NCBI GenBank assembly: GCA_963843455.1
Contig: CAWJKE010000006.1
Span: 5,510 to 69,509 of the forward strand
Length of the DNA: 64,000 nt
Source of the DNA: an uncultured Actinomycetota bacterium
Lineage (GTDB): Bacteria; Actinomycetota; Thermoleophilia; RBG-16-64-13
Reading direction: 5' to 3'
Part shown: positions 1 to 64,000 of the stretch, piece by piece
Layout: each line of letters opens with the position of its first letter
Position numbering within the stretch: position 1 is the stretch's first letter
Notes under the pieces: model-generated
Databases searched by the model: none
What the model saw: only the letters and a program-made list of their open reading frames with translations
What the model was told of the DNA's origin: nothing
Program-made: the position numbers and the translations under genes

Positions 1-255
1 CGGAGACACGGCTGTGCCCTCGGGGAGAGCGGTCACTTCATGCGTATCCTGCTTGGGCCGCATCAGGAGGTAGATGACGGTCCCGATGAACGGGATGATG
101 ATCACCAGAACGAACCAGAGGGCCTTCGCCCCGCCGCCCAGATCGTGCCGCCGGAAGATGTCCCAGATGGATATGGACCAAGTGAGGAAAAGTCCTATCC
201 AAATGACCAGCAGAAAGAAGAAGGCCAAGAAACTCAGCCCGGATGTTGCGTACAT
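1..255 (-). CDS. PLD-nuclease N-terminal (PLDc_N) domain small membrane protein; only the 5'-proximal part is in the window (runs off window start)
   Basis: ATG at 255..253 preceded by GGGAGGAG. Translation MYATSGLSFLAFFFLLVIWIGLFLTWSISIWDIFRRHDLGGGAKALWFVLVIIIPFIGTVIYLLMRPK... shows the W-I-x-D ... KALW ... P-x-IG ... Y signature of PLDc_N. No stop before position 1. Absent from ORF track because truncated. Confidence 0.5.
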   Translation of the reverse strand, partial: MYATSGLSFLAFFFLLVIWIGLFLTWSISIWDIFRRHDLGGGAKALWFVLVIIIPFIGTVIYLLMRPKQDTHEVTALPEGTAVSP

Positions 256-415
256 ACTGCTCCTCCCAAATCGCCCGCTGTGGTCGCCCTTTCGAGGCAT
301 CATACCAATGCGTGGGGATAACGCAAACATCGAACGCGGGGCCCCTCTTGCAGGAGGTTCGTCCAAGTGGTAGTAGAAGAGAGTATTCGTAAAAAGTCTC
401 GATGAGGGGGCGGCA

Positions 416-958
416 ATGGAGCAAGTTTCACGGATGTGGGGTTGGGCGCTGTTCTTTGGGATCCTTACGCTGGTCATTGGGATCTTGGTCGTGGTGTGGC
501 CGTCGGAGACTCTGAAGGTCCTCACCATCCTCTTTGGGCTGCAGTTGTTCGTCATGGGCATCTACGCGCTGGTCAAGTCCTTCTCGGCGGCCAATGAGCA
601 TAAGGTGTGGACGGTCTTCCTCGGTATCTTCTCGATCATCGTCGCTCTGATAATCATCCGCAACATAGTCGAGACCATCGCCGTCGTCGGTTTCATCCTC
701 GGTGTTTTCTGGATCATCCACGGCATCATCCAGTTCGTCATGTCCGTGGGCGACAAGACCTATCCCGCAAGGGGCTGGACCATCTTCATGTCCATCATCA
801 CCGTCATCGCCGGGATCGTTGTGGTCGCTTGGCCGCTGAAGTCCCTGACCGCTCTTGCCTGGCTCATCGGCATCTGGTTTATCGTGCTCGGCATCCTGGG
901 CATCATCCTTGCGTTCATGGTGCGGAGTGAAGAGAAGAAGGAGCTAAAGGCCGCCTGA
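416..958 (+). CDS. HdeD/DUF308 family membrane protein
   Basis: 180 aa, repeated GILTLVIGILVVVWP-type hydrophobic repeats typical of DUF308; SD GAGGGGG upstream of ATG. Confidence 0.6.
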   Translation: MEQVSRMWGWALFFGILTLVIGILVVVWPSETLKVLTILFGLQLFVMGIYALVKSFSAANEHKVWTVFLGIFSIIVALIIIRNIVETIAVVGFILGVFWIIHGIIQFVMSVGDKTYPARGWTIFMSIITVIAGIVVVAWPLKSLTALAWLIGIWFIVLGILGIILAFMVRSEEKKELKAA

Positions 959-987
959 TCGGGCCGCGACGCTGAGAGGGGACGACG

Positions 988-2274
988 GTGAGCGACACGA
1001 CGGAGAACGGCACTGTGTCCAGCGATGCCGCGCAGAGCGAGGTCATCCCGAGCGACGCCGCCGCCGCTGTCGCAGAGAAGCCGCAGCCCCGGTCCAAGGG
1101 GCCGGTGTGGAGGCGCACCCTGGCCTGGGTGTTCCTCGTTCTCGGGCTGATCCTGGTGCCTCTCGCGGTTACAGGAGGCTGGGTCCGCGGGAACATCTTC
1201 AGCACCGATGGTTTCGTCAACATGGTCGGTCCCCTCGCCTCCGATCCGGCGATCCAAGACCAGATCGCCAATTCGGTCACCAATCAGATCTTCAACGCGC
1301 TCGACCTCGAAGTGCGCCTTCAGAACGTGCTCCCCGACAGGCTCGGCTTTCTGGCCGGGCCTGTTGAGGACCGTCTGCAAGCCCGGACGCTGCAGGGGGC
1401 GCAGGCTCTTGTCGCCAGCGATCAGTTCCCCGCCATATGGACGAAGGCGATCACGGGGGTCCACGGGGCGATTGTGGGCTTCTTGAACGGCACCGGCAAG
1501 GCATACCTCGATGAGAACGGCATGATCACCCTCGACCTCAGCGGGATATCTACCCGCCTGGTCGACAGGCTCGCCCAGGTCGGCGTCGAGATCTCCGCTC
1601 AGGAACGACCGATACTCGCCACGGGTCAGGTGCCGATCGTCGAGGCGGCTGGACTCGACAAGGTCAGGAGCCTTCTGAACTTCGTCAACAAGCTCTTCAT
1701 CGTGCTGCCCATCCTGGCGGTGCTCCTGCTGGCCGGCTCCGTCGCCGTCGCGGTTAGGCGGCAGAGGGCGGCCGTCCGCGTCGGCATCGGCCTGATGATA
1801 GCCACGGCCATCTTCGTCATCGGCATCGCTATCGGACGGACGTTCTTCATGGACGCCATCACCGGCGCGGGTATCACGAGTGACGCCGGAGGCGCGCTGT
1901 GGGGCGCGCTCACCATTGCACTACGCGCTACCGCCTGGGGCCTGTTCTTCATCGGCCTGCTGTTGCTCATCCACCCGTACATCGTGCGGGCCTTCCGCGG
2001 CGGCACCATGGAGCGTGCCGCGGGCGGGGCTGCCGAACGCGGCTGGGATACCGGCGGGTTCGGCCGGTTCGTTGCGCGGCACCGCACCATGCTGGCCTTG
2101 GCCGTGCTCATCATCGGCTTCTTGGCCCTCGTGTTGTCGGGCGGTCCCCCGATCTGGGCCATCGTCCTGACAGCCGTGCTGGTTATCCTCGCGGACGCGC
2201 TGATCTTCTTCATCGCGCGCCTTAGCGATCTGGCTGCGAAGTCCCGGGCCGAAGTCATCGATGAGTCAGCCTGA
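988..2274 (+). CDS. hypothetical integral membrane protein
   Basis: 428 aa, GTG start after GAGAGGGGA; N-terminal TM helix, long extracytoplasmic region, five to six C-terminal TM helices; no family recognised. Confidence 0.5.
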   Translation: MSDTTENGTVSSDAAQSEVIPSDAAAAVAEKPQPRSKGPVWRRTLAWVFLVLGLILVPLAVTGGWVRGNIFSTDGFVNMVGPLASDPAIQDQIANSVTNQIFNALDLEVRLQNVLPDRLGFLAGPVEDRLQARTLQGAQALVASDQFPAIWTKAITGVHGAIVGFLNGTGKAYLDENGMITLDLSGISTRLVDRLAQVGVEISAQERPILATGQVPIVEAAGLDKVRSLLNFVNKLFIVLPILAVLLLAGSVAVAVRRQRAAVRVGIGLMIATAIFVIGIAIGRTFFMDAITGAGITSDAGGALWGALTIALRATAWGLFFIGLLLLIHPYIVRAFRGGTMERAAGGAAERGWDTGGFGRFVARHRTMLALAVLIIGFLALVLSGGPPIWAIVLTAVLVILADALIFFIARLSDLAAKSRAEVIDESA

Positions 2275-2974
2275 GGCTGAAGTAGATAGCAAATCGCGGC
2301 GTAGCCGCCCCGTGGTGGGGCGGCTACGCCGTTCGGACGACGAGTACGGTCTGGTACTAGCAGCCATTCTCGTGACGCTTGTCGTCATGGGCGTGGTGAG
2401 CGAGCGTTCCCTGGGCAGGTTGATCGTCCCGATTCTGTTCCTGGGGATCTTCTTCCTTACTCTGCTGACGTCGGGGGTGCCCCGTCGCACCATCCTCATC
2501 CTGACCGTGGTCATCCCCGTCGTTCTGGCGGTGGCGGCAGGAGCTTCGGCGTCGAGGCTCGGCTCGGTGGTCAGCTCTCTCACTTCGTTCGAGTCCGCGC
2601 TGCTGGTGATCGCCTGCGTGGTCTTCATCTTCCGCCGACTGTCCACGCACGTCTTCATCACTCGCCAGACCATCTTCGGCGCTCTTTGTGTATATCTCTT
2701 CGGCGCTCTCCTGTTCGCCCTGGTCTACGGCATCATCGCAGCCATCAGCGGGCAGCCCTTCTTCGTCCAGACCGATAATCCGTCCGGCGTGGACTACATA
2801 TACTTCAGCTTCGTCTCAGTTACGACCCTCGGTTTTGGCGACTTCTCCCCGGCCACGGATGTCGGCAAGATGGCAGCAGTCATCGAGGCCATAGGTGGAC
2901 AGCTTTATCTTGTGGTCGTCGTGGCCCTGTTCGTGAGCAGGATCGGACGCAGGCGGATGGACCGGGCCGAGTGA
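2261..2974 (+). CDS. ion-channel (two-TM K+ channel-like, Ion_trans_2) protein
   Basis: 237 aa, several TM helices and pore motif VTTLGFGDFSP (T-x-G-F-G-D selectivity-filter-like); overlaps upstream gene by 14 nt. Confidence 0.55.
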   Translation: MSQPEAEVDSKSRRSRPVVGRLRRSDDEYGLVLAAILVTLVVMGVVSERSLGRLIVPILFLGIFFLTLLTSGVPRRTILILTVVIPVVLAVAAGASASRLGSVVSSLTSFESALLVIACVVFIFRRLSTHVFITRQTIFGALCVYLFGALLFALVYGIIAAISGQPFFVQTDNPSGVDYIYFSFVSVTTLGFGDFSPATDVGKMAAVIEAIGGQLYLVVVVALFVSRIGRRRMDRAE

Positions 2975-2977
2975 TCG

Positions 2978-2994
2978 GCCGTGGGGCGGCCGTC
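2978..2994 (+). terminator. possible short stem-loop CGGCCG-TGGGG-CGGCCG after channel gene
   Basis: 6-bp GC stem, 5-nt loop directly after TGA; no U tract. Confidence 0.2.
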
Positions 2995-3062
2995 TACCGC
3001 CCCGTGAACTCGTCTGTTACGATGCGTTCTCAATCCCCGTGAACGATCGAAGAGGCTCAGCG

Positions 3063-5153
3063 ATGACCGACACACAAGCCACTCCTACCCGTCGCTCGGC
3101 TGCCGGCGCACTCTGGTGGCGTGTGGCGCGCGGGGTGGGGCGCCTCATAGGCATCATCATTATCCAGGCGGCCGTACTCTGGCTGGTCGCCCGCATCCTC
3201 CCCGGGGTCAGCCTGGTAGGCGTCGGGGCTCCCTTGGCCGTATCGTTGGCCATGCTGGTCGCCATGCTTGTGATCTGGCCGCTCTTCGTTCGTTTCTTCT
3301 TCAAGATCATCCTATGGACAGCCGGCCTGGTGACCGTGCTGGTCAACGGCCTCGTCGTGCAGGTGGCCAGCTGGATCAGCCCCAATCTGCGAGTGGACAA
3401 CTTCGGCTGGGCGGTTCTCTTCGCGTTGATATCGACCATAGTCCTGACTGCGCTCTTGGGCTTTATCTCGTTCGAGGACGCCGGCGTCTTCAGGCGGATC
3501 GTCCTGCGGCGCCAGAAACGTTTGGTGGACGAGAGCAGCGTCGGCAAACCCGGTGTGATATTCCTCGAGATCGACGGTCTCGCCCACGACGCGCTGGTCC
3601 GTGCGATGAACGGCGGCAAGGCGCGTACGCTGCGCAAATGGGTGGAGTCGGGCACGCATCGTCTCGTGCCCTGGGAGACCGACCTCTCCTCGCAGACCAG
3701 TGCCTCCCAGGCGGGCCTGCTACATGGCAACAACAACGACATCCCGGCCTTTCGCTGGTTCGACAAGGATCTCGGCCGGGTGGTCGTTTCGAGCAACCTC
3801 AAGGTCCTCGGACCGTTCGAGAAGGCCCACTCCGACGGCAACGGGCTTCTCGCTCACGGCGGCACGGCCAGGGCCAGCATGCTTTCAGGCGACGCCGACG
3901 AGGTCATGCTGGTCGCCAGCAGGGTGACCGAGGAGAGGGGGGAGAGCTACCGTTCCTTCTTCGCCTCGCCCCTGAGCTTCACTCACACGATGATGCTCTT
4001 CTTCTGGGAGATGATCCTGGAGACGGGGGCCAAGTGGTCTCAGCGGTTCCGCAACGAAGAGCCCAGGATCGATCGTCACCTCAAGTACACGGTTCTTCGA
4101 GCCGGGATGACGGTAGCGCTGCGCGATCTCAGCATCAGCGGAGTCGTTGGCGACATGCTTCGCGGTGCTCCTTACTGCTATGTCACCCTGGCCGGGTACG
4201 ACGAGGTCGCCCATCATTCCGGGCTCGACCGCCACGACACTCTCGCCGTGCTCCGCAAGACGGACGCCCGCATCAAGAACCTTCAGAACCTCGCCAAGAT
4301 CGCCCCACGGGATTACCACTTCGTCGTCCTCTCCGACCACGGCCAGACGATGGGCGCGACCTTCCTACAGCGCTACGGATACGACCTGGAGGAGCTCGTC
4401 CGACAGTCGGTCTCATCGGGCACCACCGTCGGCGGGCCGAGCACCTACTCGGAGAGCGGTGCAGGGGCGGGAGTGGGCAAGGGACAGAGCGATTGGGAAC
4501 ACGTGTCCACCATCGACGTCGCCGCCCAGGAGTCGGGAGTGGCCAAGAGCCGCATCGGGGGGCTGCTCGACAAGCGGTTGCACGCCGGCGACCCTGTGCC
4601 CACCTCGATGACCGACCTGGTGGTCATGGCCTCGGGGAACCTTGGGATCATCTCCTTCACCGGGCCCAAGCACCGGGTGACGCTCGAGGATATCGAGCGC
4701 GAACAGCCCGAGCTCATGGACAGTCTGGTCAACCACCCCGGAGTGGGATTCGTGATGGTGGCCACAAAGGGTGCAGGAGGCGCGGCGGCGAACGACGCCG
4801 CCGGCGCCGGCGACACGGTGATCATCGGCAAGGGCGGGCGGCACTACCTCGGCGATGATCGGGTCGTGGGCGACGATCCTCTGCTTCCTTACGGCCCGAA
4901 CGCGGCGCGTCACGCACGTCGGACCAACTCCTTCGGCAATTGTCCCGACCTCCTCGTGATGAGCACTTACTGGCCCGAGACCAACCAGAATGCCGCTTTT
5001 GAGGAACTGGTGGGCAATCACGGCGGGCTCGGCGGCGAGCAGACCAAGCCTTTCGTGCTGTTCCCGGCCGAATGGACCCTTGACGACTCAGAGCTCATCG
5101 GGGCGGAGTCGGTGTTCAGAAACCTCAAGCGCTGGACAGGGCTGACCGCCTAG
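3063..5153 (+). CDS. fusion protein: N-terminal DUF360/holin-like TM domain + alkaline phosphatase / type I phosphodiesterase-nucleotide pyrophosphatase family domain
   Basis: ATG 3063 after GAAGAGG (ORF track extends to GTG 3039); 4 TM helices then GVIFLEIDGLAHDAL...LSDHGQT motifs typical of the alkaline-phosphatase superfamily. Confidence 0.6.
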   Translation: MTDTQATPTRRSAAGALWWRVARGVGRLIGIIIIQAAVLWLVARILPGVSLVGVGAPLAVSLAMLVAMLVIWPLFVRFFFKIILWTAGLVTVLVNGLVVQVASWISPNLRVDNFGWAVLFALISTIVLTALLGFISFEDAGVFRRIVLRRQKRLVDESSVGKPGVIFLEIDGLAHDALVRAMNGGKARTLRKWVESGTHRLVPWETDLSSQTSASQAGLLHGNNNDIPAFRWFDKDLGRVVVSSNLKVLGPFEKAHSDGNGLLAHGGTARASMLSGDADEVMLVASRVTEERGESYRSFFASPLSFTHTMMLFFWEMILETGAKWSQRFRNEEPRIDRHLKYTVLRAGMTVALRDLSISGVVGDMLRGAPYCYVTLAGYDEVAHHSGLDRHDTLAVLRKTDARIKNLQNLAKIAPRDYHFVVLSDHGQTMGATFLQRYGYDLEELVRQSVSSGTTVGGPSTYSESGAGAGVGKGQSDWEHVSTIDVAAQESGVAKSRIGGLLDKRLHAGDPVPTSMTDLVVMASGNLGIISFTGPKHRVTLEDIEREQPELMDSLVNHPGVGFVMVATKGAGGAAANDAAGAGDTVIIGKGGRHYLGDDRVVGDDPLLPYGPNAARHARRTNSFGNCPDLLVMSTYWPETNQNAAFEELVGNHGGLGGEQTKPFVLFPAEWTLDDSELIGAESVFRNLKRWTGLTA

Positions 5154-5302
5154 CCCCCGGGCCGGTCGGCGCCGGCATGCCGAGAGAGTGGCCGTCTTCG
5201 CTTGACTCCCCGACCGTTGGCGTTCAGAGTGGGCGGCAGGAAGGTGAGCGGCGGCCGCCGGAGGGTGGTCTCCCACAAACGTCGCGACGGTGCGGGGGTG
5301 AG

Positions 5303-6022
5303 ATGGCTTCAGAAGCCTCGGGTGGCTACCTAGCTGAAGAGAGACTGGTAGTAAGGAGCCCGCGCTCCGCAGCCATCGCCGGCATGCTGTTCGCCGTGTT
5401 GTTCTCGGTGAGCGTGATCATCCTCAAAGTCTCGGTGAGCGACGTGACCAGAGACCAAGGCCAGTGGCTCGCCGAAAAAGCCGGATGGGTCACGTTCGCG
5501 ATTGGCCTCATGCCCTTTGCCGGCATCTTCTTCCTCTGGTTCATGGGCGTCGTGCGCGCTCGCCTGGGCCGCTTCGAGGACCAGTTCTTCTCGACCGTGT
5601 TCGTGGGAAGCGGGTTGATCTTTCTCGCCATGGTGTTCGTGGCCTCGGCGATCGCCGGCGCCATCGTCACGGGCTACGCCCGTGACCCGAGCGGCTTCCC
5701 GGGCAGCAGTACGTACTTCTTGGCGCGCGATCTCATCACCCAGATCTTCGGTATCTATGTGATGCGCATGGCCGCGATATTCCTCTTTTCGCAGGCTACC
5801 CTGTGGCTGCGAACCAAGGTAATGCCCCGCTGGATCATCTTCATCACCTACCCGATCGGACTCGTGCTGCTGTTTGTCTTCACCCGCTCGTTTTGGGTGG
5901 TTCTCGTCTTTCCTGCCTGGGTGCTTCTCGTGAGCGTCTACATCATGGTCGTCAGCTTCCGTCGGCGGCCGGAGGTCGGAGATGCCGAGATTCTGACTGC
6001 TCCTGAAGCGGCAAGCGACTGA
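5303..6022 (+). CDS. hypothetical integral membrane protein
   Basis: ATG 5303 after GGGGGTGAG; about 7 predicted TM helices; ORF track start 5177 lacks RBS. Confidence 0.4.
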   Translation: MASEASGGYLAEERLVVRSPRSAAIAGMLFAVLFSVSVIILKVSVSDVTRDQGQWLAEKAGWVTFAIGLMPFAGIFFLWFMGVVRARLGRFEDQFFSTVFVGSGLIFLAMVFVASAIAGAIVTGYARDPSGFPGSSTYFLARDLITQIFGIYVMRMAAIFLFSQATLWLRTKVMPRWIIFITYPIGLVLLFVFTRSFWVVLVFPAWVLLVSVYIMVVSFRRRPEVGDAEILTAPEAASD

Positions 6023-6046
6023 TCTCGGACGGGAGGTAGTCGCCCC

Positions 6047-7750
6047 ATGAAACTGCCCGGTATCCTCAAGCGCTTGAAACCCAACCCGAAGACAGCTCGC
6101 CCGGACGTGGTCGCGGGCGTCGTCCTTGGAGTGGAGAGCGTGCCCGACGCCCTCGCCTCGGGCGTGCTCGCGGGGGTCAATCCGCTCTATGCCTTGTACG
6201 CGGTCATGATAGCCACGCCGGTAGGAGCCATCTTCTCCGGTTCGGTGTATTTGAGCGTCCAGACCACCAGCGCCATGTCGCTCGTGGTCGCCAGCGTCGC
6301 GGTTGTCACGAGCGGCGGCTCCCCCGGCACGCTCTTCGCGCTCTCGATCATGACCGGGGTGATCATGTTGGCGGCCGGCTTCCTGAAGGCGGGCCGACTT
6401 CTGCGCTGGGTGCCCAATTCGGAGATGGTGGGTTTTATGACCGGGGTGGCCTTTCTCATCATCCTGGGTCAGTTGGGCGACCTCACCGGGTACTCGAGCG
6501 AATACAGCAATAAGGTCGCCAAGACCGTGGATCTGCTATTCAACCTCGACAAGGTCGATCTCCCGACCGTCGCGGTGGGAGTCGGCACGATCATCCTCAT
6601 CATCGTGTTGCAGAAGACCCGCCTCCGCGGGTTCGGCCTGGTGGTGGCTATCATCGTGGCCTCGATGCTCCCGGCGCTCTTCAGCTGGGATTCCGTGGCC
6701 AAAGTCTCGGACATCGCCGAGATCACGGGCGGGCTGCCTCGACCGGCTCTGCCGGATTTCTCGCAGTTCTTCCGGCTCATTGTGCCGGCGCTTTCCCTGA
6801 CTGTCATCGGGCTGATCCAGGGCGCCGGGGTGAGTCAAGCGTTTGTGAACCCCGATGGACGATACCCCAATCCCTCGCGGGACTTCGTAGGGCAAGGAGC
6901 GGCCAACGTGGCCGCAGGTCTCATTCAGGGCATGCCGGTCGGGGGGTCGGCCTCCGCGACCGCCCTGATCGTCAGCAGCGGGGCGAGGACGCGGCTCGCG
7001 AACATCGTTGCCGGTGTAGTGATTGCCGTGGTCACGCTGCTCTTCTCCGGGGTGGTGGGCAAACTCGCCCTCCCTGCCCTCGCAGGCCTGCTTATGGTCG
7101 TCGGCTTTGGGATCATCAAGCCCGCCAACATAGGCGCCGTGTGGCATACGGGCAACATCCAGCGGATCATCATGATCATCACCTTCGCCCTAGTCTTGCT
7201 GATCCCACTCCAATACGCTGTGCTGGTGGGGGTGGCTCTCTCCATCTTCCTGTTCAGCGTGCGCCAATCCCAGCGGATCGTAGTGGTGGAGTGGAAGCTC
7301 AAGGAAGGCAGGCTTCCCATCGAGCAGAAGGTCCAGGCCACGATTCTGCCGAGGAGCGTCACGGTGCTGGTTCCCTACGGGAGCCTCTTCTACGCCGCCG
7401 CTCCGGCCTTTGAGGAGAAGCTGCCAAAGATCGACTCCCGGACGAGCCACTCGGTGGTGATATTCAACCTTCACAGCCGCACGGATTTGGGCAGCACCTT
7501 CATGCGTACCATCGATCGATACGCCGAGGACCTCAAGAAGCACGACAGCCGTCTCATGCTGGCGGAGGTCGATCCTGCGCTCAAGGAGCAGTTGGCGCGG
7601 GCAGGCATAGTGGCTTCGATCTCGCGCCGGAGCATATTCCTGCAGACCGAAGAGGTCGCGGGGTCGCTCTACGAAGCCCATGCTGCCGCCGAGGAATGGG
7701 TCTCCCAGCAGGCGCCCGAAGGTGGCGAGCCGCCCGCGCCCGACGCCTAG
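6047..7750 (+). CDS. SulP family sulfate/inorganic anion transporter with C-terminal STAS domain
   Basis: 567 aa; N-terminal VVAGVVLGVESVPDALASGVLAGVNPLYALY matches SulP signature; C-terminal STAS-like domain; GGGAGG RBS. Confidence 0.85.
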   Translation: MKLPGILKRLKPNPKTARPDVVAGVVLGVESVPDALASGVLAGVNPLYALYAVMIATPVGAIFSGSVYLSVQTTSAMSLVVASVAVVTSGGSPGTLFALSIMTGVIMLAAGFLKAGRLLRWVPNSEMVGFMTGVAFLIILGQLGDLTGYSSEYSNKVAKTVDLLFNLDKVDLPTVAVGVGTIILIIVLQKTRLRGFGLVVAIIVASMLPALFSWDSVAKVSDIAEITGGLPRPALPDFSQFFRLIVPALSLTVIGLIQGAGVSQAFVNPDGRYPNPSRDFVGQGAANVAAGLIQGMPVGGSASATALIVSSGARTRLANIVAGVVIAVVTLLFSGVVGKLALPALAGLLMVVGFGIIKPANIGAVWHTGNIQRIIMIITFALVLLIPLQYAVLVGVALSIFLFSVRQSQRIVVVEWKLKEGRLPIEQKVQATILPRSVTVLVPYGSLFYAAAPAFEEKLPKIDSRTSHSVVIFNLHSRTDLGSTFMRTIDRYAEDLKKHDSRLMLAEVDPALKEQLARAGIVASISRRSIFLQTEEVAGSLYEAHAAAEEWVSQQAPEGGEPPAPDA

Positions 7751-9036
7751 TCTTCGCCGTGCGAGGTCGGTGAGGCGATGCCGCGCCGCGTCTCCGTCAG
7801 TGCCGTCGGCTCGAGTTCCGGACTTCCGGGCGCAAAACCGGCCGCCTTGGAGCCGTACCACGCGGCCACCGGCCCGGCCGAGATACCGTGAAGGACAACG
7901 CTCAACAAGATGGTCCAGCCCGCGGTGGCGGCAAGCAGTGACGTTTCGATGCCGGCCTCACTCAGAGACTGGAGAGCGAGGATCAGGAACACGACGCTGG
8001 CCAAGCCACGAGGGCCGAACCAGCCGACGAACAACACGGTCGACCAGTGCATCTTCTTGCCGAGAAGCGAAAGGGCCACCGCCGCCATCCGTACTACGGT
8101 CAGGCTCAACAGCGCATAGACGATCGGTTGCCACCCAAGTCCGTCGGAAAGCACGAGTGGCGCGATGGCTGCCCCGAAGATGAACCAGACGACAAAAGTG
8201 AGGAGGACGCCCGTCTTCTCCGCATATCGGACTGCCTCAGTCGCCGTCTGATGGTTCACGGCGCCGAAGGCGATGCCGCCGACGAAGGCCGCGATGAACC
8301 CGTTGCCCTCCAGGGCGAGGGCGCCGCCGTAGGCCAGCAGTGCGAACGCGAAAGCCGCGAATTGGCGCGAGGCCGCGGTGGACCACTTCCGGCTCGCGGA
8401 CAGGCGCATCAGGTAGCCGCCGACGGCACCGACGGCGATCCCGACGCCCACCCCGATGGCCATCTCCTCGATGGCCGTGACGACGGGACTCCCGGTGTGC
8501 TCGGCCTCCGCGATCACGATGCCGATGAAGAGCACCACGACCGGAGTCGCTATGCCGTCGTTGAGCCCGCTCTCTACGTTGATCCCGCGGCGGACCCTAT
8601 CGGGCACCCGCGGATTCCTGAACATAGCCAGCCCAAGTGAGAGGTCGGTCGGCGCCAGGATGGAGGCGAGCAGGGCACAGGTGGCGAGGCCGAGCGCAGG
8701 CAGGAGAAGCCAGGCCGAAAGCGCGCCAAAGACTACCGCGAGCGGAAGGCCGACAAAGAGAAGCAGAATGAGGAGCGAAGCATCCCGCCGCAGGGCGCGA
8801 AGGTTGACGCTCGAGGCATCGGAGAAGAGCAAGAGAGCCAATGTTACCCCGGTGATCACGCGCACGAGTTCCGAGGCGGTGGTCGGATCGACCACTGACA
8901 GGCCTCTCGTGCCGAACAGAAAACCGATCAACACGAACACGATGGGTCCGGTCACCAAGAGATGCTCGACCCTCGCGGCCACCAGGGCGTACAAGGCTAT
9001 GAGACCCACCAGCACAAGATACCCAGTCATACCCAT
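7747..9036 (-). CDS. cation:proton antiporter (CPA1, NhaP-type Na+/H+ exchanger)
   Basis: 429 aa polytopic membrane protein with Na_H_Exchanger-like helices; GGGGAGG RBS; stop codon overlaps SulP stop (convergent, shared CTAG). Confidence 0.75.
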   Translation of the reverse strand: MGMTGYLVLVGLIALYALVAARVEHLLVTGPIVFVLIGFLFGTRGLSVVDPTTASELVRVITGVTLALLLFSDASSVNLRALRRDASLLILLLFVGLPLAVVFGALSAWLLLPALGLATCALLASILAPTDLSLGLAMFRNPRVPDRVRRGINVESGLNDGIATPVVVLFIGIVIAEAEHTGSPVVTAIEEMAIGVGVGIAVGAVGGYLMRLSASRKWSTAASRQFAAFAFALLAYGGALALEGNGFIAAFVGGIAFGAVNHQTATEAVRYAEKTGVLLTFVVWFIFGAAIAPLVLSDGLGWQPIVYALLSLTVVRMAAVALSLLGKKMHWSTVLFVGWFGPRGLASVVFLILALQSLSEAGIETSLLAATAGWTILLSVVLHGISAGPVAAWYGSKAAGFAPGSPELEPTALTETRRGIASPTSHGED

Positions 9037-9072
9037 CCTCCCCGCGGTTTAGCCTGTCGACGGCGTGCGCGT

Positions 9073-11436
9073 CTACTGCCGGGCCATGGCGATTCGCACG
9101 TCGGCTTCGGTATCGGGGATCAGTTCGCCGGATACATCTATGGTGACCCGCTTGATGGTCCCGGTGAAGCGGAACGCGCCCTGGTATTCCTCGGGCGCTG
9201 CCGGTTCGCGGCCGTCGTAGCCGCACGTGAGACCCTGAGTCCCGAACATGGCCAGTACGGAATGGGGCATGTCTATGCCGGCGACCAGCTTGCGGTCGAC
9301 GTAGAGCTGGCATCGGGCCGGCACCCCGTACCCTTGAGCGGGATCGGGCTTTCCGATGGGCTCGAACTCGTAGCGCAATTCGACTTCACCTTCCGGGATC
9401 ACTGCCTCCGACTTGAGCCAGAACTTGTCGCGGCCCAGCCAGTTGTACAGGAAGTAGAGCCTCCGGTCCTTGACGAAGAAGGTATATCCGCCGGTGCGAC
9501 CGCCGAAGGCCAGCAGCACACCCTCCGCACCGCCCTCGGGGATCACAACCTCCGCCGTGATGCTCCAGGGCCGGTTGTACAACTTGGGCGCTGCGGTGAA
9601 CGGGACCGACGCCCCGCCGGGGTACAAGACGAACTTATCCCTGGGCTTGGCGATCGCCGGGCGTTCCACGTTCAGGCGCTCGAACGCGCTTCCGTCGACC
9701 GGCAGTACCTGGTACTTGCCCGCCTCGGCCCACCACCGGCCGACCATCTCGATCAACTTCTCGGGGTGCTCGGCGGCCACGTTGCGGGTTTCGGAGTAAT
9801 CCTCTGCGACGTGATAGAGCTCCCAGGCGTGCGCCTCGATGTCTGCGAGCACGTCGTTGCTGATCTTGTCGCCGAACTTGCGGCCTTTCTGGGCGGCCTC
9901 GGTGAAGGTGGGACCCGGCCAAGGGCAGACCGCCCGCCAGCCGTCGTGGTCTATAGCGCGATGGCCGATCATCTCGAAGTACTGGGTATGGTGATTAGTG
10001 GGCGCAGCCGGGTCGTTGAACGTGTGGGCGAAGCTCACTCCCTCTATCGGCGCTTGGCTGACGCCGCGGACGTTCTGCGGCGCTTCGACGCCCAGAGCTT
10101 CCAACACCGTCGGCACAAAGTCGATGATATGCCCGTATTGCGTCCGCACTTCTCCCCGCGCGTGAATGCCCTGAGGCCACGACACGATGCACGGGTCTGT
10201 GGTTCCGCCCCGATACGTCTCCCGCTTCCAACGGCGGAACGGCGTGTTGCCGGCGTTGGTCCAGGCCCAGGGATAGTGGTTGCAGCTCTCGACGCCGCCC
10301 AATTTGTCGATCATCGCGAGGTTGTCTTCCAGCGATTCCTTGGCGTTGTTGAAGAAGAACATCTCGTTGAGCGAGCCCACCGGCCCCCCCTCGGAGCTGG
10401 CGCCGTTGTCGGAGACGACCATGATGAGCGTGTTGTCAAGCTCGCCGATCTCCTTCAAGAACTCGAGGACACGTCCGAAGTGATGGTCCGTGAAGCTCAC
10501 GAAGCCGGCATAGACCTCCATGAACCGCGCATAGAGCCGCTTCGCGTCGTTCGGCAGAGTCTCCCAGGCGGGCACGTCGGGGTCGTGGGCCGAGAGTTCG
10601 GTGCCCGGGGGGATGATGCCCATGTCGAGTTGGCGCTGGTGGACCATCTCGCGGTACTTGTCCCAGCCCATGTCGAACTTGCCCTTGTACTTGTCCGCCC
10701 ACTCCTTGGGCACGTGGTGCGGAGCGTGGCCGGCGCCTGTGGCGTAGTAAAGGAAGAAGGGCTTGTCCGGCGCGGTGACCTGTGAGTCCTGAATGAACTC
10801 GATGGCCTTGTCGGCCAGGTCGACGCTCAGATGGTAGCCCTCTTCGGGCGACTTGGGCGGCTCGACCTCATGATTGTCGTAGGTCAGTTCCGGATACCAC
10901 TGGTTGGTCTCGCCGCCGACGAAACCGTAGAAGCGCTCGAAGCCGCGGCCGAGGGGCCAGCGGTCGTAGGGTCCCGCCGCCGTCGTGTGCTCCGGCGGCG
11001 TCAGGTGCCACTTGCCGACGCAGAAGGTGTTGTAGCCTTGGGGTAGCAGCATCTCGCTGAGCATGGCCCTGTCGAAGGGCAGGATGCCGTTGTAGCCGGG
11101 ATAGCCGGTGGAGAACTCGGTGATCATCGCCAGCCCGAGCGAGTGGTGATTCCGCCCGGTGAGGATGCAACCCCGCGACGGCGAGCATAACGCCGTAGTG
11201 TGCATGTTTGTGTAACGCAGGCCGTTGGCGGCCAGGCTGTCAATGACCGGCGTGTCGACCAGCCCGCCGAAGCAGGACAACTGCCCGTAGCCCACGTCGT
11301 CCAGCACGAAGAAGAGAACGTTGGGCGCGCCCTCAGGCGGTCGCGGCGGTTCAGGCCAGGCCGGCGAGGACTCTTCGGTGGTGCGTCCGATGACACCCGT
11401 GAACGGGGCACCATCGCTATAGGTCTTGATGGCCAT
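9073..11436 (-). CDS. arylsulfatase (Cys-type, type I sulfatase family) with about 300-aa C-terminal extension
   Basis: 787 aa; LFFVLDDVGYG...TALCSPSRGCILTGRNHH contains canonical C-X-P-X-R FGly motif; GGGAGGA RBS. Confidence 0.9.
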   Translation of the reverse strand: MAIKTYSDGAPFTGVIGRTTEESSPAWPEPPRPPEGAPNVLFFVLDDVGYGQLSCFGGLVDTPVIDSLAANGLRYTNMHTTALCSPSRGCILTGRNHHSLGLAMITEFSTGYPGYNGILPFDRAMLSEMLLPQGYNTFCVGKWHLTPPEHTTAAGPYDRWPLGRGFERFYGFVGGETNQWYPELTYDNHEVEPPKSPEEGYHLSVDLADKAIEFIQDSQVTAPDKPFFLYYATGAGHAPHHVPKEWADKYKGKFDMGWDKYREMVHQRQLDMGIIPPGTELSAHDPDVPAWETLPNDAKRLYARFMEVYAGFVSFTDHHFGRVLEFLKEIGELDNTLIMVVSDNGASSEGGPVGSLNEMFFFNNAKESLEDNLAMIDKLGGVESCNHYPWAWTNAGNTPFRRWKRETYRGGTTDPCIVSWPQGIHARGEVRTQYGHIIDFVPTVLEALGVEAPQNVRGVSQAPIEGVSFAHTFNDPAAPTNHHTQYFEMIGHRAIDHDGWRAVCPWPGPTFTEAAQKGRKFGDKISNDVLADIEAHAWELYHVAEDYSETRNVAAEHPEKLIEMVGRWWAEAGKYQVLPVDGSAFERLNVERPAIAKPRDKFVLYPGGASVPFTAAPKLYNRPWSITAEVVIPEGGAEGVLLAFGGRTGGYTFFVKDRRLYFLYNWLGRDKFWLKSEAVIPEGEVELRYEFEPIGKPDPAQGYGVPARCQLYVDRKLVAGIDMPHSVLAMFGTQGLTCGYDGREPAAPEEYQGAFRFTGTIKRVTIDVSGELIPDTEADVRIAMARQ

Positions 11437-11549
11437 GAGATCCTCCCTGTTCTGTACTGGCCCTTGAGTCTGAGGGATTCGGTGATGCGGCCCTAGCGAC
11501 GCCTCGCGGTCCGCCGGGGGCGGTGGCCGATGGGGTGCGGAATAGCCCC

Positions 11550-13043
11550 TCAGTGCCCCTTGCTGCTCTGCGCTTCCTCCAGTTGGCGCATCACTGCTTC
11601 CAGGTTGAACGACGCCGGCTTCTGGCGAGGCGGGAACTTAACGAAGTCTTCGATCTGCGCCGCCACCAACGCCTGCATGCCGTAGATCATGAAGGCGTGG
11701 TCGAGCATCCAGTCCCAGTAGGTGTTCGAATTCTCGTCGGCCCGCTCGAACGGGTCGCGGCGAAGGTTGAATATCTTGGGCACGCGCAGAGGCACGAATG
11801 GCTCAGCCCAACATTGTAGCCGCGTCGCACGCTGCTCCATAAGCACGGCTTTCCAGTCCAGGTACCGGATGGCCAGGGTGTCCCCGTCATCGCTGATGTA
11901 GAAGAAGAACTTGCGGGGACTCTCCTCGACCTCACCGGTGAGATAGGGGAGCATGTTGTAGCCGTCCAGGTGGACCTTGAAGGTCTTGTCGCCGGCCACG
12001 TGCCCGTCGAGCAGCTTTTCTTTGATGTTCGGATCGCCCGCGACTGCTGCAAAAGTCGCCGCCCAGTCCTGATGAGTGACGATGCCGTTGAGAACGGTGC
12101 CCGCCTTGAACTTGCCGGGCCAGCGCACGAAGGCCGGCACACGCCAGCCGCCTTCCCAGTTGGTGTTCTTCTCGCTGCGGAACGGGGTGATGCCGGCGTC
12201 CGGCCAACTGTTGTAGTGCGGTCCATTGTCCGTGGAGTACATGACGATCGTGTCCTCCGCGATGCCCAGTTCATCGAGCTTGTCCAGCATCCGTCCGATA
12301 TTCTCGTCGTGGGCGACCATCACGTCGTTGTAGTCTCCCTGGCCGCTCTTGCCCTTGTGCTTGTCGGCGCAGTGGGTGCGGAAGTGCATGGCCGACGTGT
12401 TGTACCAGAGGAAGAACGGCGTGCCGGCGCCGTGAGACCGGTCGATGAAATCGAGCGCGTGCTCCGTGACCTCGTCGTCGATGGTCTCCATACGCTTCTT
12501 GGTGAGCGGCCCGGTGTCCACGATCCTCTGTCCACCCTTGCCGTCGGCCCAGCAGTGCAGCACGCCTCTGGGGCCGAAGCGCTGCTTGAAGGCGGGGTCC
12601 TTGGGATAGTCAGGGAGTTCCGGTTCTTCCTCAGCGTTGAGATGGTAGAGGTTGCCGAAGAATTCATCGAAACCGTGCAGGGTGGGCAGGAACTCGTCCT
12701 TGTCGCCCAGGTGGTTCTTGCCGAACTGACCGGTGGTGTAGCCGTGAGGCTTGAGTAGCTCGGCGATGGTGGGATCTTGTGGCTGCAAACCGAGGTCCGC
12801 TCCGGGCATCCCAACCTTGGTCAGGCCGGTGCGAATGGGATTCTGGCCGGTGATGAAGGCCGCGCGTCCGGCGGTACAGCTCTGCTGGCCGTAGTAGTCG
12901 GTGAAGGCGATGCCTTCGTTGCCGATCCGGTCGATGTTGGGCGTCCGATAGCCCATCTGGCCCCGGCTGTTGTAGCTGATGTTCCACCATCCGATGTCGT
13001 CTCCCCACAAGATGAGAATGTTCGGCTTCCGCTGCTCTGCCAT
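11550..13043 (-). CDS. sulfatase (Cys-type, variant C-X-A-X-R motif)
   Basis: 497 aa; ILILWGDDIGWWN...QQSCTAGRAAFITGQNP: sulfatase signature with Ala instead of Pro at +2; GGGGGAG RBS. Confidence 0.85.
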   Translation of the reverse strand: MAEQRKPNILILWGDDIGWWNISYNSRGQMGYRTPNIDRIGNEGIAFTDYYGQQSCTAGRAAFITGQNPIRTGLTKVGMPGADLGLQPQDPTIAELLKPHGYTTGQFGKNHLGDKDEFLPTLHGFDEFFGNLYHLNAEEEPELPDYPKDPAFKQRFGPRGVLHCWADGKGGQRIVDTGPLTKKRMETIDDEVTEHALDFIDRSHGAGTPFFLWYNTSAMHFRTHCADKHKGKSGQGDYNDVMVAHDENIGRMLDKLDELGIAEDTIVMYSTDNGPHYNSWPDAGITPFRSEKNTNWEGGWRVPAFVRWPGKFKAGTVLNGIVTHQDWAATFAAVAGDPNIKEKLLDGHVAGDKTFKVHLDGYNMLPYLTGEVEESPRKFFFYISDDGDTLAIRYLDWKAVLMEQRATRLQCWAEPFVPLRVPKIFNLRRDPFERADENSNTYWDWMLDHAFMIYGMQALVAAQIEDFVKFPPRQKPASFNLEAVMRQLEEAQSSKGH

Positions 13044-13195
13044 CGTGGTCTCCCCCTTGAACGCAGAATCACTGCAAGACGCGAAACTCTCGCCACTAGG
13101 GCGACTAATCCGATGCCAATATCCATCTTACACGCGGGACAGGCGCCACCGCGGCGATCGGTGCCGAGAGCCCCCGTCTCGACCCATTTACTCGG

Positions 13196-14470
13196 TCACA
13201 CCCCGTGGCACCTCTTGAACTTCTGGCCACTACCACAGGGGCAGAGGTCGTTACGCCCGGCCCGGGCGAATGCCGCCGCAAGTTGTTGGTCTTCTTTGGC
13301 CAGCACGGCCGTGACCCCGTCGGCCGGCAGGCCCCGCCTGAGAAGGTCGGCCATGATCCGCATCGGGTGTTCGGTGTGGGCGAAGAACTCCTGGAGCCCC
13401 TCGCACAGCCAGTTGAGACCTGGTTCGCCCTCAAGCGTGGTGAGGACCCGGTTCTTGGGGCACTCTCCGTTACAGGTGAACAGCCAGCGGCACTCACGGC
13501 AGAGACCGGGGAGCGAGTCCGCCTTGGCCGCGCCGAAACCCCGCTGCCTCTCTGAATCGAGCAAGTCGCCGAGGGGCGCTTCCAGGATGTTGCCCAGCAG
13601 GTAATTCGGCTCCACGTAGTGATCGCAAGAATAGACGTCGCCGTTGTGCTCGAGCGCCACTCCCTCGCCACACGTGGGGCTGAGCACGCACACGCTCGAG
13701 TAGCCGCGCACATAGGAGGCCAGGACGCCGTCAAAGAACAGAACGAAGGTCTTGCCTACATCCCGGCGGACCCACTCGTCGAAGATCTCCATCAGGAAGC
13801 GCCCGTACTGCGCCCCTTCGACCGAGCGGTCGGTGATGGACGTCCCCTCCTGATCGCCTGTCTCGTTGTCGCGCTCGACGATGGGGATGAACTGGATGTA
13901 GTGGGCGTCGAGGTCATCACGGAAGAAGTGGTAGACCTCAAGGGAGTGGTGGCTGTTCACCGCGTTCACCGTGCAGAGGATGTTGAACTCCACCTGATGC
14001 TTCTGAAGCAGCCGGACGGCGGCGACGACCTTGTCGAAAACCGAGCCGCCCCGCCTGTCCCGCCGATAGGCGTCGTGCAAGTCGCGGGGTCCATCCAAGC
14101 TCAGCCCGACCAGAAACTTCTCGTCGTGTAAGAACTCACACCATTCGTCGTCCAGAAGTACGCCGTTGGTCTGGAAGGTGTTCTCCACCGTCACGCCGGG
14201 CGGCGCGTACCGCCTCTCCAGCTCCACAGCTCTGCGGAAGAAGCCAACACCCATGAGTGTCGGCTCGCCACCCTGCCAGGCGATGGTGACCTCGGGAACC
14301 TGATGCGCCTCGATGGTCTGCCGGATGTAGGCTTCGAGCACCTGTTCCGACATCCGGAAGGCGCTGCCCGGATAAAGCCGCTCCTTCTTCAGAAAGAAGC
14401 AGTAGGCGCAGTCGAGGTTGCAGCGCGCGCCTGTAGGCTTAGCCATGGTATGAAAAGCGCGAGGGGTCAC
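13196..14470 (-). CDS. anaerobic sulfatase-maturating enzyme (radical SAM, SPASM domain)
   Basis: 424 aa; AKPTGARCNLDCAYCFF CxxxCxxC radical-SAM motif, GGEPTLMG, C-terminal Cys clusters of SPASM type; C-terminal CPCGSGQKFKRCHG SEC-C-like motif; alternative ATG start at 14446. Confidence 0.85.
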   Translation of the reverse strand: MTPRAFHTMAKPTGARCNLDCAYCFFLKKERLYPGSAFRMSEQVLEAYIRQTIEAHQVPEVTIAWQGGEPTLMGVGFFRRAVELERRYAPPGVTVENTFQTNGVLLDDEWCEFLHDEKFLVGLSLDGPRDLHDAYRRDRRGGSVFDKVVAAVRLLQKHQVEFNILCTVNAVNSHHSLEVYHFFRDDLDAHYIQFIPIVERDNETGDQEGTSITDRSVEGAQYGRFLMEIFDEWVRRDVGKTFVLFFDGVLASYVRGYSSVCVLSPTCGEGVALEHNGDVYSCDHYVEPNYLLGNILEAPLGDLLDSERQRGFGAAKADSLPGLCRECRWLFTCNGECPKNRVLTTLEGEPGLNWLCEGLQEFFAHTEHPMRIMADLLRRGLPADGVTAVLAKEDQQLAAAFARAGRNDLCPCGSGQKFKRCHGV

Positions 14471-14505
14471 TGGCTCATTCTACCTGCTGCCGTGCCGCGC
14501 TTCTG

Positions 14506-15333
14506 CTACGGGGCGTTCTGTGCCCCTAGAGTCTTGCGCAGGGCTTCAAGCTCCGCTCGGATGGCCCGCAACTCGTCCTGGAGTTCGGCCGGCGGAGCAG
14601 CGGACAGCCTGGAGGACGGCTCGAGGGAGGGCTCCGTCGGCTCCTCGGCGGCCTCCGGTTCTGAAGGGGCGACCAGGAAGCTTGCCAGGATGCTGGCCAG
14701 GGCTCCGATGATACCCACGCCCATGAACATCACGAAGATCGCGGTTGTGCGCCCCCCCATCGTCAGCGGGAACTTGTCGCCGTAGCCGACCGTGGTCAGC
14801 GTCACGATGGCCCACCACAGGGCATCCCCTCCGCTCTTGATGTTGGCGTCCGCCGCACCGCTTTCGAAGGCCAACACCACGATGCTCGCCACTACAAGCA
14901 CGACGGCAGCGGCCATGATGGTGATGAAAGCCGCATACTGCCCCCGGTGGGCGAGCACGTCTGCCGTGATCTCCTTCTTCTTCTTACCGCCCAGAAGGCG
15001 CATGACGCGCGCCAAGCGGCTAAGCCTCGCCAGTCGTAGGATCGCCCCGAACGGGACGAGCCCAAAGCTGGGGATGGAGCCGATGAGGTCGAGCCAACCA
15101 CGCTCGCCGATGAAGTACTGCCGCTTGGTGGAAGCCCGCTTCAATCTGAGGGCGAAATCGAAGAGAAAGACAAAACAGATTACGTTGTCGTAGACCGATA
15201 GAGCGTCATGGGTCGCCTCGGACAGCGGCAGTACAAGCATGACCATGATGGCGAGCGAGAGCAAAGTGAGTACGAGGACGAACATCTCATAGGCGTTGCT
15301 GAACTCTGCGCTCTGCTTCGTATCGTCGCTCAC
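14506..15333 (-). CDS. voltage-gated-type potassium channel (Ion_trans)
   Basis: Selectivity filter TLTTVGYGDKFP, 6 TM architecture, coiled-coil C-terminus; GTG start after GGAGGAGAG (track starts 15351). Confidence 0.7.
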   Translation of the reverse strand: MSDDTKQSAEFSNAYEMFVLVLTLLSLAIMVMLVLPLSEATHDALSVYDNVICFVFLFDFALRLKRASTKRQYFIGERGWLDLIGSIPSFGLVPFGAILRLARLSRLARVMRLLGGKKKKEITADVLAHRGQYAAFITIMAAAVVLVVASIVVLAFESGAADANIKSGGDALWWAIVTLTTVGYGDKFPLTMGGRTTAIFVMFMGVGIIGALASILASFLVAPSEPEAAEEPTEPSLEPSSRLSAAPPAELQDELRAIRAELEALRKTLGAQNAP

Positions 15334-15440
15334 TGTTCGGCTCTCCTCCAATGCGGTCCTAGTCCCGGAAGCACAATATCAAGACTGAGTGATAGTGTTG
15401 CCGGTGGCTACCGAGCGACGGGCGATCAAGCGGGGCAAGA

Positions 15441-16220
15441 ATGAGCCAACCTTTTGACCATCTTCCACTGTGGGCCGTCTACCCCCTGACGGTGGTGCTG
15501 ATGCTGGCGGCCGTGGAGGCGGGCTATCACTACGGCAAGGCAAGACGTCGGGCGGTTGCCGAGGGATCGGACGAGGGACTCGGCGCCATCTCCGGGGCCA
15601 CTCTTGCGATACTGGCCTTTCTACTCGCGTTCGTGATCGGCTTCGGCATGAATCTCAACGGCGATCGCCGCGCTCTGGTCATCGATGAGGCGAACGCCAT
15701 CCGCAGCACCTACCTGAGGGCCGGTTATCTCGTGGATCCCTATCGGACCGACACGCGGGATCTGCTGAGCCAATATCTTGATCAGAGGGTGGCCGCGACA
15801 CAGCCGGGAAAGGTGGAGCAGGCCAAGCTCCGCTCGGAACAGATACAAGGGCAGTTGTGGGCCGTCGCGGAGAAGTACGTCCTTGACGTCGACAAGTCGG
15901 ACACCGTCAGCGCTTACGTCGATTCGCTGGACCAGGTGATTGCCCTGCACAACGAACGAGTGGTCAAGGGCCTGCAGGCACGCATGCCGCCGCCCATCGT
16001 GTGGGCGATGTACGCCATCAGCCTGATAGCCATGTTCTTGGCCGGCATGCAGAGCGGATACGCTCCGCACCGCAGCATCGCGGCCCTCGTCCTGATGGTC
16101 TTGGTCTTCTCGGCCGTCTTGTACCTGGTGCTCGACATGGATCGTTCTCAGGAGGGCCTGATAAGGATCTCCCAGCAGCCGTTGATCGACCTTCAGAGCG
16201 TCATGGGCGGCCTGCCCTGA
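15441..16220 (+). CDS. DUF4239-like membrane protein (hypothetical)
   Basis: 259 aa, two N-terminal and two C-terminal TM helices with soluble middle; family assignment from memory only. Confidence 0.4.
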   Translation: MSQPFDHLPLWAVYPLTVVLMLAAVEAGYHYGKARRRAVAEGSDEGLGAISGATLAILAFLLAFVIGFGMNLNGDRRALVIDEANAIRSTYLRAGYLVDPYRTDTRDLLSQYLDQRVAATQPGKVEQAKLRSEQIQGQLWAVAEKYVLDVDKSDTVSAYVDSLDQVIALHNERVVKGLQARMPPPIVWAMYAISLIAMFLAGMQSGYAPHRSIAALVLMVLVFSAVLYLVLDMDRSQEGLIRISQQPLIDLQSVMGGLP

Positions 16221-16291
16221 GACCGCTGATCGACCGAGTCGAGACTGCGACCTCGAGGAGGGAGATCATCAGGTCGTCTCGCTACCTGCCT

Positions 16292-17197
16292 TTGATAGCC
16301 CTAGGCACGCTCCCCCTCATTTGGGGGTTCAGTTGGGTGCCGCTCAAGATCGGCGTCGAGTACTGCCCTCCGTTCACCTTCGCGGCGCTGCGCAGCCTGC
16401 CTGGCGCCATCCTTCTGCTTGCGCTGGCTGCCATCCTCCGACGTCCACTGGGGCTGAAAGCTCCCAGATACACCATTCCGCTGGGTATTCTCCAGACAAG
16501 CGGGTTCATTGGACTCACCATAGCCGCCCTGGTGGCCGGCGGGGCCGGCCGCACGGCCATCCTCGCGAACACCTGGCAATTCTGGATACTGCTGATGGCC
16601 TGGCCTATCTTGGACGAGAGGCTGCACGGGTCACAGTGGCTCTCAGTTGCGCTGGCCCTGGCCGGTCTTGTCCTGATCGTCGCGCCCTGGAATCTCCACG
16701 GCATCGTGAGCAGCCTGCTGGCTCTGGCGGGCGCGGTCTGCTGGGCGGCGGGATCGATCGTCGCGAAACTCCTCCGGCGGCGGCACCAGGTGGATCTGCT
16801 GGCGCTGACGGGCTGGCAGACGCTCTTTGGGTCGATCCTGCTCGTACTCGTGGCGGTCTTCGTCGAGGGCGAATCGCCCGAGTGGTCGAGCGCCTTCATC
16901 TGGTCGCTCCTGTATGCCTTGCTGGTTGGGACCTGTCTCGCATCGTTCCTGTGGCTGTACGTTCTGCGCGAGATGCCGGCCAGCATCGCTGGTCTGGGGA
17001 CCATGGCGACGCCTGTGGTGGGTCTGCTCTTTTCTTGGGCCCTTTTGGGCGAGCAGCCTACCGGCCTCGAGGTCGTGGGGATGGTCGCTATCCTGGCAGG
17101 CTCGGCGCTCCTGTTTGCACGGGCCGTGCGCGATGATCCCGGCGTGTCCGCCCCGCCGGCCGTCGCAGGGCGGGGCGGACAGGCGGGTTCCCCCTAG
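16292..17197 (+). CDS. EamA/DMT-family transporter
   Basis: 10 TM helices in two EamA repeats (LIALGTLPLIWGFSWVPLKIG...); start uncertain (TTG 16292 chosen; track ORF extends to 16001 over previous gene). Confidence 0.65.
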   Translation: MIALGTLPLIWGFSWVPLKIGVEYCPPFTFAALRSLPGAILLLALAAILRRPLGLKAPRYTIPLGILQTSGFIGLTIAALVAGGAGRTAILANTWQFWILLMAWPILDERLHGSQWLSVALALAGLVLIVAPWNLHGIVSSLLALAGAVCWAAGSIVAKLLRRRHQVDLLALTGWQTLFGSILLVLVAVFVEGESPEWSSAFIWSLLYALLVGTCLASFLWLYVLREMPASIAGLGTMATPVVGLLFSWALLGEQPTGLEVVGMVAILAGSALLFARAVRDDPGVSAPPAVAGRGGQAGSP

Positions 17198-18900
17198 CCC
17201 AAAGGTTCGGCGAAGTCCTCCGACAAGATCGCCCGCGACAGGAATCCTCCCGAGAGATCTCGTGCTTTGAACCCATTCTGCAGCAAAATGCGGGTGGCAT
17301 AGTAGGCCCGCTGGCCCGAGCGGCAGATCACCAGGATCTCCCGGTCGCGCGGCAGCTCATCCAGACGAGAGCGAAGCTGACCCAGCGGGATGTTCACCGC
17401 GTCCGGCGCCTGCTCAACCGCCAGTTCCGCCGGCTCCCGCACGTCGAGTAGGAAGGCTCCATCGATCGAGTCCCAGTGGCTCAGCGGCATGTCGCCTCTG
17501 AGGACGTCAGCCGCCACCATGCCGGCGAAGTTCACGGGATCCTTCGCGCTTCCGAACGGAGGCGCGTAGCAGAGTTCCGCTTCTTCCAGGTCGTAGATCG
17601 TTGCGCGCATCTGCAGTGCCATGGCCAAGACGTCTATCCGCTTGTCGACGCCGTCCTCGCCGAGCGCCTGCGCTCCCAGCAGGCGCCCATCGGACTTCCT
17701 AAAGATGACCTTCATCGCGATGGGCTTGGCGCCCGGGTAGTAACCGGCATGGGAGTTCGGGTAGATGTAGATCTTCTCGTAGTCGACCGCGCCCCGCCGC
17801 TGCAGCGTCTTTTCGGAGACGCCGGTCCAGGCGATGGTCGCCCCGAACAGTCCGATGACCGAAGTCCCCTGAGTGCCTCGATAACGGGAGTCACGCCCCG
17901 CGATGACGTCCGCGGCGATGCGGCCCTGCCGGTTGGCCGGTCCGGCAAGCGCCACCAGTCCCCACTCGCCCGTGACGTAGTCCTTCACTTCGACCACGTC
18001 GCCCACGGCGAAGATATCCGGATCGCTCGTCTGCATGTGCTCGTCCACGCGGATGCCGCCCCGTTCCCCCAGCTCCAGCCCCGCCGTTTTCGCCAATGCG
18101 GTGTCGGGGCGCACGCCGAGCGAGAGGATCACGATGTCGGCCGGATGGACCGCTCCTGACCTGGTCTCCACCTCGAGGCCGCCGTCGGTGGTCGGTCTGA
18201 ATCCGGCCACGCCGTCGCTCAGCGCCAGTCGCACGCCGTGCTTCTTGAGGTGCGCTTCGACGATCCGCGCGTTCTCCGGATCGATCGGGGGAAGGACGTG
18301 GTCGAGCATCTCCAGCAGCGTCACCTCGAGGCCACGTTGCACCAGGTTCTCCGCGGTCTCAAGGCCGATAAAACCGCCTCCCACCACGACCGCCCGGACC
18401 TTGGGCCGCTTCACCTGGTAGCTAGAATAGGCGCTCATGCCCGCCAGGAACCCGCTGCCCCTTTCGAGCCATTCGCGGATCTGCCTTGCATCGGGTACAG
18501 TGCGCAACTGAAAGATCCCCGGCAGGTCGATGCCTGGAAGCGGTGGGCGGATGGACACCGCTCCGGGTGACAGCACCAACTTGTCGTACGCTTCGGTGAT
18601 CACCTGGCCAGTCTCGAGATCCTTCAGATCCACGGTCTTTTTGTCGGGCGAGATGCCCACGGCCTCCCAACTCGTCCGCGCGTCGATCCCGAACGTCGTG
18701 CGGAAAGTCGCAGCGCTGGCCACAAGGAGCTTCGCCTCGTCAGCGATCACGCCCCCGACGTGGTAGGGCAACCCGCAATTGGCGTAAGACATGTATCGGC
18801 CGCGCTCCACCATCAAGATCTCGGCAGTCTCGTCCAGCCGGCGGAGGCGCGCCGCGCACGAGGCTCCCCCGGCCACTCCACCTACGATGATGACCTTCAC
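17194..18900 (-). CDS. CoA-disulfide reductase / NADH-dependent persulfide reductase family (pyridine-nucleotide-disulfide oxidoreductase with C-terminal rhodanese domain)
   Basis: 568 aa; KVIIVGGVAGGASCA FAD fold, active-site Cys in YANCGLPY, C-terminal rhodanese domain with ICRSGQRAYYA; GAAGGAGA RBS. Confidence 0.85.
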   Translation of the reverse strand: MKVIIVGGVAGGASCAARLRRLDETAEILMVERGRYMSYANCGLPYHVGGVIADEAKLLVASAATFRTTFGIDARTSWEAVGISPDKKTVDLKDLETGQVITEAYDKLVLSPGAVSIRPPLPGIDLPGIFQLRTVPDARQIREWLERGSGFLAGMSAYSSYQVKRPKVRAVVVGGGFIGLETAENLVQRGLEVTLLEMLDHVLPPIDPENARIVEAHLKKHGVRLALSDGVAGFRPTTDGGLEVETRSGAVHPADIVILSLGVRPDTALAKTAGLELGERGGIRVDEHMQTSDPDIFAVGDVVEVKDYVTGEWGLVALAGPANRQGRIAADVIAGRDSRYRGTQGTSVIGLFGATIAWTGVSEKTLQRRGAVDYEKIYIYPNSHAGYYPGAKPIAMKVIFRKSDGRLLGAQALGEDGVDKRIDVLAMALQMRATIYDLEEAELCYAPPFGSAKDPVNFAGMVAADVLRGDMPLSHWDSIDGAFLLDVREPAELAVEQAPDAVNIPLGQLRSRLDELPRDREILVICRSGQRAYYATRILLQNGFKARDLSGGFLSRAILSEDFAEPLG

Positions 18901-19415
18901 GGCTGTCTCCTTCCCATCTGTCTGATGATGTCCTCGACGATCCGATCCACCGGTAGCGCGGCGTCAATTGTCAGCGCTTCGGCAGGTTCCTCCAGGTCCT
19001 CGAACTGGCTCTTGAGCAACTCCGCTCTCATGTAGTGCCCGGTGCGGGCGGCCATGCGCGGCAGGATCAGTTCATAGTTGCCCCTCAGGTAGACGACCTC
19101 AGTCTCTGAGTTCCCCGCCAGCAGCGCTTGCCGGTAGCGTTCCTTGAGGGCGGAGCACGCTAGGACACCGGGAGTCTGGCGTGCCAGGCACGAAGCTATC
19201 AAGTCGTGCAGAGAGCACAGCCACGGGGCCCGATCGTCGTCGTCGAGAGCGATGCCCGCAGCCATCTTGGCTACGTTCTCCGGCGGGTGGAAGTCGTCCG
19301 CTTCGTAGAAGTCCCATCTCAGGCGTAGCGCCAACGCCCGACCCACCGTGCTTTTGCCGGACCCCGACACGCCCATAACGATGAGAAAGCGCGGGCTCGA
19401 GATGTGCTGCGACAA
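18897..19415 (-). CDS. gntK: gluconokinase (GntK, shikimate-kinase-like P-loop kinase)
   Basis: P-loop VMGVSGSGKSTVG and GntK-like downstream motifs; start placed at TTG 19415 just after upstream stop (track start 19484 overlaps upstream gene by 62 nt); alternative ATG 19376. Confidence 0.7.
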   Translation of the reverse strand: MSQHISSPRFLIVMGVSGSGKSTVGRALALRLRWDFYEADDFHPPENVAKMAAGIALDDDDRAPWLCSLHDLIASCLARQTPGVLACSALKERYRQALLAGNSETEVVYLRGNYELILPRMAARTGHYMRAELLKSQFEDLEEPAEALTIDAALPVDRIVEDIIRQMGRRQP

Positions 19416-19422
19416 CGACGGC

Positions 19423-20079
19423 TCATTTCCCCGATTGCTGGAGATCGAGCTGACGCACGAGCGCGCGGGCCGGCGCGCCGTCACCTCCAGCGATCTTCAA
19501 GGGGAGACAGATGAGTTCCACCGGACCGGGCGCCACGTCTTTCAAGTACAGCCCCTCGATTATCCAGACGCCGGCTTTGAGCAGGGCTTGGTGGGTTTCG
19601 ACGCCGTCGGCGCTGAAGCCACCGACTGACAGGTAGTCGATCCCTACTAGCCCCACTTGCCGCTCCACCAGATACCGCGCCGCCGCCGCCGAAAGGTACA
19701 CGAAGTCCTCCGCGAAGGCGCTGGTCTCCCAGGGGCCAGCGGAATTGCGGGTCTTGAAGAGGATCCGTTCGCCGGGCCGGATCTGGTGCCGAGCTAGCTC
19801 GTCGATCTTGATGGACTCGGGGTCGTCGATGGCAACAACCCGGGCGGGGCCGAGGGCGGCATTGACGGGCATCCGGTCGATACCGACGCCACTGGCCACG
19901 AAGTGCGCCGGCGCGTCCATATGGGTGCCGGCGTGAGCGCCCATCTCCAAGAGCGAGAGCGTACACGGGTCGCCCCGCTCTATCTCCAGCACGTGGCTGA
20001 TCCGGGCGACCGGATCGCCCGGCCAACCGACCATGCCGTTTCTGAGCGTCACCGAGACGTCTATCCAGGGTGGAGTCAT
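19423..20079 (-). CDS. cyclase-family protein (kynurenine formamidase-like metal hydrolase)
   Basis: 218 aa; GAHAGTHMDAPAHF HxGTHxDxPxH motif. Confidence 0.75.
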   Translation of the reverse strand: MTPPWIDVSVTLRNGMVGWPGDPVARISHVLEIERGDPCTLSLLEMGAHAGTHMDAPAHFVASGVGIDRMPVNAALGPARVVAIDDPESIKIDELARHQIRPGERILFKTRNSAGPWETSAFAEDFVYLSAAAARYLVERQVGLVGIDYLSVGGFSADGVETHQALLKAGVWIIEGLYLKDVAPGPVELICLPLKIAGGDGAPARALVRQLDLQQSGK

Positions 20080-20099
20080 CGCTGCCTCTCTTCGGTGAT

Positions 20100-21194
20100 T
20101 CAGCCGATGGTGATGACGTTCTTGATCCCGCCGGGGGTGAGTACCGCATCGCGGGCGTCGTTGAGCGGCGTACGGGACGTGATCAGATCACGAACAGCTG
20201 TGGGAAAGGTCTGCATAAACCAGCCAAGGTCGTCGACGGCTTCCTCGAAAGAAGCACGCCCTGCGTTGACCGTGCCGCAGATCACGTGGTTGTCGAGCAC
20301 CGCGTTCCGCATGATGCGCCTCGCATCGATCTCCACAGGTTCGCCCATCGCCGGCACCCCGGTGGTCATGAAGATGCCATTGACGCCAAGCACGCTCAGC
20401 GCGCCGAAAAACACGCTGACGATGCCGGTGGCTTCATACATGAGGCTTATGTTGCCGACGATCTTCGCCAGGTCTGTGGGGGGGTGCTCGGCTGCAGAGA
20501 CGAATCGGGCGCCGATACCCTCCACGACACTCACATTCGAACTATCGGACTTGTCCATGGAGTACACCCACGTGTTGAAGCCGCCCCTCAGGAGCTTCAT
20601 GGCCCCCAGCAAGCCGATGGGGCCGGCTCCCAGTACCACCGCGTTGAGGTTGCTGGGATCGTTCTTCAGATCGCCGGGCAGACGCTGCGTCAGGACGCGC
20701 ACCTGTTCCGCGGCCTTCTCCGCTACGGTGAGCGGTTCTATGAGGACGGCCACGTCGCGCAGTTCCCTCGGCACCTTCACGACATATTCCTCGTCGTCGA
20801 CGACGAACTCGGTCATGTAGCCGTGGATCCCTTTGATGCCCCGCTCGGTGAAATCGCCGGTGATGCAGAAATCCTGCCGGCCGTGGCGACATGGGGTACA
20901 GCGCTCATGTGGACACGGTCGGCGCACCGTCAAGACCGCGAGGTCGCCGGGCGCCAAGCCCGCGACCCCACTTCCCACTTCGGTGACTACGCCCAGCACT
21001 TCATGGCCGATGATCAGGTAGGGCGAGCCGGCCGGCGGCGCTCCATACGCGAACGAGGTGATCTCGCGGTCGGTGCCGCAGATGCCGGCTTCGAGTATGC
21101 GAAGCTTGACGTCGGCCGGTCTGTCGATCGCCGGCTCTGGGTGATCGATCAGCCGAGTCTCACGATTCGAAGGAAACACGGCCAGTGCTTTCAT
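20100..21194 (-). CDS. zinc-dependent medium-chain dehydrogenase (glucose/threonine dehydrogenase-like)
   Basis: 364 aa; GICGTDREI and GHEVLGVV zinc-ligand motifs, Rossmann GAGPIGLLG. Confidence 0.8.
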   Translation of the reverse strand: MKALAVFPSNRETRLIDHPEPAIDRPADVKLRILEAGICGTDREITSFAYGAPPAGSPYLIIGHEVLGVVTEVGSGVAGLAPGDLAVLTVRRPCPHERCTPCRHGRQDFCITGDFTERGIKGIHGYMTEFVVDDEEYVVKVPRELRDVAVLIEPLTVAEKAAEQVRVLTQRLPGDLKNDPSNLNAVVLGAGPIGLLGAMKLLRGGFNTWVYSMDKSDSSNVSVVEGIGARFVSAAEHPPTDLAKIVGNISLMYEATGIVSVFFGALSVLGVNGIFMTTGVPAMGEPVEIDARRIMRNAVLDNHVICGTVNAGRASFEEAVDDLGWFMQTFPTAVRDLITSRTPLNDARDAVLTPGGIKNVITIG

Positions 21195-21781
21195 CCTGTC
21201 TCACCTTTCGTACGGATGCCGTCCCAGATGATGCGGTCGAGCTCGCGCATCGCCTGTTCTGAGGCGAATCCGCAGGCCGTCATCACCCGCTCGTCACGCA
21301 CCACGAATGCGGCCTGCCTCAAGACGTGCGCGAGAAAGCAGGTGTTCACCGGTTCGATCTCGCCCGCCATCACGGCGTCGTCGAGGAGCGCGGCGAACCG
21401 ATCGACAAAACGGTCGGATCCACTTCGATATGCCAGCCGGATAGAGTCGAAGCGCTCGACGTCGGCGCGAAAGGCGGGAGATAGCTGGCGGATGTGCTCC
21501 GCTGCGTCCTGCCAGTAGATGCGCGCCCTCTCTACGGCGGTCGCACCCCGAACGGCGCGAGTCTCCATGTCCTCCAGGTTGCGGTCGAACCAGCTGGTGA
21601 CGGCGAGCACGATGAGGCTGTCCTTACTAGCCGCGATTTTGTAGAGCGACGAGGCCGAGCAGCGGAGTTCGTGGGCAATCTCTGAGACCGTGATCTCGGA
21701 AAAGCCGCGGGCCGCGATGATCGCCATGACCCCATCGAGCAGTTCCTGGCGGCGTTCGTCGTCGAAACGTTTGCGCGCCAT
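21191..21781 (-). CDS. TetR/AcrR family transcriptional regulator
   Basis: 196 aa; N-terminal HTH ITVSEIAHELRCSASSLYKIAASKDSL; start overlaps downstream gene (ATGA). Confidence 0.85.
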   Translation of the reverse strand: MARKRFDDERRQELLDGVMAIIAARGFSEITVSEIAHELRCSASSLYKIAASKDSLIVLAVTSWFDRNLEDMETRAVRGATAVERARIYWQDAAEHIRQLSPAFRADVERFDSIRLAYRSGSDRFVDRFAALLDDAVMAGEIEPVNTCFLAHVLRQAAFVVRDERVMTACGFASEQAMRELDRIIWDGIRTKGETG

Positions 21782-21787
21782 CCGGCC

Positions 21788-21856
21788 TCCGGTTTAAAGT
21801 AACGCAATAAAGACTACAATACTCCAAGGAATCCTTTTCACATCAGCCATCGGCGA
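21788..21856. promoter_or_regulatory. AT-rich divergent promoter/operator region between TetR operon and 21902 gene
   Basis: TTTAAAGTAACGCAATAAAGACTACAATACTCC is markedly AT-rich in a high-GC background, directly upstream of a TetR gene. Confidence 0.4.
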
Positions 21857-21901
21857 TTGACCGAGGATTTCAACAGTCCCGCAACAACACAGGAGGAAGG
21901 C

Positions 21902-22450
21902 ATGGCTATCGGTCCGGTACAACTACTGGTGATTGGATTCGACTCCCCGGAATTCAGGGGCGAGGCACTCAACGAACTCGAGCGGCTCCGCGAGAGTAAC
22001 GCGGTCAGGGTCATCGACGCGCTTGCGCTCTACAAGGACCCTGAGGGCGAGATGACTGTGATGCGCATCAGCAACCTGACCCAGGATGAGTCCATCGAGT
22101 TCGGCGCCAAAGTGGGCGCCCTCATCGGCCTTGGTGCGGCCGGCGCGGAAGGCTTCGTCGCCGGAGCCGAGCTAGGCGCTCTGGCCGGCGAAGACGGCAT
22201 CGAGATCTTCTCCGACGAGACGGCGGCGGACATCCTCGAGGATATCCCGAACGATTCGGCTGTGGCCCTCGTGCTCCTCGAGCATCACTGGGCGATCCCC
22301 CTGCGGGATGCCATATGGCGTGCCGGCGGGTTCAATCTGGCGAGTAGCTTCATCAGGCCGCGCGACCTCGTCGCCATCGGCCTCGTCAGCGCCTTGGAGG
22401 CCGAGGAGTTGGCCGCGCTCGAGATGGGCGACGAGGAAGACGAAGACTAG
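21902..22450 (+). CDS. conserved hypothetical acidic protein (unassigned DUF; paralog fragment at 25006)
   Basis: ATG 21902 immediately after AGGAGGAAGG (track start 21857 lacks RBS); MAIGPVQLLVIGFDSPEFRGEALNELERL...; Gly-zipper middle, acidic tail MGDEEDED. Confidence 0.5.
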   Translation: MAIGPVQLLVIGFDSPEFRGEALNELERLRESNAVRVIDALALYKDPEGEMTVMRISNLTQDESIEFGAKVGALIGLGAAGAEGFVAGAELGALAGEDGIEIFSDETAADILEDIPNDSAVALVLLEHHWAIPLRDAIWRAGGFNLASSFIRPRDLVAIGLVSALEAEELAALEMGDEEDED

Positions 22451-22471
22451 ATCAAGGCCTGACGACTACGA

Positions 22472-23095
22472 TCAGACGATAGACGCCGGGGCCGGCCGGG
22501 CTTGCCCGGCCGGCCCCGGCGTGCGCCGGACCCCATCCCAGATGATGGTGTCCATCTCCATTAGAGCCTCTCGAGCCGTGAGACCGGCTCGGTCGAGAAG
22601 ATCTTCATCGCGCACCGCCATGGCCACGTATCTGAGCATGCCGACCAGGAAGGTGGGGTTCACGTGACGGATCTCGCCCGCCTCCGCTGCTTCCGACACA
22701 AGTTCTGAGAAGCGGTCGATGAAGCCATCGGATATGGTTCGCCACGTCTGTCGCGTCGCCGAGAAGCGCTCCACGTCACGCCGGAACTCGTGCGACAACT
22801 CTCGGGTCCTTTCGGATCCCGCACCGTAGTAAGTCCGAGCCCGGTCCGATGCAGAGGAGCGTTCTAGCGAGCGAGACTCCGCCTCGGAGAGCGTGTCCTT
22901 ACCCCATCGCTCGAGTGCGAGGGATACGAGGTCGACCTTGGTCGGGGCCAACTTGTAGAGCGTGGCCACCGAACAGTGAAGGCGGCACGCGAGGTCGGCC
23001 ACCTTCAGCTCAGCGAAACCCTCAGCTGAGGCGATACGCATCAACCCGTCGAGGAGTTCCTCTCTACGGCCGTTCTTCAGTCGGGTGCGCGACAA
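22472..23095 (-). CDS. TetR family transcriptional regulator (paralog of 21191..21781)
   Basis: HTH LKVADLACRLHCSVATLYKLAPTKVDL, shared C-terminal IIWDGVRRT/IIWDGIRT motif with first TetR; TTG start after GGAGAAGGA (track start 23140). Confidence 0.75.
   Translation of the reverse strand: MSRTRLKNGRREELLDGLMRIASAEGFAELKVADLACRLHCSVATLYKLAPTKVDLVSLALERWGKDTLSEAESRSLERSSASDRARTYYGAGSERTRELSHEFRRDVERFSATRQTWRTISDGFIDRFSELVSEAAEAGEIRHVNPTFLVGMLRYVAMAVRDEDLLDRAGLTAREALMEMDTIIWDGVRRTPGPAGQARPAPASIV
22485..22520. terminator. perfect 16-bp GC-only hairpin (GCCGGGGCCGGCCGGG-CTTG-CCCGGCCGGCCCCGGC) between convergent genes
   Basis: Seen directly; lies 35 nt after stop of 21902..22450 and within the last codons of the minus-strand TetR paralog; no U tract (typical for high-GC taxa). 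Confidence 0.5.
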
Positions 23096-23165
23096 TCGTC
23101 CTTCTCCAGACCGGGAGGAGTTCCCCAGGGTCCAACTCACAGGGGCCTCTCAGTCATTGTACCTC

Positions 23166-23210
23166 TCTCAGTTTAGTATTAGAATCAGTCACTTGTTACT
23201 AATGTACGCT
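23166..23210. promoter_or_regulatory. AT-rich island with imperfect inverted repeat TTAGTA-N18-TACTAA: candidate TetR operator in divergent promoter
   Basis: TTAGTA at 23173-23178 and TACTAA at 23197-23202 inside TCAGTTTAGTATTAGAATCAGTCACTTGTTACTAATGTACG, the only AT-rich stretch for kilobases. Confidence 0.45.
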
Positions 23211-23288
23211 ATCGGAGTCTCGAGTCGTCTCCGGCGACCGGGCCGGTTGGCAGCGAAAGTTCGAGGAATCGTGTGAAAGGACTTGGCG

Positions 23289-24455
23289 ATGGCTAAAGCA
23301 GAACGGGTAAGCACCACGGTGCCGCTGAACTGGAAAGAGGTGTGGTTCACCAACTGCCCGATGGTGTCGGCCAACAACGTTGACCAGGAGTTGGGGTGGT
23401 GCCGCGAGGAGTTCAAGAAGATCGGTGTCGAATACGCCTACTTCCGCCACGCACCCGAGAACAACTGGTACCCGCACTATATTCATAACCTCGACAACCT
23501 GATCCGCTTCGGCGGCCTCTATCCGCCCATCCACGTCAACGCCGACATCCGCCGCACCCGGTTGCTTGGCGCGACCTGGGTGTACGAAGGCGGCTGCATG
23601 GCCGTGCGTGCCCGCGACAGCATCTTCCGCATGAAGGATCTCAAAGGCAAGAAGATCGGCATCTCGAAGAGCCTGAACACCATCAAGAACGATTGGTGGC
23701 GTATCCAGGAGCACATGGGCATCACCAACATGCTGATGCTGAACGACATGACCATGGACGACATCGAACTCGTCGAGTTCCCCTATCCGGACGATTGGTA
23801 CGACAAGCCCGAGATGCTCACCCCGCCCATGAACAACCCATCCGAGCTGTGGATGCGTCGTGACCACAAGCACGATCTAGCCTTCCGGCCACTGGAAAAA
23901 GCCCTGCTTGGCGGCATTGTCGACGCCATCTACACACAGAGCAAGGTGTTCCAGCATCTGCAGGAGGCGACAGGTCAGATCAAGATGATCGAGGACCTGA
24001 CCCGCTATCCGGACTGGACCGTTCAGGTCGCCAACACTCCCGCCGTCATCACTTGCACTGACGTGATGGCTAACGAGCACCCTGAGTTGGTGGTCGCCTA
24101 TATGAAGGCCATGGTCAAGGTGGGGCGTTGGGCCAACGAGAACAAGCATGCCGCGGGAGCGATCCTCAACCGACAGACGTTCTATCTGGATGCCGAGGAT
24201 ACGTACGAGGGCATCAAGGACGTCGACATGGTGCCGAGCCTGAGCGCGCAGAATCTGCAGTGCGTCACGATCGGCAAGGACTTCATGCTCAGCCACGGCT
24301 ACATCAAGAACGACTTCGATGTAAACGCCTGGGCGGCGCCGGAATTCCTGGAGCAGGCGGCAGTCGAGGTTCTCAAGGAAGAATGGCAGAGAAGAAGCTG
24401 GAGCAAGCTTCCTCAGGGCGGTGGGCTCGAGGTGGAAGGTACGCGGCTCGGGTAG
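23289..24455 (+). CDS. DszB-like desulfinase family protein (2'-hydroxybiphenyl-2-sulfinate desulfinase homolog; NMT1/SsuA-like periplasmic-binding fold, no signal peptide)
   Basis: ATG 23289 after AAAGGA. FTNCPMVSAN aligns with DszB catalytic SNCPVPNA (Cys27). HNLDNLIRFGGLYPP...RTRLLG aligns with HFTYDQPAYTRFGGEIPP...RTRLLG (His60, Arg70). C-terminal NAWAAPEFL matches DQWAAPEFL. The DszB sequence is recalled from memory. Confidence 0.6.
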   Translation: MAKAERVSTTVPLNWKEVWFTNCPMVSANNVDQELGWCREEFKKIGVEYAYFRHAPENNWYPHYIHNLDNLIRFGGLYPPIHVNADIRRTRLLGATWVYEGGCMAVRARDSIFRMKDLKGKKIGISKSLNTIKNDWWRIQEHMGITNMLMLNDMTMDDIELVEFPYPDDWYDKPEMLTPPMNNPSELWMRRDHKHDLAFRPLEKALLGGIVDAIYTQSKVFQHLQEATGQIKMIEDLTRYPDWTVQVANTPAVITCTDVMANEHPELVVAYMKAMVKVGRWANENKHAAGAILNRQTFYLDAEDTYEGIKDVDMVPSLSAQNLQCVTIGKDFMLSHGYIKNDFDVNAWAAPEFLEQAAVEVLKEEWQRRSWSKLPQGGGLEVEGTRLG

Positions 24456-24473
24456 CCGGGAGGAGATGACTCT

Positions 24474-24977
24474 GTGACCGATCACCAAGTCCCCGAAAAG
24501 AAGCAGACCGTCCTAGGCCTGTACGTCACGGCCGAAGAGGCCTATGAGATGTGGAAAGCGGACCCTGACGGCGTCAAGATCCTCGACGTGCGTATACCCG
24601 AGGAGTACCTCTTTGTGGGCCATCCGCGGATGGCCAGGAACATCCCTCTCCTTTTCGTGAAATACGGCTGGGACTCTGAGAAGAACCAACCGGTGGTGAC
24701 GCCCAACGCGGATTTCGCCTCCGCCGCGATCAAAGCTTTCGATCCCGGCGACACGCTGCTGGTGATGTGCCGCTCGGGGGGCCGTAGCGCGCTGGCCGTC
24801 AACGGCCTCGCGAAGGTCGGTTTCACCAAGGCCTACAACATCATCGACGGTTTCGAGGGCGACAAAGTGGACGATCCGGGCAGTGCCTACCTTGGCAAGC
24901 GGATGAGGAACGGCTGGAAAAACTCCGGATCGCCGTGGACCTACGACGTCGACCCGGACCTGCTGTGGCTTTCGTGA
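24474..24977 (+). CDS. rhodanese-domain protein (single-domain sulfurtransferase)
   Basis: 167 aa; active-site loop MCRSGGRSA; GGAGGAG RBS before GTG. Confidence 0.8.
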   Translation: MTDHQVPEKKQTVLGLYVTAEEAYEMWKADPDGVKILDVRIPEEYLFVGHPRMARNIPLLFVKYGWDSEKNQPVVTPNADFASAAIKAFDPGDTLLVMCRSGGRSALAVNGLAKVGFTKAYNIIDGFEGDKVDDPGSAYLGKRMRNGWKNSGSPWTYDVDPDLLWLS

Positions 24978-25005
24978 CAGCAAGGATCTAATCAAAGGAG
25001 AGGCA

Positions 25006-25213
25006 ATGCTGGACCTTCCGCTGGAATACGCTCTGATCGAGTTCAAGGATGCCAAGTTTCGGGCGAGATAATCCCCGAACTCCTCGATCTCTCCGCACGC
25101 GGCATCGTGCGCTTCGTGGACATCGTCCCGTCCGAGGGGTTGGTGTTGGACGCCGCAACGGCGTCGGGCTGCTGCGTTAGCCGGCGCCGGCGCAGGGAAC
25201 TGGGAGCGCCGTG
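25006..25213 (+). pseudogene. frameshifted N-terminal remnant of a paralog of the 21902..22450 gene
   Basis: AAAGGAGAGG RBS + ATG. MLDLPLEYALIEFKDAKFR then stop; the +1 frame continues GEIIPELLDLSARGIVRFVDIV..., which aligns to MAIGPVQLLVIGFDSPEFRGEALNELERLRESNAVRVIDAL. One G missing in a GGG run restores the frame. Ends at the BASS gene start. Confidence 0.5.
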
Positions 25214-26098
25214 ATGACCGCCGAGTCCTTTTTCACCGCCGTTGCCACGTTGTCAGGCTTGTTATTCGTCGTCGCAAGCATGCTGGGGACCGGGTTGAGC
25301 CTGAGTGTGAGCCAGATCGTGCGACCGTTGAAGAACATCCCCCTGGTGATCGTCGCCTTGGTGGCCAATTTCGTGCTGGTGCCGCTTCTCGCCTGGGGCA
25401 TCACCAGCCTGATCACCCTGGACGAGCCTCTCAAGATCGGGCTAGTCGTGCTGTCCACCGTGGCAGGCGCGCCGTTCTTGGTCAAGGAGGTCCAGGCCGC
25501 CAAGGGCGACCTGGCCTTGGGCGTCGGCTTGATGTTTCTGATGATGGTCGTGACTATCGCCTATGTGCCCCTCGTTCTTCCGAGGCTCATTTCCGATGTC
25601 GAGGTCGACGCGTGGGCGATCGCAAAGTCGCTGATCGTGACCATGCTCGTTCCCATCGTCGTGGGCCTGCTCTGGAAATCGCATTCGGGGGAGAGCGCCA
25701 AGAACTGGGCGCCGATCATGAACAAGATCTCCGGTATCTCGCTGCTCCTCCTGCTGGTGACCGGACTGGGCCTGAACATCTCGAACATCATCAGCCTGAT
25801 CGGCTCGCGCGGCTTCCTGGCTCTGATCCTCTTCGTCATCGGATCGCTCGTCATCGGGTTCGTGCTGGGCGGCCGCAATCCGGCGACCCGCAGCGTGCTG
25901 GGTCTGGGTACGGCGCAGCGCAACGTGGCGGCCGCCATTCTCGTAACCAGTTTGAATTTCTCCGGAACGATGACGCTCCCGTACGTGCTGGTGGCCGCCA
26001 TCCTTTTGCCGGTGATCTTGATTCCGGCAGCGCGGATGCTCGGCAAGCGTCGCGAGGCCTCAGTCGCCGCGGGCGCCGGCAGCCAGGATCCGCAGTAG
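25211..26098 (+). CDS. bile acid:sodium symporter (BASS/ACR3-like) family transporter
   Basis: 295 aa, about 8-9 TM helices, LVPLLAWGITSL and TVAGAPFLV segments reminiscent of SBF family. Confidence 0.6.
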   Translation: MMTAESFFTAVATLSGLLFVVASMLGTGLSLSVSQIVRPLKNIPLVIVALVANFVLVPLLAWGITSLITLDEPLKIGLVVLSTVAGAPFLVKEVQAAKGDLALGVGLMFLMMVVTIAYVPLVLPRLISDVEVDAWAIAKSLIVTMLVPIVVGLLWKSHSGESAKNWAPIMNKISGISLLLLLVTGLGLNISNIISLIGSRGFLALILFVIGSLVIGFVLGGRNPATRSVLGLGTAQRNVAAAILVTSLNFSGTMTLPYVLVAAILLPVILIPAARMLGKRREASVAAGAGSQDPQ

Positions 26099-26521
26099 GA
26101 CCTCTCGGAATCGTTCTCGGTCTTCCGGTTGGAAGGGGCTGGGGCCGGTCGTGCGCCCCCCGGACCGGCGATGCTTTTGCTCGGCGTGGCGGATGGCGAG
26201 CTCCGCGTCGATCGTTGCCGCCAAATACTCGCGGCCCCGCGGGCTGATCACCCGGCATCCGCGGCTGAGCGCCATGGCCGCCAGCCCCGTGTCGGCGGTC
26301 ACCACGATGTCTCCCGGTGAGAGCCTAGGCACCATCGCGAAGTCGGCAGAGTCGCGGCCGGATGCAACCTGCAGGATCTCGACGCCTGTGCGATCGGCAT
26401 ACCGGGCAAGATTCTGGGACTGATTCGCGACCAGCACGACCGGCGCCGAACGGGAACGGGCCAAGGCTATCGCGTCACGGGTGACCGGACAGGCGTCGGC
26501 ATCGACGAAGACCGTGGTCAT
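26060..26521 (-). CDS. yaiI: YaiI/UPF0178 (DUF188) family protein
   Basis: 153 aa; MTTVFVDADACPV...VVLVANQ...DIVVTADTGLAA matches E. coli YaiI throughout; 3' end overlaps BASS gene by 39 nt (convergent). Confidence 0.8.
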   Translation of the reverse strand: MTTVFVDADACPVTRDAIALARSRSAPVVLVANQSQNLARYADRTGVEILQVASGRDSADFAMVPRLSPGDIVVTADTGLAAMALSRGCRVISPRGREYLAATIDAELAIRHAEQKHRRSGGRTTGPSPFQPEDRERFREVLLRILAAGARGD

Positions 26522-27134
26522 GCCCGCTCAGTGTCTTGGCGCGCGCGAGGCCTCGCTATCCTTGGCGAACAGGAGCGTGGGAGGAATACTGAGCCAGATC
26601 CGCCTGGTGCCGTGCGTCCTTTTCGGTAGCGCAGAATCCCTGCTGCAGGCGGCCCTTGACCCACACCCGCCAGACCCAGAGCGGCCGCTCCGATGTCGAC
26701 GTCGACGCCTCAGATACTTGGACCTTCATGGTCTGGATGTCCTCTCGCTCGTTGGTTCTGTCTGAGGAGGAAGAGGACGGGGAAGCCGGCGCGCGGTCGC
26801 TCGTACTTCGGCGCGCCTCACATCTAGCGGCGCCCGTTCTGGCCCTTCTGACAGCAGATAGTGTCTCTACTTACCTGCACTATACGCCTAAGTCAGCCGG
26901 GGCGCCGGAAAGGCAGGTTCTTCTCCCCGGCCCACCGGCGCCACTGTGCAGCGCAACGATCGCGTGCCACTACTGGGTCGGCTTCCATACCCGGGACTGC
27001 GACGGGTACGAAGACCGACCGGTTGACGTCCGGTGCCCCGTATGCTGGGGGGCGGAACAGCGGTAGAGGAACTCCGAGCACTCAGCCCGCCCAACCGTCG
27101 CGTGAGATCCGGCCCTACTGAGGGGTCGCTTTGC

Positions 27135-27893
27135 TTACCTCTCCTCTTCGACCTCCCTTGCCCCCTCCCCCTTAACCCGCGCTTCGCGCTCCAAGAACTT
27201 CTCCCGCCCTTCGGTGTAGGCCGGCAGGGCCCAGGTCATCTTCTCCAAGCTCTTGATGATCACGGGGATCTTGTCCCAGGGGATGGAGATGAGGATCCAC
27301 CCTTCGGGTAGCGCGTGCCGCGCCTTGGAGCCGAAGCCCATCCCGGTGATCATGTGGTTCACTTTTCCGGTCAGCCACGGGTAGGCGAAGATCCAGGCGC
27401 AGCTCAGCACCGGGGTCTTGACGCTCTCCCACAGTTCGCCGGTGGAGTAGCTCATCGCGCGGAGAACGATCTCGGCCTGGGAGGGAGTGGCCATAAGAAT
27501 CAACAGGTCGGGCTCGAAGGTCAGGACGTCCAGTATCGAGAACGCCGCGTAGTTGACCGTGCCCTTCGCGAATCTTGGGACGTGTTGGTAGATCCTCTCG
27601 TTCGCGCGCGGCTCGTCAAACACTCCGAACTTCTCGCCGAGCAGGCCGGCTTCGGCGAAGATCGGCGCCTCCTCCATCCCGAGGACGACCCTTCCAAAGC
27701 AATCCTCCTCCTTCTTGGAGAAATAGAAGGGGGTGCCTCTTTCCTGCGCTATTCGGATCATTTCGCAGAAGGCTGCCGGCCTTTCGAGCCTCTCCATGCC
27801 CTCCGGGCGCCCGAACAGGAACTTCACGCCCACCGGAGCGTGCTCGAACTCGAACTTCCGCAAGATCGACAGGTCGGTCTTCAGCTTCCTCAT
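27135..27893 (-). CDS. DUF169 family protein
   Basis: 252 aa; KFEFEHAPVGVKFLF...AFCEMIRIAQERGTPFY...LSCAWIFAYPWLTGKVNHMITGMGFG are DUF169 hallmarks. Confidence 0.7.
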   Translation of the reverse strand: MRKLKTDLSILRKFEFEHAPVGVKFLFGRPEGMERLERPAAFCEMIRIAQERGTPFYFSKKEEDCFGRVVLGMEEAPIFAEAGLLGEKFGVFDEPRANERIYQHVPRFAKGTVNYAAFSILDVLTFEPDLLILMATPSQAEIVLRAMSYSTGELWESVKTPVLSCAWIFAYPWLTGKVNHMITGMGFGSKARHALPEGWILISIPWDKIPVIIKSLEKMTWALPAYTEGREKFLEREARVKGEGAREVEEER

Positions 27894-27969
27894 GACACCT
27901 CCAAGCGGTCGGGCTGCACCTGCCCATCATAGACAGGCGGGGCAGGGCTCCGCTATGCTCCGAACACCG

Positions 27970-28800
27970 ATGAGTCCGAGAAGACGAAAGCAGTTTGCTC
28001 AGTCCGGCCCGGCTTTCGCCGAGCGGTACGGCCCTTGGGCGCTGATTGCAGGAGCTTCCGAGGGCTTGGGTGCCGCCTACGCCGGCGCGCTTGCCCGGCG
28101 TGGCCTCAATCTCGTCCTCGTCTCGCGGCGAAAAGCGCTCCTCGACGACCTTGCCGAGGGTCTGCACGGCGCACATGGTGTGGAGGTTCTGGCGCTGGAC
28201 GGAGATCTGGGGGAGCGGCACTTCCTGGAAAGTGTCCAGGATGCCTGCTCCGGGCTGGAAGTCGGCCTGGTCGTCTACAACGCGGCCCACGCCCCCATCG
28301 GCGAGTTCGCCTCGGCTCCGCTTGAGGATCTGTTGCGGGTGGCCGCGGTGAACATCCGGGCGCCCGTGGCGCTGGTTCGGGGGCTATTGCCCGGCATGAC
28401 CGAGCGCGGCCGGGGCGGCGTCATCCTCATGACCTCTCTGGCCGGCAACCAGGGCTCGCCCTATATCGCCACCTACGCGGCAAGCAAGGCCTTCAACCGG
28501 GTGCTGGCGGAGGGCCTGTGGTACGAACTGAAGAACAAGGGCGTGGATGTGGTCGCCTGCTGCGCCGGTGCGGTGCGTACACCAGGTTACGTGGAGGCGG
28601 CGGCGGGCAAAGATGCCCCAGGTACGCTCGATCCCGACGAAGTGGTCGAGCAGGCGCTGTGGGCGCTGGGTCGCGGGCCGGTGGTGATCCCCGGGTACGT
28701 CAATCGAATGGCTAGCATTTTCATGACCCGGCTGCTGCCCCGCCGTAGAGCCATTTCCATCATGGCGCGTAACACAGCCGATCTCAAGGACGTCCCATGA
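27970..28800 (+). CDS. short-chain dehydrogenase/reductase (SDR) family oxidoreductase
   Basis: GASEGLGAAYAGALARRGLNLVLVSRR cofactor motif, NAAH...Y-x3-K (YAASKAF) catalytic motif; ATG 27970 (or 27955). Confidence 0.8.
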   Translation: MSPRRRKQFAQSGPAFAERYGPWALIAGASEGLGAAYAGALARRGLNLVLVSRRKALLDDLAEGLHGAHGVEVLALDGDLGERHFLESVQDACSGLEVGLVVYNAAHAPIGEFASAPLEDLLRVAAVNIRAPVALVRGLLPGMTERGRGGVILMTSLAGNQGSPYIATYAASKAFNRVLAEGLWYELKNKGVDVVACCAGAVRTPGYVEAAAGKDAPGTLDPDEVVEQALWALGRGPVVIPGYVNRMASIFMTRLLPRRRAISIMARNTADLKDVP

Positions 28801-29882
28801 CCGACTTCGCTGCCGGTTTCTTCGCCCCGTGGATCATCTACGCGGTGATTCTCGCGCTCCACCTGGCGTTGCCCGCGCGGAAGGTCGAGGGCTACGTCAT
28901 CGACTCGACCACCGGCGCGCCGCTGCGCTACCGGCTCAACGGCCCCCTGGTCCTCGTCTCCTTGGTACTGGTCTGGGTGATCCTCGGTCTCGCCGGCATC
29001 TTCGCCTGGGATTGGCTGTGGACCCACCGCTGGCCGGGACTGATCGGCTCCGCGACACTCGGAGTGCTCTTCAGCCTAGTTGTCGTCCTGACGGCTCCGC
29101 GCACTGGCCGCTCGGTCCTCGCCGATCTGTACTTCGGCCGCTGGGACAATCCGCAATTCTTTGGCCGCCGGGTCGACGTCAAGATGTTCCTCTACCTGAC
29201 CGGTGCCACCATGCTTGCGCTCAATATCCTCTCGTTCACGGCCCACCACGTTCTGGTGTTCGGATCGGCCGCCTCTCCCGGGGTTGGCCTCTACTGTGCC
29301 CTCTTCCTCTGGTTTATCATCGACTATCTCGTCTTCGAGCGGGTCCACCTCTATACGTACGACATCTTCGCGGAGCGCGTGGGGTTCAAGCTCGGCTGGG
29401 GCTGCTTCACCTTCTATCCGTATTTCTACGCCGCGGGGCTCTGGGCCGTGGCCGATAGACCCGACCCGGGTACATCCTGGTGGCTTCTTGTGATCTACGC
29501 CGTCATATTTTTCGTCGGGTGGACCCTCTCGCGGGGGGCGAACATGCAGAAGTACACCTTCAAGCGCGATCCAGGACAGGTCTTCCTGGGCTTCATGAGG
29601 CCGCGCGTTCTGACGGATGGGAAGAATGCTCTGCTCTCCAGCGGATTCTGGTCCGTGTCCCGGCACGTGAACTACCTGGGGGAGATCCTCATGGCCGCGG
29701 GTCTGACCCTGGTCTTGGGCTATCCCGGCTACTGGGTGGTGTGGCTCTATCCGCTGTACTACGTAGCGTTGCTCTTCCCGCGCGAGCGAGCCGATGAGCG
29801 GCGCTGCGCCGCCAAGTACGGCGAATTGTGGACGGAGTACGAGCGACGGGTACCGCGGCGGATCATCCCGTGGCTGTACTGA
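28797..29882 (+). CDS. ERG4/ERG24 (C-14 sterol reductase / 7-dehydrocholesterol reductase) family membrane reductase homolog
   Basis: 361 aa. N-terminal LPARKVEGYVIDSTTGAPLRYRLNG matches the LPGK..G..L...LKYRING motif of sterol reductases. C-terminal SRHVNYLGEIL...LFPRERADERRCAAKYGELWTEYERRVPRRIIPWLY matches the RHPNY...RDEx-C-xxKYG-xxW-xxY-xxVPYRIIP-xIY signature. Start overlaps SDR stop (ATGA). Confidence 0.7.
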   Translation: MTDFAAGFFAPWIIYAVILALHLALPARKVEGYVIDSTTGAPLRYRLNGPLVLVSLVLVWVILGLAGIFAWDWLWTHRWPGLIGSATLGVLFSLVVVLTAPRTGRSVLADLYFGRWDNPQFFGRRVDVKMFLYLTGATMLALNILSFTAHHVLVFGSAASPGVGLYCALFLWFIIDYLVFERVHLYTYDIFAERVGFKLGWGCFTFYPYFYAAGLWAVADRPDPGTSWWLLVIYAVIFFVGWTLSRGANMQKYTFKRDPGQVFLGFMRPRVLTDGKNALLSSGFWSVSRHVNYLGEILMAAGLTLVLGYPGYWVVWLYPLYYVALLFPRERADERRCAAKYGELWTEYERRVPRRIIPWLY

Positions 29883-29984
29883 CGCCGTGTGCAACGGGTC
29901 GATTCAACGCGCCAAGGCGCCGAGTGAATTGAAGCTGGAGAGGGAACATCCGTAGCGAGCATCGCGCGGGAAGGGAGAAAGACA

Positions 29985-31448
29985 ATGAGTGACGACCAAA
30001 AGAAGCTGACCACCAATTTCGGGGTGCCGGTCCCCAACAATCAGGACAGCATGACCGCGGGGCCGCGGGGACCGATGCTGCTGCAGGACGTCTGGTTCCT
30101 GGAGAAGCTGGCCAATTTCGACCGGGAGGTGATACCCGAGCGCCGCATGCACGCCAAAGGCTCCGGCGCCTTCGGCACTTTCACCGTCACCGGCGACATC
30201 ACCAAATACACCAAGGCCAAGCTCTTCTCCGCCGTGGGCAAGAAGACCGACCTCTTCGTACGTTTCTCGACCGTGGCTGGCGAGCGCGGGGCCGCCGACG
30301 CCGAGCGCGACATCCGCGGCTTCGCGGTGAAGCTCTACACCGAGGAAGGCAACTGGGACCTGGTGGGAAACAACACCCCGGTCTTCTTTTTCCGCGATCC
30401 ACTGAAGTTCCCCGACCTCAACCACGCGGTCAAGCGCGATCCTCGTACCAACATGCGCAGCGCGCAGAACAACTGGGACTTCTGGAGCTCGCTTCCGGAG
30501 GCGCTTCATCAGATCACCATCGTCATGAGCGACCGCGGCCTCCCCGCCACCTACCGTCACATGCACGGCTTCGGCAGCCACACGTTCAGCCTCATCAATG
30601 CGGCCGGCGAGCGCCACTGGGTCAAGTTCCACTGGGTCTGCCAGCAGGGCATCAAGACCCTCACCGACGACGAGGCCACCGAGATCGTGGGCAAAGATCG
30701 GGAGAGCCACCAGCGCGACCTCTACGAGGCCATCGAGAACAAGGACTTTCCCAAGTGGAAGCTCTGTGTCCAAGTGATGCCCGAGAGAGACGCGGCCACC
30801 TACAAGTTCCACCCCTTCGACCTCACAAAGGTCTGGCTGCACGGCGACTACCCGGTGACAGAAGTCGGCGTGATGGAGCTCAACAAGAACCCCGAGAACT
30901 ACTTCGCGGAGGTGGAGCAGGCCGCGTTCAACCCGGCCAATATCGTGCCGGGCATCGGCTTCTCGCCGGACAAGATGCTGCAGGGGCGCCTGTTCTCCTA
31001 CGGCGATGCTCAACGTTACCGCCTGGGCGTGAACCACCACCTCATCCCCGTCAATCAGGCCCGCTGCCCGGTGCACGGCTTCAGCCGCGATGGGGCCATG
31101 CGAGTGGACGGCAACTACGGGAGCACGTTGCACTACGAGCCCAACAGCTACGGCCTGTGGCAGGAACAACCGGAGTTCGCCGAGCCGCCGCTCGCGATCA
31201 CGGGTGCCGCCGACCGCTGGGACGCCCGCGCGGATGACAGCGACTACTACACGCAGCCGGGCCTGCTCTTCAACCTCATGGGGCCGGAGAAGCAGCGCGT
31301 GCTGTGCGAGAACACCGGACGCAACCTGACCGGGGTGACCAAGGACGTGCAACTTCGCCACATCCGGAACTGCCTCAAGGCCGATCCGGCCTACGGAGAG
31401 GGAGTGGCGGCCGCTCTCGGCATCCCGATGAGCGAGGTCGACGGGTAG
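29985..31448 (+). CDS. katA: catalase (monofunctional haem catalase, small-subunit clade)
   Basis: 487 aa; RERIPERVVHAKG-like [15 protein letters not shown], distal His/Asn and proximal Tyr context, catalase-wide identity. Confidence 0.95.
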
Positions 31449-31477
31449 CGCGACCGCAGGTCCTGGCGCCCATGCGC

Positions 31478-32611
31478 CTAGTCGATCGCGGGTGCCTCCA
31501 GCTCGCGCTCTTTCCCCTTCTTCTGTCCGGAAGGACTCATGAAGGTGGAGAGAGCTCGCGTGCTCTCGTAGGATTCGAAGAACAGCAACTTCACCATCAA
31601 CATCAGGGGCACCGACATCAGCGCCCCGACCGGCCCCAGTACCCAAGCCCAGAGAATGAAGGACAGAAAGACGGCCAGCGAAGTAAGACCGGTCCGCTCG
31701 CCCATGAACCGGGGGGCAATGGCGTTGTTGACGAAGCCGTTGATGACGATGACGATGGCCACCACGATGGCGGCGCGCGTGAAGCCGAACTCGAGCAGGG
31801 TGACGAAGAACGGGGGGATGACCGCTAGGACGAAGCCGATATTGGGGATATAGCTGAGAAGGAAGAACATCAGGGCCCACAGCAGGGCGAAGTCGACGCC
31901 GAAGGCGTAGTACACGATCGCCGCAAAGACCGCCGTAAGGATGTTGAGCCAGGTCAACGTGAACAAGAACGTTCGAGTCACGGAGGCGAAGCTGTAGAAG
32001 GCCTGGCCAAGCCTGGGTCCCAAGAGCAGGTCGTCCTGCAGCTTGCGGGGGAACGAGTACACCTCAGCGATCATGAATGCCACTATCAGGATCATGAGGA
32101 ACGCGTTCGAGAGCAACGAGATAAGCAGACGCACCGAGGATGTCACCCACCCGATGACCTTGTCCGGGCGTAGGACGTTGCCCGTGATGCCGCTGATGTC
32201 GATACCGCGATCTGCGGACCAGCTTTGCAGATCAGACGCGATCCGTGTCAGGTTCTCTTGGTAGACCGGGACCTTGGTGTTGATCTGCCCGAGAGAGGTC
32301 GCGATGATGCCTACGAAGAGCGCAGCCACGATCAAGAAGCCCACCAACACGGTCACGAGGGCCGCCCACGGAGGCATCCCCCGGCGCTTGAGCCACTGCA
32401 GGATGGGACTCAGTCCCATGACCACGAACATGGCGAGGAAGATCGGCGCGAGAATGGACCGGGAGTACCTCATGCCGTAGAGCACAATCGTCGTGCACGC
32501 GAGGGTGAAGAGCAGGCCGGAGGGGCGGCCGCGCAGGCCCAGCCCCACGTCACGCGCCCTCGTGCGCCGTCCGTGGCGCGCCCAGGTCGTCTGCCGCAGA
32601 CGCGTCGTCAA
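31478..32611 (-). CDS. AI-2E (PerM/YhhT) family transporter
   Basis: 377 aa, 8 TM; C-terminal LGPVGALMSVPLMLMVKLL is AI-2E family signature. Confidence 0.8.
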   Translation of the reverse strand: MTTRLRQTTWARHGRRTRARDVGLGLRGRPSGLLFTLACTTIVLYGMRYSRSILAPIFLAMFVVMGLSPILQWLKRRGMPPWAALVTVLVGFLIVAALFVGIIATSLGQINTKVPVYQENLTRIASDLQSWSADRGIDISGITGNVLRPDKVIGWVTSSVRLLISLLSNAFLMILIVAFMIAEVYSFPRKLQDDLLLGPRLGQAFYSFASVTRTFLFTLTWLNILTAVFAAIVYYAFGVDFALLWALMFFLLSYIPNIGFVLAVIPPFFVTLLEFGFTRAAIVVAIVIVINGFVNNAIAPRFMGERTGLTSLAVFLSFILWAWVLGPVGALMSVPLMLMVKLLFFESYESTRALSTFMSPSGQKKGKERELEAPAID

Positions 32612-32761
32612 GTTCTTTGTTCTCCTGGCTCATGAGGCGCTCCTTCGTCGCGGGATACTCTGCTATTACCACGCGGCGTTCTCCACACCTCCCTCCGGAT
32701 GTCTCGCGGCTCACGCGCGTCGGCGCGGTGCGCGGAGACGACTTGGGCGGCACCTTGGAGC

Positions 32762-33317
32762 TTAGGACAGGTGCTGGATGAGGATCCTCACGCCTATCCC
32801 GATCAGCACCAGTCCCCCGGCTCTCTCCGCCCACACCCCGAAGCGGTGCCCAAGCCGGCAACCGAACACAGCCCCCACGCCACTGACGATGGCCGCCACT
32901 ACGCCTATGACCACGGCCGGGAACCATATGGAGATGTTGAGGAAGGCAAGGCTGAGTCCCACGGCCAGGGCGTCGATGCTGGTCGCCACTGCGAGCACGA
33001 GCAGGTTCCACCCCCGGGTGGGGTCCTTGGTCGGGGCTTGGTCGTCGCGGAAACGAGTCCCACAGCATCCTGCCGCCGATTATCACCAGCAGGCCGAAGG
33101 CGACCCAGTGATCGATCGCCTGGAAGAATCCCGAGAAGGCGGACCCGGCCAGCCAGCCGATCACCGGCATGGCGAACTGAAAGAAGCCGAAAGCAAGCGC
33201 GACGCGCAACACGAGCCCATACCTGACAATCCCGATCTGGACGCCGCACGCGGTGGACACGGCGAAGGCGTCCATCGAGAGGCCGAGGGCTATCAGGAGG
33301 AGGTAGGGGAAGCTCAT
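32762..33317 (-). pseudogene. mntP: manganese efflux pump MntP, interrupted by a single-nucleotide frameshift near 33045-33055
   Basis: N-half (SFPYLLLIALGLSMDAFAVS...GGRMLWDSF) and C-half (LLVLAVATSIDALAVGLSLAFLNI...LVLIGIGVRILIQHLS) align to MntP in two frames; removing one C in TTTCCGCG joins them as GGRMLWDSFRDDQAPTKDPTRGWNLLVLAVATSIDAL. Confidence 0.7.
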
Positions 33318-33361
33318 AGGCGAGCGGACATCGAGGGGAGCGAGCTAGGCCGCATGCCGCC

Positions 33362-35000
33362 CTAGTGCTCCGTCTGGGCCTGGACCAGGCTGTCTCCGTG
33401 ATACTTGCGCCTCAACGCCGGTTTGTCGATCTTGCCGGTGGCGTTGCGGGGCACCTGGTCGAGAGATGATCGGCGCGGGCGCTTATAGCGAGGGAGGCCG
33501 GAACAGAACTCGAGGATCTCAGCCTCGGTCCGGTGGTGTCCGCGTTTCAACTGGACTATGGCTGCCGCGATCTCGCCCAAGCGTGCGTCGGGCAGGCCGA
33601 TGACGGCGACGTCTTTGACGTCCGGGATGGCGGTGTAGGAAGTCCTCAATCTGGACCGGGTAGATGTTCTCGCCGCCCGTGATGATGACATCCTTCTTGC
33701 GATCCACCAGATGGATGAAGCCGTCCTCATCGGTCCGGGCCATGTCGCCGGTGAGGAGCCAGCCGTCGCGTCATGCACGGTCGCCGTCGCCTCGGGATCG
33801 TTGTAGTAGCTCTTCATGACCCCCGGGCCCTTGACGGCCAGCTCGCCGATGGCACCCGGCTCGACCGGCGCCCCGGAGTCGTCGACGATCATCGTCTGCC
33901 ACTGGTAGCCCGGGATGCCGATGGCTCCGACCTTGTGGACGTTCTCGATGCCCAGGTGGACACACCCAGGACCGACCGATTCGGTGAGCCCGTAGTCGGT
34001 GTCGTACTGGTGGCTGGGGAAGTGCTCCAGCCAGCGGTGAACAAGGCTCGGCGGCACCGGCTGGGCGCCGATGTGCATGAGCCGCCACTGGGCGAGTTCG
34101 TAGTGCGTCAGGCTTTACGTCACCCTGGTCGATGGCCTGGAGGATGTCCTGCACCCAGGGGACGAGCAGCCAGACGATGGTGACCTTTTCGTCGGAGATG
34201 GTCTGAAGGATCCATTCAGGCTTGGTGCCGCGCAGCAACACGCCCTTGCTCCCCGCCAGCAGACTCCCGAACCAGTGCATCTTGCCGCCGGTGTGGTAGA
34301 GCGGGGCGATGCAGAGGAAGTTGTCGTCCCGGTCCTGACCGTGATGGTTCTGCTCCACCTCGGCCGCCGACATCAGGCTGCGATGATCGTGCAGTATCGC
34401 CTTGGGGAAGCCGGTGGTACCGGAGGAGAAATAGAGCGCTCCGTCTTCCTGCTCGGAGATCTCGATGGCGGGGGGCTCTGCTGAACAGCCGGGTGTCACC
34501 TCGCTGTAGCTTTCCGCGAACGTGGGGCAGTCGGCTCCTACGAAGAAACGGGGGTCGAGTCCGGGCATCCGGTCGATCACGGCTTCCACCCGGCCCACGA
34601 ACTCAGGCCCAAAGACGAGGGCCCGGGTCTCGGAGAGCTTCAGACAGTACTCGATCTCCTCCGCCGTATAGCGATAGTTCATCGGCACCGCCACCGCCCC
34701 GGTCTTGAGGATGCCGAAGTAGATCGGGAGCCACTCCAGGCAGTTCATGAGGAGGATCGCCACCTTGTCGCCTCTGCCGATGCCCCTGCTCAGGAGCAGG
34801 TTGGCGAAGCGGTTGGCTCCCTCGTCAAAAAGCCGCCAGGTGATCTCGCGCCGGGAGTATTCGTGCGCATTGGTCTCCATGAGCTCGTACTCCCGCCAGG
34901 TGACCTCACGCTTCTCTTTAACCTCGGGATTGACGCAGACCAAACAAACTTCGTCGCCATAGAGTGCGGCGTTGCGCGAGAGTAGCTCGGTGATGACCAT
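33362..35000 (-). pseudogene. AMP-dependent acyl-CoA synthetase/ligase (long/medium-chain fatty-acid CoA ligase), fragmented by at least 3 frameshifts
   Basis: N-terminal 409-aa ORF carries AMP-binding box YFSSGTTGFPKA; C-terminal pieces (VMKSYYNDPEATA; [23 protein letters not shown]; RPRRSSLDQVPRNATGKIDK) lie in three different frames between 33362 and 34100. Confidence 0.7.
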
Positions 35001-35119
35001 CAGTGGGAATCCCTCCTGGCGTGCTGCGGTCGCGCTATTCTACAGGCTGGAGTGCCCACGCGGTCACTGCGGGGCGCGGGTGGTCGCCCTAAGGGGCGGC
35101 ACCTCGATATACTGATGGC

Positions 35120-35701
35120 ATGCCCGCGTCTTCACCCACGACTCCGAACCAACCCGCGTACCACGAGGTGCAGCGTTTCCGCCAGTGGTGGCTGTGGATG
35201 CTCGTCAGCGGGCCCGCTGTGCTCGCCTGGCTTCCATTCATCCAGCAGATCTTACGGGGAGAGCCGGTCGGTCAGAACCCGGCTCCCGATTGGGTGGTGT
35301 GGCTGCTGTGGCTGCTCATCGGACTGGGATTGCCCTTCCTGTTCGGCCGCCTCCGCCTGGTGCTCGAGGTGACCGATGCGGACGTCCTGATCCGCTATCG
35401 TCCTTTCTCGCGCCGTGCGATCCCTCTCTCCGACATCAGCCGGGTCGAGGCCCGCAGCTACAACGCCGTCAAGGAGTACGGGGGCTGGGGCATCAAGGGT
35501 TGGTCCAAGGAGAAGATGGCCTACAACGTGAGCGGCGGCCGGGGCGCGGAGCTGACGTTGCGCGACGGCAGGCAGGTGATGCTCGGGTCTCAGCGAGCGG
35601 ACGAGTTGGCCGCAGCCATCGAGGCGCGGCTGACGAGGGTGGGTACAGCTCGACTGGGGGGGGCGGCTGGATCTTCGGGCGGCCTCCCGAGCACTTCCTG
35701 A
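35120..35701 (+). CDS. hypothetical membrane protein (two TM helices + PH-like soluble domain)
   Basis: 193 aa ORF with WLWMLVSGPAVLAWLPF and WVVWLLWLLIGLGLPFLF helices; no family recognised. Confidence 0.4.
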   Translation: MPASSPTTPNQPAYHEVQRFRQWWLWMLVSGPAVLAWLPFIQQILRGEPVGQNPAPDWVVWLLWLLIGLGLPFLFGRLRLVLEVTDADVLIRYRPFSRRAIPLSDISRVEARSYNAVKEYGGWGIKGWSKEKMAYNVSGGRGAELTLRDGRQVMLGSQRADELAAAIEARLTRVGTARLGGAAGSSGGLPSTS

Positions 35702-35715
35702 CTCCTGGTCCCACC

Positions 35716-36495
35716 ATGGAATCCCCTGTGGAATCTCAGCACTCCAACGCCGGCCGAAGCTCTGTACTCGCGATCGTCCCCGCCCACAACGAGGCCGGAA
35801 GGGTAGGCGCGGTCGTTACGGCGGTGGCCGCCCAGGGACTGCCTGTCCTCGTGGTCGACGACGGCTCCGTAGACGATACCGGAGCCGAAGCCTCCGCCGC
35901 CGGCGCCCAGGTGCTCCGCCTCGAGCCGAACCGAGGGAAAGGCGGGGCGTTGAAGGCGGGTTTTCACGAGGCCCTCGCCATGAGGACCTCGCCGCAGGGG
36001 AGCGCTTCCGGCTGGGCGGCGTTCCTGACCCTCGACGGCGACGGTCAGCACGACCCGGCCGAGATACCGCAATTCCTCGCGGCCTGGGAGCGCTCGGGCG
36101 CGGATCTCGTCGTCGGCATGCGCGATTACGACCAGATGCCCCCGATCCGCTGGTTCACCAACACCGTCAGCCGCCTACTCTTCTCTAAGGCTCTCGGACG
36201 GGGTATCCCCGACAACCAATCCGGCTACCGCCTCCACACACGCCGCATAGCCGAGGCCGCGCTCGCCAGCGAGGAGCAGGGCTTTGCTTTTGAGGTGGAG
36301 GAGATAGCCATCTGCGTCGGGCGAGGCTATGAGCTGGCGTGGGTGCCGATCAAGACCATCTACGGGACCGAGAAGAGCGACATCAAGCCGTGGACGCACG
36401 TCTCCAGCTTCTTGCGGGTCACCCGCCGCGCGCGCAGCCGGATGAGGGCCGAGCGGCGCGCAAGCGCCCGCTCGACCGAGGCGCCCACCGAGTAG
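35716..36495 (+). CDS. family 2 glycosyltransferase (dolichyl/polyprenyl-phosphate sugar transferase-like)
   Basis: VLAIVPAHNEAGRVGAVV...LVVDDGSVDDT...RGKGGALKAGF GT2 motifs; ATG 35716. Confidence 0.8.
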   Translation: MESPVESQHSNAGRSSVLAIVPAHNEAGRVGAVVTAVAAQGLPVLVVDDGSVDDTGAEASAAGAQVLRLEPNRGKGGALKAGFHEALAMRTSPQGSASGWAAFLTLDGDGQHDPAEIPQFLAAWERSGADLVVGMRDYDQMPPIRWFTNTVSRLLFSKALGRGIPDNQSGYRLHTRRIAEAALASEEQGFAFEVEEIAICVGRGYELAWVPIKTIYGTEKSDIKPWTHVSSFLRVTRRARSRMRAERRASARSTEAPTE

Positions 36496-36563
36496 CCGCA
36501 GCGCCCAGACACGGCTCCCGGGGTGCTAGACTCAGCCGAAATCGACTACCGGGGGTATGTACA

Positions 36564-37419
36564 GTGGAGATCCGGCTGAACGCCAACGCGGCCCAACCAT
36601 TGGCGACCAAAGTCTTCTTCTGCGACGAAGAAGAGTTCGAAGTAGCTTCCGTCATCGTCACCGGAAAGACCGATGCGGTGCTCATCGATGCCCAGTGGAC
36701 GCGCAAGGGCGCCCATCGGCTCATCGCCGAGATCCTGGACACCGGCAAGAACCTGACGACCATCTACCTCACGCACGCTCATCCCGACCACTACTTCGGC
36801 GCCGGTACCATCGCCCAAGCGTTCCCCCAGGCCCGGGTAGTGGCGGTGGCGTCGGAAGCGGAGATGATCAACGCCCAGTTCTTCGGCAAGCTGGAGATCT
36901 GGGAGCAGGTCATCGGGGTCCACAATGTGTGCCGGCAGACCGTGCACGTGGAGTCCCTCACCGAGGACTACATCGAGCTCGAGGGCCAGCGCCTGGAGAT
37001 CATCCCCAAGGTCATCGGCGACATGCGCTACAACACCATGGTCTGGATCCCGTGCATCAAGACGCTGTACGCGAGTGACGTGCTGTTCAACCAGGCCCAT
37101 CCCTTCACCTGTGAAGTCACCGCCGACGAGCGCCAGCAATGGATCAGGGAGATCGACAAGATCGCGGCCATGGGGGCCGAGGTCATCATCCCCGGGCACC
37201 AGAGGCCGGGGATGCTGTTCGACAACAGCGCGCTCGACTTCACGCGGTCCTATCTCGTGGCGACCGAAGAGGAGCTGGCGCGGACCGAACACCGTCGCCG
37301 ACTTCTACTACGCGATGGCGGAGCGCTTCTCGTACGCTCATCTCAACCACCTGAGCAACGAGATGAACGCGAACGTGTTCAAGGGAGACCGCGACTGGCA
37401 CTGGCGCGAAGAGGAGTGA
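36564..37419 (+). CDS. MBL-fold metallo-hydrolase; apparent frameshift about 37283 separates the last about 45 codons
   Basis: LTHAHPDHYFG His motif. The track frame ends ...EELARTEHRRRLLL..., while the -1 frame reads GPNTVADFYYAMAERFSYAHLNHLSNEMNANVFKGDRDWHWREEE* ending 37419. Adding one G to the GCGCGG run joins them. Confidence 0.65.
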
Positions 37420-37555
37420 ATCTCACTGTGGAGTGTCGCCGAGGCTCTCTCTAGATCGACGAAGTACCTAGCGGGGTTCGCCGCCTAAGATTACGCTCGC
37501 CCCGTGTCGGGAATGGTGTCGCCAGCAACGGCTCGAAAGCGACTAGGAGGGCAAG

Positions 37556-38527
37556 ATGCGACCGGCAAAGATCGTAGCGATCGTCATCGGGGCCTTGTTG
37601 ATTCTCGTCGGCGTCGGGGTGTTGGTCCCCGGGATCATCTTGCTGTCGTTCAACGGGTCGTACAGGGATAGTTCCGGCTTCCTCACGACCTCCGACCGCG
37701 CTCTCGCCTCCAGCGGCTACGCACTCGTCACGCCGGACGTGAAGCTGGACCTCGGGTCCGCGGATTGGATCCCCGGCGGAGGATCGGTACAGGTCCGCGC
37801 GACTTCAAGCGGGACGGCTCCTGTCTTCGTCGGCATCGGGCCTACGGACCAGGTGACCGCCTACTTGGGCGGAGTGGCCTACGACGAGGTCACCAACCTC
37901 GGCTTCTTCACCACCTCGGTGGAGTATCGCCACTACGAGGGAGGTGCGCCGCCGACGCCGCCTGGACAGCAGACCTTCTGGGCGGCCAAGCAGGAAGGGC
38001 GGGTACCCAGACCGTGCAGTGGGACGTAACTAGCGGCAACTGGACGGCGGTCCTGATGAACGCTGACGGGAGCGCGCCGGTGAATGCGAGTGTGAGCCTT
38101 GGCGTCCACCTCGGCTTCTCTGCTCCCCCTCGGCATCGGCATGACCGCCTTTGGAGTGGTGCTGCTGGCCATCGGGATCGTTCTGGTGATCCTCGGGGCT
38201 CGTCGGCCGCGGCAGCCCGTCACAGCCGGGTACCCAGGCGGCCCGCCGTATGGGCCGCCGCCTGGGGGTCCGGCCGCCTGGGGTGCAGCCGCCTTATCAG
38301 CAACCGCCCGCGGGGCGTATGCACCGCCGCCCTACCAGTCACCCCCGTATCAAGCGCCGCCTCCAGCGCCCGGTGAGGCCGGCGATCCCGCCTTCTGGGA
38401 TCACGCCTCCGGAAGGGGCTTAGAAAGGACCGGCCAAGGATGCCGAGCTCGAGCCCACGCAGGCTCTGGTCGCCGGCAATGGCTCGCTGTCTCCGGGCAG
38501 ATGAGTCGAGGGGGGCGCGGCCGATAG
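37556..38527 (+). pseudogene. membrane protein (N-terminal TM, extracytoplasmic domain, C-terminal TM + Pro/Gly-rich tail) split by two frameshifts (about 37990 and about 38100)
   Basis: Three consecutive ORFs in three frames read ...QQTFWAAKQEG | TQTVQWDVTSGNWTAVLMNADGSAPVNASVSLGVHL | LLPLGIGMTAFGVVLLAIGIVLVILGARRP...PPYGPPPGGP. The first junction is a G-run (GGGCGGG). Confidence 0.5.
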
Positions 38528-38569
38528 GCCGCGCCCCCCTCTCACATCGCGCTACGCTGTGAAGAGCGG

Positions 38570-39373
38570 TTACTTGGCCACGTACTGGGCCAGTGCCGCG
38601 CCGGTCGCGTCACGCAGCCAGAGCTGGTCACCGTCGATGGAGTAGGTCGCGGTCTGGGGCAGGGCGGCCAGGTAGGCGGCTTCCTGCGCCATAAGGGCAT
38701 CGGGGCCGGCCATCTTTGTGCTTATGATCTGAGCGTCGATGGTCATCTGGTCGGTGCCGGAGGTTGTGTACTTTGTCGAGTACTGGTTGATGCTCCCGTT
38801 GCCGGCTAGGCTCCCGTCGGTCCCGAAGACCGCCGTGATCGCGCTGTCCGCCGCGAGAGACTGGAGCCCGCCTTTACCGTTGTTGTAGGCGAGAGCCTGC
38901 CATTCAGTCCCGGTCAGGTTGGTCGGTTCCACCGCTTCGTATTTCACCAGCACCTTGTCCTTGTCGTCGAGCAAGGTCAGGGAGTCGGCGGTGACCTTGA
39001 AAGCCGCCGCCTTCTGCAGGGCCGCCATGTAGGCCTGTTCCTGGGCCATTGCGTCCGGGGGACCGGCCATCTGGGTGCTCATCAGGGTTCCGATCTGGAT
39101 CGTGTTGCCGGGGCCGGTGGTGTAGGGGCCCCCATAGCTGTTGACCGTGGCTGAGCCGGACACCCTGCCCGCGGCGAACTTGGCCGTGGCCTCATTTCCC
39201 TTGGCCGAAAGGACCGACTTCACCCCCGCGATCTCGGTGGCCTTCCAACTCTTGCCTTCGAGCGCCTTAGAGTCGTCCGCGGTGCTGCCACTGCCGCACC
39301 CGGCGGTGGCCAAGACCGACAGCACCAGTGCTGCTGCGCCAACAATCAAGATTACGGGCAAGCGTCGCTTCAT
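38570..39373 (-). CDS. META-domain (DUF306, HslJ-like) lipoprotein with two META repeats
   Basis: Start ATG 39373 (MKRRLPVILIVGAAALVLSVLATAGCGSG lipobox); two repeats with GKSWKATEIAG... and LTGTEWQALAYNNG... META signatures. Confidence 0.75.
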   Translation of the reverse strand: MKRRLPVILIVGAAALVLSVLATAGCGSGSTADDSKALEGKSWKATEIAGVKSVLSAKGNEATAKFAAGRVSGSATVNSYGGPYTTGPGNTIQIGTLMSTQMAGPPDAMAQEQAYMAALQKAAAFKVTADSLTLLDDKDKVLVKYEAVEPTNLTGTEWQALAYNNGKGGLQSLAADSAITAVFGTDGSLAGNGSINQYSTKYTTSGTDQMTIDAQIISTKMAGPDALMAQEAAYLAALPQTATYSIDGDQLWLRDATGAALAQYVAK

Positions 39374-39522
39374 GTCAGTACCTCCGTCGCCGAGTTGGCT
39401 TTTCGGCACAATAGCACGCCGTGACGGGCCCCGGTAAAGCTCGGGCGCGCACTGGCCGCCGCCGGTGCATGTGCGGTAGCATCGGTGAGTCGAACGGTTG
39501 GTAGACATCGGAGACACCGCTG

Positions 39523-40431
39523 ATGAATCTCTTGCAGGCAATCGGAAACACGCCTCTGGTCGAGATCGCGAATCTCAACCCCAATCCAAACGTCAGGGTG
39601 TTCTGCAAGCTCGAGGGCTGCAACCCCGGCGGATCGGTGAAGGACCGTCCTGCGCTGTACATGATCAACAAGGCTGAAGAGAGCGGGGATCTCACCCGAG
39701 ACAAGATCATCCTGGAGCCGACGTCCGGGAACACGGGCATCGCGCTGGCCATGATCGGCGCCGCCAAGGGGTATGAGGTGCAGCTCTGCATGCCGGAGTG
39801 CGTGAGTACCGAGCGGCGCCTCATATTGGAGGGCTTTGGCGCTCAGGTCTTCCCCACCTCGGCCAAGGAGAATATCGACGGCGCCATCCGCCAAGCCCAC
39901 GCGCTCATGGAGGAGTTCCCGGGCAAGTACTACATGCCCAATCAGTACGACAACGAGGCCAACGCGCTGGCCCACTTCGAGACGACGGGCCCCGAGGTCT
40001 ACCGGCAGACGAACGGCGAAGTGGACTACTTCGTAGCGGGTATGGGCACCGGCGGCACGCTGATGGGCACCGGCAGGTATCTGAAAGCGGTGAAGCCGGC
40101 GGTGAAGATCGTGGGTGTCGAGCCGGCCATGGGGCACACGATCCAGGGGCTCAAGAACATGACGGAGTCCATGGTGCCCGGCATCTACCGCCAGGAGGAG
40201 CTGGACCTCAAGGAGATCGTCGACGACGGCGAGGCCTTCGAGACCACCAGGCTTCTGGCGACCAGGGAAGGACTGTTCGTGGGCACCTCGGGGGGAGCGG
40301 CCGTCGCCGTGGCGCTGCGGCTCGCCGGGCGCATCGAGGAGGGGACCATCGTGGTGGTGCTTCCCGACCGCGGAGACCGCTACCTCAGCACCATGCAGTT
40401 CAGGTCGGTGTGCGCGAAGTGTCCGCCGTGA
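39523..40431 (+). CDS. cysM: cysteine synthase (CysK/CysM family, PLP-dependent)
   Basis: 302 aa; PLP-lysine motif SVKDRPA, PTSGNTGIALA, GTGGT nucleotide-loop. Confidence 0.9.
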   Translation: MNLLQAIGNTPLVEIANLNPNPNVRVFCKLEGCNPGGSVKDRPALYMINKAEESGDLTRDKIILEPTSGNTGIALAMIGAAKGYEVQLCMPECVSTERRLILEGFGAQVFPTSAKENIDGAIRQAHALMEEFPGKYYMPNQYDNEANALAHFETTGPEVYRQTNGEVDYFVAGMGTGGTLMGTGRYLKAVKPAVKIVGVEPAMGHTIQGLKNMTESMVPGIYRQEELDLKEIVDDGEAFETTRLLATREGLFVGTSGGAAVAVALRLAGRIEEGTIVVVLPDRGDRYLSTMQFRSVCAKCPP

Positions 40432-40446
40432 GAGGAGTGGGTTTCA

Positions 40447-41256
40447 ATGTTCTACCCGTGCCAGGTCCAGCTGGGCGACCGTGCGAGCATCAAGCAAGGA
40501 ATGGTTGTGTTGACACCAGCCGAGTCGCGACGACTGCTGGCCAAAGCTGTCGCCTCGTTGCCCGAAGTGCAGGACGCCTATGCGAAAGGTCGGCTGGCGA
40601 TTCTCTCCGGCGGAACCACTTCCTTTGTGTTGCAGGAAGTCACGGGCGAGAAGCTCGAGCCGCCGCGGTTCTCCATGGGCATGAGCGCCGATGGCCTCCT
40701 GACCATGAGTGTCGAGGAGGGGAGGGTCAACGGCCGCTGCTTCATCGAGGGGAAGATGGTCGACATCTCTTACCCCGACTTCGTCAGGACGATGGGCACG
40801 GGCGACGCCATCGTGAAGGGCGCCAACGCGGTCGATGCGACCGGCAGTATCGGCATCCTCTTGAGCAACGAGAACGGGGGAGCCATCGGGTCGGTGTTCG
40901 GTCCCGCATCCGCCCGCGGGATACCCATCATCGCTCCGGTTGGGCTGGAGAAGCAGATAGCTTCTGTAGCTGAGGCCGCCGCGGGGTGGGGGCAAACCAC
41001 GCTGGACTACTCGATGGGCGTCCGGGTCGGCTACTGTGCCGTGACGAGCGCGCTCGTAGTCACCGAGATTCAGGCTCTGGCTCTCCTCGCAGGCGTGCGG
41101 GCTCGAATCGTCGGCTCCGGAGGGATAGCCGGTAACGAAGGCGCGGTGATCCTGCTTCTCGAGGGAACCGCAGAGAAGCTCGCGAGAGGGGTGCGGTTGG
41201 TGGAAAGCATCAAGGGGGAGCCAAAGATCGAGGTGCCGCGCCATCAGCTGAGCTGA
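40447..41256 (+). CDS. conserved hypothetical protein (no family assigned), 16 nt downstream of cysM and upstream of OFOR operon
   Basis: 269 aa soluble ORF, Gly-rich segments GSIGILLSNENGGAIGSVFGPASARGIPIIAPVG and GSGGIAGNEGAVILLLEG. Confidence 0.45.
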   Translation: MFYPCQVQLGDRASIKQGMVVLTPAESRRLLAKAVASLPEVQDAYAKGRLAILSGGTTSFVLQEVTGEKLEPPRFSMGMSADGLLTMSVEEGRVNGRCFIEGKMVDISYPDFVRTMGTGDAIVKGANAVDATGSIGILLSNENGGAIGSVFGPASARGIPIIAPVGLEKQIASVAEAAAGWGQTTLDYSMGVRVGYCAVTSALVVTEIQALALLAGVRARIVGSGGIAGNEGAVILLLEGTAEKLARGVRLVESIKGEPKIEVPRHQLS

Positions 41257-41334
41257 TCGGTCGCAGCGCCGCCGGAGCCGCCCGGCGGGAGAGGCTATGA
41301 TATGCGCCGACACTCAAGCCGCCGGAGGTAATCG

Positions 41335-41544
41335 TTGCAGGGCCGCATCGAGATAGACGGGGAGCGCTGCAAAGGCTGCCTGTTCTGCATAGAACTGTGT
41401 CCTAAGAAGAGCATCCATCTTTCCGAGGAGCTCAACCTCAAGGGGTATTTCGTCGCCGCCTTTGCCGAGGGCGACGGCTGCAACGGCTGCGGCATCTGCG
41501 CGCTCATGTGCCCCGAAGTCGCCATCGAGGTGGAGAAAGCATGA
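41335..41544 (+). CDS. 2-oxoacid:ferredoxin oxidoreductase delta subunit (2x[4Fe-4S] ferredoxin)
   Basis: 69 aa with two CxxCxxCxxxCP motifs (CKGCLFCIELCP; CNGCGICALMCP). Confidence 0.8.
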   Translation: MQGRIEIDGERCKGCLFCIELCPKKSIHLSEELNLKGYFVAAFAEGDGCNGCGICALMCPEVAIEVEKA

Positions 41545-42614
41545 GGCGCCTCATGAGCGGGAACGCCGCCCTGGCCGAGGCGGCCATTCTTTCCGGCTGC
41601 ACCGCTTATTTCGGCTATCCCATCACGCCCCAGAACGAACTGACGGAGCACATGGCCAGGCGCATGGTCGAATCGGGCGGCGTGTTCATCCAATCGGAGA
41701 GCGAGATCGCCGCAATCAACATGGTGCTCGGAGCATCGGCGGCGGGAGCGCGGGCGATGACCTCGTCGAGCGGCCCCGGCATGAGCCTCAAGCAGGAAGG
41801 GATCTCGTATCTGGTGGCCGACGAGCTTCCTGCCGTCATCGTCAACATGGTGCGGGGTGGCCCCGGCATGGGCAACATCTCGCCCTCTCAGTCGGACTAT
41901 TTCCAGGCGACCCGGGGCGGGGGGCACGGCGACTACAAGACCATCGTCCTCGCCCCCAGTTCGGTGCAGGAACTAACCGAGATCGTTCCCCTCGCCTTCG
42001 AGCTGGCGGACAAATACCGCAACCCCGTTCTCATCCTCGGCGACGGCATGCTGGGGCAGATGATGGAACCGGTCGATTTCGACGGTCTCAAGCGCCCGCC
42101 GGACTACCAGAAGGACTACATCCTCACCGGGGCCAAGCACCGGCCGGCCAGGAGCATCTATTCGCTCATCTTCGACGCCAAGCTTCAGGAAGAGCACAAC
42201 TGGAAGCTCCACCGCAAGTTCCAGCTCATCGAGCAGAACGAAGTCCGCTACGAGACGTACCTCATCGAGGATGCGGAGATGGTCGTGGTGGCCTACGGGA
42301 TGGGGGCACGGATAGCCAAGGGGGCCATCAAGCGGCTGCGCCAAGAGGGGTTGAAAGTCGGCATGCTCCGGCTCGTCACCCTCTGGCCGTTCCCGACAAA
42401 GGTCCTGCAGAACATGAGCGCCACGGCCACCGAGTTCTTCGTTTTTGAGATGAGCGCCGGACAGATGGTGGAAGACGTGAGGCTGGCGCTGGGAGGAAAA
42501 GGGAACGTGCATTTTTACGGAAGACCCGGCGGAGTCATCCCGATGCCTGTCGAGCTCTACAGGATCGTTTCTCGTCACTACTATCAGGCGCTGTCGGCGC
42601 GGGCTGCGAAGTAG
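41541..42614 (+). CDS. 2-oxoacid:ferredoxin oxidoreductase alpha subunit (Por/Kor/Vor A)
   Basis: MSGNAALAEAAILSGCTAYFGYPITPQNEL...GGPGMG typical of POR/KOR alpha; ATG overlaps delta stop (ATGA). Confidence 0.85.
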   Translation: MRRLMSGNAALAEAAILSGCTAYFGYPITPQNELTEHMARRMVESGGVFIQSESEIAAINMVLGASAAGARAMTSSSGPGMSLKQEGISYLVADELPAVIVNMVRGGPGMGNISPSQSDYFQATRGGGHGDYKTIVLAPSSVQELTEIVPLAFELADKYRNPVLILGDGMLGQMMEPVDFDGLKRPPDYQKDYILTGAKHRPARSIYSLIFDAKLQEEHNWKLHRKFQLIEQNEVRYETYLIEDAEMVVVAYGMGARIAKGAIKRLRQEGLKVGMLRLVTLWPFPTKVLQNMSATATEFFVFEMSAGQMVEDVRLALGGKGNVHFYGRPGGVIPMPVELYRIVSRHYYQALSARAAK

Positions 42615-42655
42615 CCATGGGCGGAGAACCAGTCATGTCGGGCGGGGAAGCAGTC

Positions 42656-43468
42656 ATGAAGAGCGTCTACAAGCGGCCTAAGCTCCTCAAGGAGGCGCAC
42701 TTCCACTACTGTCCGGGCTGCGGTCACGGCATCATCAACCGGCTGCTCATGGAAGTCATCGAGGAGATGGATCTGGCGGACGAGGCCATCTGTGTAGCGC
42801 CCGCCGGCTGCGGCATGCTCCTCTACAACTACTTCGATATCGATGTGATCGAGTCGGCGCATGGCCGGGGCTCGGCGGTGGCGACGGGCATCAAACGGGT
42901 CCGGCCCCAGAACCTGGTGTTCTCGTACCAAGGCGACGGCGACCTGGCCGCCATCGGTACGGCCGAGGGCTTCCACGCGGCCAACCGGGGCGAGAACATC
43001 ACTGTGATCTTCGTGAATAACGGCGTCTACGGTATGACCGGTGGGCAGATGGCGCCGACCAGCCTGATCGATCAGGTCACCACGACCTCGCCCTTGGGGA
43101 GGGATTCTGATCTGGCCGGTCACCCAGTGCGCATCTGCGAAGTGTTCTCCATGCTGGACGGGACGGCGTACCTGGAGCGGGTAGCCGTCAATAAGCCCGC
43201 GGGCGTCATCAAGACGAAGAAAGCCATCCGCAAAGCCTTTCAGCGGCAGATCGACGGCGCCGGCTTCTCCCTGGTGGAGATCCTCTCGCCCTGTCCCACC
43301 GCTTGGAAGATGGGCACCCTCGAGTCCTGCACCTGGGTGGACGAGGTCATGACCAAAGTGTTCCCGCTGGGGGTGGTCAAGGACGTGACGCGCGCCGCGG
43401 ACGCGGGTGTCGCGGGTTCCGGCGCGCCGGAACCGACGCCGCGCTCCGAGGAGGCGGCATGCTCCTAA
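42656..43468 (+). CDS. 2-oxoacid:ferredoxin oxidoreductase beta subunit (TPP-binding)
   Basis: HYCPGCGHG [4Fe-4S]/TPP motif, GDGD, VNNGVYGMTGGQ; ATG 42656 after GGGGAAG (track begins 42617). Confidence 0.85.
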   Translation: MKSVYKRPKLLKEAHFHYCPGCGHGIINRLLMEVIEEMDLADEAICVAPAGCGMLLYNYFDIDVIESAHGRGSAVATGIKRVRPQNLVFSYQGDGDLAAIGTAEGFHAANRGENITVIFVNNGVYGMTGGQMAPTSLIDQVTTTSPLGRDSDLAGHPVRICEVFSMLDGTAYLERVAVNKPAGVIKTKKAIRKAFQRQIDGAGFSLVEILSPCPTAWKMGTLESCTWVDEVMTKVFPLGVVKDVTRAADAGVAGSGAPEPTPRSEEAACS

Positions 43469-43998
43469 AGACGTTGTTCTCGGGATTCGGAGGACAGGGC
43501 GTGCTTTCCATGGGCACGACGCTGGCGACGGCCGCCATGCTCGAGGGCAAATACGTCACCTTCTTCCCTGCCTATGGGGTAGAGGTGCGAGGCGGCACGG
43601 CGAATTGCACGGTGGTGGTCTCCGACGAGGAGATCGCCTCACCGGTGGCCTCCGATCCCGAGTTCGTCGTTGCCATGAACCAGCCCTCGTTCGCCCGCTT
43701 TCAGAGCATCCTGCAGGCCGGCGGACTGCTGTGCGTGAACTCATCGTTGGTGAACACCGAGACGGCCAGGAGCGACATCGAGATCCTGGCCATCCCCACG
43801 AGCGAACTGGCGGAAGGGCTCGGGACCATCAAGGTCGCGAATATGATCCTTCTTGGCGCCCTGGTTCGGGCCAGCAACATGATCTCCTATGATCAGATGC
43901 AGGAGAATCTCGCCGAGATACTCGGCGAGGGCAAGGCCAGACTGCTCAAGCTAAACCGGGAAGCGTTGGCTCTCGGCTACAACTACGTTCAGGGGTGA
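43459..43998 (+). CDS. 2-oxoacid:ferredoxin oxidoreductase gamma subunit
   Basis: MLLKTLFSGFGGQGVLSMGT is the gamma-subunit N-terminal signature. Confidence 0.85.
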   Translation: MLLKTLFSGFGGQGVLSMGTTLATAAMLEGKYVTFFPAYGVEVRGGTANCTVVVSDEEIASPVASDPEFVVAMNQPSFARFQSILQAGGLLCVNSSLVNTETARSDIEILAIPTSELAEGLGTIKVANMILLGALVRASNMISYDQMQENLAEILGEGKARLLKLNREALALGYNYVQG

Positions 43999-44002
43999 TC
44001 CG

Positions 44003-44431
44003 GTGGTGATCAAGCAGCTTTCGGTGAGCATCGACAACGTTCCGGGCACGCTCGCGAACATCAGCGAGAGCTTGGGCCGGGAAGGCGTCAACGTCAGGGC
44101 GGTCTCGGTGGCCGATACCTCCGACAGAAGTACCGTCCGCTTCGTGTTCGACGATCCGGAGAAGGCGAAGAACATGCTCATCGCCAACGGCTACACCCCC
44201 AAGGAGACCGAGGTGCTTGCCGTCGAGATACCGGATCACCCGGGCGGGATGCTCGGCGTGCTCAAGCCGCTCAAAGCGGCCGGTATCAACGTGCACTACC
44301 TCTATCCGCACCTGGGGCGGGTCAGCAACAACGCCATAGTCATCCTGGGCGTGGACAAGACCGAAGAAGCGCAGAAGGTCCTAGCCGCCAACTGGGTAAG
44401 AACGCTGGGGCGCGAAGCCTACAACGTGTAG
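44003..44431 (+). CDS. tandem ACT-domain protein
   Basis: 142 aa, two beta-alpha-beta-beta-alpha-beta ACT repeats (LSVSIDNVPGTLANISE...; LAVEIPDHPGGMLGVLK...); GTG start 5 nt after gamma stop. Confidence 0.7.
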   Translation: MVIKQLSVSIDNVPGTLANISESLGREGVNVRAVSVADTSDRSTVRFVFDDPEKAKNMLIANGYTPKETEVLAVEIPDHPGGMLGVLKPLKAAGINVHYLYPHLGRVSNNAIVILGVDKTEEAQKVLAANWVRTLGREAYNV

Positions 44432-44512
44432 GCCGCGACTGGGCTGCGGCGCCGGCCGCGCCGGGGCGGCGACCGCTCAGTTCGTTCGCGGCGCAGACCG
44501 TGCCGGCTCGGC

Positions 44513-44929
44513 TCAGATGGCCCTCATCCGATTCCCGCGGGCGTTGTGCTCCACCTCCGCCAGCCCAAGGACTTCGAGTACCGGAGGGACGTAGTTGGCG
44601 AAGCGCCCGCGCAACCCCTTCTTGAGCCCGTACCAGCCGCCGACAGGGTTCTGCGCCGACCGGGCCCACGCCTCGACGGTCCCCTCGACGGCGGGCTTCT
44701 GCTCATCCGCGGTCCCCAGCGGCATCCAGTCGCCGTGCGCCTTGAGCATCGCGTGGAGGTCTTCGATCGACCGCAGAAGGTAGCGGACCTCGGTCTTCGC
44801 CGCGATCACCACCAGCGCAGGAGGGTCCGCCTGCTCGTCGCGATAGGCCTCGATCTCCGACTGGCCGCTCGGCGTCTTCAGCAGCCACGGATCCTCGTGT
44901 GTGCCGGTCCCTCTTACATTGTCGGTCAT
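44513..44929 (-). CDS. conserved hypothetical protein (widespread small cytoplasmic family, no name recalled)
   Basis: MTDNVRGTGTHEDPWLLKTPSGQSEIEAYRDEQADPPALV...NPVGGWYGLKKGLRGRFANYVPPVLEVLGLAEVEHNARGNRMRA; start ATG 44929 (track extends to 45127 over neighbouring gene). Confidence 0.55.
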   Translation of the reverse strand: MTDNVRGTGTHEDPWLLKTPSGQSEIEAYRDEQADPPALVVIAAKTEVRYLLRSIEDLHAMLKAHGDWMPLGTADEQKPAVEGTVEAWARSAQNPVGGWYGLKKGLRGRFANYVPPVLEVLGLAEVEHNARGNRMRAI

Positions 44930-44946
44930 CTTGGGCTCCTCTCCTC

Positions 44947-45606
44947 CTAGATCGTTGCAGGCGGTCCGGCTTCCAGCGGGTCGGCGTCGCAGGTGAGCCT
45001 CCACCAGACCACCCGCGGGGTGAATCGGGTATCCGACCATCCGCGGCCCCGCAACCGCCCGTAGACGAGCAGGAGAGGAACCCCGGCGCCAAGCGCCACT
45101 CGAGCCTTGCCTCGGCCCAGCAGCCATCGCGCGACCGGAAACAGCAGACAGGCCACGAGCACCCCGCGCCCATGCTCTTTCTTGACGGTCGGGACCACCC
45201 AGATCGGCAAGATCACGGCGAACCCGGAAGGATCGGCACCGAGTATCGACCCGGCCAACGTCGCCACTCCTCGGCCCCCGCCGACTGTGATATGCCCTGC
45301 CAGGGGTGCGAGCATGAGTGCGTCGATCGTGATCGGGTCCGCTCCGGCTGCGCGACCCAGCAGGGGAGGCAGAAGGCCCTTGAGGGCGTCAGCGGCGAAC
45401 ACGGCGATGCCGGCCTTCTTTCCCATTACCCGGTAGACGCTGGAGGCCCCCGGGTTCACGACCGCGAGCTTCTGTCGGGACTCCGGTGTCGCAAGCAGCG
45501 CCGCGAGACGGGCCGCAGGGATGCAGCCGCCGGCGAACGCCAGACTCACCGCGCACAGAGACCGCCATAGCGACCAGCGCCGCGAGCTGCTAGCGCGCTT
45601 GCGCAC
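44947..45606 (-). CDS. plsY: glycerol-3-phosphate acyltransferase PlsY (acyl-phosphate dependent)
   Basis: 219 aa, 5 TM; NPGASSVYRVMGKKAGIAVFAADALKG corresponds to PlsY GSGN(x)GATNV...G-KAG motif region. Confidence 0.7.
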   Translation of the reverse strand: MRKRASSSRRWSLWRSLCAVSLAFAGGCIPAARLAALLATPESRQKLAVVNPGASSVYRVMGKKAGIAVFAADALKGLLPPLLGRAAGADPITIDALMLAPLAGHITVGGGRGVATLAGSILGADPSGFAVILPIWVVPTVKKEHGRGVLVACLLFPVARWLLGRGKARVALGAGVPLLLVYGRLRGRGWSDTRFTPRVVWWRLTCDADPLEAGPPATI

Positions 45607-46624
45607 GCGACACCTCTCGCCGCGCGGCTCTGCTCCTTCTCCCGGAGATGATCACTCTCACGCCTATAGCCAAGGCGCCCACGGCGATGGGGATGAGCCA
45701 GGTAAAGATGCGCCACAGAACCAGACTCGACACTCGGATATCCGAGGGCACGCTCGCGCCTATCAGTCCCAGATAGCCGAGCTCCGCGATGCCCGCCCCT
45801 CCTGGAAGCGGCGAGAACGGCATGATCACCTGCAGTGCCGCCTGGGCGATGATCACGGGGAAGAGACCACCCTTGTACCCGAGTGCCATGAGGACGAGCG
45901 GGATGATCGAGAACATGGCCACCCAGTAGACGGCCTGAAGTGTCACCGTGCCGACAATGGCTCTCCAGCCGGAGTGAAGCAAGACCAGGTTGGCCTCGCG
46001 GAAGGAGTCGGTGTACTTTCTCACCCGGCGCGGAAGAAGGCGCATGCCGACCGGCTTCTGGGTCCACAGTCCGGCGATGAGCCAACCGGCTATCACGCCG
46101 ACTATCACGCCGATGAGTACCCATCGCTGCAGGTTTGTCAGCCGGGTACCGATCGCGGGGACGAGGGCCACGGCCGCGACCACGACGAGCAGAGATGTAT
46201 GTATGAGGCCTTTCACGATCACCGCGGACGTCGCCTGTGAAGCGGATAGGCCGGAATAGCGGAGGCGGACGACCTGATAGGGGATCTCGAGACCGCCGAA
46301 CGAGGTCGCGCCGCCAACGAGTAGCGACTCGAAGGCGACGCCGAACACCCCCCAGGTCGAGGCCTTCGGGCAGAGAGAGCGGGCAATCACGACCAGGGTG
46401 AAGGCTTCGGTGAGCAGTACGATGATGAGGCAAAGCCCTGCGAGGGCGAGATATCGGTAGTCGGCGTTGCGAAGATCTGTATGGGCTATCTGCGGTCCCA
46501 AGCGTGAACCGGCGAGAACGATGACCACGGCGGCAGCCGCAAGGCCGGCCACCAGGTTGAGTATCAGGCGGCGCCAGCGGACGACACCCTGGGGCGGCGT
46601 CTCGCTTGAGGCCTCCAGCGCCAT
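45590..46624 (-). CDS. UPF0104 / lysylphosphatidylglycerol-synthase TM-region-like (flippase-like) membrane protein
   Basis: about 344 aa, 8 TM; start ATG 46624 (MALEASSETPPQGVVRWRRLILNLVAGL...) after GGACGAGGG; track ORF extension upstream overlaps GT4 gene. Confidence 0.6.
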   Translation of the reverse strand: MALEASSETPPQGVVRWRRLILNLVAGLAAAAVVIVLAGSRLGPQIAHTDLRNADYRYLALAGLCLIIVLLTEAFTLVVIARSLCPKASTWGVFGVAFESLLVGGATSFGGLEIPYQVVRLRYSGLSASQATSAVIVKGLIHTSLLVVVAAVALVPAIGTRLTNLQRWVLIGVIVGVIAGWLIAGLWTQKPVGMRLLPRRVRKYTDSFREANLVLLHSGWRAIVGTVTLQAVYWVAMFSIIPLVLMALGYKGGLFPVIIAQAALQVIMPFSPLPGGAGIAELGYLGLIGASVPSDIRVSSLVLWRIFTWLIPIAVGALAIGVRVIISGRRSRAARREVSRAQAR

Positions 46625-46695
46625 GTCGCCGCCCTCGTCCGGCGCCTCCAGCTGCCCGGCCCCGGCTGCCGGCGGCGGTTCCACGTTCGCGGTGC

Positions 46696-47917
46696 TCAGG
46701 CCCTCACCACCCCGGCGAGCAACTCCCGATACTGTCTGCCCACTACCGCGGGGGCGTGCCGCGATAGGGTGAACTCCCGGGCTCTCTCTCCCATGGCCGT
46801 CCGGGCCTCGGGGCTCAACGAGAGCAGCCGGCGCAGAGCCTCCGCTACTTCCTCGCTCGAATCCCCTGCTGGGATGATGCCTGTCTCGCCATTCTTCACA
46901 CTCTCCGGCGCACCTCCCGACCGGCCGGCAAGGACCGGCAGCCGGGCCAGAGAGGCTTCGGCGAAGACGATGCCGAACCCCTCCACCTCCAGGCCGCCCC
47001 AGCGGGTGCGACAGGGGCAGGCAAAGATATCGGCGGCTTTCAGCCATGGCTTCAGTTCCTCGGCGTTCAGCGCTCCCGTCATCAATACCCGTTCCTTGAC
47101 CCCGAGCGAGACCGCCAGGTGCTCCAGCCGCCCGGCGATGCGTCCGTCGCCTATGACTCCGAGATGCAGCCGAGGGTACTCGTCGCGCAAGATGGCGAGA
47201 GACTCGATGAGCCGATCCTGGCCTTTGCGCGGGACCAGACGGCCGATGATGATGACGAGCTCCCCGTCGATGCCCAGCTCCGCCTTGGCCTGAGCCTTGC
47301 TGGGCCACGGGGGCAGACTGAAGGCCCCATCGAGAGGAGGCCTAAGTGTCACTGCCGGGACTCTTCCTCGGACCTCTCGAGAGGCGGTCGCGGCGGTGAA
47401 ATCGCTCACAGTTGCCAGCAGAGCGGCGTTACCGAGGACGTGCCGCAGAAGGCTGGAACCGATGGGCATGGCCGCTGGGACGGTCACCTCGGCTCCCCCC
47501 AGGAACACGATGTAAGGGAGGCCGGTTCGCTTGGAGATCCGGGGCCCGAGCAGCCCGGTGGGCAGCGGGTGGCCGAACTGGACCAGCTGGAGTTCGTGTT
47601 CTTCGATGAGCTCGAGGGAGAGCCGCAACAGACCGCGGCTCGGGCGAAGCTGCTCCAGCGGGTACCGGTGGACTGTGTAGGGATGGGTGGCGTCGAAGTC
47701 CTGGCCGCCGGGCTGATTCGGCGCGATGATGACGACGTCGGACGGGTCGAGCGTTTGGATGAGCCCCCAGTAGTACGACTGGGCGCCGCCGATCCTGGGG
47801 GGAAAATCGTTGGTGATGAACAGAGAGCGGGGTACTTTGGTTGCGTCGCTCGTTGGCCGCACCCCCGGGCGGGATGCGGATATCTGCTCGCTGCCACTCG
47901 TTAAGTGCTGCTGCACC
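46696..47917 (-). CDS. GT4 family glycosyltransferase (PimA/PimB'-like mannosyltransferase type)
   Basis: N-terminal LFITNDFPPRIGGAQSY motif characteristic of actinobacterial PimB-like GT4 enzymes, C-terminal EX7E-type region (EGFGIVFAEA); GTG start 47917 after GGGGGAAGG. Confidence 0.75.
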
Positions 47918-48049
47918 GGCCTTCCCCCACGGGTGACTCTGCTGTCGCCCGTCCAGTATAGGGGTTCAGGAGGCTTCCCCGCAAAGCGACGGAGTTGTAG
48001 CATGGTAGCGACGTCCTGGGTTATCAGGCGAACAACCTCCGGAGGCGGC

Positions 48050-49480
48050 ATGGCAGTTGGCGTAGGGAGGCTCAAACAGCGCTCGACGGAGTTCGCGCTT
48101 GGGGAGATGCTCAAGCTGCTCAGTTCCAACCCCGAGAAGAACCTCGTCCGGATGGCGCGGCTCGCGGAGACGCTCGGCACGAGCGAGTATCAAAGGCATA
48201 ATGCCAGGGTATGGCGGGAGTACTTCGAGACCGCCCTGCAGGAGGACCCGCCGCCGCCGGCCATGCAGCTCGTGCTCCGCGCTATCCACAGCACCTCATC
48301 GCGTTGCCTCTCCCGGACCGTCTCGAATCTGGTGGTGAATTCCCTGTGGCAGGGCGGAGCAAAACGGAGCGCCTGGGAGCGGGCCAACGAGGCGAAAGCC
48401 CCCTTCATCATCCTGATGAGCCCTACCATGCGCTGCAATCTCGATTGCGTCGGATGCTATGCCGGCGAATACGACCAAAAGGACGACCTCCCGATAGAAG
48501 TCATCGAGAGGATCGTATCCGAAGGCCGGCAACTTGGAATCCACGCGTTCACGCTGCTCGGCGGCGAGCCGTTCGTGCGAAGAGACGTGCTCGACCTGCT
48601 CGAGCGTAATTCGGATTGCGATTTTCTGGTGTTCACCAACGGGACACTGATCGACGAGACGGTGGCGGCGCGGCTGGCAAAGGCGGCCAATGTAGCCGTC
48701 TGCTTCAGCATCGACGGGTGCGAGGCCACCAACGACGCGCGGCGGGGCCCGGGGGCGCTACAGCGCACCGAGCGGGGTATGGCGTTGCTGCGTGCGAAGA
48801 AGATACCGTTTGGCTTCTCCACCATGATCACCAGCAAGAACTACGTCGAGGCGACGAGCGACGCGTTCTGTGACTACCTCATAGGGCAGGGCTGCCTCTT
48901 TGGATTCCATTTCCTTTACATGCCGGTGGGGGCCGCTCCCGACCTGGATCTCATGCCCACGCCCGAGCAGCGTGAGTACCTGCGCATCAACGGCGCCGAG
49001 CGCATCCGCAGCGAGAAGGCCCTGTTCGTCATGGATTTCTGGAACGACGCGCCTCACGTCGGCGGCTGTATCGCCGGCGGCCGGGCCTATCTTCACATCA
49101 CGTCCACTGGTGACGTGGAACCCTGCATCTTCACCCACTTCGCCGTGGACAACATCAAGGAAAAGCCCCTGAGCGAGGTGCTGAAGTCGCCGTTCTTCCG
49201 CGCCATCCAGACCAGACAGCCCTTCAGCGACAACCTGCTACGGCCTTGCATGCTCATAGACGAGCCGCACGTGATCAGGGACATCGTGTGCAGCACCGGA
49301 GCCCACCCGACACATCCCGGCGCGGACGACATGATCACGTCGTACGCCGACGCGATCGATGTCTACGCGGCCGAGTTCAAGACCGTCGCCGATGTCGCCT
49401 GGCAGAACATGCGGCCGCACGAGGTGCCCTACGGGACGCCGGCGGAGGACGCCGGCGAATACGTGACCGCGGCGCGATAG
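48050..49480 (+). CDS. radical SAM enzyme with about 190-aa N-terminal extension and Cys-containing C-terminal domain (function unknown)
   Basis: ATG 48050 after GGAGGCGG. CxxxCxxC motif in SPTMRCNLDCVGCYAGEY at about residue 195, GGEPF, and four spaced Cys in the last 120 aa. Transcribed divergently from the GT4/PlsY cluster. Confidence 0.8.
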   Translation: MAVGVGRLKQRSTEFALGEMLKLLSSNPEKNLVRMARLAETLGTSEYQRHNARVWREYFETALQEDPPPPAMQLVLRAIHSTSSRCLSRTVSNLVVNSLWQGGAKRSAWERANEAKAPFIILMSPTMRCNLDCVGCYAGEYDQKDDLPIEVIERIVSEGRQLGIHAFTLLGGEPFVRRDVLDLLERNSDCDFLVFTNGTLIDETVAARLAKAANVAVCFSIDGCEATNDARRGPGALQRTERGMALLRAKKIPFGFSTMITSKNYVEATSDAFCDYLIGQGCLFGFHFLYMPVGAAPDLDLMPTPEQREYLRINGAERIRSEKALFVMDFWNDAPHVGGCIAGGRAYLHITSTGDVEPCIFTHFAVDNIKEKPLSEVLKSPFFRAIQTRQPFSDNLLRPCMLIDEPHVIRDIVCSTGAHPTHPGADDMITSYADAIDVYAAEFKTVADVAWQNMRPHEVPYGTPAEDAGEYVTAAR

Positions 49481-49525
49481 CTGGGCGAACCTCGGCGGGT
49501 CCGACGCCCGCCGAGCGCTTCAGCC

Positions 49526-50812
49526 CTACTTCACTGCGTACAGGTACCCGTCAAGGCTTCCGGCGTAGACTGTTCCACCCGCGACCGTCAGGGCCCCTGA
49601 GACTTCGCCGCCGAGCTTGAACTTCCACGCTTGCTGCCCTGTCTGAGAATCGACGGCATACAGGTTGAAGTCGAGCCCGCCGATGTACACGAGGTTGTCG
49701 GAGACCACCGGTGAACACTCGAGGTCGTTCTCGGTCTGGAACTTCCACTTCTGTTGCCCGGTCCGCGCGTCCACTGCGTAGAGGTAGTTGTCGCGGCTGC
49801 CCACATAGACTGTGCCGTTCGAGACCGCGGGAGACGAGACGATGCCGTCGCCGGTCTTGAAGGTCCATTTCGGTTTGCCGGTCTGCGCATCCACCGCGTA
49901 CAGGAGGGTATCGTAGCTTCCCACGTATACGACCCCGTCAGAGATCGAGGGAGTGGACCAGATGACGGCCCCGGTCGGCAGTTTCCACTTCTCCCCGCCG
50001 GTCTGAGCATCTACGGCGTGAAGAGCCTTGTCTGCGCCGCCAAAGTACACCACGCCCCCCGAGACTGCGGGGGAGGAGTTGACGGCGTGGCCACCGCTCG
50101 CTTTCCACTTCTCCGTGCCGGTCTGCGCGTCCACCGCATAGAGATAGCCATCCCCGCTACCCACATAGACGACCCCGTCCACGATCACCGGTGCCGTGAC
50201 GATCCCGTACAGCGTCTTGAACTTCCACTTCTCGGTGCCGTTCTGTATGTCCAGGGCGTAGAGAAAGGCATCGTCGCTCCCAAAATAGACCGCGCCGTTC
50301 CAGACAGTCGGTGAAGACCAGACGGGTCTTCCGGTCTTGAAGGCCCACTTCTGCTGCCCGTTCTGGATATCGACCGCGTAGAAGTAGTTGTCGGCAGCTC
50401 CGAAGTAGGCCACCCCGCTGTAGACCGCGGGCGAAGACCAGGGCACACCCTTGATGGTGTCTATGTTGGGGAACTTCCAGAGAACGCCGCTCACCTGGGT
50501 CGGGCCGCCGCTCGGATAGATCCCCGTCCGCTCAGCGTTTGCCCTGTAGGTCGCGGCGCCGGCGTCCGGCGGGCTCGTGACGCCCGGGGCCAGCGTCGTC
50601 ACCGTAGTCGACGGCGTCGTCGAGGGGGGCGTCGAGGTCGTCGTGCTCTTCTGAAAGAGGGAGAAGGAGCAGCCGGTCAGGGATATCGTCAGCGAAAGCA
50701 GGACGACTATCGACAGCAAGAGCACGACGACCTTGGTGGACTTCACGGTGGAACGGTACCTCCTCTGCGCGGTCAGGGATATCGGTATAACACCTAGCGC
50801 ACGCTTCAACAA
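49526..50812 (-). CDS. PQQ-like beta-propeller repeat lipoprotein (BamB/YVTN-like)
   Basis: Signal/lipobox LTISLTGCSF, then 8 repeats of G-x-VY-x-GS-x-D-x-LYA-x-D-x-TG-x-KW-x-F; start uncertain (50812 TTG or internal GTG). Confidence 0.75.
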   Translation of the reverse strand: MLKRALGVIPISLTAQRRYRSTVKSTKVVVLLLSIVVLLSLTISLTGCSFSLFQKSTTTSTPPSTTPSTTVTTLAPGVTSPPDAGAATYRANAERTGIYPSGGPTQVSGVLWKFPNIDTIKGVPWSSPAVYSGVAYFGAADNYFYAVDIQNGQQKWAFKTGRPVWSSPTVWNGAVYFGSDDAFLYALDIQNGTEKWKFKTLYGIVTAPVIVDGVVYVGSGDGYLYAVDAQTGTEKWKASGGHAVNSSPAVSGGVVYFGGADKALHAVDAQTGGEKWKLPTGAVIWSTPSISDGVVYVGSYDTLLYAVDAQTGKPKWTFKTGDGIVSSPAVSNGTVYVGSRDNYLYAVDARTGQQKWKFQTENDLECSPVVSDNLVYIGGLDFNLYAVDSQTGQQAWKFKLGGEVSGALTVAGGTVYAGSLDGYLYAVK

Positions 50813-50848
50813 GCCGAGGAGCCGGGCGGACTCAAGTCGCGGGGCCGA

Positions 50849-52054
50849 TCAGGAGGGGGTCGACTCCTCACGGTCGGCCGGCTCGGACCGCTCGTTTTGA
50901 GACTCCGGCGTCGGTGCGCGGTCGGAGCTATTCACCGGCTGACTCCGGGTCGGCCGCAGGGGGATGGGCACTATAGGGCGAGGCGTGTCGGCCGTCTCCA
51001 GTGCTGCCGCAACGGTCGGACTGCCCGAGACTGCCGCCTCTTCGAGTGCAGGTTCTGCCGCTTGCATGGGCTCCGACGCGGGCTCCGGCAGGGGCTCCGC
51101 CCTCACTTCCGGCTCGGGGGCGACCGCCGCGGCGGTCGCCGGCGGCGAAGACGGGGTCGGCTGCGCCTCTCCGGCCGGCTGCGCCGCTCCGGGCGGCTCA
51201 GGCGCGGGCTTCCGCCGGCGCCGGCGAAGGATGAGGACCAGGATGATCACCAGACCGGCGATGATTGCGACTCCGAGGATGACCGTGCCCGCGATGGCGC
51301 CCCAGTTGTAGATGGTGCTCGTGGCCTGCATCTCCTTGCTGCCGGACGTTCCCACGTTCCAGACCAGCGTGTTCCCACGCACCTCATCCGCATTGTTGTC
51401 CTTGAGCGTGCCCGGAAGCGTCACCCGGTTTTCGATTGTGAGGACCGTGCCCAGAACACCCTGCGCAAGCCCGGCTGCCGACTGGCCGCGGGATGTCACC
51501 GAACCGGCGTCCGCAGTCGCGGAGTACCGGGTCTTGCTGGTGAAGAAACCGTTGTCCTGGGTCAGGGAGAACTTGTCCGTAGCGATGATAGTGGAGAGGA
51601 ATCGCCCGGAGAGGATCTGTTGCAGCTCTTCCGGATTTGCGAATGGGCGCGTCACGCTGATCCAACGGGCACCCGATGAATCGGTGCCTCTTTCGACCTT
51701 CCAATCGCTCGGGATCTGACCCAAGACCAGATTGAAAAGGTCATCTACGGTCGTCGGCAGTCCCCCGCCGAGGCCGCCCAGGTCTCCCAGGATGCCCAGA
51801 ATCCCTCCCACCTGGCCCCCCACGCCATCGACCACCCCGGAGAGTGCATCCTGCAGTTCTTTGTCGGCCGCGAGCCGCATGCCCACCGTGCCCGATGTAT
51901 CCGCGTTGACGTTGGTGTCGACTCCGGTCTGGACCGTGCATCCGGAAAAAAACATCAGGCCCGCGAGCAGGACGATGATCAGACCGGCCGACGCTACGAG
52001 CGCGGGTCTGACCCGGCGAGCGTCGCTCAGCAGAGACGGTGCTGGCTTGTTCAC
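50849..52054 (-). CDS. hypothetical membrane-anchored protein (LppM/DUF3153-like?) with Pro/Ala-rich tail
   Basis: N-terminal TM/lipobox FFSGCTV, soluble domain, second TM (ILGVAIIAGLVIILVLILRRRRRK) and PAPEPPGAAQPAGEAQP low-complexity C-terminus. Confidence 0.45.
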   Translation of the reverse strand: MNKPAPSLLSDARRVRPALVASAGLIIVLLAGLMFFSGCTVQTGVDTNVNADTSGTVGMRLAADKELQDALSGVVDGVGGQVGGILGILGDLGGLGGGLPTTVDDLFNLVLGQIPSDWKVERGTDSSGARWISVTRPFANPEELQQILSGRFLSTIIATDKFSLTQDNGFFTSKTRYSATADAGSVTSRGQSAAGLAQGVLGTVLTIENRVTLPGTLKDNNADEVRGNTLVWNVGTSGSKEMQATSTIYNWGAIAGTVILGVAIIAGLVIILVLILRRRRRKPAPEPPGAAQPAGEAQPTPSSPPATAAAVAPEPEVRAEPLPEPASEPMQAAEPALEEAAVSGSPTVAAALETADTPRPIVPIPLRPTRSQPVNSSDRAPTPESQNERSEPADREESTPS

Positions 52055-52159
52055 GAAGACCCCTTCTTGGCAGGCCGCCGAGTGGAGCGTCTGGCATTCC
52101 CGGCGTGTGACGAATCGATACCCCCCGGGGTTCCAGATCCCGGCCGGCGCACGAGGAAG

Positions 52160-52540
52160 CTACTTGTCGACAGGCTCCAAGTAGAAGCGGACGTGACCTA
52201 TCCGGTCACCCTCCAGTTCGTGGATGACCACGCCGGCCATGTCGCCGGGCGAGCCATCCGCCTGGGTGCCCTGCCACAGCCACTCCACCCACGCGCTACG
52301 ATCATCGACCGCCGAACGCACGACCGTTGCCCTGAAGTCGTCCAGCTTGGCCATGATGGGGGCCCAGTTGCGCCAAATCTGGTCCCTTCCCTGAAACATC
52401 CGCGAGGGATGAGCAGGGTATTCGACGACGACGTCCGGGTGGAACAGATCTACGAGGCCTGAAAGGTCGCGGTCGTTGATCGCTTTCTCAAGCCGTCCGA
52501 CCATATCCGTCGCGGCGGATCCCGTCTGCGGTTCAGCCAC
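52160..52540 (-). CDS. NTF2-like / SnoaL-like domain protein
   Basis: 126 aa; LEKAINDRDLSGLVDLFHPDVVVEYP pattern of SnoaL_2 domain. Confidence 0.55.
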   Translation of the reverse strand: MAEPQTGSAATDMVGRLEKAINDRDLSGLVDLFHPDVVVEYPAHPSRMFQGRDQIWRNWAPIMAKLDDFRATVVRSAVDDRSAWVEWLWQGTQADGSPGDMAGVVIHELEGDRIGHVRFYLEPVDK

Positions 52541-52612
52541 AGCGCACCCCTTTCTGCCGTCGTGTCCCTCGTCGCGCGGACCGTCGCCCAGGCGCCCGCG
52601 ATGATCGAACCG

Positions 52613-52864
52613 CTAGACCTGGTCGCCTTTCTCGGGCCCCTTCGCCGCTGTGTCGGCCACGGGCTTCGCGGGCTGGGCGTCGGCCTCGGCATCTTCCTTG
52701 ATGGCCGTCTTGAATCCTTCTTCGCCTTCTTTAAGGCCCTTCTTGAGCCCGACCATCGAGCCACCAAGCGAACGGCCTAGACGCGGTAGCAGTCTGCCGC
52801 CGAAGACGAGCAGGATGATCACGACGATTATGATGATCTCCCAGGGGCCTATCCAACCAGGCAT
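52613..52864 (-). CDS. tatA: twin-arginine translocase subunit TatA/E
   Basis: 83 aa; GPWEIIIIVVIILLVFGGRLLPRLGRSLGGSMVGLKKG is the canonical TatA TM-hinge-amphipathic helix. Confidence 0.85.
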   Translation of the reverse strand: MPGWIGPWEIIIIVVIILLVFGGRLLPRLGRSLGGSMVGLKKGLKEGEEGFKTAIKEDAEADAQPAKPVADTAAKGPEKGDQV

Positions 52865-53120
52865 AGAAATACTCTCCTTGGTGCTGACAAAACCTTAGGG
52901 CTCATTGTCGCACGGTTTCGCCGACGTTACCTGAAAGAGTGGCTCGTGGCGTCTCCCCGGGGCCGAGGTTGACGGCGGGCGCGCCTGGGATTAGCTTTGA
53001 ACGACGGTTTCGCTCTGAGTCGAACAGAGCGAAGCGTGACCATGAGCGCGAGGTGGCACCATCAAGCAGTTCGTTTGTGAGCCCATATCTCCAGTGGGGG
53101 CTTCGTTCGACGTGGCCTGC

Positions 53121-53411
53121 ATGTCGACGGGCGAACCGGGGCTCCCCGCTTGCTTTGCCTGGCGGGGTACGGAGTATGAGGTGGCGCAGGTCCTCCACAA
53201 GTGGAAGACGACGGGGGCTTGCCACCACGGCAGCGGTGAACAATACGTTCGTAGGCACTGGTTCCGGGTGGTGACGACCGACGGGACCCAAATGGATATC
53301 TATTTCGACAGACAGGCGCGATCGCGACAGAAGAAACAGAGGTGGTGGCTCGCCTCCGTCTTCGAGGAGGGAGAGGATCGACCAGTGGTAGAGGATTGCG
53401 ATGAAACTTGA
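53121..53411 (+). CDS. conserved hypothetical small protein
   Basis: about 96 aa (MSTGEPGLPACFAWRGTEYEVAQVLHKW...RRHWFRVVTTDGTQMDIYFDRQ...RWWLASV); stop overlaps GNAT start. Confidence 0.4.
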   Translation: MSTGEPGLPACFAWRGTEYEVAQVLHKWKTTGACHHGSGEQYVRRHWFRVVTTDGTQMDIYFDRQARSRQKKQRWWLASVFEEGEDRPVVEDCDET

Positions 53412-54018
53412 AGTGAGATCCTTGGCGCCGCAGTTGCTCGATGACTATCTCGACTACTTCGACAACACCGCCTTCGCCGACAACGCGGATTGGGCCGGTT
53501 GTTACTGCTACTTCTATCTCGCCGATCACTCCAGCGTGGACTGGGATAGCCGCAGCGCGGCGGAGAACCGCCGCTCGGTGACCGAGCTCATCTCCCGCGG
53601 TGAGATGTACGGCTATCTCGCCTACGTCGACGGCGAGGTCGGCGGCTGGTGCCACGCGGGTCCCAAGACCTACTTTTCGGCCCTCGTCCAGGACGAGGAT
53701 CCGGCCGACCCCGACACGCCGACGACCGGCTCGATAGTCTGCTTCAACGTCGCGCCTGGTCGGCGCCGCTTGGGGATCGCCACAGGTTTGCTCGACGCGG
53801 CCAGCCGGGGACTGGCCGACCTAGGGATGACGATCGTCGAGGCGTACCCTCGCGGGGAGGCTTCCACCGACGCCGGGCACTATCACGGCCCGCTGCAGAT
53901 GTATCTGCGTGCCGGCTTTGTGGTCCACCGGGAGCAGTCCGACTACCTTGTGGTTCGCAAGAACCTGGGAGCTGCAGGCGAAAGGTGGCTGCCCGACGAG
54001 GATTCGAACCTCGGCTAA
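53401..54018 (+). CDS. GNAT family N-acetyltransferase
   Basis: 205 aa; acetyl-CoA motif region VAPGRRRLGIATGLLDAA; last 11 codons are antisense to tRNA-Gln. Confidence 0.65.
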   Translation: MKLEVRSLAPQLLDDYLDYFDNTAFADNADWAGCYCYFYLADHSSVDWDSRSAAENRRSVTELISRGEMYGYLAYVDGEVGGWCHAGPKTYFSALVQDEDPADPDTPTTGSIVCFNVAPGRRRLGIATGLLDAASRGLADLGMTIVEAYPRGEASTDAGHYHGPLQMYLRAGFVVHREQSDYLVVRKNLGAAGERWLPDEDSNLG

Positions 54019-54059
54019 CTGATCCAGAGTCAGTCGTGCTACCGTTACACCATCGGGCA
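53986..54059 (-). tRNA. tRNA-Gln (anticodon CUG), CCA encoded
   Basis: Manually folded: acceptor TGCCCGA/TCGGGCA, D-arm GTGT-AACGGTA-GCAC, anticodon arm ACTGA-CTCTGGA-TCAGT (U33, CTG at 34-36, G37), variable loop TAGC, T-arm CGAGG-TTCGAAT-CCTCG, discriminator G, CCA; 74 nt. Confidence 0.9.
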
Positions 54060-54145
54060 AAGAGGCGGTTTGCGCGCTAGCGTGGCGCAGCCCAAAGAGT
54101 TTATCATCGTAGCCGCGTCGCGCCAGCAGCCCGTCAGCCCATCTC

Positions 54146-55930
54146 CTAGCTCCGGCCCTGCTTCTTCTCGATCCTCGCCCAGGCGTCCTTGAGCGTCACG
54201 GTCCGATTGAAGACAGGCGCGCCCTGGCGAGAATCCTCCGCATCCGCGCAGAAGTACCCGAGCCGCTCGAACTGGTACCGAGCTCCCGGAAGCGCCCCGG
54301 CGAGCGATGGCTCGAGCTTGCATCCCCTGAGGACTTCCAGGGAAGCCGGGTTGAGCGTCTGGGTGAAGTCTTGGCCCTCGGGCACGTCGTCCGGGTTCTC
54401 CACGGCGAAGAGGGTGTCGTACAATCGGACCTCGGCGTCGACGGCGTGAGCCGCGGACACCCAGTGAATGGTGCTCTTGACTTTGCGGCCATCGGGGGTG
54501 TCGCCGCCGCGGGTGGCCGGATCGTAGGTCGCCCGCACCTCGACCACCTCGCCTGTCTCGGGGTCCTTGACCACGCCGGTACAGGTGATGAGGTACGCGG
54601 AGCGCAGCCGAACCTCCACTCCAGGACTCAGCCGGTGATACTTGGGGGGCGGGACCTCGCGGAAGTCGTCCTGTTCGATGTAGAGCACCCGGGAGAACGG
54701 GACAGCACGGGTGCCCATCGTCGCGTCCTCAGGGTTGTTGATCGTTTCCATCTGCTCAACCTGTTCCTCCGGGTAGTTCTCGATCACCACCCGCAGCGGC
54801 CGCAAGACGGCCATGGCGCGCGGCGCCCGGTGGTTGAGGTCGTCGCGGACGAAGTGCTCCAACAGCCCCAGTTCCACCATGTTCTCCCGCTTCGCGACGC
54901 CGATGCGGTCGCAGAAAGCGCGGATGGCCTCGGCCGGGTAGCCGCGGCGGCGCATGCCGGAGATGGTCGGCATGCGTGGGTCGTCCCAGCCTCGCACCAG
55001 TCCCTCCTGCACCAATCGCAACAACTTGCGCTTGCTCATGATGGTGAAGGTCACGTTGAGGCGGGCGAACTCCCGCTGCCGCGGATGCACCCGGGGCAAG
55101 TCCAGGGCCTCCAGGATCCACTCGTACAGGGGCCGGTGCACTTCGAACTCGAGCGTGCAGATGCTGTGCGTGATGCCCTCTATATAGTCGCTGAGGCCGT
55201 GCGCGAAGTCGTACATGGGGTAGATGCACCAGGCGTCGCCCGTGTGATGGTGCGAAGCGTGGCGGATGCGGTAGAGCACGGGGTCGCGGAGCCAGAGGTT
55301 GGGGGCGCCCATGTCGATCTTGGCGCGCAGCGTGCGGGCCCCGTCGGGGAACTCACCTGCGCGCATTCGCTCGAACAAGTCGAGGTTCTCCTCGATGGAG
55401 CGGTAGCGGTGGTGGCTCTCCTCGCCCGCCCGGTCGGGGGCGCCGCGCATCTGGTCCACCTCCTCGGCCGTGTGGTCACAGACGAAGGCCGTGCCATTGC
55501 GGATCAACTGGAGCGCGTACTGGTAGAGCGGCTCGAAGTAGTCGGAGGCGTAGAAAGGCTCGAGCGCTGTCCCCGGTAGATCGCCGACCGGCTTGAGGCC
55601 CAGACAGTGGTCGGCCCAGCCGGCGATGAGCCACTTGACGTCGGCGGTGATGGAGTCGACGTACTCCACGTCTTCTTTGGTCGGGTTGGTATCGTCCATG
55701 CGCAGGTTGCAGCGGCCGCTGAACTGCCGGGCGATACCGAAGTTCAAGCAGATCGACTTGGCGTGGCCCACGTGGAGGTAGCCGTTGGGCTCGGGCGGAA
55801 ACCGGGTGACTACTTCGCTGATGCGGCCCGAGGCCAGGTCCTGCTGGACGATCTCGCGGAGGAAGTCCTGGCGCTCCGCGGACGGCTGTTCCCCGTCGGT
55901 GCTGTTCTCGCTTGCGTTCGCGTGCGGCAT
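54146..55930 (-). CDS. glnS: glutaminyl-tRNA synthetase (GlnRS)
   Basis: HIGH-type motif in [20 protein letters not shown] and the MSK region of FTIMSKRKL; class I Gln/GluRS fold signatures; ATG 55930 (track ORF extends further upstream). Confidence 0.9.
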
Positions 55931-56109
55931 GGTCCCTCTGCTCTGTCTGCGATGATGGCTCGGCGCAACTTTCCGCGGACGGTCGGCTCCAGCCGGGTCC
56001 CTCCGCGCCTTGGTCAGGATACCGTTTTTGTGACTGGGCGCGGTGGTAGAGTGACAGACAGAGGCCGGCGCGGAGGACCGTCGGGACGCCTGAACAGGAG
56101 GATCACCGG

Positions 56110-56346
56110 GTGATTGCTTTGTCATTGAAGGATAGTGGGGCGTTTGTCGGGGAGATAGACGACGCCGATCTGCAATTGCTGATGGACCAGCTCGAGGAAG
56201 AGAGCGAAGAGGACGCCGACTACTACATCACGCCGGCAACGATAGACCTGTTGGAGCAGAACGGGGGCAGCGCCCAACTCATAGCTGTCCTCAAACAGGC
56301 GCTGGGCGACTCGGAGGGCGTGGACGTCGTCTGGGCGGAATCCTGA
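56110..56346 (+). CDS. hypothetical small acidic protein
   Basis: 78-aa ORF, GTG start, highly acidic ([23 protein letters not shown]); coding status uncertain. Confidence 0.3.
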
Positions 56347-56379
56347 TCGGGACGACCGCCTGTCGGAGGGAGGGACTCA

Positions 56380-56994
56380 ATGGACCCCGAGGCACATTGG
56401 CGGAAGGTGTGGACCACCAAGGTGGCCGACGAGGTCAGTTGGTTCGAGCCCGAACCGTCGACCTGAGCGGATCTCATCGACGCAGTTGCGCCGGCGAGGG
56501 AGAGCACGATCGTCGACATCGGGGGAGGGGCCTCGCGCCTTGTCGACCGGTTGTTGGACGCGGGCTACGGCGATGTGATGGTGGTCGACGTGTCCGAGGC
56601 CGCCTTGGACGTTGCCCGGACGCGCCTAGGGTCTCGCGGAGATGCGGTGACCTGGATGGTCGCCGACGCGCGGTACGTCAGATTGCCCCGACCGGTGGAC
56701 GTGTGGCACGACCGGGCGGTGTTCCACTTCCTCACCGATGAGGCCGACCGGCAGGCCTACCTGGAGTCGGTCCGGACGGGTCTACGGGTGGGTGGGCACC
56801 TGGTGATAGCGACGTTCGGTCTGGGTGGACCCGAGAGTTGTAGTGGGCTCTCGGTCGAGCGATATGACGCCGAGAAGCTAGGCAGGTGCCTCGGTGCGGA
56901 GTTCGAGCTTGTACGGAGCTTCCAGAGACAGCACGTGACCCCGGCCGGGTCCGTCCAGGAGTTCGTCTACGCCGCATTCCGGCGTCTTCGATAG
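56380..56994 (+). pseudogene. class I SAM-dependent methyltransferase interrupted by in-frame TGA at 56464-56466
   Basis: MDPEAHWRKVWTTKVADEVSWFEPEPST-TGA-ADLIDAVAPARESTIVDIGGGASRLVDRLLDAGYGDVMVVDVSE... (motif I DIGGGAS); the same frame is open from ATG 56380 to stop 56994 except for one TGA. Confidence 0.6.
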
Positions 56995-57009
56995 CTGGCC
57001 AATAGCGAG

Positions 57010-57040
57010 GCGCCGCTTCGCACTTGGCGAAGCGGCGCCT
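57010..57040. terminator. perfect 11-bp hairpin GCGCCGCTTCG-CACTTGG-CGAAGCGGCGC between convergent genes
   Basis: Seen directly 16 nt after methyltransferase stop and 33 nt after minus-strand gene stop (57073); no U tract. Confidence 0.45.
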
Positions 57041-57072
57041 CGGAGTTGCCACCCAGGGAGAGTACGGGATCC

Positions 57073-57508
57073 TAGTTGACCCCCCAGCCGCCCATCATGC
57101 CGCCGCCGTAGGACGAGCCGCTTCCGCCCATCATGCCTCGGCCGTTGCCGGGGACGCGTCCGTTGGCCGGGCCGCTTGCGGCCGTCTGCCCGGTCGCCGT
57201 TGAACTGGTTACACCGGTTGACCATGTCTTTGAGATCGAAGTTCGGGTTGACGCTCTTCATGCGGACGATCATCTGATCGGCGAACTTCTCGGCGTCTGC
57301 ACCGGTCAGACCCATGCGATCCTTGAGCATCTCGAGAATGTCTGCGCGCAGTTGCGGGTCGGTCGCCGTCTGTGCGATCGGGGCCGGGGCGGGAGCCGCG
57401 GTCGCGCCGCCAACCGCCAAGAGCCGTCGTGGCGTACGTGACTGCGCCCAGGGCTACGACTCCGACCGCTATCAGACCGATGACCTTTGTCTTCGTGGTC
57501 TTGAACAC
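57073..57508 (-). pseudogene. Spy/CpxP/ZraP-like periplasmic protein (signal peptide, LTxxQ-like motif, Gly/Met-rich C-terminus) with two frameshifts
   Basis: GTG start after GAGGAGG. Three consecutive frames read MFKTTKTKVIGLIAVGVVALGAVTYATTAL | AVGGATAAPAPAPIAQTATDPQLRADILEMLKDRMGLTGADAEKFADQMIVRMKS...NQFNG | ATGQTAASGPANGRVPGNGRGMMGGSGSSYGGGMMGGWGVN*. Confidence 0.5.
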
Positions 57509-57651
57509 TCAGTCCTCCTCGTTGATGTGTGCCGGGTGCTTCAGTCCGGCAAGAATGAGGTAAGTATCGCCGGACCGTGTTGAGCTGGGGTGAAGGGAAA
57601 GTAAAGGTCGTGTGAAGCCGGCACCGCGGAGCTGCCGGGACGCGAGGCAGG

Positions 57652-58743
57652 CTACCGGGCCCGGGGCAGGAGGAAGGTGAAGCGGGTGAGAGTCCCGGGA
57701 ATGCTCTCCACGCTCGATGGAGCCGCCCATCTGCTGCGTGAGCGCTTTGGCGACCGCTAGACCGATGCCGCTCCCCCCGCTCGAGCTGGATCTGGACTTG
57801 TCCACCCGGTAGAACCTCTCGAAGACATGAGGCAGGTCGTCGGCGGGGATGCCGATGCCGTTGTCCTCCACGGCGAAGGCGACCATCCGGTCCTGGGCCC
57901 GGACTTCCTATCTTGACCGTGCCGCCGGACGGCGTGTAGCGGAGAGAGTTCGAAAGGAGATTCCCCAGGATCTGGGCGAACTTGTCGGGGTCGGCCCATA
58001 TCCGCGGGCACGGCTCCGGGCAGTCCACCGAGAACGCGATACCCGAGTGTAGGAATTGAGGTCTGAGCGGCGCGACCACAGCTTCGACGGCTTCGGCCAC
58101 CGCGAGCTCCCGGGGTCTGATGGCCTCGGCTCCCGCTTCGAGTCGAGAGACCCGCTCCACGTCGGTGACCAGGCGACCCAGCCTCGCCGCTTCTCGCCTC
58201 ACGAGTTCGTAGGTCTCGGGTTCCGCCGGGATCACGCCGTCCATGAGTCCCTGCATGTACCCCTCGATGTTCGCGAGTGGCGTCCGTATCTCGTGAGAGA
58301 TGGTCCCCAGCAGTTCTTGCCGTAGTTCCTCGGTCTTCTGTAGTTGCCCGGCCATATCGTTGAAGGCCGTCGCGAACCGGCCTATCTCGTCACCCGCCCC
58401 GGGCGAGACCCGCTGTCGGTAGTCGCCGGCCGCGATCTGGCCGGCCACCTCGGCCATGTGCGCCAGAGGCCTGGTGATCCATCCGGACACGATGTAGCTC
58501 GCGATGCCCGCGACGATGACCGCCGCAAGGGCCCCCCAGAGGATGGCCTCGTTGACGCCCGCGGCTGACTGCGCTCTGGATGTCGCCGTTCATCATCCCG
58601 GAGCCGTCCCCCATCCCCATCATCCCCGACATGTGGGCGTTGACCGCCCTGACCGCCAGACTGCGGACCGCGATGGAGAGCACCGCCACCAGGACCACGA
58701 TCACCGCGACGTACGAAAAGAACAGTCTCCACCGGGTGCTCAC
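57652..58743 (-). pseudogene. sensor histidine kinase (TM-HAMP-HisKA-HATPase_c) disrupted by three single-nt frameshifts
   Basis: Four frames: TM + Met/Gly-rich periplasmic loop | HAMP and HisKA (ISHEIRTPLANIEGY) | HATPase ([14 protein letters not shown]...[22 protein letters not shown]) | [16 protein letters not shown]. One extra G in ATAGGAAGT restores [23 protein letters not shown]. Confidence 0.6.
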
Positions 58744-58746
58744 GCG

Positions 58747-59461
58747 TCACCTCTTCGCTAGGTCGAGGCGATCGGCACTCGGGGTCTGAAATTTGTACCC
58801 CACCCCGCGCACGGTGCGGATGAAGTGCGGGTCCGCCGGATCGTCCCCGATCTTCTTGCGTAGATTGGCGATGTGCACATCTACCAGCCGGGAGTCTCCC
58901 AGGTAGCTGTAGCCCCACACCGACTCCAGCAACTCCTCGCGGGTGTAGACCCAGCCCGGATGTTCGCCGAGCACGCGCAGGAGCTCGAATTCCGTGCTGG
59001 TGAGTTCGATCACACGACCCTCCACCCGTACCTCGCGCGCCTTGGGGTCGATGGAGATGCCGCGCAGCGCGAGCAGGGCTGTCTGCCCTTCGTCGCTCTC
59101 CGCTCCCGTCCGACGGAGGACGGCCTTCACTCGGGCGACCAGGACTTTCGGGCTGAACGGTTTGACCAGGTAGTCATCGGCCCCTGCTCCGAAACCTTGG
59201 AGCATGTCGTCTTCGCTTCCGCGGGCGGTGAGCATCAAGATGGGGGTAGTCCGTGTCGGTTCGGATCTGACGGGCGACTTCAAGGCCGCTGAGCCCCGGC
59301 AACATCAGGTCGAGCACCACCAGTTGCGGCTCCTCTCTCTCCACGGCCGCGATCGCCGAGGGGCCGTCGGCTGCCTCCTCGACTTCGTAGCCCTCGCTCT
59401 CCAGATAGGCAGCGACCAGCCGGCGCAGGTTCTCGTCGTCGTCCACCACGAGGATCTTCAT
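58747..59461 (-). pseudogene. OmpR-family response regulator (REC + winged-helix) with one frameshift about 59250
   Basis: MKILVVDDDENLRRLVAAYLESEGYEV...VVLDLMLPGLSGLEVARQIR then frame change to SEPTRTTPILMLTARGSEDDMLQG...RTVRGVGYKFQ; 4 nt upstream of HK start. Confidence 0.6.
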
Positions 59462-59627
59462 GGCCTGTCTTACCTCCTTGCCTCGTAAGGATACCCTGAG
59501 CGCGAGACAGGCGGCGCGTAGCCGGGTGGGTGCCGCGGGCGTATCCTTGCGGTGGGCGGTCCGCCTGCGCCCGGCTCCGAGGATCGCCCCGGTTCGAGAT
59601 CCACATGCACAGCAGAGGTAGGACCAG

Positions 59628-60317
59628 GTGAAACAGGAGAACACGGACTTTCCGAGACCGCGCGAGTGCAGAGTCAAAGTCACGACAAACGGTCCCTACC
59701 TGGTCTCGGGTGGTGTGCCCCTGTCAGAGCAGATCATCTGTGTCGATGAGGACGGCCAGCCTCACGGCTGGAGGGAGGGCCGCAAATACCCCGACCAAAA
59801 GAGCTACGCCCTCTGCCGCTGTGGTCGTTCGCGGCGGATGCCCTACTGCGACGGCAGTCACGCCGGAGTCGAGTTCGATGGTACCGAAACGGCCGGTGAC
59901 ACGCCCTACCTGGAGCAGGCCGACACGCTCGAGGGACCGGGGCTCACTCTGACGGATGCGGAGGGGTTCTGCATGGGGGCGGGCTTCTGCCATCGGGCGG
60001 CGGGGACCTGGACGCTCACCCGGAGGTCGGCCGATCCCGCGGCGAAGCGAACGGCCATCGAAGAGGCCTGCGACTGCCCCTCGGGAAGGCTTGTGGCGTG
60101 GGAAAAGGACGGCCGGGTGATAGAGCCGGAGTTCGAGCCCTCCCTCGGTCTCGTGGAGGATACGCAGACCAACAAGATGGGGCCGGTCTGGGTGAGGGGC
60201 GGCATCCCGGTGGAATCGTCCGAGGGGACTACCTACGAGGTCAGGAACCGCGTGACTCTGTGCCGTTGCGGCCGGAGTACGAACAAGCCCTTCTGCGACG
60301 GGAGCCACGAAGACTAG
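59628..60317 (+). CDS. CDGSH iron-sulfur domain protein (two CDGSH [2Fe-2S] motifs)
   Basis: CRCGRSRRMPYCDGSH and CRCGRSTNKPFCDGSH. Confidence 0.8.
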   Translation: MKQENTDFPRPRECRVKVTTNGPYLVSGGVPLSEQIICVDEDGQPHGWREGRKYPDQKSYALCRCGRSRRMPYCDGSHAGVEFDGTETAGDTPYLEQADTLEGPGLTLTDAEGFCMGAGFCHRAAGTWTLTRRSADPAAKRTAIEEACDCPSGRLVAWEKDGRVIEPEFEPSLGLVEDTQTNKMGPVWVRGGIPVESSEGTTYEVRNRVTLCRCGRSTNKPFCDGSHED

Positions 60318-60406
60318 CGCTGAGCGCCGGCCGGCCCCCTCGCGCCGGCGCCTCCAACGGCCTACTATTGAGCTAGGAAGCTGATGCCCGAAACAGGAGG
60401 TGGGTC

Positions 60407-62227
60407 GTGAGACTGCCGATCGGGATCTGTGGCCGCCGGCTGAGCATGCTTCTTCTTCTATCCCCACTTTTCGCAGCCGTCGTCGCGCTTCACCCGGCCC
60501 CCGCGGAGGCAGCAGCCCTTCCGCCTCTGACCGAAGGCTGGACTCAGGTCGTCAAGGGCGGCTTCACCGACCCCAACAACTCCTACGCACCCACCTGGGC
60601 AAAGTTTAGGGATTACCTCTACATCAGCACGTCGGCCAACGAGGCCGGCACCGTCTTCTCCGGGAGCAGCAAGGCCGGGGGAGACATTTGGCGGACGGCC
60701 GACGGGGCTACGTGGGAGCAAATCGGCGCTGCGGGACTGGGCAATCCCCACAACAATCTCTTCCAGCTCATCGTCTTTCGCGACAAGCTCTACGCCATCT
60801 CCAACAACATCAACGATCACGGCATCGAGATCTGGGTCACCTCCGACGGCCTGGAGTTCACCAAGATCGAGAAAGGCGGATTCGGGGACAAGAGCAACGA
60901 CTGGGCTTTTCCCTTCGTGTTTCAGGACCGCTTGATACTGGGGGTGTCCAACGGTGATACGGGCGCGGAGATATGGGTGTCCGATGACGGTCAGACCTTC
61001 CGACAGGTGGTCGATGGCGGCATGGGCGACGCCGGCGTTACAGGATTCGGTGGTTTCGCCGACCCGGAGCGCGCGGACCCGATCTTCCAGGGCAAGCTGT
61101 ACATCGGGGTCTCGAACCCCGCGAGTGGCGGAGAGATCTGGCGGACGGCCGACGGTCTGGAGTGGGAACGGGTAGCCGACGAAGGTCTGACCCGGAGCAC
61201 GACCAAGCACATCGCTCCTGACATCGTCTATCAGGGTCAGTTGTACGCGTTCGCGACGGCGGGTGGCACCATCGACAATCTCCTCGGCTTCGACCTCTTC
61301 CGAACCTCCGACGGCACCACGTGGGAGCAGGTTGTCGACAACGGCTTCAGCGTCGGCAAGGAGCGGAACGTCTCGGGCGATCTGGTGGAATTCAAAGGCC
61401 GGCTCTACCTGACCTCGAACACCATGGACCCGCGCGTGCTCTTCCCGACGAATCCCTCCGAGCGACTGGCGCCCCGCGGCTTTCAGCTCCGAGTGTCGGA
61501 CGATGGAAAGATGTGGACCCAGATCGGCGAGGACGGCTTCGGGCTGGCGACCAGCGTCGTGGCCGGCCTGAACGTGATCGGCGACATGCTCTACCTCGGG
61601 GCCTTCGACTATCACCAGGGCAACCAACTGTGGCGGTCCTCCGATGGGCAAAGATGGGAGCTTCTCTTCCGGGAACCCGATCCCAACTTCTTCCAGGAGG
61701 GAGGAGGCCCGCTCAACTTCAAAGGGCACTTCCTGTGGTTCAGCAACGATCTGAAGCAGGGACTCGCTATCTGGCGGACCGACGAGGTGATGGTAGCCGA
61801 GGCGACCACCACCACGGCCGGTGAGACCTCCACCACCACGGCAGGGGGTACAGACACCAGCGCGAGCGGCGGCGGCGGGGGCAAGGTCAGTGGCGACAAG
61901 GGTGGCCCGAGCGGTACCGCCGGAGGCGACTCTGGAGGGATCGCTGGCGCCATCGACTCGGGCGGCTTGCCCGGCGGATGGATCGCGCTGATCGCGGTGT
62001 TGGCGGTGCTCCTCGTGGCGGCCCTGGCCGGCGTGGCTTTTCTGTTGGGCAAGAGGACACGTGGGCCTCGCGCGGGCGCGACCGCCGCCGCGGCCGGCGG
62101 CGCGACCGACGCGGCTTCCGTTGGCGTAGCGGCGGCGGGCTCCGGTGCGGCGGCGTACTGCAAAGAGTGTGGGGCGCCTCTTGGTCCGGGCTCCAAGTTC
62201 TGCGCGGACTGCGGCGCCTCGGTCTAG
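60407..62227 (+). CDS. secreted BNR/Asp-box repeat beta-propeller protein with Thr/Gly-rich linker, single TM anchor and C-terminal zinc-ribbon
   Basis: Signal peptide; at least 7 repeats of S-x-D-G-x-T/E-W/F (TADGATWEQI, TSDGLEFTKI, SDDGQTFRQV, TADGLEWERV, TSDGTTWEQV, SDDGKMWTQI, SSDGQRWELL); TTTAGETSTTTAGGTDTSASGGGGG linker; TM WIALIAVLAVLLVAALAGVAFLL; C-terminal CKECGAPLGPGSKFCADCGA. Confidence 0.7.
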   Translation: MRLPIGICGRRLSMLLLLSPLFAAVVALHPAPAEAAALPPLTEGWTQVVKGGFTDPNNSYAPTWAKFRDYLYISTSANEAGTVFSGSSKAGGDIWRTADGATWEQIGAAGLGNPHNNLFQLIVFRDKLYAISNNINDHGIEIWVTSDGLEFTKIEKGGFGDKSNDWAFPFVFQDRLILGVSNGDTGAEIWVSDDGQTFRQVVDGGMGDAGVTGFGGFADPERADPIFQGKLYIGVSNPASGGEIWRTADGLEWERVADEGLTRSTTKHIAPDIVYQGQLYAFATAGGTIDNLLGFDLFRTSDGTTWEQVVDNGFSVGKERNVSGDLVEFKGRLYLTSNTMDPRVLFPTNPSERLAPRGFQLRVSDDGKMWTQIGEDGFGLATSVVAGLNVIGDMLYLGAFDYHQGNQLWRSSDGQRWELLFREPDPNFFQEGGGPLNFKGHFLWFSNDLKQGLAIWRTDEVMVAEATTTTAGETSTTTAGGTDTSASGGGGGKVSGDKGGPSGTAGGDSGGIAGAIDSGGLPGGWIALIAVLAVLLVAALAGVAFLLGKRTRGPRAGATAAAAGGATDAASVGVAAAGSGAAAYCKECGAPLGPGSKFCADCGASV

Positions 62228-62234
62228 CCTGCTG

Positions 62235-62744
62235 CTAGAGGCATTCCCTGACGTAGAGGTCTGCCGAGCACACACAGGGGGCGCACCGGCACGCCGGGCA
62301 CGGAGTAACGCCTTCGTCTGCGTAGAAAGACTCGAGACGTAGAAGTCTTTCGAATCCGAGGTTGGCCGGGACTCCGGAGAGGGCGCAGACTCCCGAGTCC
62401 CCGCGCACCCAGGCGAAGGATGCGAGTGCCGATGCGCCCGCGTCCAGGCACATCCGGCTGAGAGAATCCACGAGCAGCGTCGCGGCGCCCTGCCGGCGGG
62501 CCGCCTCCCGCACGGCGACCAGACGCACGAGCCCGATAGGGCCCCGAAGGTCGGGAGCCTCGTCGAGGCGGTCGGTGAGAGTCGCTACCGCGGCCCTGAT
62601 GAGAACACCGTCGACCTTAGCGACCTGGCAGTATTCATGAGATCCGCCGCCGAGACTCCAGAACCCGGAGCCCAGCGAGGCGTCGAACAACTCCGACGCG
62701 GCCGCGAGGTCGGATGGTCCAAGGGGGCTGAGGACGATCTTCAT
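62235..62744 (-). CDS. GNAT-family acetyltransferase-like protein with Cys-rich C-terminus
   Basis: 169 aa; RRQGAATLLVDSLSRMCLDAGA resembles acetyl-CoA binding motif A; C-terminal CPACRCAPCVCS. Confidence 0.5.
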   Translation of the reverse strand: MKIVLSPLGPSDLAAASELFDASLGSGFWSLGGGSHEYCQVAKVDGVLIRAAVATLTDRLDEAPDLRGPIGLVRLVAVREAARRQGAATLLVDSLSRMCLDAGASALASFAWVRGDSGVCALSGVPANLGFERLLRLESFYADEGVTPCPACRCAPCVCSADLYVRECL

Positions 62745-62762
62745 CGGCCGCGCTCCGGTGGT

Positions 62763-63491
62763 TCAGTCGGCGGCCAGATAGAAGTCGAACGCGCCCGACT
62801 GAACCCCGTTCTGGTCGGAGAAGGTCACGAGGTTCGCCGGCGGCAGTGAACTGGCGATCATGTCGTTCTGCGGCGTCGTACCATCGCCTGCCTTCGGCGG
62901 CACGATGATCTGCGTCGTGATACCGCCGTAGCCGGCGGCGGAAGCCCTAATGTGGATATGCCGTGCTCGACCTGGGTAGTAGCCGGGGTAGATGGTCGTG
63001 AACTCGTATGCACCGTTGCCGTCGGCGAGCACATAGCCGCGCAGCGCGATCTCACTCGTGTCGTATTGGCTCATGTCACCGTTCGCTGCGGGATGGTAGA
63101 CGCCGTCGCCGTCGGCCTGCCAGATGTCGATTTTGGCACCCGCGATGGGTTTGGAGGTATCGGTGCCTCCGTAGACGTGACCCGTGATCTTGATGGGGTC
63201 GCCGGGCAGGCCGGTCGCGTTCAGATTCCCGTCGGCCAACTGCGGGGTGTTGGTGATGTAGTACGGACCTTCGGTGGTCCCGACGGTGAGGCCTGGGCCG
63301 GTCGCCGTGCTCGCCGACGTCGACACCGCGCCGCTGGTGGACGTCGCGGCGGCTCCTTCGGTGGAAGTGGATTTGGCGCCGTTGGCCGCGGTGGTAGAGG
63401 CACTGCCCCCCTGACCGCAACTTGCCGCCGCCAGCAACAATCCCAGAACAGCCACGACCGCTACTCCCGGCGCTGCGACCCTGTTCTTCAT
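62763..63491 (-). CDS. intradiol ring-cleavage dioxygenase family lipoprotein (protocatechuate 3,4-dioxygenase beta-like core)
   Basis: ATG 63491 (MKNRVAAPGVAVVAVLGLLLAAASCGQ lipobox); TEGPYY...GDPIKITGHVYGG...IDIWQADGDGVYH...LRGYVLADGNGAYEFTTIYPGYYPGRARHIHIRA Fe(III)-ligand context. Confidence 0.8.
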   Translation of the reverse strand: MKNRVAAPGVAVVAVLGLLLAAASCGQGGSASTTAANGAKSTSTEGAAATSTSGAVSTSASTATGPGLTVGTTEGPYYITNTPQLADGNLNATGLPGDPIKITGHVYGGTDTSKPIAGAKIDIWQADGDGVYHPAANGDMSQYDTSEIALRGYVLADGNGAYEFTTIYPGYYPGRARHIHIRASAAGYGGITTQIIVPPKAGDGTTPQNDMIASSLPPANLVTFSDQNGVQSGAFDFYLAAD

Positions 63492-63580
63492 CTCGGCATC
63501 CTCCGAGTGGTGGGCTAGAGGCCATGCTCGCATATCCTACCGCCTCGGAGCCGGTCATCGCCGGCTCCGGGCGGTGTATT

Positions 63581-63747
63581 CTCGAAGCCTTTGCGGACAC
63601 GTGCACAGAAAGGTCGTAAGAATGCGCGTGCTCTCGCAGTCGGGCGTTCTCGCGCGGGGCGTAGCATGTACCGGTACTTCTCGGTCATGGCGGTATCTCG
63701 AAACGTCGCGGACATGTGCACAGAAAGGGCGTCCAATGCGCGTACTC
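63581..63747 (+). repeat. tandem direct repeat (2 copies, about 52 nt, about 85% identical, period 116 nt) covering promoter and start codon of the flavoprotein gene; each copy carries a CACGTG/TGTGCACA-type palindrome
   Basis: CTCGAAGCCTTTGCGGACACGTGCACAGAAAGGTCGTAAGAATGCGCGTGCTC (63581-63633) vs CTCGAAACGTCGCGGACATGTGCACAGAAAGGGCGTCCAATGCGCGTACTC (63697-63747); both ATGCGCGT(G/A)CTC starts are in the same frame. Confidence 0.7.
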
Positions 63748-64000
63748 ATGATCAACGGGAGCCCCCATGCGAAGGGTTGCACGTACACGGCGCTTTCGGA
63801 AGTCGCCGGCCAACTCGAGAAAGAGGGGATCGAGACCAGCATCTTTCACATCGGAGCCAAGGCCATCCGGGGATGCATCGCCTGCGGTGTCTGTTTCGAG
63901 ACCGGGTATTGCGTCGTCAAGGATGACGGTGTCAATGAGTGCGTCGATCTGGCCGCGGAAGCGGATGGCCTCGTGGTCGGCTCCCCGGTCTACTTCGCCG
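63736..64000 (+). CDS. flavodoxin-like NAD(P)H-dependent FMN reductase / iron-sulfur flavoprotein family, 5' part (runs off window end)
   Basis: MRVLMINGSPHAKGCTYTAL...GCIACGVC...GLVVGSPVYFA: NADPH-dependent FMN reductase fold with CxxC. Confidence 0.7.
   Translation, partial: MRVLMINGSPHAKGCTYTALSEVAGQLEKEGIETSIFHIGAKAIRGCIACGVCFETGYCVVKDDGVNECVDLAAEADGLVVGSPVYFA

Follow-up and report, generated by a model that had tools for sequence, protein, structure and literature searches.

The 64-kb stretch of DNA analysed here (the window) encodes, at 23289..24455 on the forward strand, a cytoplasmic protein of 388 amino acids that almost certainly belongs to the DszB superfamily and is not an orthologue of DszB itself. 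The gene is paired with that of a rhodanese, and we hold a functional coupling of the two proteins to be very probable. The pair may form a two-gene module in which a DszB-type lyase or transferase acts on a small sulfur-oxyanion substrate and is coupled to sulfane-sulfur handling, a reading to which we give about even chances. The family is an uncharacterised one, encoded by an accessory gene and conserved at a level that is usual only for core machinery.

The ATG of the DszB-like gene is preceded by GAAAGGA. The rhodanese gene (24474..24977, forward strand, 167 aa) follows after 18 nt, not 19 as in the preliminary description, and has a GTG start and the ribosome-binding site GGGAGGAG; with this gap and this ribosome-binding site the two genes are probably co-transcribed. 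A TetR-like regulator gene (22472..23140, reverse strand) diverges from them. All three open reading frames were found as previously described, as were the organosulfur-type surroundings: sulfatases (9073..13127), an anSME (13196..14479), a CoA-disulfide/persulfide reductase-rhodanese fusion of the Npsr/CoAPR type (CoADR-RHD, 17194..18963, reverse strand) and, distal to the DszB-like gene, a SulP anion transporter with Sulfate_transp and STAS domains (6023..7750, forward strand). The interval delimited earlier leaves out the extended conserved island to which the CoA-persulfide reductase and SulP genes belong, together with cyclase-family (PF04199) and Zn-ADH (Glu_dehyd_C type) genes (19423..21194, reverse strand), a bestrophin-like (DUF4239) putative anion channel (15396..16220, forward strand) and an anion transporter of the bile acid:sodium symporter family (SBF; 25211..26098, PF01758 E 1.3e-15) located 233 nt 3′ of the rhodanese gene on the same forward strand. 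A second TetR paralog (21191..21781, reverse strand) diverges from a DUF6325-like gene (21857..22450, forward strand), and DUF6325 is recurrent in related islands. Genes for ion channels, transporters and stress-type functions make up much of the surrounding island, so that a shared regulon, and not a pathway, may account for part of the adjacency.

DszB is the sole PDB match for the 23289..24455 protein, at 24-27% identity. The motif T21-N-C23-P (23349..23360, forward strand; C23 codon at 23355..23357) is equivalent to S25-N-C27-P of DszB. C23 aligns with C27, the catalytic cysteine and proton donor, and is invariant in 61/61 family members and 25/25 superfamily sequences; T21, a conservative replacement of S25, is also invariant in the 61 family members. 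The segment H63-Y-I-H66 ... R73-F-G75-G76 (23475..23516, forward strand) is equivalent to H60 ... R70-x-G-G. H63, the counterpart of His60, is invariant and forms with T21 the equivalent of the His60/Ser25 dyad, while R73, G75 and G76 are invariant superfamily-wide and preserve the R-x-G-G block of Arg70. In DszB, Gly73 touches the sulfinate. The invariant columns of the superfamily are C23, H63, R73, G75, G76, G120, L149 and W348, and the earlier proposal that the catalytic Cys, His and Arg of DszB (C27, H60 and R70) are retained is confirmed by the alignment with C23, H63 and R73. The significant sequence relationship and the C / H / R-x-G-G / W signature place the protein in the broad DszB-like superfamily, and its predicted three-dimensional fold is DszB-like. 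For this prediction, an AlphaFold run with 61 close homologs (pLDDT 72, with disordered active-site loops) was replaced by a run on a diverse alignment. The roles of the His60/Ser25 dyad and the Cys-proton mechanism have been described for DszB (PMC6100217).

Databases uniformly label the family a substrate-binding protein. As an orphan or cytoplasmic SsuA/NMT1-type protein for solute binding, sensing or chaperoning, it would bind a ligand resembling a sulfonate, catalyse nothing and perhaps present the ligand to the rhodanese or a transporter. The fold is indeed of the periplasmic-binding-protein type II, and weak matches are found to Pfam NMT1 (22.7 bits against a cutoff of 20.5, spanning only 60 residues) and to TIGR01728 SsuA_fam; however, the latter scores 48.6 bits, far below its cutoff of 163.5. 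No Sec, Tat or lipobox export signal is present in the protein (N-terminus MAKAERVSTTVPLNWKEVWFTNCP), and the maximal 12-aa hydropathy in the first 36 residues of 164 members has a median of 0.53 and a maximum of 1.49, with no hydrophobic N-terminus. Permease or ATPase genes are absent from the window and not recurrent in about 160 (79 + 80) related loci, nor does the family have a TRAP partner. An exhaustive HMMER search among 1.84 billion representatives gave only 972 relatives at E<=1e-3, which likewise speaks against a binding protein. Paralogs of 40-45% identity do lie within ABC-transporter operons, and only these have permease/ATPase neighbours. One family member (P0351) is exceptional in having a Tat signal. 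Unlike SsuA, TauA, ThiY and NMT1 periplasmic binding proteins, which lack the catalytic Cys, His and Arg, the family keeps these residues invariant, and enzymes of the same fold are well known (DszB, Thi5, MqnA/D and 4,5-dihydroxyphthalate decarboxylase). A non-catalytic binding role is thus improbable and the protein is in all likelihood an enzyme, in agreement with the preliminary assignment to the DszB type rather than to the SsuA/ThiY/NMT1 transporter proteins.

DszB homologs had been considered rare, which is wrong for this family: it comprises more than 3,000 sequence clusters and at least 493 species. Its hosts include methanogens and other strict anaerobes, Nitrospira and marine Synechococcus. 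The closest relative (L004) is 95% identical, and the median identity is 88% across phyla, methanogens included. Identity is 91-97% at codon positions 1+2, whereas fourfold sites, at 0.44-0.62, are saturated; in 99-100% of genome pairs the DszB-like protein shows higher conservation than its partner. The family is therefore under extreme purifying selection. Recent horizontal transfer was rejected as the source of the high identity because synonymous sites are saturated and the gene GC is partly ameliorated toward that of the host. Mis-binning of the archaeal matches is unlikely, with four independent assemblies, one of them with a 906-kb contig, and low-GC flanks. A plasmid search returned only the Rhizobium members (66-69% identity) and distant paralogs, and a literature search found nothing on the family.

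Several differences separate the family from the 2'-hydroxybiphenyl-2-sulfinate (HBPS) desulfinases DszB/TdsB/BdsB (PDB 2DE2, 2DE3). The insertion bearing W155, which contributes to the hydrophobic biphenyl pocket, occurs only in DszB and is absent here and in 23/23 other relatives; pocket residues F61 and F203 are replaced by Y64 and W188. The substrate of DszB is thus no guide to that of the DszB-like protein. At the position of DszB Y63 the family has a second invariant histidine, H66, and the H63-x-x-H66 pair could alternatively form a metal site with C23. An invariant lid segment (DDWYDKPEML..PMNNPSELW.RRDHKHD.AFRP) is peculiar to the family, which also bears a C-terminal extension, occurs in anaerobes and archaea, is about 90% conserved across phyla, and is partnered by a rhodanese in place of dszA/dszC. 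Its stand-alone status, as previously noted, holds: neither dszA nor dszC, nor any luciferase-like monooxygenase or acyl-CoA-dehydrogenase-type gene, is found in the window or recurs in the 79 + 80 related loci. Although DszB is the best PDB match, the identity is low, the W155 insertion is missing, and the distribution extends to methanogens, Nitrospira and marine Synechococcus; a 4S dibenzothiophene-pathway orthologue with dszA/dszC elsewhere in the genome is therefore extremely unlikely. Peptides of the Chelatococcus 4S proteome match the true Rhodococcus-type DszB and not this family.

The preliminary description favoured a genuine desulfinase that frees sulfite from a different sulfinate and so feeds a sulfurtransferase. 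In such a scheme a non-HBPS organic sulfinate (hypotaurine, cysteine sulfinate, 3-sulfinopropionate, methane- or benzenesulfinate) would undergo C-S cleavage by the Cys-proton mechanism of DszB, with release of SO2/sulfite, and the rhodanese would turn the sulfite into thiosulfate with a persulfide. The full catalytic set is conserved, with its mechanism described for DszB (PMC6100217), sulfite is an acceptor for rhodanese, and anion exporters are close by. Against this, the search for a sulfinate-generating oxygenase suggested by that proposal found none in the window and none recurrent in about 160 loci. DszB works by electrophilic aromatic substitution, for which an activated aryl carbon is required, and the aryl pocket insertion is absent here. 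The presence of the family in strict anaerobes, methanogens among them, which are incapable of making sulfinates with oxygenases, makes an oxygenase-made aryl sulfinate an unlikely substrate, and such extreme conservation is unusual for a scavenging enzyme. We consider this scheme unlikely; that the protein is literally a C-S desulfinase is doubtful.

The cargo of rhodaneses is sulfane sulfur, for which sulfite and sulfinates are acceptors. A scheme in which a desulfinase would supply a sulfurtransferase with sulfite is hence chemically loose. The acceptor role of sulfite and sulfinates toward sulfurtransferases is documented (PMC7545470). By its rhodanese domain (PF00581, 44.2 bits against a cutoff of 22.2, E 2.7e-11; nearest structure 2FSX) and its active-site Cys loop, the 24474..24977 product is a single-domain rhodanese; the loop CRSGGRS is intact (24768..24788, residues 99-105) and aligns with CRSGNRS of 2FSX. 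Among the operon partners of the DszB-like gene, rhodanese predominates, with 43/79 loci under strict criteria and 49/79 within the locus (adjacent in 42-49 of 79-80 related loci), and none occurs within 10 kb in about 30 of the 79. The pairing spans Actinomycetota, Chloroflexota, Proteobacteria, Cyanobacteria, Bacteroidota and Methanomicrobiales, so that the association noted earlier is real and conserved across phyla. Fusions to rhodanese were dropped as Rosetta-stone evidence: the "long" forms mostly owe their length to N-terminal extensions, a partial fusion is found only in P0013, and the C-terminus of P0323 has no rhodanese match by BLAST.

The CoADR-RHD protein has Pyr_redox_2, dimerisation and C-terminal rhodanese domains and matches 3ICR (E 1e-165), 3NTA (2e-148) and 8A56 (9e-146), which fits the CoA-persulfide/NADH-persulfide reductase class. 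Together with the intact rhodanese loop, this closeness to characterised persulfide reductases marks the partners' chemistry as that of sulfane sulfur. It recurs in 15-16/80 loci, in addition to archaeal, Bacteroidota, Chelatococcus and Rhizobium loci. Like cst-type reactive-sulfur-species modules of rhodaneses and a CoA-persulfide reductase (for example E. faecalis CoAPR, 8A56; Shewanella Npsr, 3NTA), the window and related loci unite one or more single-domain rhodaneses with a CoADR-rhodanese, one that closely resembles these enzymes (E 1e-146 to 1e-165), but no CstR/SqrR-type sensor, persulfide dioxygenase or SQR is recurrent in the DszB-like loci, and a DszB-like protein is in no described cst operon. 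For the anion transporters, SBF adjoins the module in 14-16/80 genome loci, 10-11/80 metagenome loci and a Rhizobium plasmid operon whose last gene is a bestrophin-like homolog. SulP is found in 22-27/80 related loci, the window copy being only distantly related to the SulP that is in operon with the module elsewhere; the Npsr paper held nothing useful on SulP neighbours.

The divergent TetR-like protein proposed as regulator is present, but is one among several interchangeable regulators across loci: the same TetR family is upstream in 5-7 related loci, with AraC, MalT/LuxR or two-component systems at others. Its HTH match is weak (PF00440, 21.3 bits against a cutoff of 24; 27.6 bits for the paralog at 21191..21781, with which it is 44% identical). 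The divergent intergenic region (23141..23288, 52% GC) does contain the AT-rich island (23160..23215, 37.5% GC) and, within it, the inverted repeat TTAGTA-N18-TACTAA (23173..23202) suggested as operator. That role is not borne out: chance alone roughly accounts for one 6-bp inverted repeat in 200 nt, and the repeat is not conserved at other TetR-linked loci, which have no more than loose AGTA/TACT arms in common. Promoter and terminator scans gave nothing above shuffle level.

We propose that a small hydrophilic anion with an -SO2-/-SO3- type group, such as a sulfinate, a thiosulfonate or thiosulfate-type compound, or sulfite itself, would bind in the cleft between the two lobes, where R73-x-G75-G76 and H63 would hold the oxyanion as DszB does its sulfinate. 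The chances that the substrate is a sulfur oxyanion are evenly balanced. C23, tuned by the H63-T21 dyad, would serve as a proton donor, as in DszB, or as a persulfide-carrying or thiolate partner, in a step that breaks or makes the bond to the sulfur group. The product, sulfite and/or sulfane sulfur, might be exchanged with the rhodanese and the exchanged sulfur reduced by the CoA-persulfide reductase where present. SBF, SulP and bestrophin-type transporters could provide the entry or exit route of the anion, with expression set by a local regulator, here presumably the TetR at 22472..23140.

Other recurrent partners suggest reactions of organic or CoA-ester compounds, for which a model of purely inorganic sulfur anions does not account. 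These are a crotonase directly 3′ of the DszB-like gene in 7-13 loci, an Fe-S nitroreductase, a BCR/HAD-like reductase, a Zn-ADH and a cyclase. In a Methanomicrobiales archaeon, an ADH-cyclase-CoADR-RHD trio, the same as in the window, directly follows the DszB-like gene. Moreover, an association missed by the preliminary description is that with a BCR-like ATP-dependent reductase set (2x HGD-D + 2x BcrAD), present in about 12 related loci and absent from the window. It is interleaved with the DszB-like gene on the Rhizobium plasmid, in 11/80 metagenome loci and in L004, in a fixed gene order accompanied by SBF and a 102-aa rhodanese. The subunits are 70-90% identical across phyla and nearest to Bzd-type (Class I) BCR and double-cubane reductases, in the 2-hydroxyacyl-CoA dehydratase family, but score far below every equivalog cutoff. 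To our knowledge, neither a DszB-like nor a rhodanese partner is on record for any enzyme of the BCR family.

This set, the crotonase and the occurrence in anaerobes argue for a protein that is part of, or downstream in, an O2-independent organosulfur (or aromatic/unsaturated acyl-CoA) pathway driven by the low-potential reductase. The reductase would make the substrate (sulfonate to sulfinate, or a dearomatised or reduced sulfur-bearing acyl-CoA), from which the DszB-like enzyme would free the sulfur group; in genomes like that of the window it would be encoded elsewhere or replaced. However, the window and about 85-99% of sampled loci lack it, and neither a CoA ligase nor a CoA transferase is recurrent. 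Such a model alone also leaves the link to rhodanese and CoAPR unexplained, and the reaction is purely hypothetical, which makes this alternative an unlikely one.

It is tentatively conceivable that the DszB-like protein and the rhodanese are the core of an undescribed O2-independent sulfur pathway common to bacteria and methanogenic archaea, powered in some genomes by the BCR-like reductase. If so, the pathway could be a reductive desulfonation or desulfination or a sulfur-oxyanion processing carried out by no known enzyme, and the whole protein would be nearly invariant owing to demanding chemistry or to obligatory contacts with several partners. Given the evidence for cytoplasmic DszB-type enzymes, the label "ABC transporter substrate-binding protein" on thousands of entries should be corrected. 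DszB is the rate-limiting enzyme of biodesulfurisation, so a natural, widespread relative with another substrate scope and anaerobic compatibility would interest enzyme engineers. The function of the family is directly testable, since its hosts in culture include Rhizobium leguminosarum ATCC 14479, Chelatococcus asaccharovorans and Aliisedimentitalea scapharcae. Finally, the family keeps constant company with sulfane-sulfur enzymes and anion transporters, and occasionally with a radical reductase driven by ATP, which points to a step not yet recognised in the environmental cycling of sulfur in soil, sediment and seawater habitats.

The DszB-like gene (window 23289..24455, plus strand; 388 aa) starts at an ATG preceded by GAAAGGA, and the gene for a 167-aa rhodanese (24474..24977, plus strand) follows 18 nt 3′ of it, with a GTG start preceded by GGGAGGAG. 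The active-site loop of this rhodanese, CRSGGRS, is intact. An SBF-family transporter gene (25211..26098, plus strand) lies 233 nt 3′ of the rhodanese, and on the other side a TetR-like ORF (22472..23140, minus strand) diverges across a 148-nt intergenic region of 52% GC containing an island of 37.5% GC. Between the rhodanese and the SBF transporter, at 25007-25130 (plus strand), we found a truncated and frameshifted remnant of a DUF6325 gene, reading MLDLPLEYALIEFKDAKFRAR up to a stop and then GEIIPELLDLSARGIVRFVDIV in another frame; an intact DUF6325-like gene is present at 21857..22450.

When all PDB sequences were searched with phmmer, DszB was the sole match of the window protein (2de2, E = 9.7e-9). 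As the preliminary description had it, the catalytic Cys27, His60 and Arg70 of DszB are retained, aligning with C23, H63 and R73, and the blocks RTRLLG, DL.G..IG.S and WAAPEFL are common to both proteins. The window protein was aligned with DszB and with 23 full-length relatives at 25-65% identity; no columns other than C23, H63, R73, G75, G76, G120, L149 and W348 are invariant, and these residues therefore define the superfamily. Both the membership of the window protein in the DszB superfamily and its conserved catalytic site are firmly supported. Residue S25 of DszB, which tunes H60 (PMC6100217), corresponds to an invariant T21. In contrast, W155 of DszB falls within an insertion found in DszB alone, and the hydrophobic biphenyl pocket is not retained. 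Y63 of DszB is replaced by a histidine (H66), invariant in the family and present in 21 of the 23 relatives, which yields an H-x-x-H beside the cysteine; a Cys/His/His metal site is a serious rival reading of these residues. With the catalytic residues kept, the W155 insertion missing and Y63 replaced, the family retains the catalytic machinery of DszB but not its substrate pocket.

An ABC-transporter substrate-binding protein of the SsuA/ThiY/NMT1 type, the alternative named at the outset, is very unlikely. Pfam gave only a marginal NMT1 match over 60 residues, and the NCBIfam SsuA_fam score was 48.6 bits, against a cutoff of 163.5. A hydrophobic N-terminal stretch is absent from the window protein and likewise across 164 family members of normal length, and neither permease nor ATPase genes are recurrent neighbors in 79 genomic and 80 metagenomic loci. 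A cytoplasmic location is firmly supported. Of 1.84 billion representatives searched exhaustively with HMMER, just 972 matched as relatives at E ≤ 1e-3, many as fragments, so that there is no gradual transition from this protein to the huge SsuA/NMT1 population. Paralogs at 40-45% identity are indeed arrayed in tandem within ABC operons, forming a separate subfamily and context. Loci L084 (3649-11643) and L085 (4107-10328), from Opitutaceae and a metagenome contig, carry three to five tandem copies with an NMT1 binding protein, permease and ATPase, as well as an SCO1/AhpC-TSA/CusF fusion, a nitroreductase and a porin. These operons are a second uncharacterised DszB-like system.

Some family members are extended at the N-terminus. 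Protein P0351 (450 aa, 73% identical) has a canonical twin-arginine (Tat) signal, TRREALLAAGGIAAGAALV...AHA, and at least one lineage is therefore predicted to export the folded protein. A conserved extension of 60-110 aa, in which an amphipathic helix (e.g., LTDGLALIAELLAAKPHLKDEIGEIAEL) precedes a linker rich in Lys, Ala and Pro, was found in P0004, P0007, P0011, P0020-23, P0035, P0037, P0106, P0112, P0114, P0115, P0119, P0349 and P0380 (for example at 7001-8350 of L088). It resembles targeting or encapsulation peptides, or tails that bind polyanions; the neighborhoods of the members that bear it showed no shell genes.

DszB homologs had been described as rare, which is wrong for this family: it comprises more than 3,000 clusters at 90% identity, the top 120 all at least 79% identical to the window protein, and is present in at least 493 GTDB species genomes. 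The best 80 of these (86-95% identical) include Chloroflexia, Actinomycetota, Nitrospira, Ignavibacteria, Acidobacteriota, alpha-, gamma- and delta-proteobacteria, Methanosarcinales, Methanoregulaceae and Methanomicrobiales; compatibility with anaerobic life is firmly supported. Among the cultured organisms that have the gene are Chelatococcus, Aliisedimentitalea, a marine Synechococcus and Rhizobium, where it is on plasmids (WP_112908153.1 is a Rhizobium member). Codon positions 1 and 2 are 91-97% identical, while identity at fourfold-degenerate sites (0.44-0.62) is at the saturation level for this GC3. Since these sites are saturated, gene GC (0.50-0.665) in part tracks that of the host (0.47-0.73) and flanking genes vary from locus to locus, we favor an old divergence under extreme purifying selection over recent spread. 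Of the 388 positions, 128 do not vary among 61 sequences, and 242 reach a conservation of at least 90%. In matched genome pairs the median identity of the DszB-like protein is 88%, compared with 70% for the CoADR-rhodanese fusion, 58% for both the rhodanese and SBF, and 34% for SulP, and it outranks its partners in 99-100% of comparisons. Very strong selection on the family is firmly supported.

The proposed pairing with a rhodanese was borne out in 43 of 79 related loci by strict operon criteria (49/79 anywhere in the locus), and a conserved functional link between the two genes is firmly supported. Other recurrent neighbors are a MalT/LuxR regulator (33/79), SulP (22-27 of 79-80), a 92-aa small protein (17/79), CoADR-rhodanese (15-16 of 79-80), DUF6325 (15/79), SBF (14-16 of 79-80), crotonase (10-13 of 79-80), TetR (5-7 of 79-80) and an Fe-S nitroreductase (4/80 genome and 8/80 metagenome loci). 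A Methanomicrobiales locus has the order DszB-like, Zn-ADH, cyclase, CoADR-rhodanese, and the same four genes occur in the window (17194..21194 and 23289..24455); the functional island therefore reaches beyond 22472-24977. The CoADR-rhodanese of the window (17194..18963, minus strand) is very similar to characterised CoA-persulfide/NADH-persulfide reductases (3ICR, 1e-165; 3NTA, 2e-148; 8A56, 9e-146). On Rhizobium leguminosarum bv. trifolii pRL22b1 (L093, 7942-10152), a 66%-identical member comes directly after the genes of a homocysteine S-methyltransferase and an amino-acid ABC transporter. It faces a CoADR-rhodanese, and no single-domain rhodanese is adjacent.

A sulfur-exchange role with the rhodanese has a serious rival in a reductase-coupled pathway for organosulfur compounds or CoA esters. 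On a plasmid of R. leguminosarum ATCC 14479, a 69%-identical member is inside an operon (DLJ82_RS34390 to RS34350) ordered HGD-D (two genes), DszB-like, BcrAD ATPase (two), SBF, rhodanese (two), SulP and bestrophin-like. This interleaved arrangement of benzoyl-CoA reductase (BCR)-like genes occurs in 11 of 80 metagenome loci and in L004, the locus of the closest genomic relative, where a crotonase gene lies 3′ of the DszB-like gene. Four-subunit sets were located in L092 (6484-11912), L004 (4729-8893), L094, L095, L099, L102, L103, L105, L107, L108 and L115; L094 and L095 have two catalytic HGD-D pairs per ATPase pair. The subunits are nearest to Bzd-type benzoyl-CoA reductase and double-cubane reductases, scoring well under every equivalog cutoff, and the predicted, uncharacterised ATP-dependent BCR/HAD-family enzyme is itself 70-90% identical among the Rhizobium plasmid, an Actinomycete MAG and metagenome contigs. 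No BCR-like genes are within the window, and no paper in the literature searched linked BCR-like/HAD families to DszB-like or rhodanese proteins.

The repeat TTAGTA-N18-TACTAA, put forward as an operator, does exist in the intergenic region; chance alone would give about one or two repeats with 6-bp arms in 200 nt, and other TetR-linked loci do not share it, so that its role as an operator was not upheld. No promoter or terminator signal at the locus rose above shuffles. The TetR-like HTH match of the 22472..23140 product is below the Pfam cutoff, which a paralog 1.3 kb away passes. Regulators vary among loci (TetR, AraC, MalT/LuxR, two-component systems), as expected of an inducible accessory module.

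The flanks hold two formylglycine-type sulfatases and an anaerobic sulfatase-maturating radical-SAM enzyme with a terminal SEC-C motif (9073-14479, minus strand); sulfatases recur in 8 of 79 related loci. Channels and transporters are unusually many (2204-2974, 7747-9048, 14506-16220, 31478-32629): two K+-channel-like genes, an Na+/H+ exchanger, a bestrophin-like channel and an AI-2E transporter. TMEM175-like channels, P-type ATPases, PPK2, SfLAP and DosR-like two-component genes are found in related islands, and this content suggests that the genes form a regulon of the stress or dormancy type and not one pathway. A 738-aa ORF (2937-5153, plus strand) unusually fuses a phage-holin-4-like four-TM domain to a type I phosphodiesterase/nucleotide pyrophosphatase domain. 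Downstream are a metallo-beta-lactamase-fold protein (36333-37454), possibly a persulfide dioxygenase relative, a CysK/CysM-like PLP enzyme (39505-40431) and a 2-oxoacid:ferredoxin oxidoreductase (41406-43468).

The initial idea of a desulfinase that cleaves the C-S bond of an oxygenase-derived sulfinate is weakened, as the aryl pocket is missing, oxygenases are absent from the window and the family occurs in methanogens. Fold and catalytic residues are those of DszB, whereas pocket, partners and distribution differ, and the substrate probably differs as well. The site that holds the sulfinate in DszB would hold a sulfur oxyanion here, C23 may serve as proton donor or sulfur carrier, and sulfite or sulfane sulfur would be exchanged with the rhodanese and the persulfide reductase, with SBF/SulP as the putative route of transport. 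Sulfite and sulfinates are sulfane-sulfur acceptors of sulfurtransferases (PMC7545470), which makes the pairing chemically reasonable. The observation holds up and stands well above chance. Far from being peculiar to its source genome, the gene belongs to an enzyme family that is widespread, mis-annotated, uncharacterised and under unusual constraint, and whose conservation and partner set are surprising and pose a question that is testable in cultured strains.

What the first reader, a model, noticed from the sequence alone, without database searches (positions are those of the whole stretch)
27970..31448. Bacterial ERG4/ERG24-type sterol reductase homolog co-transcribed with an SDR and followed by catalase
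The 28797..29882 product carries both diagnostic blocks of eukaryotic C-14 sterol reductase/7-DHCR/ERG4: LPxKxxxG..L.YRxNG near the N-terminus and the RHxNYxGE...KYGxxWxxYxxxVPxRIIPxxY C-terminus. Its start overlaps the stop of an SDR (the eukaryotic 3-ketosteroid reductase ERG27/HSD17B7 is also an SDR), and a monofunctional catalase follows 100 nt downstream. Sterol-reductase-family genes are uncommon in bacteria, and no cyclase or other sterol/hopanoid genes are in the window. The substrate (an exogenous sterol, a polyprenol/quinone-like double bond, or another lipid) is unknown. The SDR plus enoyl-type membrane reductase plus H2O2 detoxification trio looks like a small lipid double-bond-reduction module.
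Basis: partly seen in the sequence, partly recalled or inferred. Interest (0 to 1): 0.6.

Follow-up and report, generated by a model that had tools for sequence, protein, structure and literature searches.

The report
SDR-coupled sterol-reductase-like membrane enzyme pair
Two overlapping genes, a short-chain dehydrogenase and a membrane reductase related to sterol C-14 reductases, form a gene pair kept together in many bacterial phyla; it is not part of sterol synthesis, its lipid substrate is unknown, and the neighbouring catalase is not part of it.

Summary
The three ORFs are real. The 361-aa protein is a true ERG4/ERG24-family member (Pfam E=5e-40; model matches MaSR1, TM 0.83). The SDR stop overlaps its start (ATGA).

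The SDR pairing is strongly conserved. It is adjacent in 54 of 58 assessable reference-genome loci from at least six phyla, and within 2.5 kb in 66 of 69 assessable Bacteroidota-type metagenome loci. Sequence divergence of the two genes correlates (r=0.85).

The catalase follows only in four very close relatives and is not part of the module.

The protein is not the sterol-pathway C-14 reductase. It belongs to a separate clade that keeps the NADPH-binding residues. The predicted catalytic Tyr/Asp of canonical enzymes is replaced by invariant Phe/Glu (120/120 versus 0/114). Canonical bacterial homologues can sit in sterol gene clusters (with cyclase, epoxidase and ERG2 in one locus, ERG2 alone in another). 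In 1.7 Mb around this clade, none of those genes appears.

Best reading: a two-enzyme, NADPH-dependent module that saturates a C=C next to an alcohol or ketone in a membrane lipid, analogous to DHRSX/SRD5A3. The substrate is unresolved: a sterol-like lipid, a sphingoid base, or an isoprenoid alcohol.

It is a new variant of a known enzyme kind.

The parts
27955..28800 (+). Classical NADP(H)-type short-chain dehydrogenase/reductase (281 aa from the ATG at 27955, or 276 aa from the ATG at 27970). It is the conserved partner of the reductase.
   Evidence: Pfam adh_short E=5.7e-33. GASEGLG glycine motif, Arg-Arg after strand beta-2 (LVSRR), and N/S/YxxxK catalytic residues are all conserved across 44 orthologues. 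An orthologue lies next to the reductase in 54 of 58 assessable genome loci and in 59 of 69 assessable Bacteroidota-type metagenome loci, plus 7 more within 2.5 kb. The best named relatives are all below family cut-offs: mycolate reductase, 7beta-hydroxysteroid dehydrogenase, HSD17B13. Homologue alignments reach residue 1 of the 27955 start in L004 and L008-L010. A promoter-like site at 27930-27959 would instead favour the 27970 start. The start is therefore unresolved.
28797..29882 (+). Integral-membrane, NADPH-dependent ERG4/ERG24-family reductase (361 aa) belonging to a non-canonical 'Phe/Glu' clade.
   Evidence: Pfam PF01222 E=5e-40. MaSR1 (PDB 4QUV) matches at E=3.4e-34 by sequence. AlphaFold model pLDDT 89.4, pTM 0.88, with 4QUV as top structural hit at TM 0.83. 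NADPH-contact residues are conserved: N292 = MaSR1 N359 and R329 = R395. Predicted catalytic residues are changed: F173 for Y241 and E296 for D363. ATGA start/stop overlap with the SDR.
29985..31448 (+). Monofunctional catalase. It is a neighbour only and not part of the conserved module; it is listed because the finding included it.
   Evidence: Pfam Catalase E=4e-192. It is found after the pair only in L005, L007, L022 and L047, whose reductases are 80-90% identical to the window's, and in none of the other roughly 155 loci. No terminator was detected in the 102-nt gap, so read-through transcription in this particular genome cannot be excluded.

Best explanation
The SDR (27955-28800) and the ERG4/ERG24-type membrane protein (28797-29882) form a two-enzyme module that is translationally coupled and inherited together. 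The membrane protein binds NADPH and reduces a carbon-carbon double bond in a hydrophobic, membrane-resident substrate. The SDR interconverts an alcohol and a ketone or aldehyde on the same molecule. The most likely logic is oxidise, saturate, re-reduce. The SDR oxidises an allylic (or isomerisable) hydroxyl to a carbonyl, which activates the neighbouring double bond. The membrane reductase then delivers hydride from NADPH to the conjugated C=C. The SDR finally reduces the carbonyl back to an alcohol. This is the scheme established for DHRSX plus SRD5A3 in dolichol synthesis, and for sterol-to-stanol conversion through 3-keto intermediates. The module is not the C-14 reduction step of sterol biosynthesis. 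The substrate is not identified. In my order of preference the candidates are a sterol-like polycyclic lipid taken up from outside, a sphingoid base or ceramide, or an isoprenoid alcohol. What is shown: family membership, fold, retained NADPH site, altered catalytic pair, conserved pairing, and absence of sterol-synthesis context. What is inferred: the order of reactions, that the two enzymes share one substrate, and the identity of that substrate.
For: Pairing. The SDR orthologue is adjacent in 54 of 58 assessable GTDB loci whose reductase is at least 50% identical. These come from Actinomycetota, Spirochaetota, Myxococcota, Bacteroidota, Alpha- and Gammaproteobacteria, Verrucomicrobiota, Acidimicrobiia and Marinimicrobia. 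Its stop overlaps the reductase start by 1, 4, 10 or 13 nt in most loci. In Bacteroidota the SDR is convergent rather than co-transcribed, yet it is still adjacent in 59 and within 2.5 kb in 7 more of 69 assessable metagenome loci. No other neighbour is conserved across phyla. Pairwise identities of the two proteins correlate with r=0.85 over 946 pairs. Enzyme competence. The fold matches MaSR1. The NADPH contacts N359 and R395 are conserved. The SDR catalytic tetrad and NADP-type Arg are conserved. Distinctness from sterol synthesis. The signature at MaSR1 positions 241/245/359/360/363/395/399 is F-Y-N-Y-E-R-D in 120 of 120 family members, against Y-x-N-Y-D-R-D in 114 of 114 canonical bacterial homologues (Y at 241 and D at 363 invariant), and there are 39 fixed differences between the groups. 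In the NJ tree the SDR-linked loci form their own clade. The canonical type lies in a full sterol cluster in L090 and next to ERG2 in L088/L089. In 1.70 Mb around this clade there is no OSC, SQS, SE, ERG2, SdmB-like or GGR homologue. Many carriers come from anaerobic-digester, sludge or fen samples, or are Bacteroidales or Spirochaetota; inferring that these cannot make sterols, because sterol synthesis needs O2, is my own knowledge. Precedent for the mechanism: DHRSX/SRD5A3 (PMC11250103).
Against: The catalytic role of Tyr241/Asp363 in canonical enzymes is itself a prediction from modelling (PMC12489058), so the Phe/Glu change may not alter the chemistry. ERG4/ERG24 enzymes characterised so far reduce dienes by protonation and hydride transfer, not enones. 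Four loci inside the clade lack an adjacent SDR (L031 Plesiocystis, L059 Enhygromyxa, L060, L048), so the reductase may be able to work alone, or the SDR may be encoded elsewhere. The closest sister group (43-46% identity; Dehalococcoidia, Binatia and others) has no SDR in any of 21 loci. Conserved adjacency shows a functional link but not the order of reactions. The tree is a neighbour-joining tree on 262 columns without support values.
Confidence: 0.6

Rival explanations
1. One reading: a genuine sterol C-14 (or C-7 / C-24(28)) reductase working with an ERG27-like 3-ketosteroid reductase in an endogenous sterol or sterol-like biosynthetic pathway.
For: The closest characterised relatives are delta-14 sterol reductases: MaSR1 at E=3e-34, and plant FK and Naegleria types among the nearest named representatives. 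The clade has members in the sterol producers Plesiocystis, Enhygromyxa and Sandaracinus (L031, L059, L044). P. pacifica was reported to have 'two copies of FK' (PMC2817430), and one of them may be the L031 gene.
Against: The clade is separate from canonical enzymes and has an invariant Phe/Glu in place of Tyr/Asp. Two of the three canonical-type bacterial homologues whose context was read lie inside or beside sterol gene clusters (the third, does not). This clade never does, across 1.7 Mb. The window has no sterol genes. A separate, large canonical MaSR1-type family exists in bacteria, including Myxococcales, and would account for C-14 reduction there. In the sterol-producing myxobacteria Plesiocystis (L031) and Enhygromyxa (L059) the SDR is not adjacent. 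Many carriers are probable anaerobes.
Confidence: 0.05
2. Substrate-specific version A: the pair saturates the ring system of sterols taken up from the environment (sterol to stanol, through a 3-keto-4-ene intermediate). The SDR acts as a 3-hydroxysteroid dehydrogenase and the membrane enzyme as the enone reductase.
For: Every characterised member of the family acts on sterols. The SDR's best named matches are hydroxysteroid dehydrogenases: 7beta-HSDH structures 5FYD/5GT9 at E=7e-27, and NCBIfam 7betaHSDH is the top match for the L054 partner SDR, all below cut-off. The eukaryotic sister clade is in choanoflagellates, chytrids and amoebozoans, which I take to be sterol producers (own knowledge). 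Carriers include Spirochaetota, and intestinal spirochaetes hold cholesterol and cholestanol in their membranes (PMC4683989). Known gut sterol-reducing enzymes belong to other families, so this role is not already filled for environmental bacteria.
Against: The SDR similarities are generic and below every curated cut-off. No sterol uptake or binding genes are conserved nearby. There is no evidence that these particular organisms contain sterols. A delta-5 to delta-4 isomerase activity would also be needed.
Confidence: 0.25
3. Substrate-specific version B: the pair acts on sphingoid bases or ceramides. The SDR oxidises the allylic 3-hydroxyl of a 4-ene base, the membrane enzyme reduces C4=C5, and the 3-ketone is re-reduced, giving the dihydro form.
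For: In one Bacteroidales lineage the reductase follows serine palmitoyltransferase (NCBIfam NF047600, 684 bits, above its 640 cut-off) and a KdsR-like 3-ketodihydrosphingosine reductase (329 bits, below its 400 cut-off). All three are on one strand with 11- and 47-nt gaps, and the partner SDR is convergent. The same arrangement is seen in L092, L093, L095 and L097. The taxa carrying the pair overlap known sphingolipid producers: Bacteroidota, Alphaproteobacteria, Myxococcota (own knowledge).
Against: The spt linkage is confined to loci whose reductase is at least 90% identical to L054, which amounts to one lineage. It is absent from about 60 other Bacteroidota-type loci with up to 8 kb of flank, and from all other phyla and the window. 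No ceramide synthase or other sphingolipid gene is conserved nearby.
Confidence: 0.12
4. Substrate-specific version C: the pair saturates an isoprenoid alcohol such as a polyprenol, phytol-type alcohol or retinol. This would be a direct bacterial analogue of polyprenol to dolichol conversion.
For: The gene logic is the same as DHRSX (an SDR) plus SRD5A3 (a membrane reductase of the same structural superfamily) (a steroid 5-alpha-reductase is the second structural hit). Polyprenols are universal, which would fit the broad, patchy spread. A heliorhodopsin gene lies next to the pair in four Actinomycetota loci, a weak hint towards retinoids.
Against: The argument rests on analogy only. No isoprenoid, glycosylation or carotenoid gene is conserved near the pair. 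The heliorhodopsin is limited to four Actinomycetota loci, three of them from metagenomic bins of one sample, and is absent from the window. Eukaryotes that carry the sister clade would be expected to have SRD5A3 already (own knowledge).
Confidence: 0.15
5. SDR + reductase + catalase form a three-gene module linking lipid double-bond reduction to H2O2 detoxification.
For: The catalase is 102 nt downstream on the same strand with no detectable terminator, and the order is kept in L005, L007, L022 and L047.
Against: Those four loci are close relatives (reductase 80-90% identical) that share much wider synteny, including DUF169, DUF188, SBF and AI-2E genes. None of the other roughly 155 loci has a catalase. 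NADPH-dependent reduction produces no H2O2.
Confidence: 0.03

Closest known systems
Delta-14 sterol reductases of the FK/MaSR1 type (plant FACKEL, Naegleria and Dictyostelium C-14 reductases, Methylotuvimicrobium alcaliphilum MaSR1, PDB 4QUV), and more distantly ERG24/TM7SF2/LBR
   Same: Same Pfam family and same fold (TM 0.83 to 4QUV). 59 fixed positions are shared with canonical bacterial homologues, including the N-terminal LPxxxxxG...YRxNG block, the NADPH contacts N359/R395 and the C-terminal KYGxxWxxYxxxVPxRIIP motif.
   Different: Only 26-38% identical. It forms a separate clade. The predicted catalytic Tyr241 and Asp363 are invariant Phe and Glu here, and there are 39 fixed group-specific differences. 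It is never found in sterol gene clusters. It is paired with an SDR, which the canonical type is not.
DHRSX + SRD5A3 (polyprenol to polyprenal to dolichal to dolichol 'three-step detour', PMC11250103)
   Same: An SDR works together with an NADPH-dependent polytopic membrane C=C reductase of the same structural superfamily. This provides a tested precedent for why such a reductase needs an SDR partner.
   Different: SRD5A3 belongs to the 7-TM steroid 5-alpha-reductase family (PF02544), not to ERG4/ERG24. The SDRs are not shown to be orthologous. Here the link is genomic and untested. The resemblance concerns how the pair may work, not family membership.
Uncharacterised eukaryotic 'ERG4/ERG24 family' proteins (Monosiga brevicollis A9VAA6, Salpingoeca rosetta F2U813, chytrid and amoebozoan proteins)
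   Same: Same Phe/Glu signature and 40-50% identity over the C-terminal 260 residues, which is closer to the window protein than any canonical sterol reductase.
   Different: They are longer (380-580 aa) with divergent N-terminal parts. Their function is unknown as well. No conserved SDR partner can be read from eukaryotic gene order. The S. rosetta model joins the reductase to part of an extended-SDR/3beta-HSD-like domain, but both halves are truncated, so it may be two merged genes.
DUF1295 (PF06966) / isoprenylcysteine carboxyl methyltransferase-like membrane proteins, the names most automatic annotations give this family
   Same: Shared C-terminal cofactor-binding region (DUF1295 hit E=1e-8 over residues 229-351). 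Sources name relatives 'DUF1295 domain-containing protein' or 'Ste14'.
   Different: The full-length match is to ERG4_ERG24 (138 against 35 bits) and includes the N-terminal block that DUF1295 proteins lack. The fold match is to the sterol reductase. The Ste14/ICMT label is an annotation artefact.

Membership tests
ERG4/ERG24 superfamily (Pfam PF01222) | Full-length match to the family profile above the curated threshold | tested here: met
   138 bits against a cut-off of 27, E=5e-40, profile positions 75-432 of 432.
ERG4/ERG24 superfamily (Pfam PF01222) | Polytopic helical fold of the solved member MaSR1 | tested here: met
   AlphaFold model pLDDT 89.4. Foldseek top hit 4QUV with TM 0.83, rmsd 3.0 A, 358 columns.
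ERG4/ERG24 superfamily (Pfam PF01222) | NADPH-binding residues (MaSR1 N359 and R395 = LBR N547 and R583) | tested here: met
   N292 and R329, invariant in all groups.
Canonical delta-14 sterol reductase (ERG24/FK/TM7SF2/LBR/MaSR1) | Predicted catalytic pair Tyr241/Asp363 (MaSR1 numbering; ScERG24 Tyr257/Asp374) | tested here: not met
   F173 and E296. The signature is F...E in 120 of 120 family members, against Y...D in 114 of 114 canonical bacterial homologues and in the plant, Naegleria and red-alga representatives.
Canonical delta-14 sterol reductase (ERG24/FK/TM7SF2/LBR/MaSR1) | Groups with characterised C-14 reductases in a phylogeny | tested here: not met
   In the NJ tree the SDR-linked clade, the Y...E clade and the eukaryotic F...E clade all branch apart from the FK/MaSR1 group. 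The tree has no support values, so an ML tree is still needed.
Canonical delta-14 sterol reductase (ERG24/FK/TM7SF2/LBR/MaSR1) | Genomic association with sterol synthesis genes (cyclase, CYP51, ERG2, SdmAB) in bacteria | tested here: not met
   None in the window or in 1.70 Mb of related loci. Canonical homologues do show it in L090, L088 and L089.
Canonical delta-14 sterol reductase (ERG24/FK/TM7SF2/LBR/MaSR1) | Reduces the delta-14 bond of delta-8,14 sterols | not testable with these tools
   Needs an enzyme assay or erg24 complementation.
DUF1295 / ICMT-like | Best match to PF06966, and no N-terminal sterol-reductase block | tested here: not met
   The DUF1295 hit is partial and weaker (35 bits, residues 229-351). 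The N-terminal block LPARKVEGYV...YRLNG is present and conserved.
SDR + membrane reductase 'oxidise-saturate-re-reduce' systems (DHRSX/SRD5A3 type) | A catalytically competent SDR functionally tied to the membrane reductase | tested here: met
   Catalytic N/S/Y/K and the NADP-type Arg are conserved. Adjacency holds in 54 of 58 genome loci and 59 (+7 nearby) of 69 metagenome loci. Start/stop overlaps are common, and co-divergence gives r=0.85. The tie is genomic, not biochemical.
SDR + membrane reductase 'oxidise-saturate-re-reduce' systems (DHRSX/SRD5A3 type) | The SDR acts both before and after the reductase on one substrate, through a carbonyl intermediate | not testable with these tools
   Needs reconstitution with a candidate substrate and detection of the intermediate.
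Three-gene module including catalase | Catalase conserved next to the pair | tested here: not met
   Only 4 very close relatives have it.

The most novel reading that the evidence does not exclude
The pair is a previously unrecognised, horizontally mobile bacterial lipid-saturating system, sharing an ancient clade with uncharacterised eukaryotic proteins. It would convert an unsaturated membrane lipid alcohol into its saturated form by SDR oxidation, NADPH-dependent conjugate reduction by a re-tooled sterol-reductase fold (Phe/Glu active site), and re-reduction. Candidate conversions are environmental sterols to stanols, or 4-ene sphingoid bases to dihydro bases. If sterols are the substrate, this would give a genetic marker for the microbial stenol-to-stanol conversion that geochemists use as a redox proxy (own knowledge). 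It would also mean that many non-sterol-producing bacteria remodel eukaryotic sterols.
Probability: 0.3. Interest if true: 0.75.

Novelty: new variant of a known kind. Interest (0 to 1): 0.6.

Why it matters
ERG4/ERG24 enzymes are treated as markers of sterol biosynthesis, and an earlier survey regarded the FK type as almost absent from bacteria (PMC2817430). This analysis shows a large, tightly conserved bacterial clade: typically 361 aa in the clusters closest to the window protein, 70% identity between phyla, hundreds of species and thousands of metagenome clusters. Automatic annotation labels it 'delta14-sterol reductase', 'DUF1295' or 'Ste14'. None of these labels fits. The clade has its own active-site signature, an obligate SDR partner and no link to sterol synthesis.

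Three consequences follow.

1. Homology-based inference of bacterial sterol pathways from an 'ERG24 homologue' can be wrong. The Phe/Glu versus Tyr/Asp signature gives a simple way to tell the two apart.
2. The pair defines a compact, testable two-gene system of unknown lipid chemistry, present in soil, sediment, sludge and marine bacteria.
3. An uncharacterised eukaryotic sister clade, in choanoflagellates, chytrids and amoebozoans, may share the function.

Tried and rejected
1. **Catalase as part of the module.** Rejected: it is present in only four close relatives.
2. **Other conserved neighbours.** ORFs from 83 + 43 loci were clustered, and nothing besides the SDR is shared across phyla. 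My first greedy ORF caller picked antisense ORFs in high-GC loci, so I redid the calling with a GC3 filter.
3. **The block shared by the marine Alphaproteobacteria/Flavobacteriaceae-labelled group.** It turned out to be housekeeping genes: HAD hydrolase, DapD, CinA, FabI-like, M20 peptidase, TauE.
4. **Sphingolipid link.** It is genuine in one Bacteroidales lineage. A dedicated metagenome scan did not find it in 62-78%-identity relatives, so it stays a minority hypothesis.
5. **Heliorhodopsin link.** It holds in only four Actinomycetota loci, three of them from bins of one sample, and not in the window.
6. **Apparent in-frame SDR-reductase fusions in L004 and L047.** Not trusted. They come from MAGs of the same survey series as L022 and L030, whose reductase match breaks off part-way, and L047's own match stops at residue 241.
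7. **The Salpingoeca 785-aa reductase + extended-SDR model.** Both domains are truncated at the junction, so it is probably merged gene models.
8. **The 2026 J Bacteriol '8,14-sterol reductase' paper.** It concerns an unrelated NTF2-fold enzyme.
9. **Exact-sequence look-up of the window protein.** It is not on record.
10. **Identity of the literature's P. pacifica ERG24 homologue.** I could not determine whether PPSIR1_23244 is the L031 gene.
11. **Literature searches for this gene pair.** They found nothing.

Full report
**1. What is in the window**

Three ORFs lie on the + strand.
- A classical SDR runs from 27955 (or the second ATG at 27970) to 28800. Pfam adh_short gives E=5.7e-33.
- A 361-aa membrane protein runs from 28797 to 29882. 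Pfam ERG4_ERG24 gives E=5e-40, 138 bits against a cut-off of 27.
- A monofunctional catalase runs from 29985 to 31448. Pfam Catalase gives E=4e-192.

The junction reads GTC CCA TGA CCG, so the SDR stop overlaps the reductase start in an ATGA arrangement. The 102-nt gap before the catalase has no terminator-like site and no unusual structure, z=0.04.

The flanking genes are a divergent DUF169 gene and a convergent AI-2E transporter gene. Pfam scans of about 50 ORFs over the whole 64 kb found no squalene synthase, cyclase, P450 or other sterol or hopanoid gene. They found sulfatases with a radical-SAM maturase, ion channels, a 2-oxoacid:ferredoxin oxidoreductase, a class I Glu/Gln-type tRNA synthetase and similar genes.

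The closest related loci come from uncultured Actinomycetota soil MAGs labelled Thermoleophilia or Gaiellales.

**2. Family and fold**

The protein matches the solved bacterial sterol reductase MaSR1 (4QUV) at E=3.4e-34 over its whole length. An AlphaFold model (pLDDT 89.4, pTM 0.88) has 4QUV as its top structural match, with TM 0.83. A steroid 5-alpha-reductase is a distant second.

The DUF1295 match is partial and much weaker. The N-terminal block LPARKVEGYV...YRLNG is present and conserved. The protein is therefore a true ERG4/ERG24-family member. The 'Ste14' and 'DUF1295' names that sources give its relatives are annotation artefacts.

**3. The family is large and the SDR pairing is conserved**

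- The word-indexed search found 3055 clusters at E<=1e-5. The best 120 are 69-87% identical and nearly all are 361 aa.
- The exhaustive search of 50%-identity representatives found 1724 clusters at E<=1e-3 and 185 at E<=1e-30.
- A scan of one genome per GTDB species found 314 loci. They come from Actinomycetota, Spirochaetota, Myxococcota (including Plesiocystis pacifica, Enhygromyxa and Sandaracinus), Flavobacteriaceae, Saprospiraceae, Bacteroidales, Alpha- and Gammaproteobacteria, Verrucomicrobiota, Acidimicrobiia and Marinimicrobia. A more distant group comes from Dehalococcoidia/SAR202, Binatia, Gemmatimonadota and others.

Adjacency counts:

| Set | SDR adjacent | Not adjacent | Not assessable |
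|---|---|---|---|
| Genome loci, reductase >=50% identical | 54 | 4 | 1 |
| Genome loci, reductase 43-46% identical | 0 | 21 | 0 |
| Bacteroidota-type metagenome loci | 59 within 300 nt, 7 more within 2.5 kb | 3 | 11 |

L022 was re-scored by eye as adjacent, because a frameshift splits its reductase match.

- In 49 genome loci the SDR lies upstream on the same strand. Its stop usually overlaps the reductase start by 1, 4, 10 or 13 nt.
- In Bacteroidota the SDR lies downstream on the opposite strand. Adjacency is therefore kept there even without co-transcription.
- Clustering of all flanking ORFs found no other neighbour shared across phyla.
- Pairwise identities of the two proteins across 44 loci correlate with r=0.85.
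- Reductases from Spirochaetota and Actinomycetota MAGs are about 70% identical. For a membrane protein this suggests transfer of the pair as a unit, strong constraint, or both.

The SDR keeps the glycine-rich motif, an NADP-type Arg pair and the N/S/YxxxK residues.

The catalase follows the pair only in L005, L007, L022 and L047, which are close relatives sharing wider synteny. Elsewhere the downstream gene is a B12-radical SAM gene, a type II secretion gene, a cupredoxin gene or something else. The 'trio' is not a unit.

**4. It is not the sterol-pathway C-14 reductase**

*Residues.* Published work identifies MaSR1 N359 and R395 as NADPH contacts, equivalent to LBR N547 and R583 (PMC4951196). 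It identifies Tyr241 and Asp363 as the predicted catalytic pair, equivalent to yeast ERG24 Tyr257 and Asp374 (PMC12489058). A MAFFT alignment maps these to window residues N292, R329, F173 and E296.

| Group | Signature at MaSR1 241/245/359/360/363/395/399 |
|---|---|
| Family members | F-Y-N-Y-E-R-D in 120 of 120 |
| Canonical bacterial MaSR1-type homologues | Y-Y-N-Y-D-R-D in 108 of 114; Y at 241 and D at 363 in all 114 |

There are 59 shared fixed positions and 39 fixed differences between the groups.

*Tree.* In a neighbour-joining tree the SDR-linked loci form one clade. That clade includes the four loci without an adjacent SDR. The order moving outward is:
1. the Y...E clade without an SDR;
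2. a clade of 380-580 aa proteins that share the F...E signature; all those that could be identified are eukaryotic (Monosiga, Salpingoeca, chytrids, amoebozoans);
3. the canonical Y...D group (plant FK, Naegleria, red alga, MaSR1).

*Context.* The canonical type is also widespread in bacteria, with 1847 hits to MaSR1 at E<=1e-20. Where its context could be read, it shows sterol genes in two of three cases.
- L090 carries two squalene synthases, squalene epoxidase, a P450 fusion, a GGR-type reductase, ERG2, the reductase, an oxidosqualene cyclase, a Rieske protein, a second P450 and a 3beta-HSD-like gene.
- In a Myxococcales MAG, ERG2 lies directly upstream.
- A third locus showed nothing.

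By contrast, a tblastn with the L090 sterol proteins against the window plus 163 loci of this clade (1.70 Mb) found no cyclase, squalene synthase, epoxidase, ERG2, SdmB-like or GGR homologue. It found only one generic P450 and one Rieske protein. The positive control worked.

**5. How it probably works**

Shown:
- a competent NADP(H) SDR and a membrane reductase with an intact NADPH site are kept together across phyla;
- the reductase's predicted proton-donor pair is changed.

Inferred:
- the two enzymes act on one hydrophobic substrate;
- the SDR supplies or removes a carbonyl next to the double bond that the membrane enzyme reduces.

The best precedent is dolichol synthesis. There the SDR DHRSX oxidises polyprenol, SRD5A3 reduces the conjugated double bond, and DHRSX reduces the aldehyde (PMC11250103). 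Sterol-to-stanol conversion through 3-keto-4-ene intermediates follows the same logic.

Loss of the Tyr and the Asp-to-Glu change would fit a shift from protonating a diene to polarising an enone. This is speculation.

**6. Substrate candidates**

- **Sterol-like lipids from outside the cell.**
  - All characterised relatives act on sterols.
  - The SDR's best named matches are hydroxysteroid dehydrogenases, although all are below cut-off.
  - Many carriers are Bacteroidales or Spirochaetota, or come from anaerobic-digester, sludge or fen samples, and probably cannot make sterols.
  - Intestinal spirochaetes contain cholesterol and cholestanol (PMC4683989).
  - Known gut sterol reducers use other enzyme families.
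- **Sphingoid bases.** In one Bacteroidales lineage the gene follows serine palmitoyltransferase and a KdsR-like reductase. A targeted metagenome scan showed the linkage only in loci at least 90% identical to L054.
- **Isoprenoid alcohols.** This rests on analogy only. The one weak hint is a heliorhodopsin next to the pair in four Actinomycetota loci.

None of these is established.

**7. Comparison with the literature**

Desmond and Gribaldo (2009) found FK-type reductases in bacteria only in P. pacifica, as 'two copies'. Wei et al. (2016) listed single ERG24 homologues for myxobacteria by BLAST. Hoshino and Gaucher (2021) noted that ERG24 is the exception to eukaryotic monophyly. I found no paper describing the SDR-linked clade or its signature. 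The library searched is limited to open-access papers and preprints.

**8. Verdict**

The family assignment and the SDR partnership are right. The catalase link and the sterol-synthesis analogy are not.

The finding is a new variant of a known enzyme kind: a widespread, SDR-coupled, non-canonical branch of the sterol-reductase family whose substrate is unknown.

Main limits:
- there is no biochemistry for any member;
- the catalytic-residue argument rests on modelling in the literature;
- the tree has no support values;
- MAG taxonomy labels may be imperfect;
- no whole-genome co-occurrence test was possible.

Noticed in passing
window 32550-35000 (- strand): An AMP-binding (acyl-CoA ligase-like) gene is split into two overlapping ORFs (33771-35000 and 33362-34078). 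The ORF before it (32550-33317) starts like a small membrane protein and then degenerates into low-complexity sequence. Intact 544-aa orthologues of the ligase exist near the pair in at least 7 Actinomycetota loci. These are probably indel errors in a long-read assembly, or pseudogenes.
   Followed up: partly
L054 3845-7895; L055; L092, L093, L095, L097: In one Bacteroidales lineage the order is serine palmitoyltransferase (NCBIfam equivalog, above its cut-off), then a KdsR-like SDR, then the ERG4/24-like reductase, all on one strand. The partner SDR is convergent. The linkage is absent from relatives at 62-78% identity.
   Followed up: yes
L013, L018, L056 (about 4200-5000, - strand); L003 876-1661: A heliorhodopsin gene lies directly upstream of, and divergent from, the SDR-reductase pair in three Actinomycetes MAG loci, and about 3.5 kb away in a Thermoleophilia MAG. 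There is none in the window.
   Followed up: partly
L025, L028, L048 (Gammaproteobacteria / Rariloculaceae MAGs): Here the reductase is flanked by an FAD amine-oxidase-fold gene, a sulfotransferase and a second, different 348-aa SDR. In L048 the usual partner SDR is missing. In my clustering, proteins grouped with this second SDR also lie near Y...E-type reductases in L075 and L082, but a later tblastn with it did not recover those two loci above 120 bits. This may be a lineage-specific lipid-tailoring cluster.
   Followed up: partly
L004 4903-7086; L047 4474-7002: The SDR and the reductase lie in one open reading frame, an apparent fusion. Both loci come from MAGs of the same survey series as L022 and L030, whose reductase match breaks off part-way, and L047's own match stops at residue 241. 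I therefore suspect indel errors rather than a real fusion.
   Followed up: no
P0154 (Salpingoeca rosetta F2U813, 785 aa): This eukaryotic gene model joins an F...E-type ERG4/24 domain to part of an extended-SDR/3beta-HSD-like domain. Both are truncated at the junction. It could be merged neighbouring genes or a real fusion. A chytrid homologue (P0173) carries an N-terminal FUN14 domain.
   Followed up: no
L090 (soil metagenome contig Ga0137465_1000005, 274 kb): An uncultured bacterium carries a compact sterol gene cluster: two squalene synthases, an amine-oxidase-fold gene, a cNMP-binding/ferredoxin/P450 fusion, squalene epoxidase, a GGR-type (Bsr-like) reductase, two ERG2 copies, a canonical C-14 reductase, an oxidosqualene cyclase, a Rieske SdmA-like gene, a second P450 and a 3beta-HSD SdmB-like gene.
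   Followed up: no
L062-L083 (Dehalococcoidia/SAR202, Binatia, Pseudomonadales, Gemmatimonadota, Latescibacterota MAGs): This sister subfamily (43-46% identical, about 365-380 aa) keeps the Tyr but has Glu (Y...E). It has no adjacent SDR in any of 21 loci, and its function is also unknown.
   Followed up: partly
L059 7014-7958 (Enhygromyxa MAG): A DUF1295-family paralogue (Pfam E=1e-51) lies immediately downstream of the ERG4/24-like gene, with an O-methyltransferase upstream on the other strand. No partner SDR is adjacent.
   Followed up: no
window 9073-14470 (- strand): Two sulfatase genes are followed by a radical-SAM/SPASM protein with a C-terminal SEC-C motif, which looks like an anaerobic sulfatase-maturating enzyme. 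A sulfate permease gene lies nearby.
   Followed up: no
window 27135-27893 (- strand) and L003-L010, L021: A DUF169 gene is divergently adjacent to the SDR in the window and in several Actinomycetota relatives. This is lineage-level synteny only, and its function is unknown.
   Followed up: partly

What the first reader, a model, noticed from the sequence alone, without database searches (positions are those of the whole stretch)
44947..49480. Radical SAM enzyme with long N-terminal extension divergent from a PlsY / flippase-like / PimB-like GT4 lipid cluster: candidate membrane-lipid-modifying radical SAM
PlsY (acyl-phosphate:G3P acyltransferase), a UPF0104/LPG-synthase-TM-like protein and a PimB-like GT4 glycosyltransferase form a minus-strand operon. 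A 476-aa radical SAM gene is transcribed from the shared 132-bp divergent promoter. Its CxxxCxxC motif sits about 195 residues from the N-terminus, behind an unassigned domain, and four spaced Cys in the C-terminus could ligate an auxiliary cluster. Radical SAM enzymes recently shown to act on membrane lipids (archaeal Tes/GDGT-MAS, bacterial membrane-spanning lipid synthase, ring synthases) are encoded next to core lipid genes in this way. The context points to a lipid or glycolipid substrate rather than a peptide or cofactor.
Basis: inference. Interest (0 to 1): 0.7.

Follow-up and report, generated by a model that had tools for sequence, protein, structure and literature searches.

The report
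Bacterial membrane-spanning-lipid synthase homologue beside glycolipid genes
The radical SAM gene most likely belongs to the known bacterial Mss family, enzymes that weld two fatty-acid tails together to make membrane-spanning lipids; here it sits back-to-back with a small lipid/glycolipid operon in an uncultured actinobacterium, so it is a sensible new member of a known kind, not a new kind of enzyme.

Summary
On the minus strand lie a PimB'-like GT4, an LPG_synthase_TM flippase-like protein and a divergent PlsY-like acyltransferase. A 476-aa radical SAM gene is transcribed divergently across 133 bp. Two details are wrong: CxxxCxxC is at residues 129-136, not about 195, and only three C-terminal Cys are conserved, not four.

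The rSAM belongs to a large, well-conserved family (38-58% identity over the full length to the named homologues compared). All six sequence blocks published for the bacterial membrane-spanning lipid synthase Mss match it. So does the unusual taxonomic spread reported for Mss: Clostridia, Dictyoglomi, Thermotogota, Coriobacteriia, Chloroflexota, Zixibacteria, Omnitrophota, Woesearchaeota. In 33 of 79 genome loci its neighbours include PlsA/Ger-type modules, PlsC, DegV, lipid A-type acyltransferases, GT2/GT4 or B12-rSAMs.

It is not a close relative of Tes/GDGT-MAS, a Gms/AhbD-type enzyme or a peptide maturase. I could not compare it directly with the two tested Mss proteins, because their sequences were not retrievable.

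The GT4-flippase-PlsY arrangement is kept only in one narrow Actinomycetota clade: six loci, rSAM at least 71% identical.

This is a new member of a known kind, of moderate interest.

The parts
44513..44929 (-). DUF6855 gene (138 aa), a possible fifth gene at the 3' end of the minus-strand operon
   Evidence: Pfam DUF6855 scores 215 bits. It starts 18 nt after the PlsY-like stop. It lies directly downstream of the PlsY-like gene in L091, L092 and L093, about 1.8 kb away in L010, and is absent in L001 and L002.
44947..45606 (-). Divergent PlsY-like acyltransferase (219 aa; an alternative GTG start is at 45549)
   Evidence: Pfam G3P_acyltransf scores 68 bits, but the NCBIfam PlsY equivalog scores 55 against a cut-off of 137. 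It matches Aquifex PlsY (5xj5) at E = 6.5e-9, with GSGNVGATNVTR changed to AVVNPGASSVYR and GGKGVAT changed to GGRGVAT.
45590..46624 (-). Flippase-like membrane protein (LPG_synthase_TM / UPF0104, 344 aa from ATG 46624). It has no aminoacyl-PG synthase domain.
   Evidence: Pfam scores 73 bits and TIGR00374 scores 59.5 (cut-off 43.2). The bifunctional MprF model scores only 21 bits against 600. Start codons were scanned.
46696..47916 (-). PimB'-like GT4 glycosyltransferase (406 aa from GTG 47916, or 388 aa from GTG 47862)
   Evidence: Matches PDB 3oka/3okc PimB' at E = 1.1e-50 over residues 30-399. Pfam Glycos_transf_1 scores 120 bits.
47917..48049 (.). Divergent intergenic region with conserved blocks: AGTATA at 47955-47960 (TATACT on the minus strand, -10-like for the operon), CTTCCCCGCAAAG at 47974-47986, TAGCAT at 47998-48003 (-10-like for the rSAM), and GGAGG at 48041-48045
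   Evidence: The blocks are invariant in the alignment of the window with L001, L002 and L010. The consensus scan found no sigma-70 match in this region, so the promoter roles are inferred.
48050..49480 (+). Radical SAM enzyme, 476 aa, Mss-type (inferred membrane-spanning lipid synthase)
   Evidence: Pfam Radical_SAM and SPASM both hit. No NCBIfam model reaches its cut-off. The structure model has pLDDT 87.6.
48050..48388 (+). N-terminal all-helical domain (residues 1-113), typical of the family, with no Pfam match
   Evidence: The model shows five helices and no strands. Across 391 family members the median position of CxxxCxxC is residue 122. The best PDB matches align about 240-300 of the 476 residues; which segment that is, and so whether this domain goes unmatched, was not read out.
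48434..48457 (+). Radical SAM cluster motif C129-N-L-D-C133-V-G-C136 (the CNxxCxGC form)
   Evidence: At least 99% conserved in 397 members. It matches Mss 'Block I'.
49067..49249 (+). Twitch-like auxiliary-cluster region: C340-X13-G354-X4-C359 (DVEPC) and C400 (RPC). The CX2CX5CX3C half of a full SPASM motif is absent.

Best explanation
The 476-aa radical SAM protein is a member of the bacterial Mss (membrane-spanning lipid synthase) family.

Inferred mechanism:
- The CNxxCxGC cluster cleaves SAM. The resulting 5'-deoxyadenosyl radical abstracts a hydrogen from the omega or omega-1 carbon of an acyl chain of a membrane glycerolipid.
- The lipid radical is parked on the single auxiliary [4Fe-4S] cluster, held by C340, C359, C400 and an unknown fourth ligand.
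- A second SAM turnover activates the tail of a lipid from the opposite leaflet. The two tails are joined by a C-C bond, giving a diabolic-acid-type bolaform lipid that spans the membrane.
- The family-typical helical N-terminal domain probably forms or caps the hydrophobic lipid pocket.

The operon, with lower confidence: the divergently transcribed operon supplies or decorates the lipids in this Actinomycetota clade. It comprises a PimB'-like GT4, a flippase-like UPF0104 protein, a divergent PlsY paralogue and perhaps DUF6855. The PlsY-like enzyme would acylate a glycerol phosphate, the GT4 would add a hexose head group on the cytoplasmic face, and the flippase-like protein would move that head group to the outer leaflet. 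A bolaform lipid needs a head group on both sides.

What is shown: gene identities, family conservation, motif match, and neighbourhood statistics.
What is inferred: the chemistry, the substrate, and the functional coupling to the operon.
For: - Family size and conservation: more than 4,300 90%-identity clusters score E <= 1e-5, and the best 120 listed cover most of the protein's length. Pairwise identities are 45% to Dictyoglomus turgidum WP_012584072.1 (E = 7.5e-135), 43% to Clostridium tetanomorphum, 38% to Halothermothrix orenii, and 39-43% to Thermotogota.
- All six blocks described for T. ethanolicus and T. maritima Mss are present in order: CNxxCxGC; GGE plus F and N; N..S..G..RRG.G; G.S..N..W..P..QR; DF, Y.H.N among Gly, VEPC.F; three Pro plus Cys.
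- The family occurs in the phyla reported for Mss, including the odd ones: Coriobacteriia, Halanaerobiales, Dictyoglomi, Zixibacteria, Omnitrophota, Patescibacteria and Woesearchaeota.
- C. ljungdahlii, C. sporogenes, C. tetanomorphum and Hathewaya limosa are listed as carrying Mss and Ger homologues. Each has a member of this family (L074, L018, P0321, L036).
- Neighbours in 79 genome loci: DUF2229/HGD-D (PlsA/Ger-type) in 9, GT2 directly upstream in 10, GT4 in 6, B12-rSAM in 9, Lip_A_acyltrans in 5, PlsC in 3, DegV in 3. At least one of these is present in 33 of 79 loci. Patatin plus DegV flank the gene in L003, and LPG_synthase_TM in L005.
- Six Cys are conserved in at least 99% of members. 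That fits one RS cluster plus one 3-Cys auxiliary cluster, as in the cluster-assisted C-C coupling shown for Tes and postulated for Mss.
- The rSAM is monocistronic, with no co-oriented small ORF.
- The four-gene arrangement and the intergenic motifs are conserved in six related loci.
Against: - I could not compare the protein directly with the two experimentally tested Mss proteins (WP_129545148.1, WP_004080829.1). A Thermotogota-profile search did not list T. maritima among its best 120 hits.
- The match to the published blocks rests on a verbal description.
- The Trp of Block IV, present in 95% of the family, is Phe in this clade.
- The 64-kb window holds no Ger/PlsA-type gene, PlsC or DegV.
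- A catalase lies 17 kb away, whereas Mss activity was seen only anaerobically.
- In Clostridia, an Mss homologue did not always coincide with detected membrane-spanning lipids.
- PlsY-like and flippase-like neighbours are confined to one narrow clade, plus L005 for the flippase-like gene. The link to the operon could therefore be a lineage accident.
Confidence: 0.75

Rival explanations
1. The rSAM is Mss-type, but its position next to the GT4-flippase-PlsY operon is a lineage-specific accident. The operon would make an ordinary actinobacterial glycolipid (PIM-like or glycosyl-diacylglycerol) unrelated to membrane-spanning lipids.
For: Outside the narrow clade, no locus of 88 has a PlsY-like neighbour, and only L005 has a flippase-like one. 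In 9 other Actinomycetota loci the homologue sits between thrS and infC/rplT, a housekeeping context. PimB'-type GT4s are common in Actinobacteria.
Against: The arrangement and the intergenic sequence blocks persist down to 71% rSAM identity and 66-72% PlsY-like identity. Glycosyltransferases (GT2 or GT4) recur next to family members in 16 unrelated loci. An LPG_synthase_TM gene recurs independently in L005.
Confidence: 0.3
2. The protein is a lipid-modifying rSAM of this family but catalyses something other than intermolecular tail-to-tail coupling. Examples are an intramolecular macrocyclisation or a Gms-like mid-chain bridge.
For: Gms is also an AhbD-like SPASM/twitch rSAM with an N-terminal extension of about 100 aa that forms a lipid tunnel, the same type of architecture as here. 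The best NCBIfam matches are AhbD and NirJ2. This clade replaces the family's conserved Trp286 with Phe.
Against: The AhbD model scores only 93 bits against a cut-off of 500, whereas Gms is 36% identical to AhbD at E = 7e-79. Bacterial Gms homologues are reported in Acidobacteria, Planctomycetes and candidate phyla, not in Clostridia, Dictyoglomi or Thermotogota. Only one auxiliary-cluster Cys set is conserved, while AhbD has two auxiliary clusters according to a reference title listed.
Confidence: 0.1
3. The protein is a peptide (RiPP) maturase or a cofactor-biosynthesis SPASM enzyme (heme AhbD/NirJ, PqqE, mycofactocin type) that merely lies near lipid genes.
For: The nearest solved structures are peptide-modifying enzymes: SkfB, SuiB, anSME and CteB. 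NCBIfam lists AhbD, NirJ, MftC and other maturases as weak hits. In L005 a homologue lies downstream of heme genes.
Against: Every NCBIfam hit is 3- to 10-fold below its cut-off. No precursor-sized co-oriented ORF is present, because the gene is monocistronic between a divergent promoter and a convergent gene. The N-terminal domain is all-helical, unlike an RRE. The CX2CX5CX3C part of SPASM is missing. The family's neighbours are lipid genes, not peptides or transporters.
Confidence: 0.04

Closest known systems
Mss, bacterial membrane-spanning lipid synthase (Thermoanaerobacter ethanolicus WP_129545148.1; Thermotoga maritima Tmari_0825 / WP_004080829.1; Sahonero-Canavesi et al. 2022, PMC13159169)
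   Same: All six published sequence blocks are present, including CNxxCxGC and VEPC. The phylum distribution of homologues is the same. PGAP gives the same name, 'radical SAM protein'. Family members cluster with PlsA/Ger-type genes. The expected chemistry is tail-to-tail C-C coupling of acyl chains.
   Different: Direct identity to the tested enzymes is unknown. The Block IV Trp is replaced by Phe. The gene is in an uncultured Actinomycetota lineage and lies divergent from a PimB'-like GT4 / flippase-like / PlsY-like operon. I did not find that context described in the papers I read. No Ger homologue is in the window.
Tes / GDGT-MAS, archaeal tetraether synthase (PDB 7TOL/7TOM)
   Same: It is a radical SAM enzyme acting on lipid tails. 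It has an auxiliary [4Fe-4S] cluster with three Cys ligands that is proposed to hold the first lipid radical. The mechanism probably works the same way.
Gms, archaeal GMGT synthase (AhbD-like rSAM with an N-terminal COG4001 extension; PMC11214058)
   Same: It combines a SPASM/twitch-type core with an N-terminal extra domain of about 100-120 aa, thought to form a lipid tunnel.
   Different: Gms is 36% identical to AhbD, whereas this protein scores 93 bits on the AhbD model (cut-off 500). The taxonomic range differs. COG4001 membership could not be tested.
Twitch/SPASM peptide-modifying rSAMs (SkfB 6efn, SuiB 5v1q, anSME 4k36)
   Different: Identity is about 20%. There is no RRE, no precursor gene and no second auxiliary cluster, and the N-terminal domain is different.
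PimB' (3OKA), MprF flippase domain (LPG_synthase_TM) and PlsY (5XJ5), for the three operon genes
   Same: The GT4 aligns with PimB' over its full length at E = 1e-50. The flippase-like protein passes the TIGR00374 cut-off. The PlsY-like protein passes the Pfam cut-off and keeps the DxxKG and GH..GG(K/R)GVAT motifs.
   Different: No NCBIfam equivalog cut-off is reached for any of the three. The flippase-like protein lacks the MprF synthase domain. The PlsY-like protein has substitutions in the GSGNxGATN motif.

Membership tests
Mss (bacterial membrane-spanning lipid synthase) | Block I: radical SAM motif extended to CNxxCxGC | tested here: met
   C129-N-L-D-C133-V-G-C136. The Cys are at least 99% conserved in 397 members, and N130 and G135 are invariant in A1.
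Mss (bacterial membrane-spanning lipid synthase) | Blocks II-VI as described: GGE plus F/N; N, S, Gly-rich with Arg; G, S, N, E, Trp, then P, Q, R; D next to F, Y/H/N among Gly, VEPC, P-C-F; three Pro plus Cys | tested here: met
   The residues are G171-G-E-P with F192 and N197; N214, S220, G223, R231-R232-G233 and G235; G255, S257, N264, position 286, P292, Q307 and R308; D329-F330, Y347, H349, V-E-P-C359 and F361; P381, P391 and P399-C400. One deviation: W286, found in 95% of the family, is F here. The comparison is with a verbal description, not with the sequences.
Mss (bacterial membrane-spanning lipid synthase) | Operational criterion of the authors: at least 30% identity and E <= 1e-50 to T. 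ethanolicus or T. maritima Mss | not testable with these tools
   Neither sequence could be retrieved. The supplements gave accessions only.
Mss (bacterial membrane-spanning lipid synthase) | Homologue distribution reported for Mss (Clostridia, Halanaerobiales, Thermotogae, Dictyoglomi, Coriobacteriia, Chloroflexi, Atribacterota, Zixibacteria, Omnitrophica, DPANN Woesearchaeota and others) | tested here: met
   Four Clostridiaceae species listed as carrying Mss and Ger each have a family member.
Mss (bacterial membrane-spanning lipid synthase) | Genomic association with the ether-lipid enzyme Ger (modified PlsA) | tested here: inconclusive
   DUF2229/HGD-D genes lie downstream of family members in 9 of 79 loci, but none is in this 64-kb window. 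The rest of the genome was not available.
Mss (bacterial membrane-spanning lipid synthase) | Activity: formation of diabolic or iso-diabolic acids under anoxic conditions | not testable with these tools
   This needs an experiment.
Tes / GDGT-MAS | Full-length homology to MJ0619 or MA_1486 | tested here: not met
Tes / GDGT-MAS | Four metallocentres: RS, N-terminal and C-terminal [4Fe-4S] clusters plus a rubredoxin-like Fe | tested here: not met
   Only six Cys are conserved in the family, and the N-terminal domain has no conserved Cys. The architecture of Tes is described.
Gms (GMGT synthase) | Strong similarity to AhbD (36% identity, E = 7e-79) | tested here: not met
   NCBIfam AhbD TIGR04545 scores 92.9 bits against a cut-off of 500.
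Gms (GMGT synthase) | N-terminal COG4001 domain of about 100 aa | tested here: inconclusive
   A 113-aa helical N-terminal domain exists, but no COG library was available and Pfam finds nothing there.
SPASM peptide maturases / anSME | Seven-Cys SPASM motif with two auxiliary clusters | tested here: not met
   Only CX13GX4C plus one further Cys is conserved. CX2CX5CX3C is absent.
SPASM peptide maturases / anSME | Adjacent precursor peptide and/or an RRE domain | tested here: not met
   No co-oriented small ORF is present, and the gene lies between a divergent promoter and a convergent PQQ-repeat gene. The N-terminal domain has no strands.
PlsY (acyl-phosphate:G3P acyltransferase) | Curated equivalog score | tested here: not met
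   TIGR00023 scores 55.2 bits against a cut-off of 137.2. Pfam family membership is met, at 68 bits against 24.1.
PimB' (GT4 phosphatidylinositol-mannoside mannosyltransferase) | Full-length homology to a characterised PimB' | tested here: met
   3oka/3okc match at E = 1.1e-50, residues 30-399 against 6-375. Donor and acceptor were not tested.
MprF | Flippase domain fused to an aminoacyl-PG synthase domain | tested here: not met
   Only the LPG_synthase_TM domain is present. The bifunc_MprF model scores 21 bits against a cut-off of 600.

The most novel reading that the evidence does not exclude
The locus of four or five genes is a dedicated cassette for glycosylated membrane-spanning (bolaform) lipids in an uncultured soil or sediment Actinomycetota lineage. 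A specialised PlsY paralogue would make the precursor pool, a PimB'-like GT4 would add the head group, a UPF0104 flippase would place head groups on both faces, and a Trp-to-Phe variant of Mss would fuse the tails. That would make this lineage a previously unrecognised source of brGDGT-like or diabolic-acid glycolipids. It would also give the first genetic link between an Mss enzyme and head-group or flippase functions.
Probability: 0.2. Interest if true: 0.6.

Novelty: new member of a known kind. Interest (0 to 1): 0.4.

Why it matters
Membrane-spanning bacterial lipids (diabolic acids, brGDGTs) are widely used palaeoclimate proxies, yet their source organisms in soils, peat and anoxic waters are still largely unknown. 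Published surveys already flag Actinobacteriota as abundant carriers of Mss homologues. This locus is a concrete, cloneable example. Its conserved neighbours (glycosyltransferase, flippase-like protein, PlsY paralogue) suggest which head groups and precursor pools such an organism might use. The family-wide neighbourhood survey (GT2 or GT4 in 16 loci, PlsA/Ger-type genes, B12-rSAMs, acyltransferases) also supplies testable candidates for missing steps of bacterial tetraether biosynthesis. It does not reveal a new kind of enzyme.

Tried and rejected
- Retrieving the tested Mss sequences. I used three homologue searches (own protein, a Dictyoglomota member, a Thermotogota profile), one genome scan, one cluster look-up, and the supplements of four papers. 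Only accessions (WP_129545148.1, WP_004080829.1) and a verbal motif description came back.
- Tes/GDGT-MAS membership: rejected on sequence and fold.
- Gms/AhbD: rejected on the weak AhbD score.
- RiPP maturase: rejected because there is no precursor, no RRE and no full SPASM motif.
- The afdb50 fold library was unavailable.
- An exact-sequence look-up of the window's rSAM found nothing on record.
- The sigma-70 consensus scan found no promoter in the intergenic region. The -10-like hexamers I report come from conservation only.
- A wider search for PlsY-like or flippase-like neighbours with an HMM/phmmer over all loci found none beyond the close clade and L005.
- The ATG at 48003(-) was considered as the GT4 start. 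I rejected it because relatives carry indels that are not multiples of three in that stretch.

Full report
**What is in the sequence.** Window 44.5-49.5 kb holds a minus-strand gene string and a divergent plus-strand gene.

- The rSAM runs 48050..49480 (476 aa). Its ATG is preceded by GGAGG at 48041-48045. The longer 556-aa ORF from TTG 47810 overlaps the divergent gene and is not used by relatives.
- Pfam finds Radical_SAM (65 bits) and SPASM (31 bits) in the rSAM.
- The three minus-strand genes are a PlsY-like protein (G3P_acyltransf, 68 bits), an LPG_synthase_TM protein (73 bits; TIGR00374 'flippase-like domain' 59.5 bits against a cut-off of 43.2) and a GT4 (Glycos_transf_1, 120 bits).
- The GT4 aligns over its whole length with Corynebacterium PimB' (3oka, E = 1.1e-50).
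- The start-codon scan gives GTG 47916 or 47862 for the GT4, ATG 46624 for the flippase-like gene, and GTG 45606 or 45549 for the PlsY-like gene. The intergenic region is therefore 133 bp (reader: 132). The PlsY-like start overlaps the flippase-like stop.

**Corrections to the observation.**

- CxxxCxxC lies at residues 129-136 of the 476-aa protein.
- In an alignment of 397 family members, six Cys are conserved in at least 99%: C129, C133, C136, C340, C359 and C400.
- The C-terminal pattern is C340-X13-G-X4-C359 plus C400. That is a twitch-like half of a SPASM domain with a single auxiliary cluster.
- 'PlsY' holds at family level only. The NCBIfam equivalog scores 55 bits against 137. Against Aquifex PlsY the GSGNVGATNVTR motif reads AVVNPGASSVYR.

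**What the rSAM is not.**

- No NCBIfam model comes near its cut-off. The best are AhbD and NirJ2, at 93 bits against 500.
- Against PDB sequences the best hits are generic (BlsE, 4e-9). GDGT-MAS reaches only E = 2.6e-3, over the RS core alone.
- A confident AlphaFold model (pLDDT 87.6) shows a five-helix N-terminal domain (residues 1-113), the RS core and a twitch-like C-terminal part.
- Tes has four metallocentres, and this family conserves Cys for two. So it is not a Tes-family member.
- Gms is described as 36% identical to AhbD with a COG4001 extension. The AhbD score here is far too weak for that.
- A RiPP role is unlikely. The gene is monocistronic, nothing precursor-like is co-oriented, and the N-terminal domain has no strands, so it is not an RRE.

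**What it is.**

- The protein belongs to a very large family; the best 120 hits listed cover most of its length.
- Named members include Coriobacteriia, Chloroflexota, Clostridium sporogenes, C. ljungdahlii, C. tepidum, Hathewaya limosa, Halothermothrix orenii, Dictyoglomus turgidum, Thermotogota (Athalassotoga, Mesoaciditoga), Caldisericia, Synergistaceae, Nitrospirota, Desulfobacterota, Zixibacteria, Omnitrophota, Patescibacteria, Planctomycetota and Woesearchaeota.
- Identity to the window protein is 45% for D. turgidum, 43% for C. tetanomorphum and 38-43% for H. orenii and Thermotogota, all at E <= 1e-114.
- The preprint's supplement describes six conserved Mss blocks in words. Every one is found, in order, among the invariant columns of my alignments.
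- Four Clostridiaceae species listed in 2026 as carrying Mss and Ger homologues each carry a member of this family.
- I could not obtain the sequences of the two experimentally tested enzymes. The authors' own criterion, at least 30% identity and E <= 1e-50, therefore remains untested, and this is the main gap.

**Neighbourhoods.**

- The exact arrangement (GT4, flippase-like, PlsY-like, divergent rSAM) recurs in L001 (84% rSAM identity by BLASTP), L002 (71%), L010 (85%), L089 and L091/L092 (90-91%).
- The intergenic region keeps invariant blocks: AGTATA (TATACT on the operon strand), CTTCCCCGCAAAG and TAGCAT. I read these as two facing -10 elements and a possible operator, but that is inference. 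The sigma-70 scan found nothing there.
- Outside this clade no PlsY-like neighbour occurs, and a flippase-like one occurs only in L005.
- Other lipid genes take their place. Patatin and DegV flank the gene at 57% identity, and ABC1/UbiB kinases flank two 45-47% homologues.
- In 79 species-level loci the recurrent neighbour families are DUF2229/HGD-D (PlsA/Ger-type, 9 loci), GT2 directly upstream (10), B12-binding rSAM (9), GT4 (6), lipid A-type acyltransferase (5), PlsC (3) and DegV (3). Thirty-three of 79 loci have at least one of these.
- Nine Actinomycetota loci instead place the gene between thrS and infC/rplT.
- So the family is lipid-linked, but this particular operon link is clade-specific.

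**Mechanism (inferred).** I follow the cluster-assisted coupling shown for Tes and postulated for Mss. The RS cluster makes 5'-dA radical, which abstracts a terminal or sub-terminal hydrogen from an acyl chain. The radical adds to a sulfide of the 3-Cys auxiliary cluster. A second SAM activates the tail of a second lipid, which displaces the cluster and forms the C-C bond. The helical N-terminal domain is a family feature (median CxxxCxxC position 122) and is the obvious candidate for the lipid pocket. The clade-specific W286F change in Block IV might tune chain specificity. The operon could supply a precursor (PlsY paralogue), add a hexose (PimB'-like GT4) and flip head groups (UPF0104).

**Caveats from the window.** No Ger/PlsA, PlsC or DegV homologue lies within 64 kb. 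A catalase at 29985..31448 sits alongside a 2-oxoacid:ferredoxin oxidoreductase, which hints at an aerotolerant anaerobe. Mss homologues do not always coincide with detectable membrane-spanning lipids.

**Verdict.** This is an uncharacterised actinobacterial member of the known Mss family in a gene context I did not find described in the papers read. Interest is moderate, at 0.4.

Noticed in passing
window 44513-44929 (-): A DUF6855 gene (138 aa, 215 bits) starts 18 nt after the PlsY-like stop on the same strand, so it is a possible fifth operon gene. It lies directly downstream of the PlsY-like gene in L091, L092 and L093, about 1.8 kb away in L010, and is absent in L001 and L002.
   Followed up: partly
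window 29985-31448 (+) and 41508-43998 (+): A catalase (639 bits) lies in the same window as a 2-oxoacid:ferredoxin oxidoreductase operon and an oxygen-sensitive Mss-type rSAM. This suggests an aerotolerant or microaerobic lifestyle rather than strict anaerobiosis.
   Followed up: no
window 35185-36495 (+): A GT2 glycosyltransferase is 34% identical to the GT2 that sits immediately upstream of (and overlaps) Mss homologues in 10 deltaproteobacterial loci.
   Followed up: partly
L033, L040, L041, L065, L067, L078, L080 and others (around 4000-9000 in each locus): In Desulfobacterota-type genomes the rSAM family sits in GT2 - rSAM - DUF2229/HGD-D (PlsA/Ger-like) clusters. These often also hold a B12-binding rSAM, a lipid A-type acyltransferase, a polysaccharide deacetylase and an ATP-grasp protein. 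Together they look like a candidate bacterial tetraether-lipid gene cluster.
   Followed up: partly
L025, L026, L057, L063, L064, L069, L072, L081, L083: In nine Actinomycetota loci, including Ca. Hydromicrobium, the rSAM homologue is inserted between thrS and infC/rplT, a conserved housekeeping context with no lipid genes.
   Followed up: no
L061 7328-8539 (+): In a Dictyoglomota genome, an Fe-ADH_2 protein lies 11 nt downstream of the rSAM homologue. This is the family that includes sn-glycerol-1-phosphate dehydrogenases.
   Followed up: no
window 47955-48003: Three intergenic sequence blocks are invariant across four relatives: AGTATA, CTTCCCCGCAAAG and TAGCAT. The 13-mer could be a regulator binding site. 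No regulator gene is adjacent in this window; TetR or MerR genes flank more distant homologues (L003, L006).
   Followed up: partly
window 49526-50812 (-) and 50849-52054 (-): Convergent with the rSAM is a secreted PQQ-repeat beta-propeller protein (PQQ_2, 168 bits). Next to it is a 401-aa protein with a Pro/Ala-rich C-terminus and no Pfam match. A fragment of the PQQ-type gene is also next to the rSAM in L002.
   Followed up: no
window rSAM residue 286 (nt 48905-48907): The Trp conserved in 95% of the family (Mss 'Block IV' tryptophan) is Phe in this clade. Other clade-specific departures are P324A, N351T and R387Q.
   Followed up: partly
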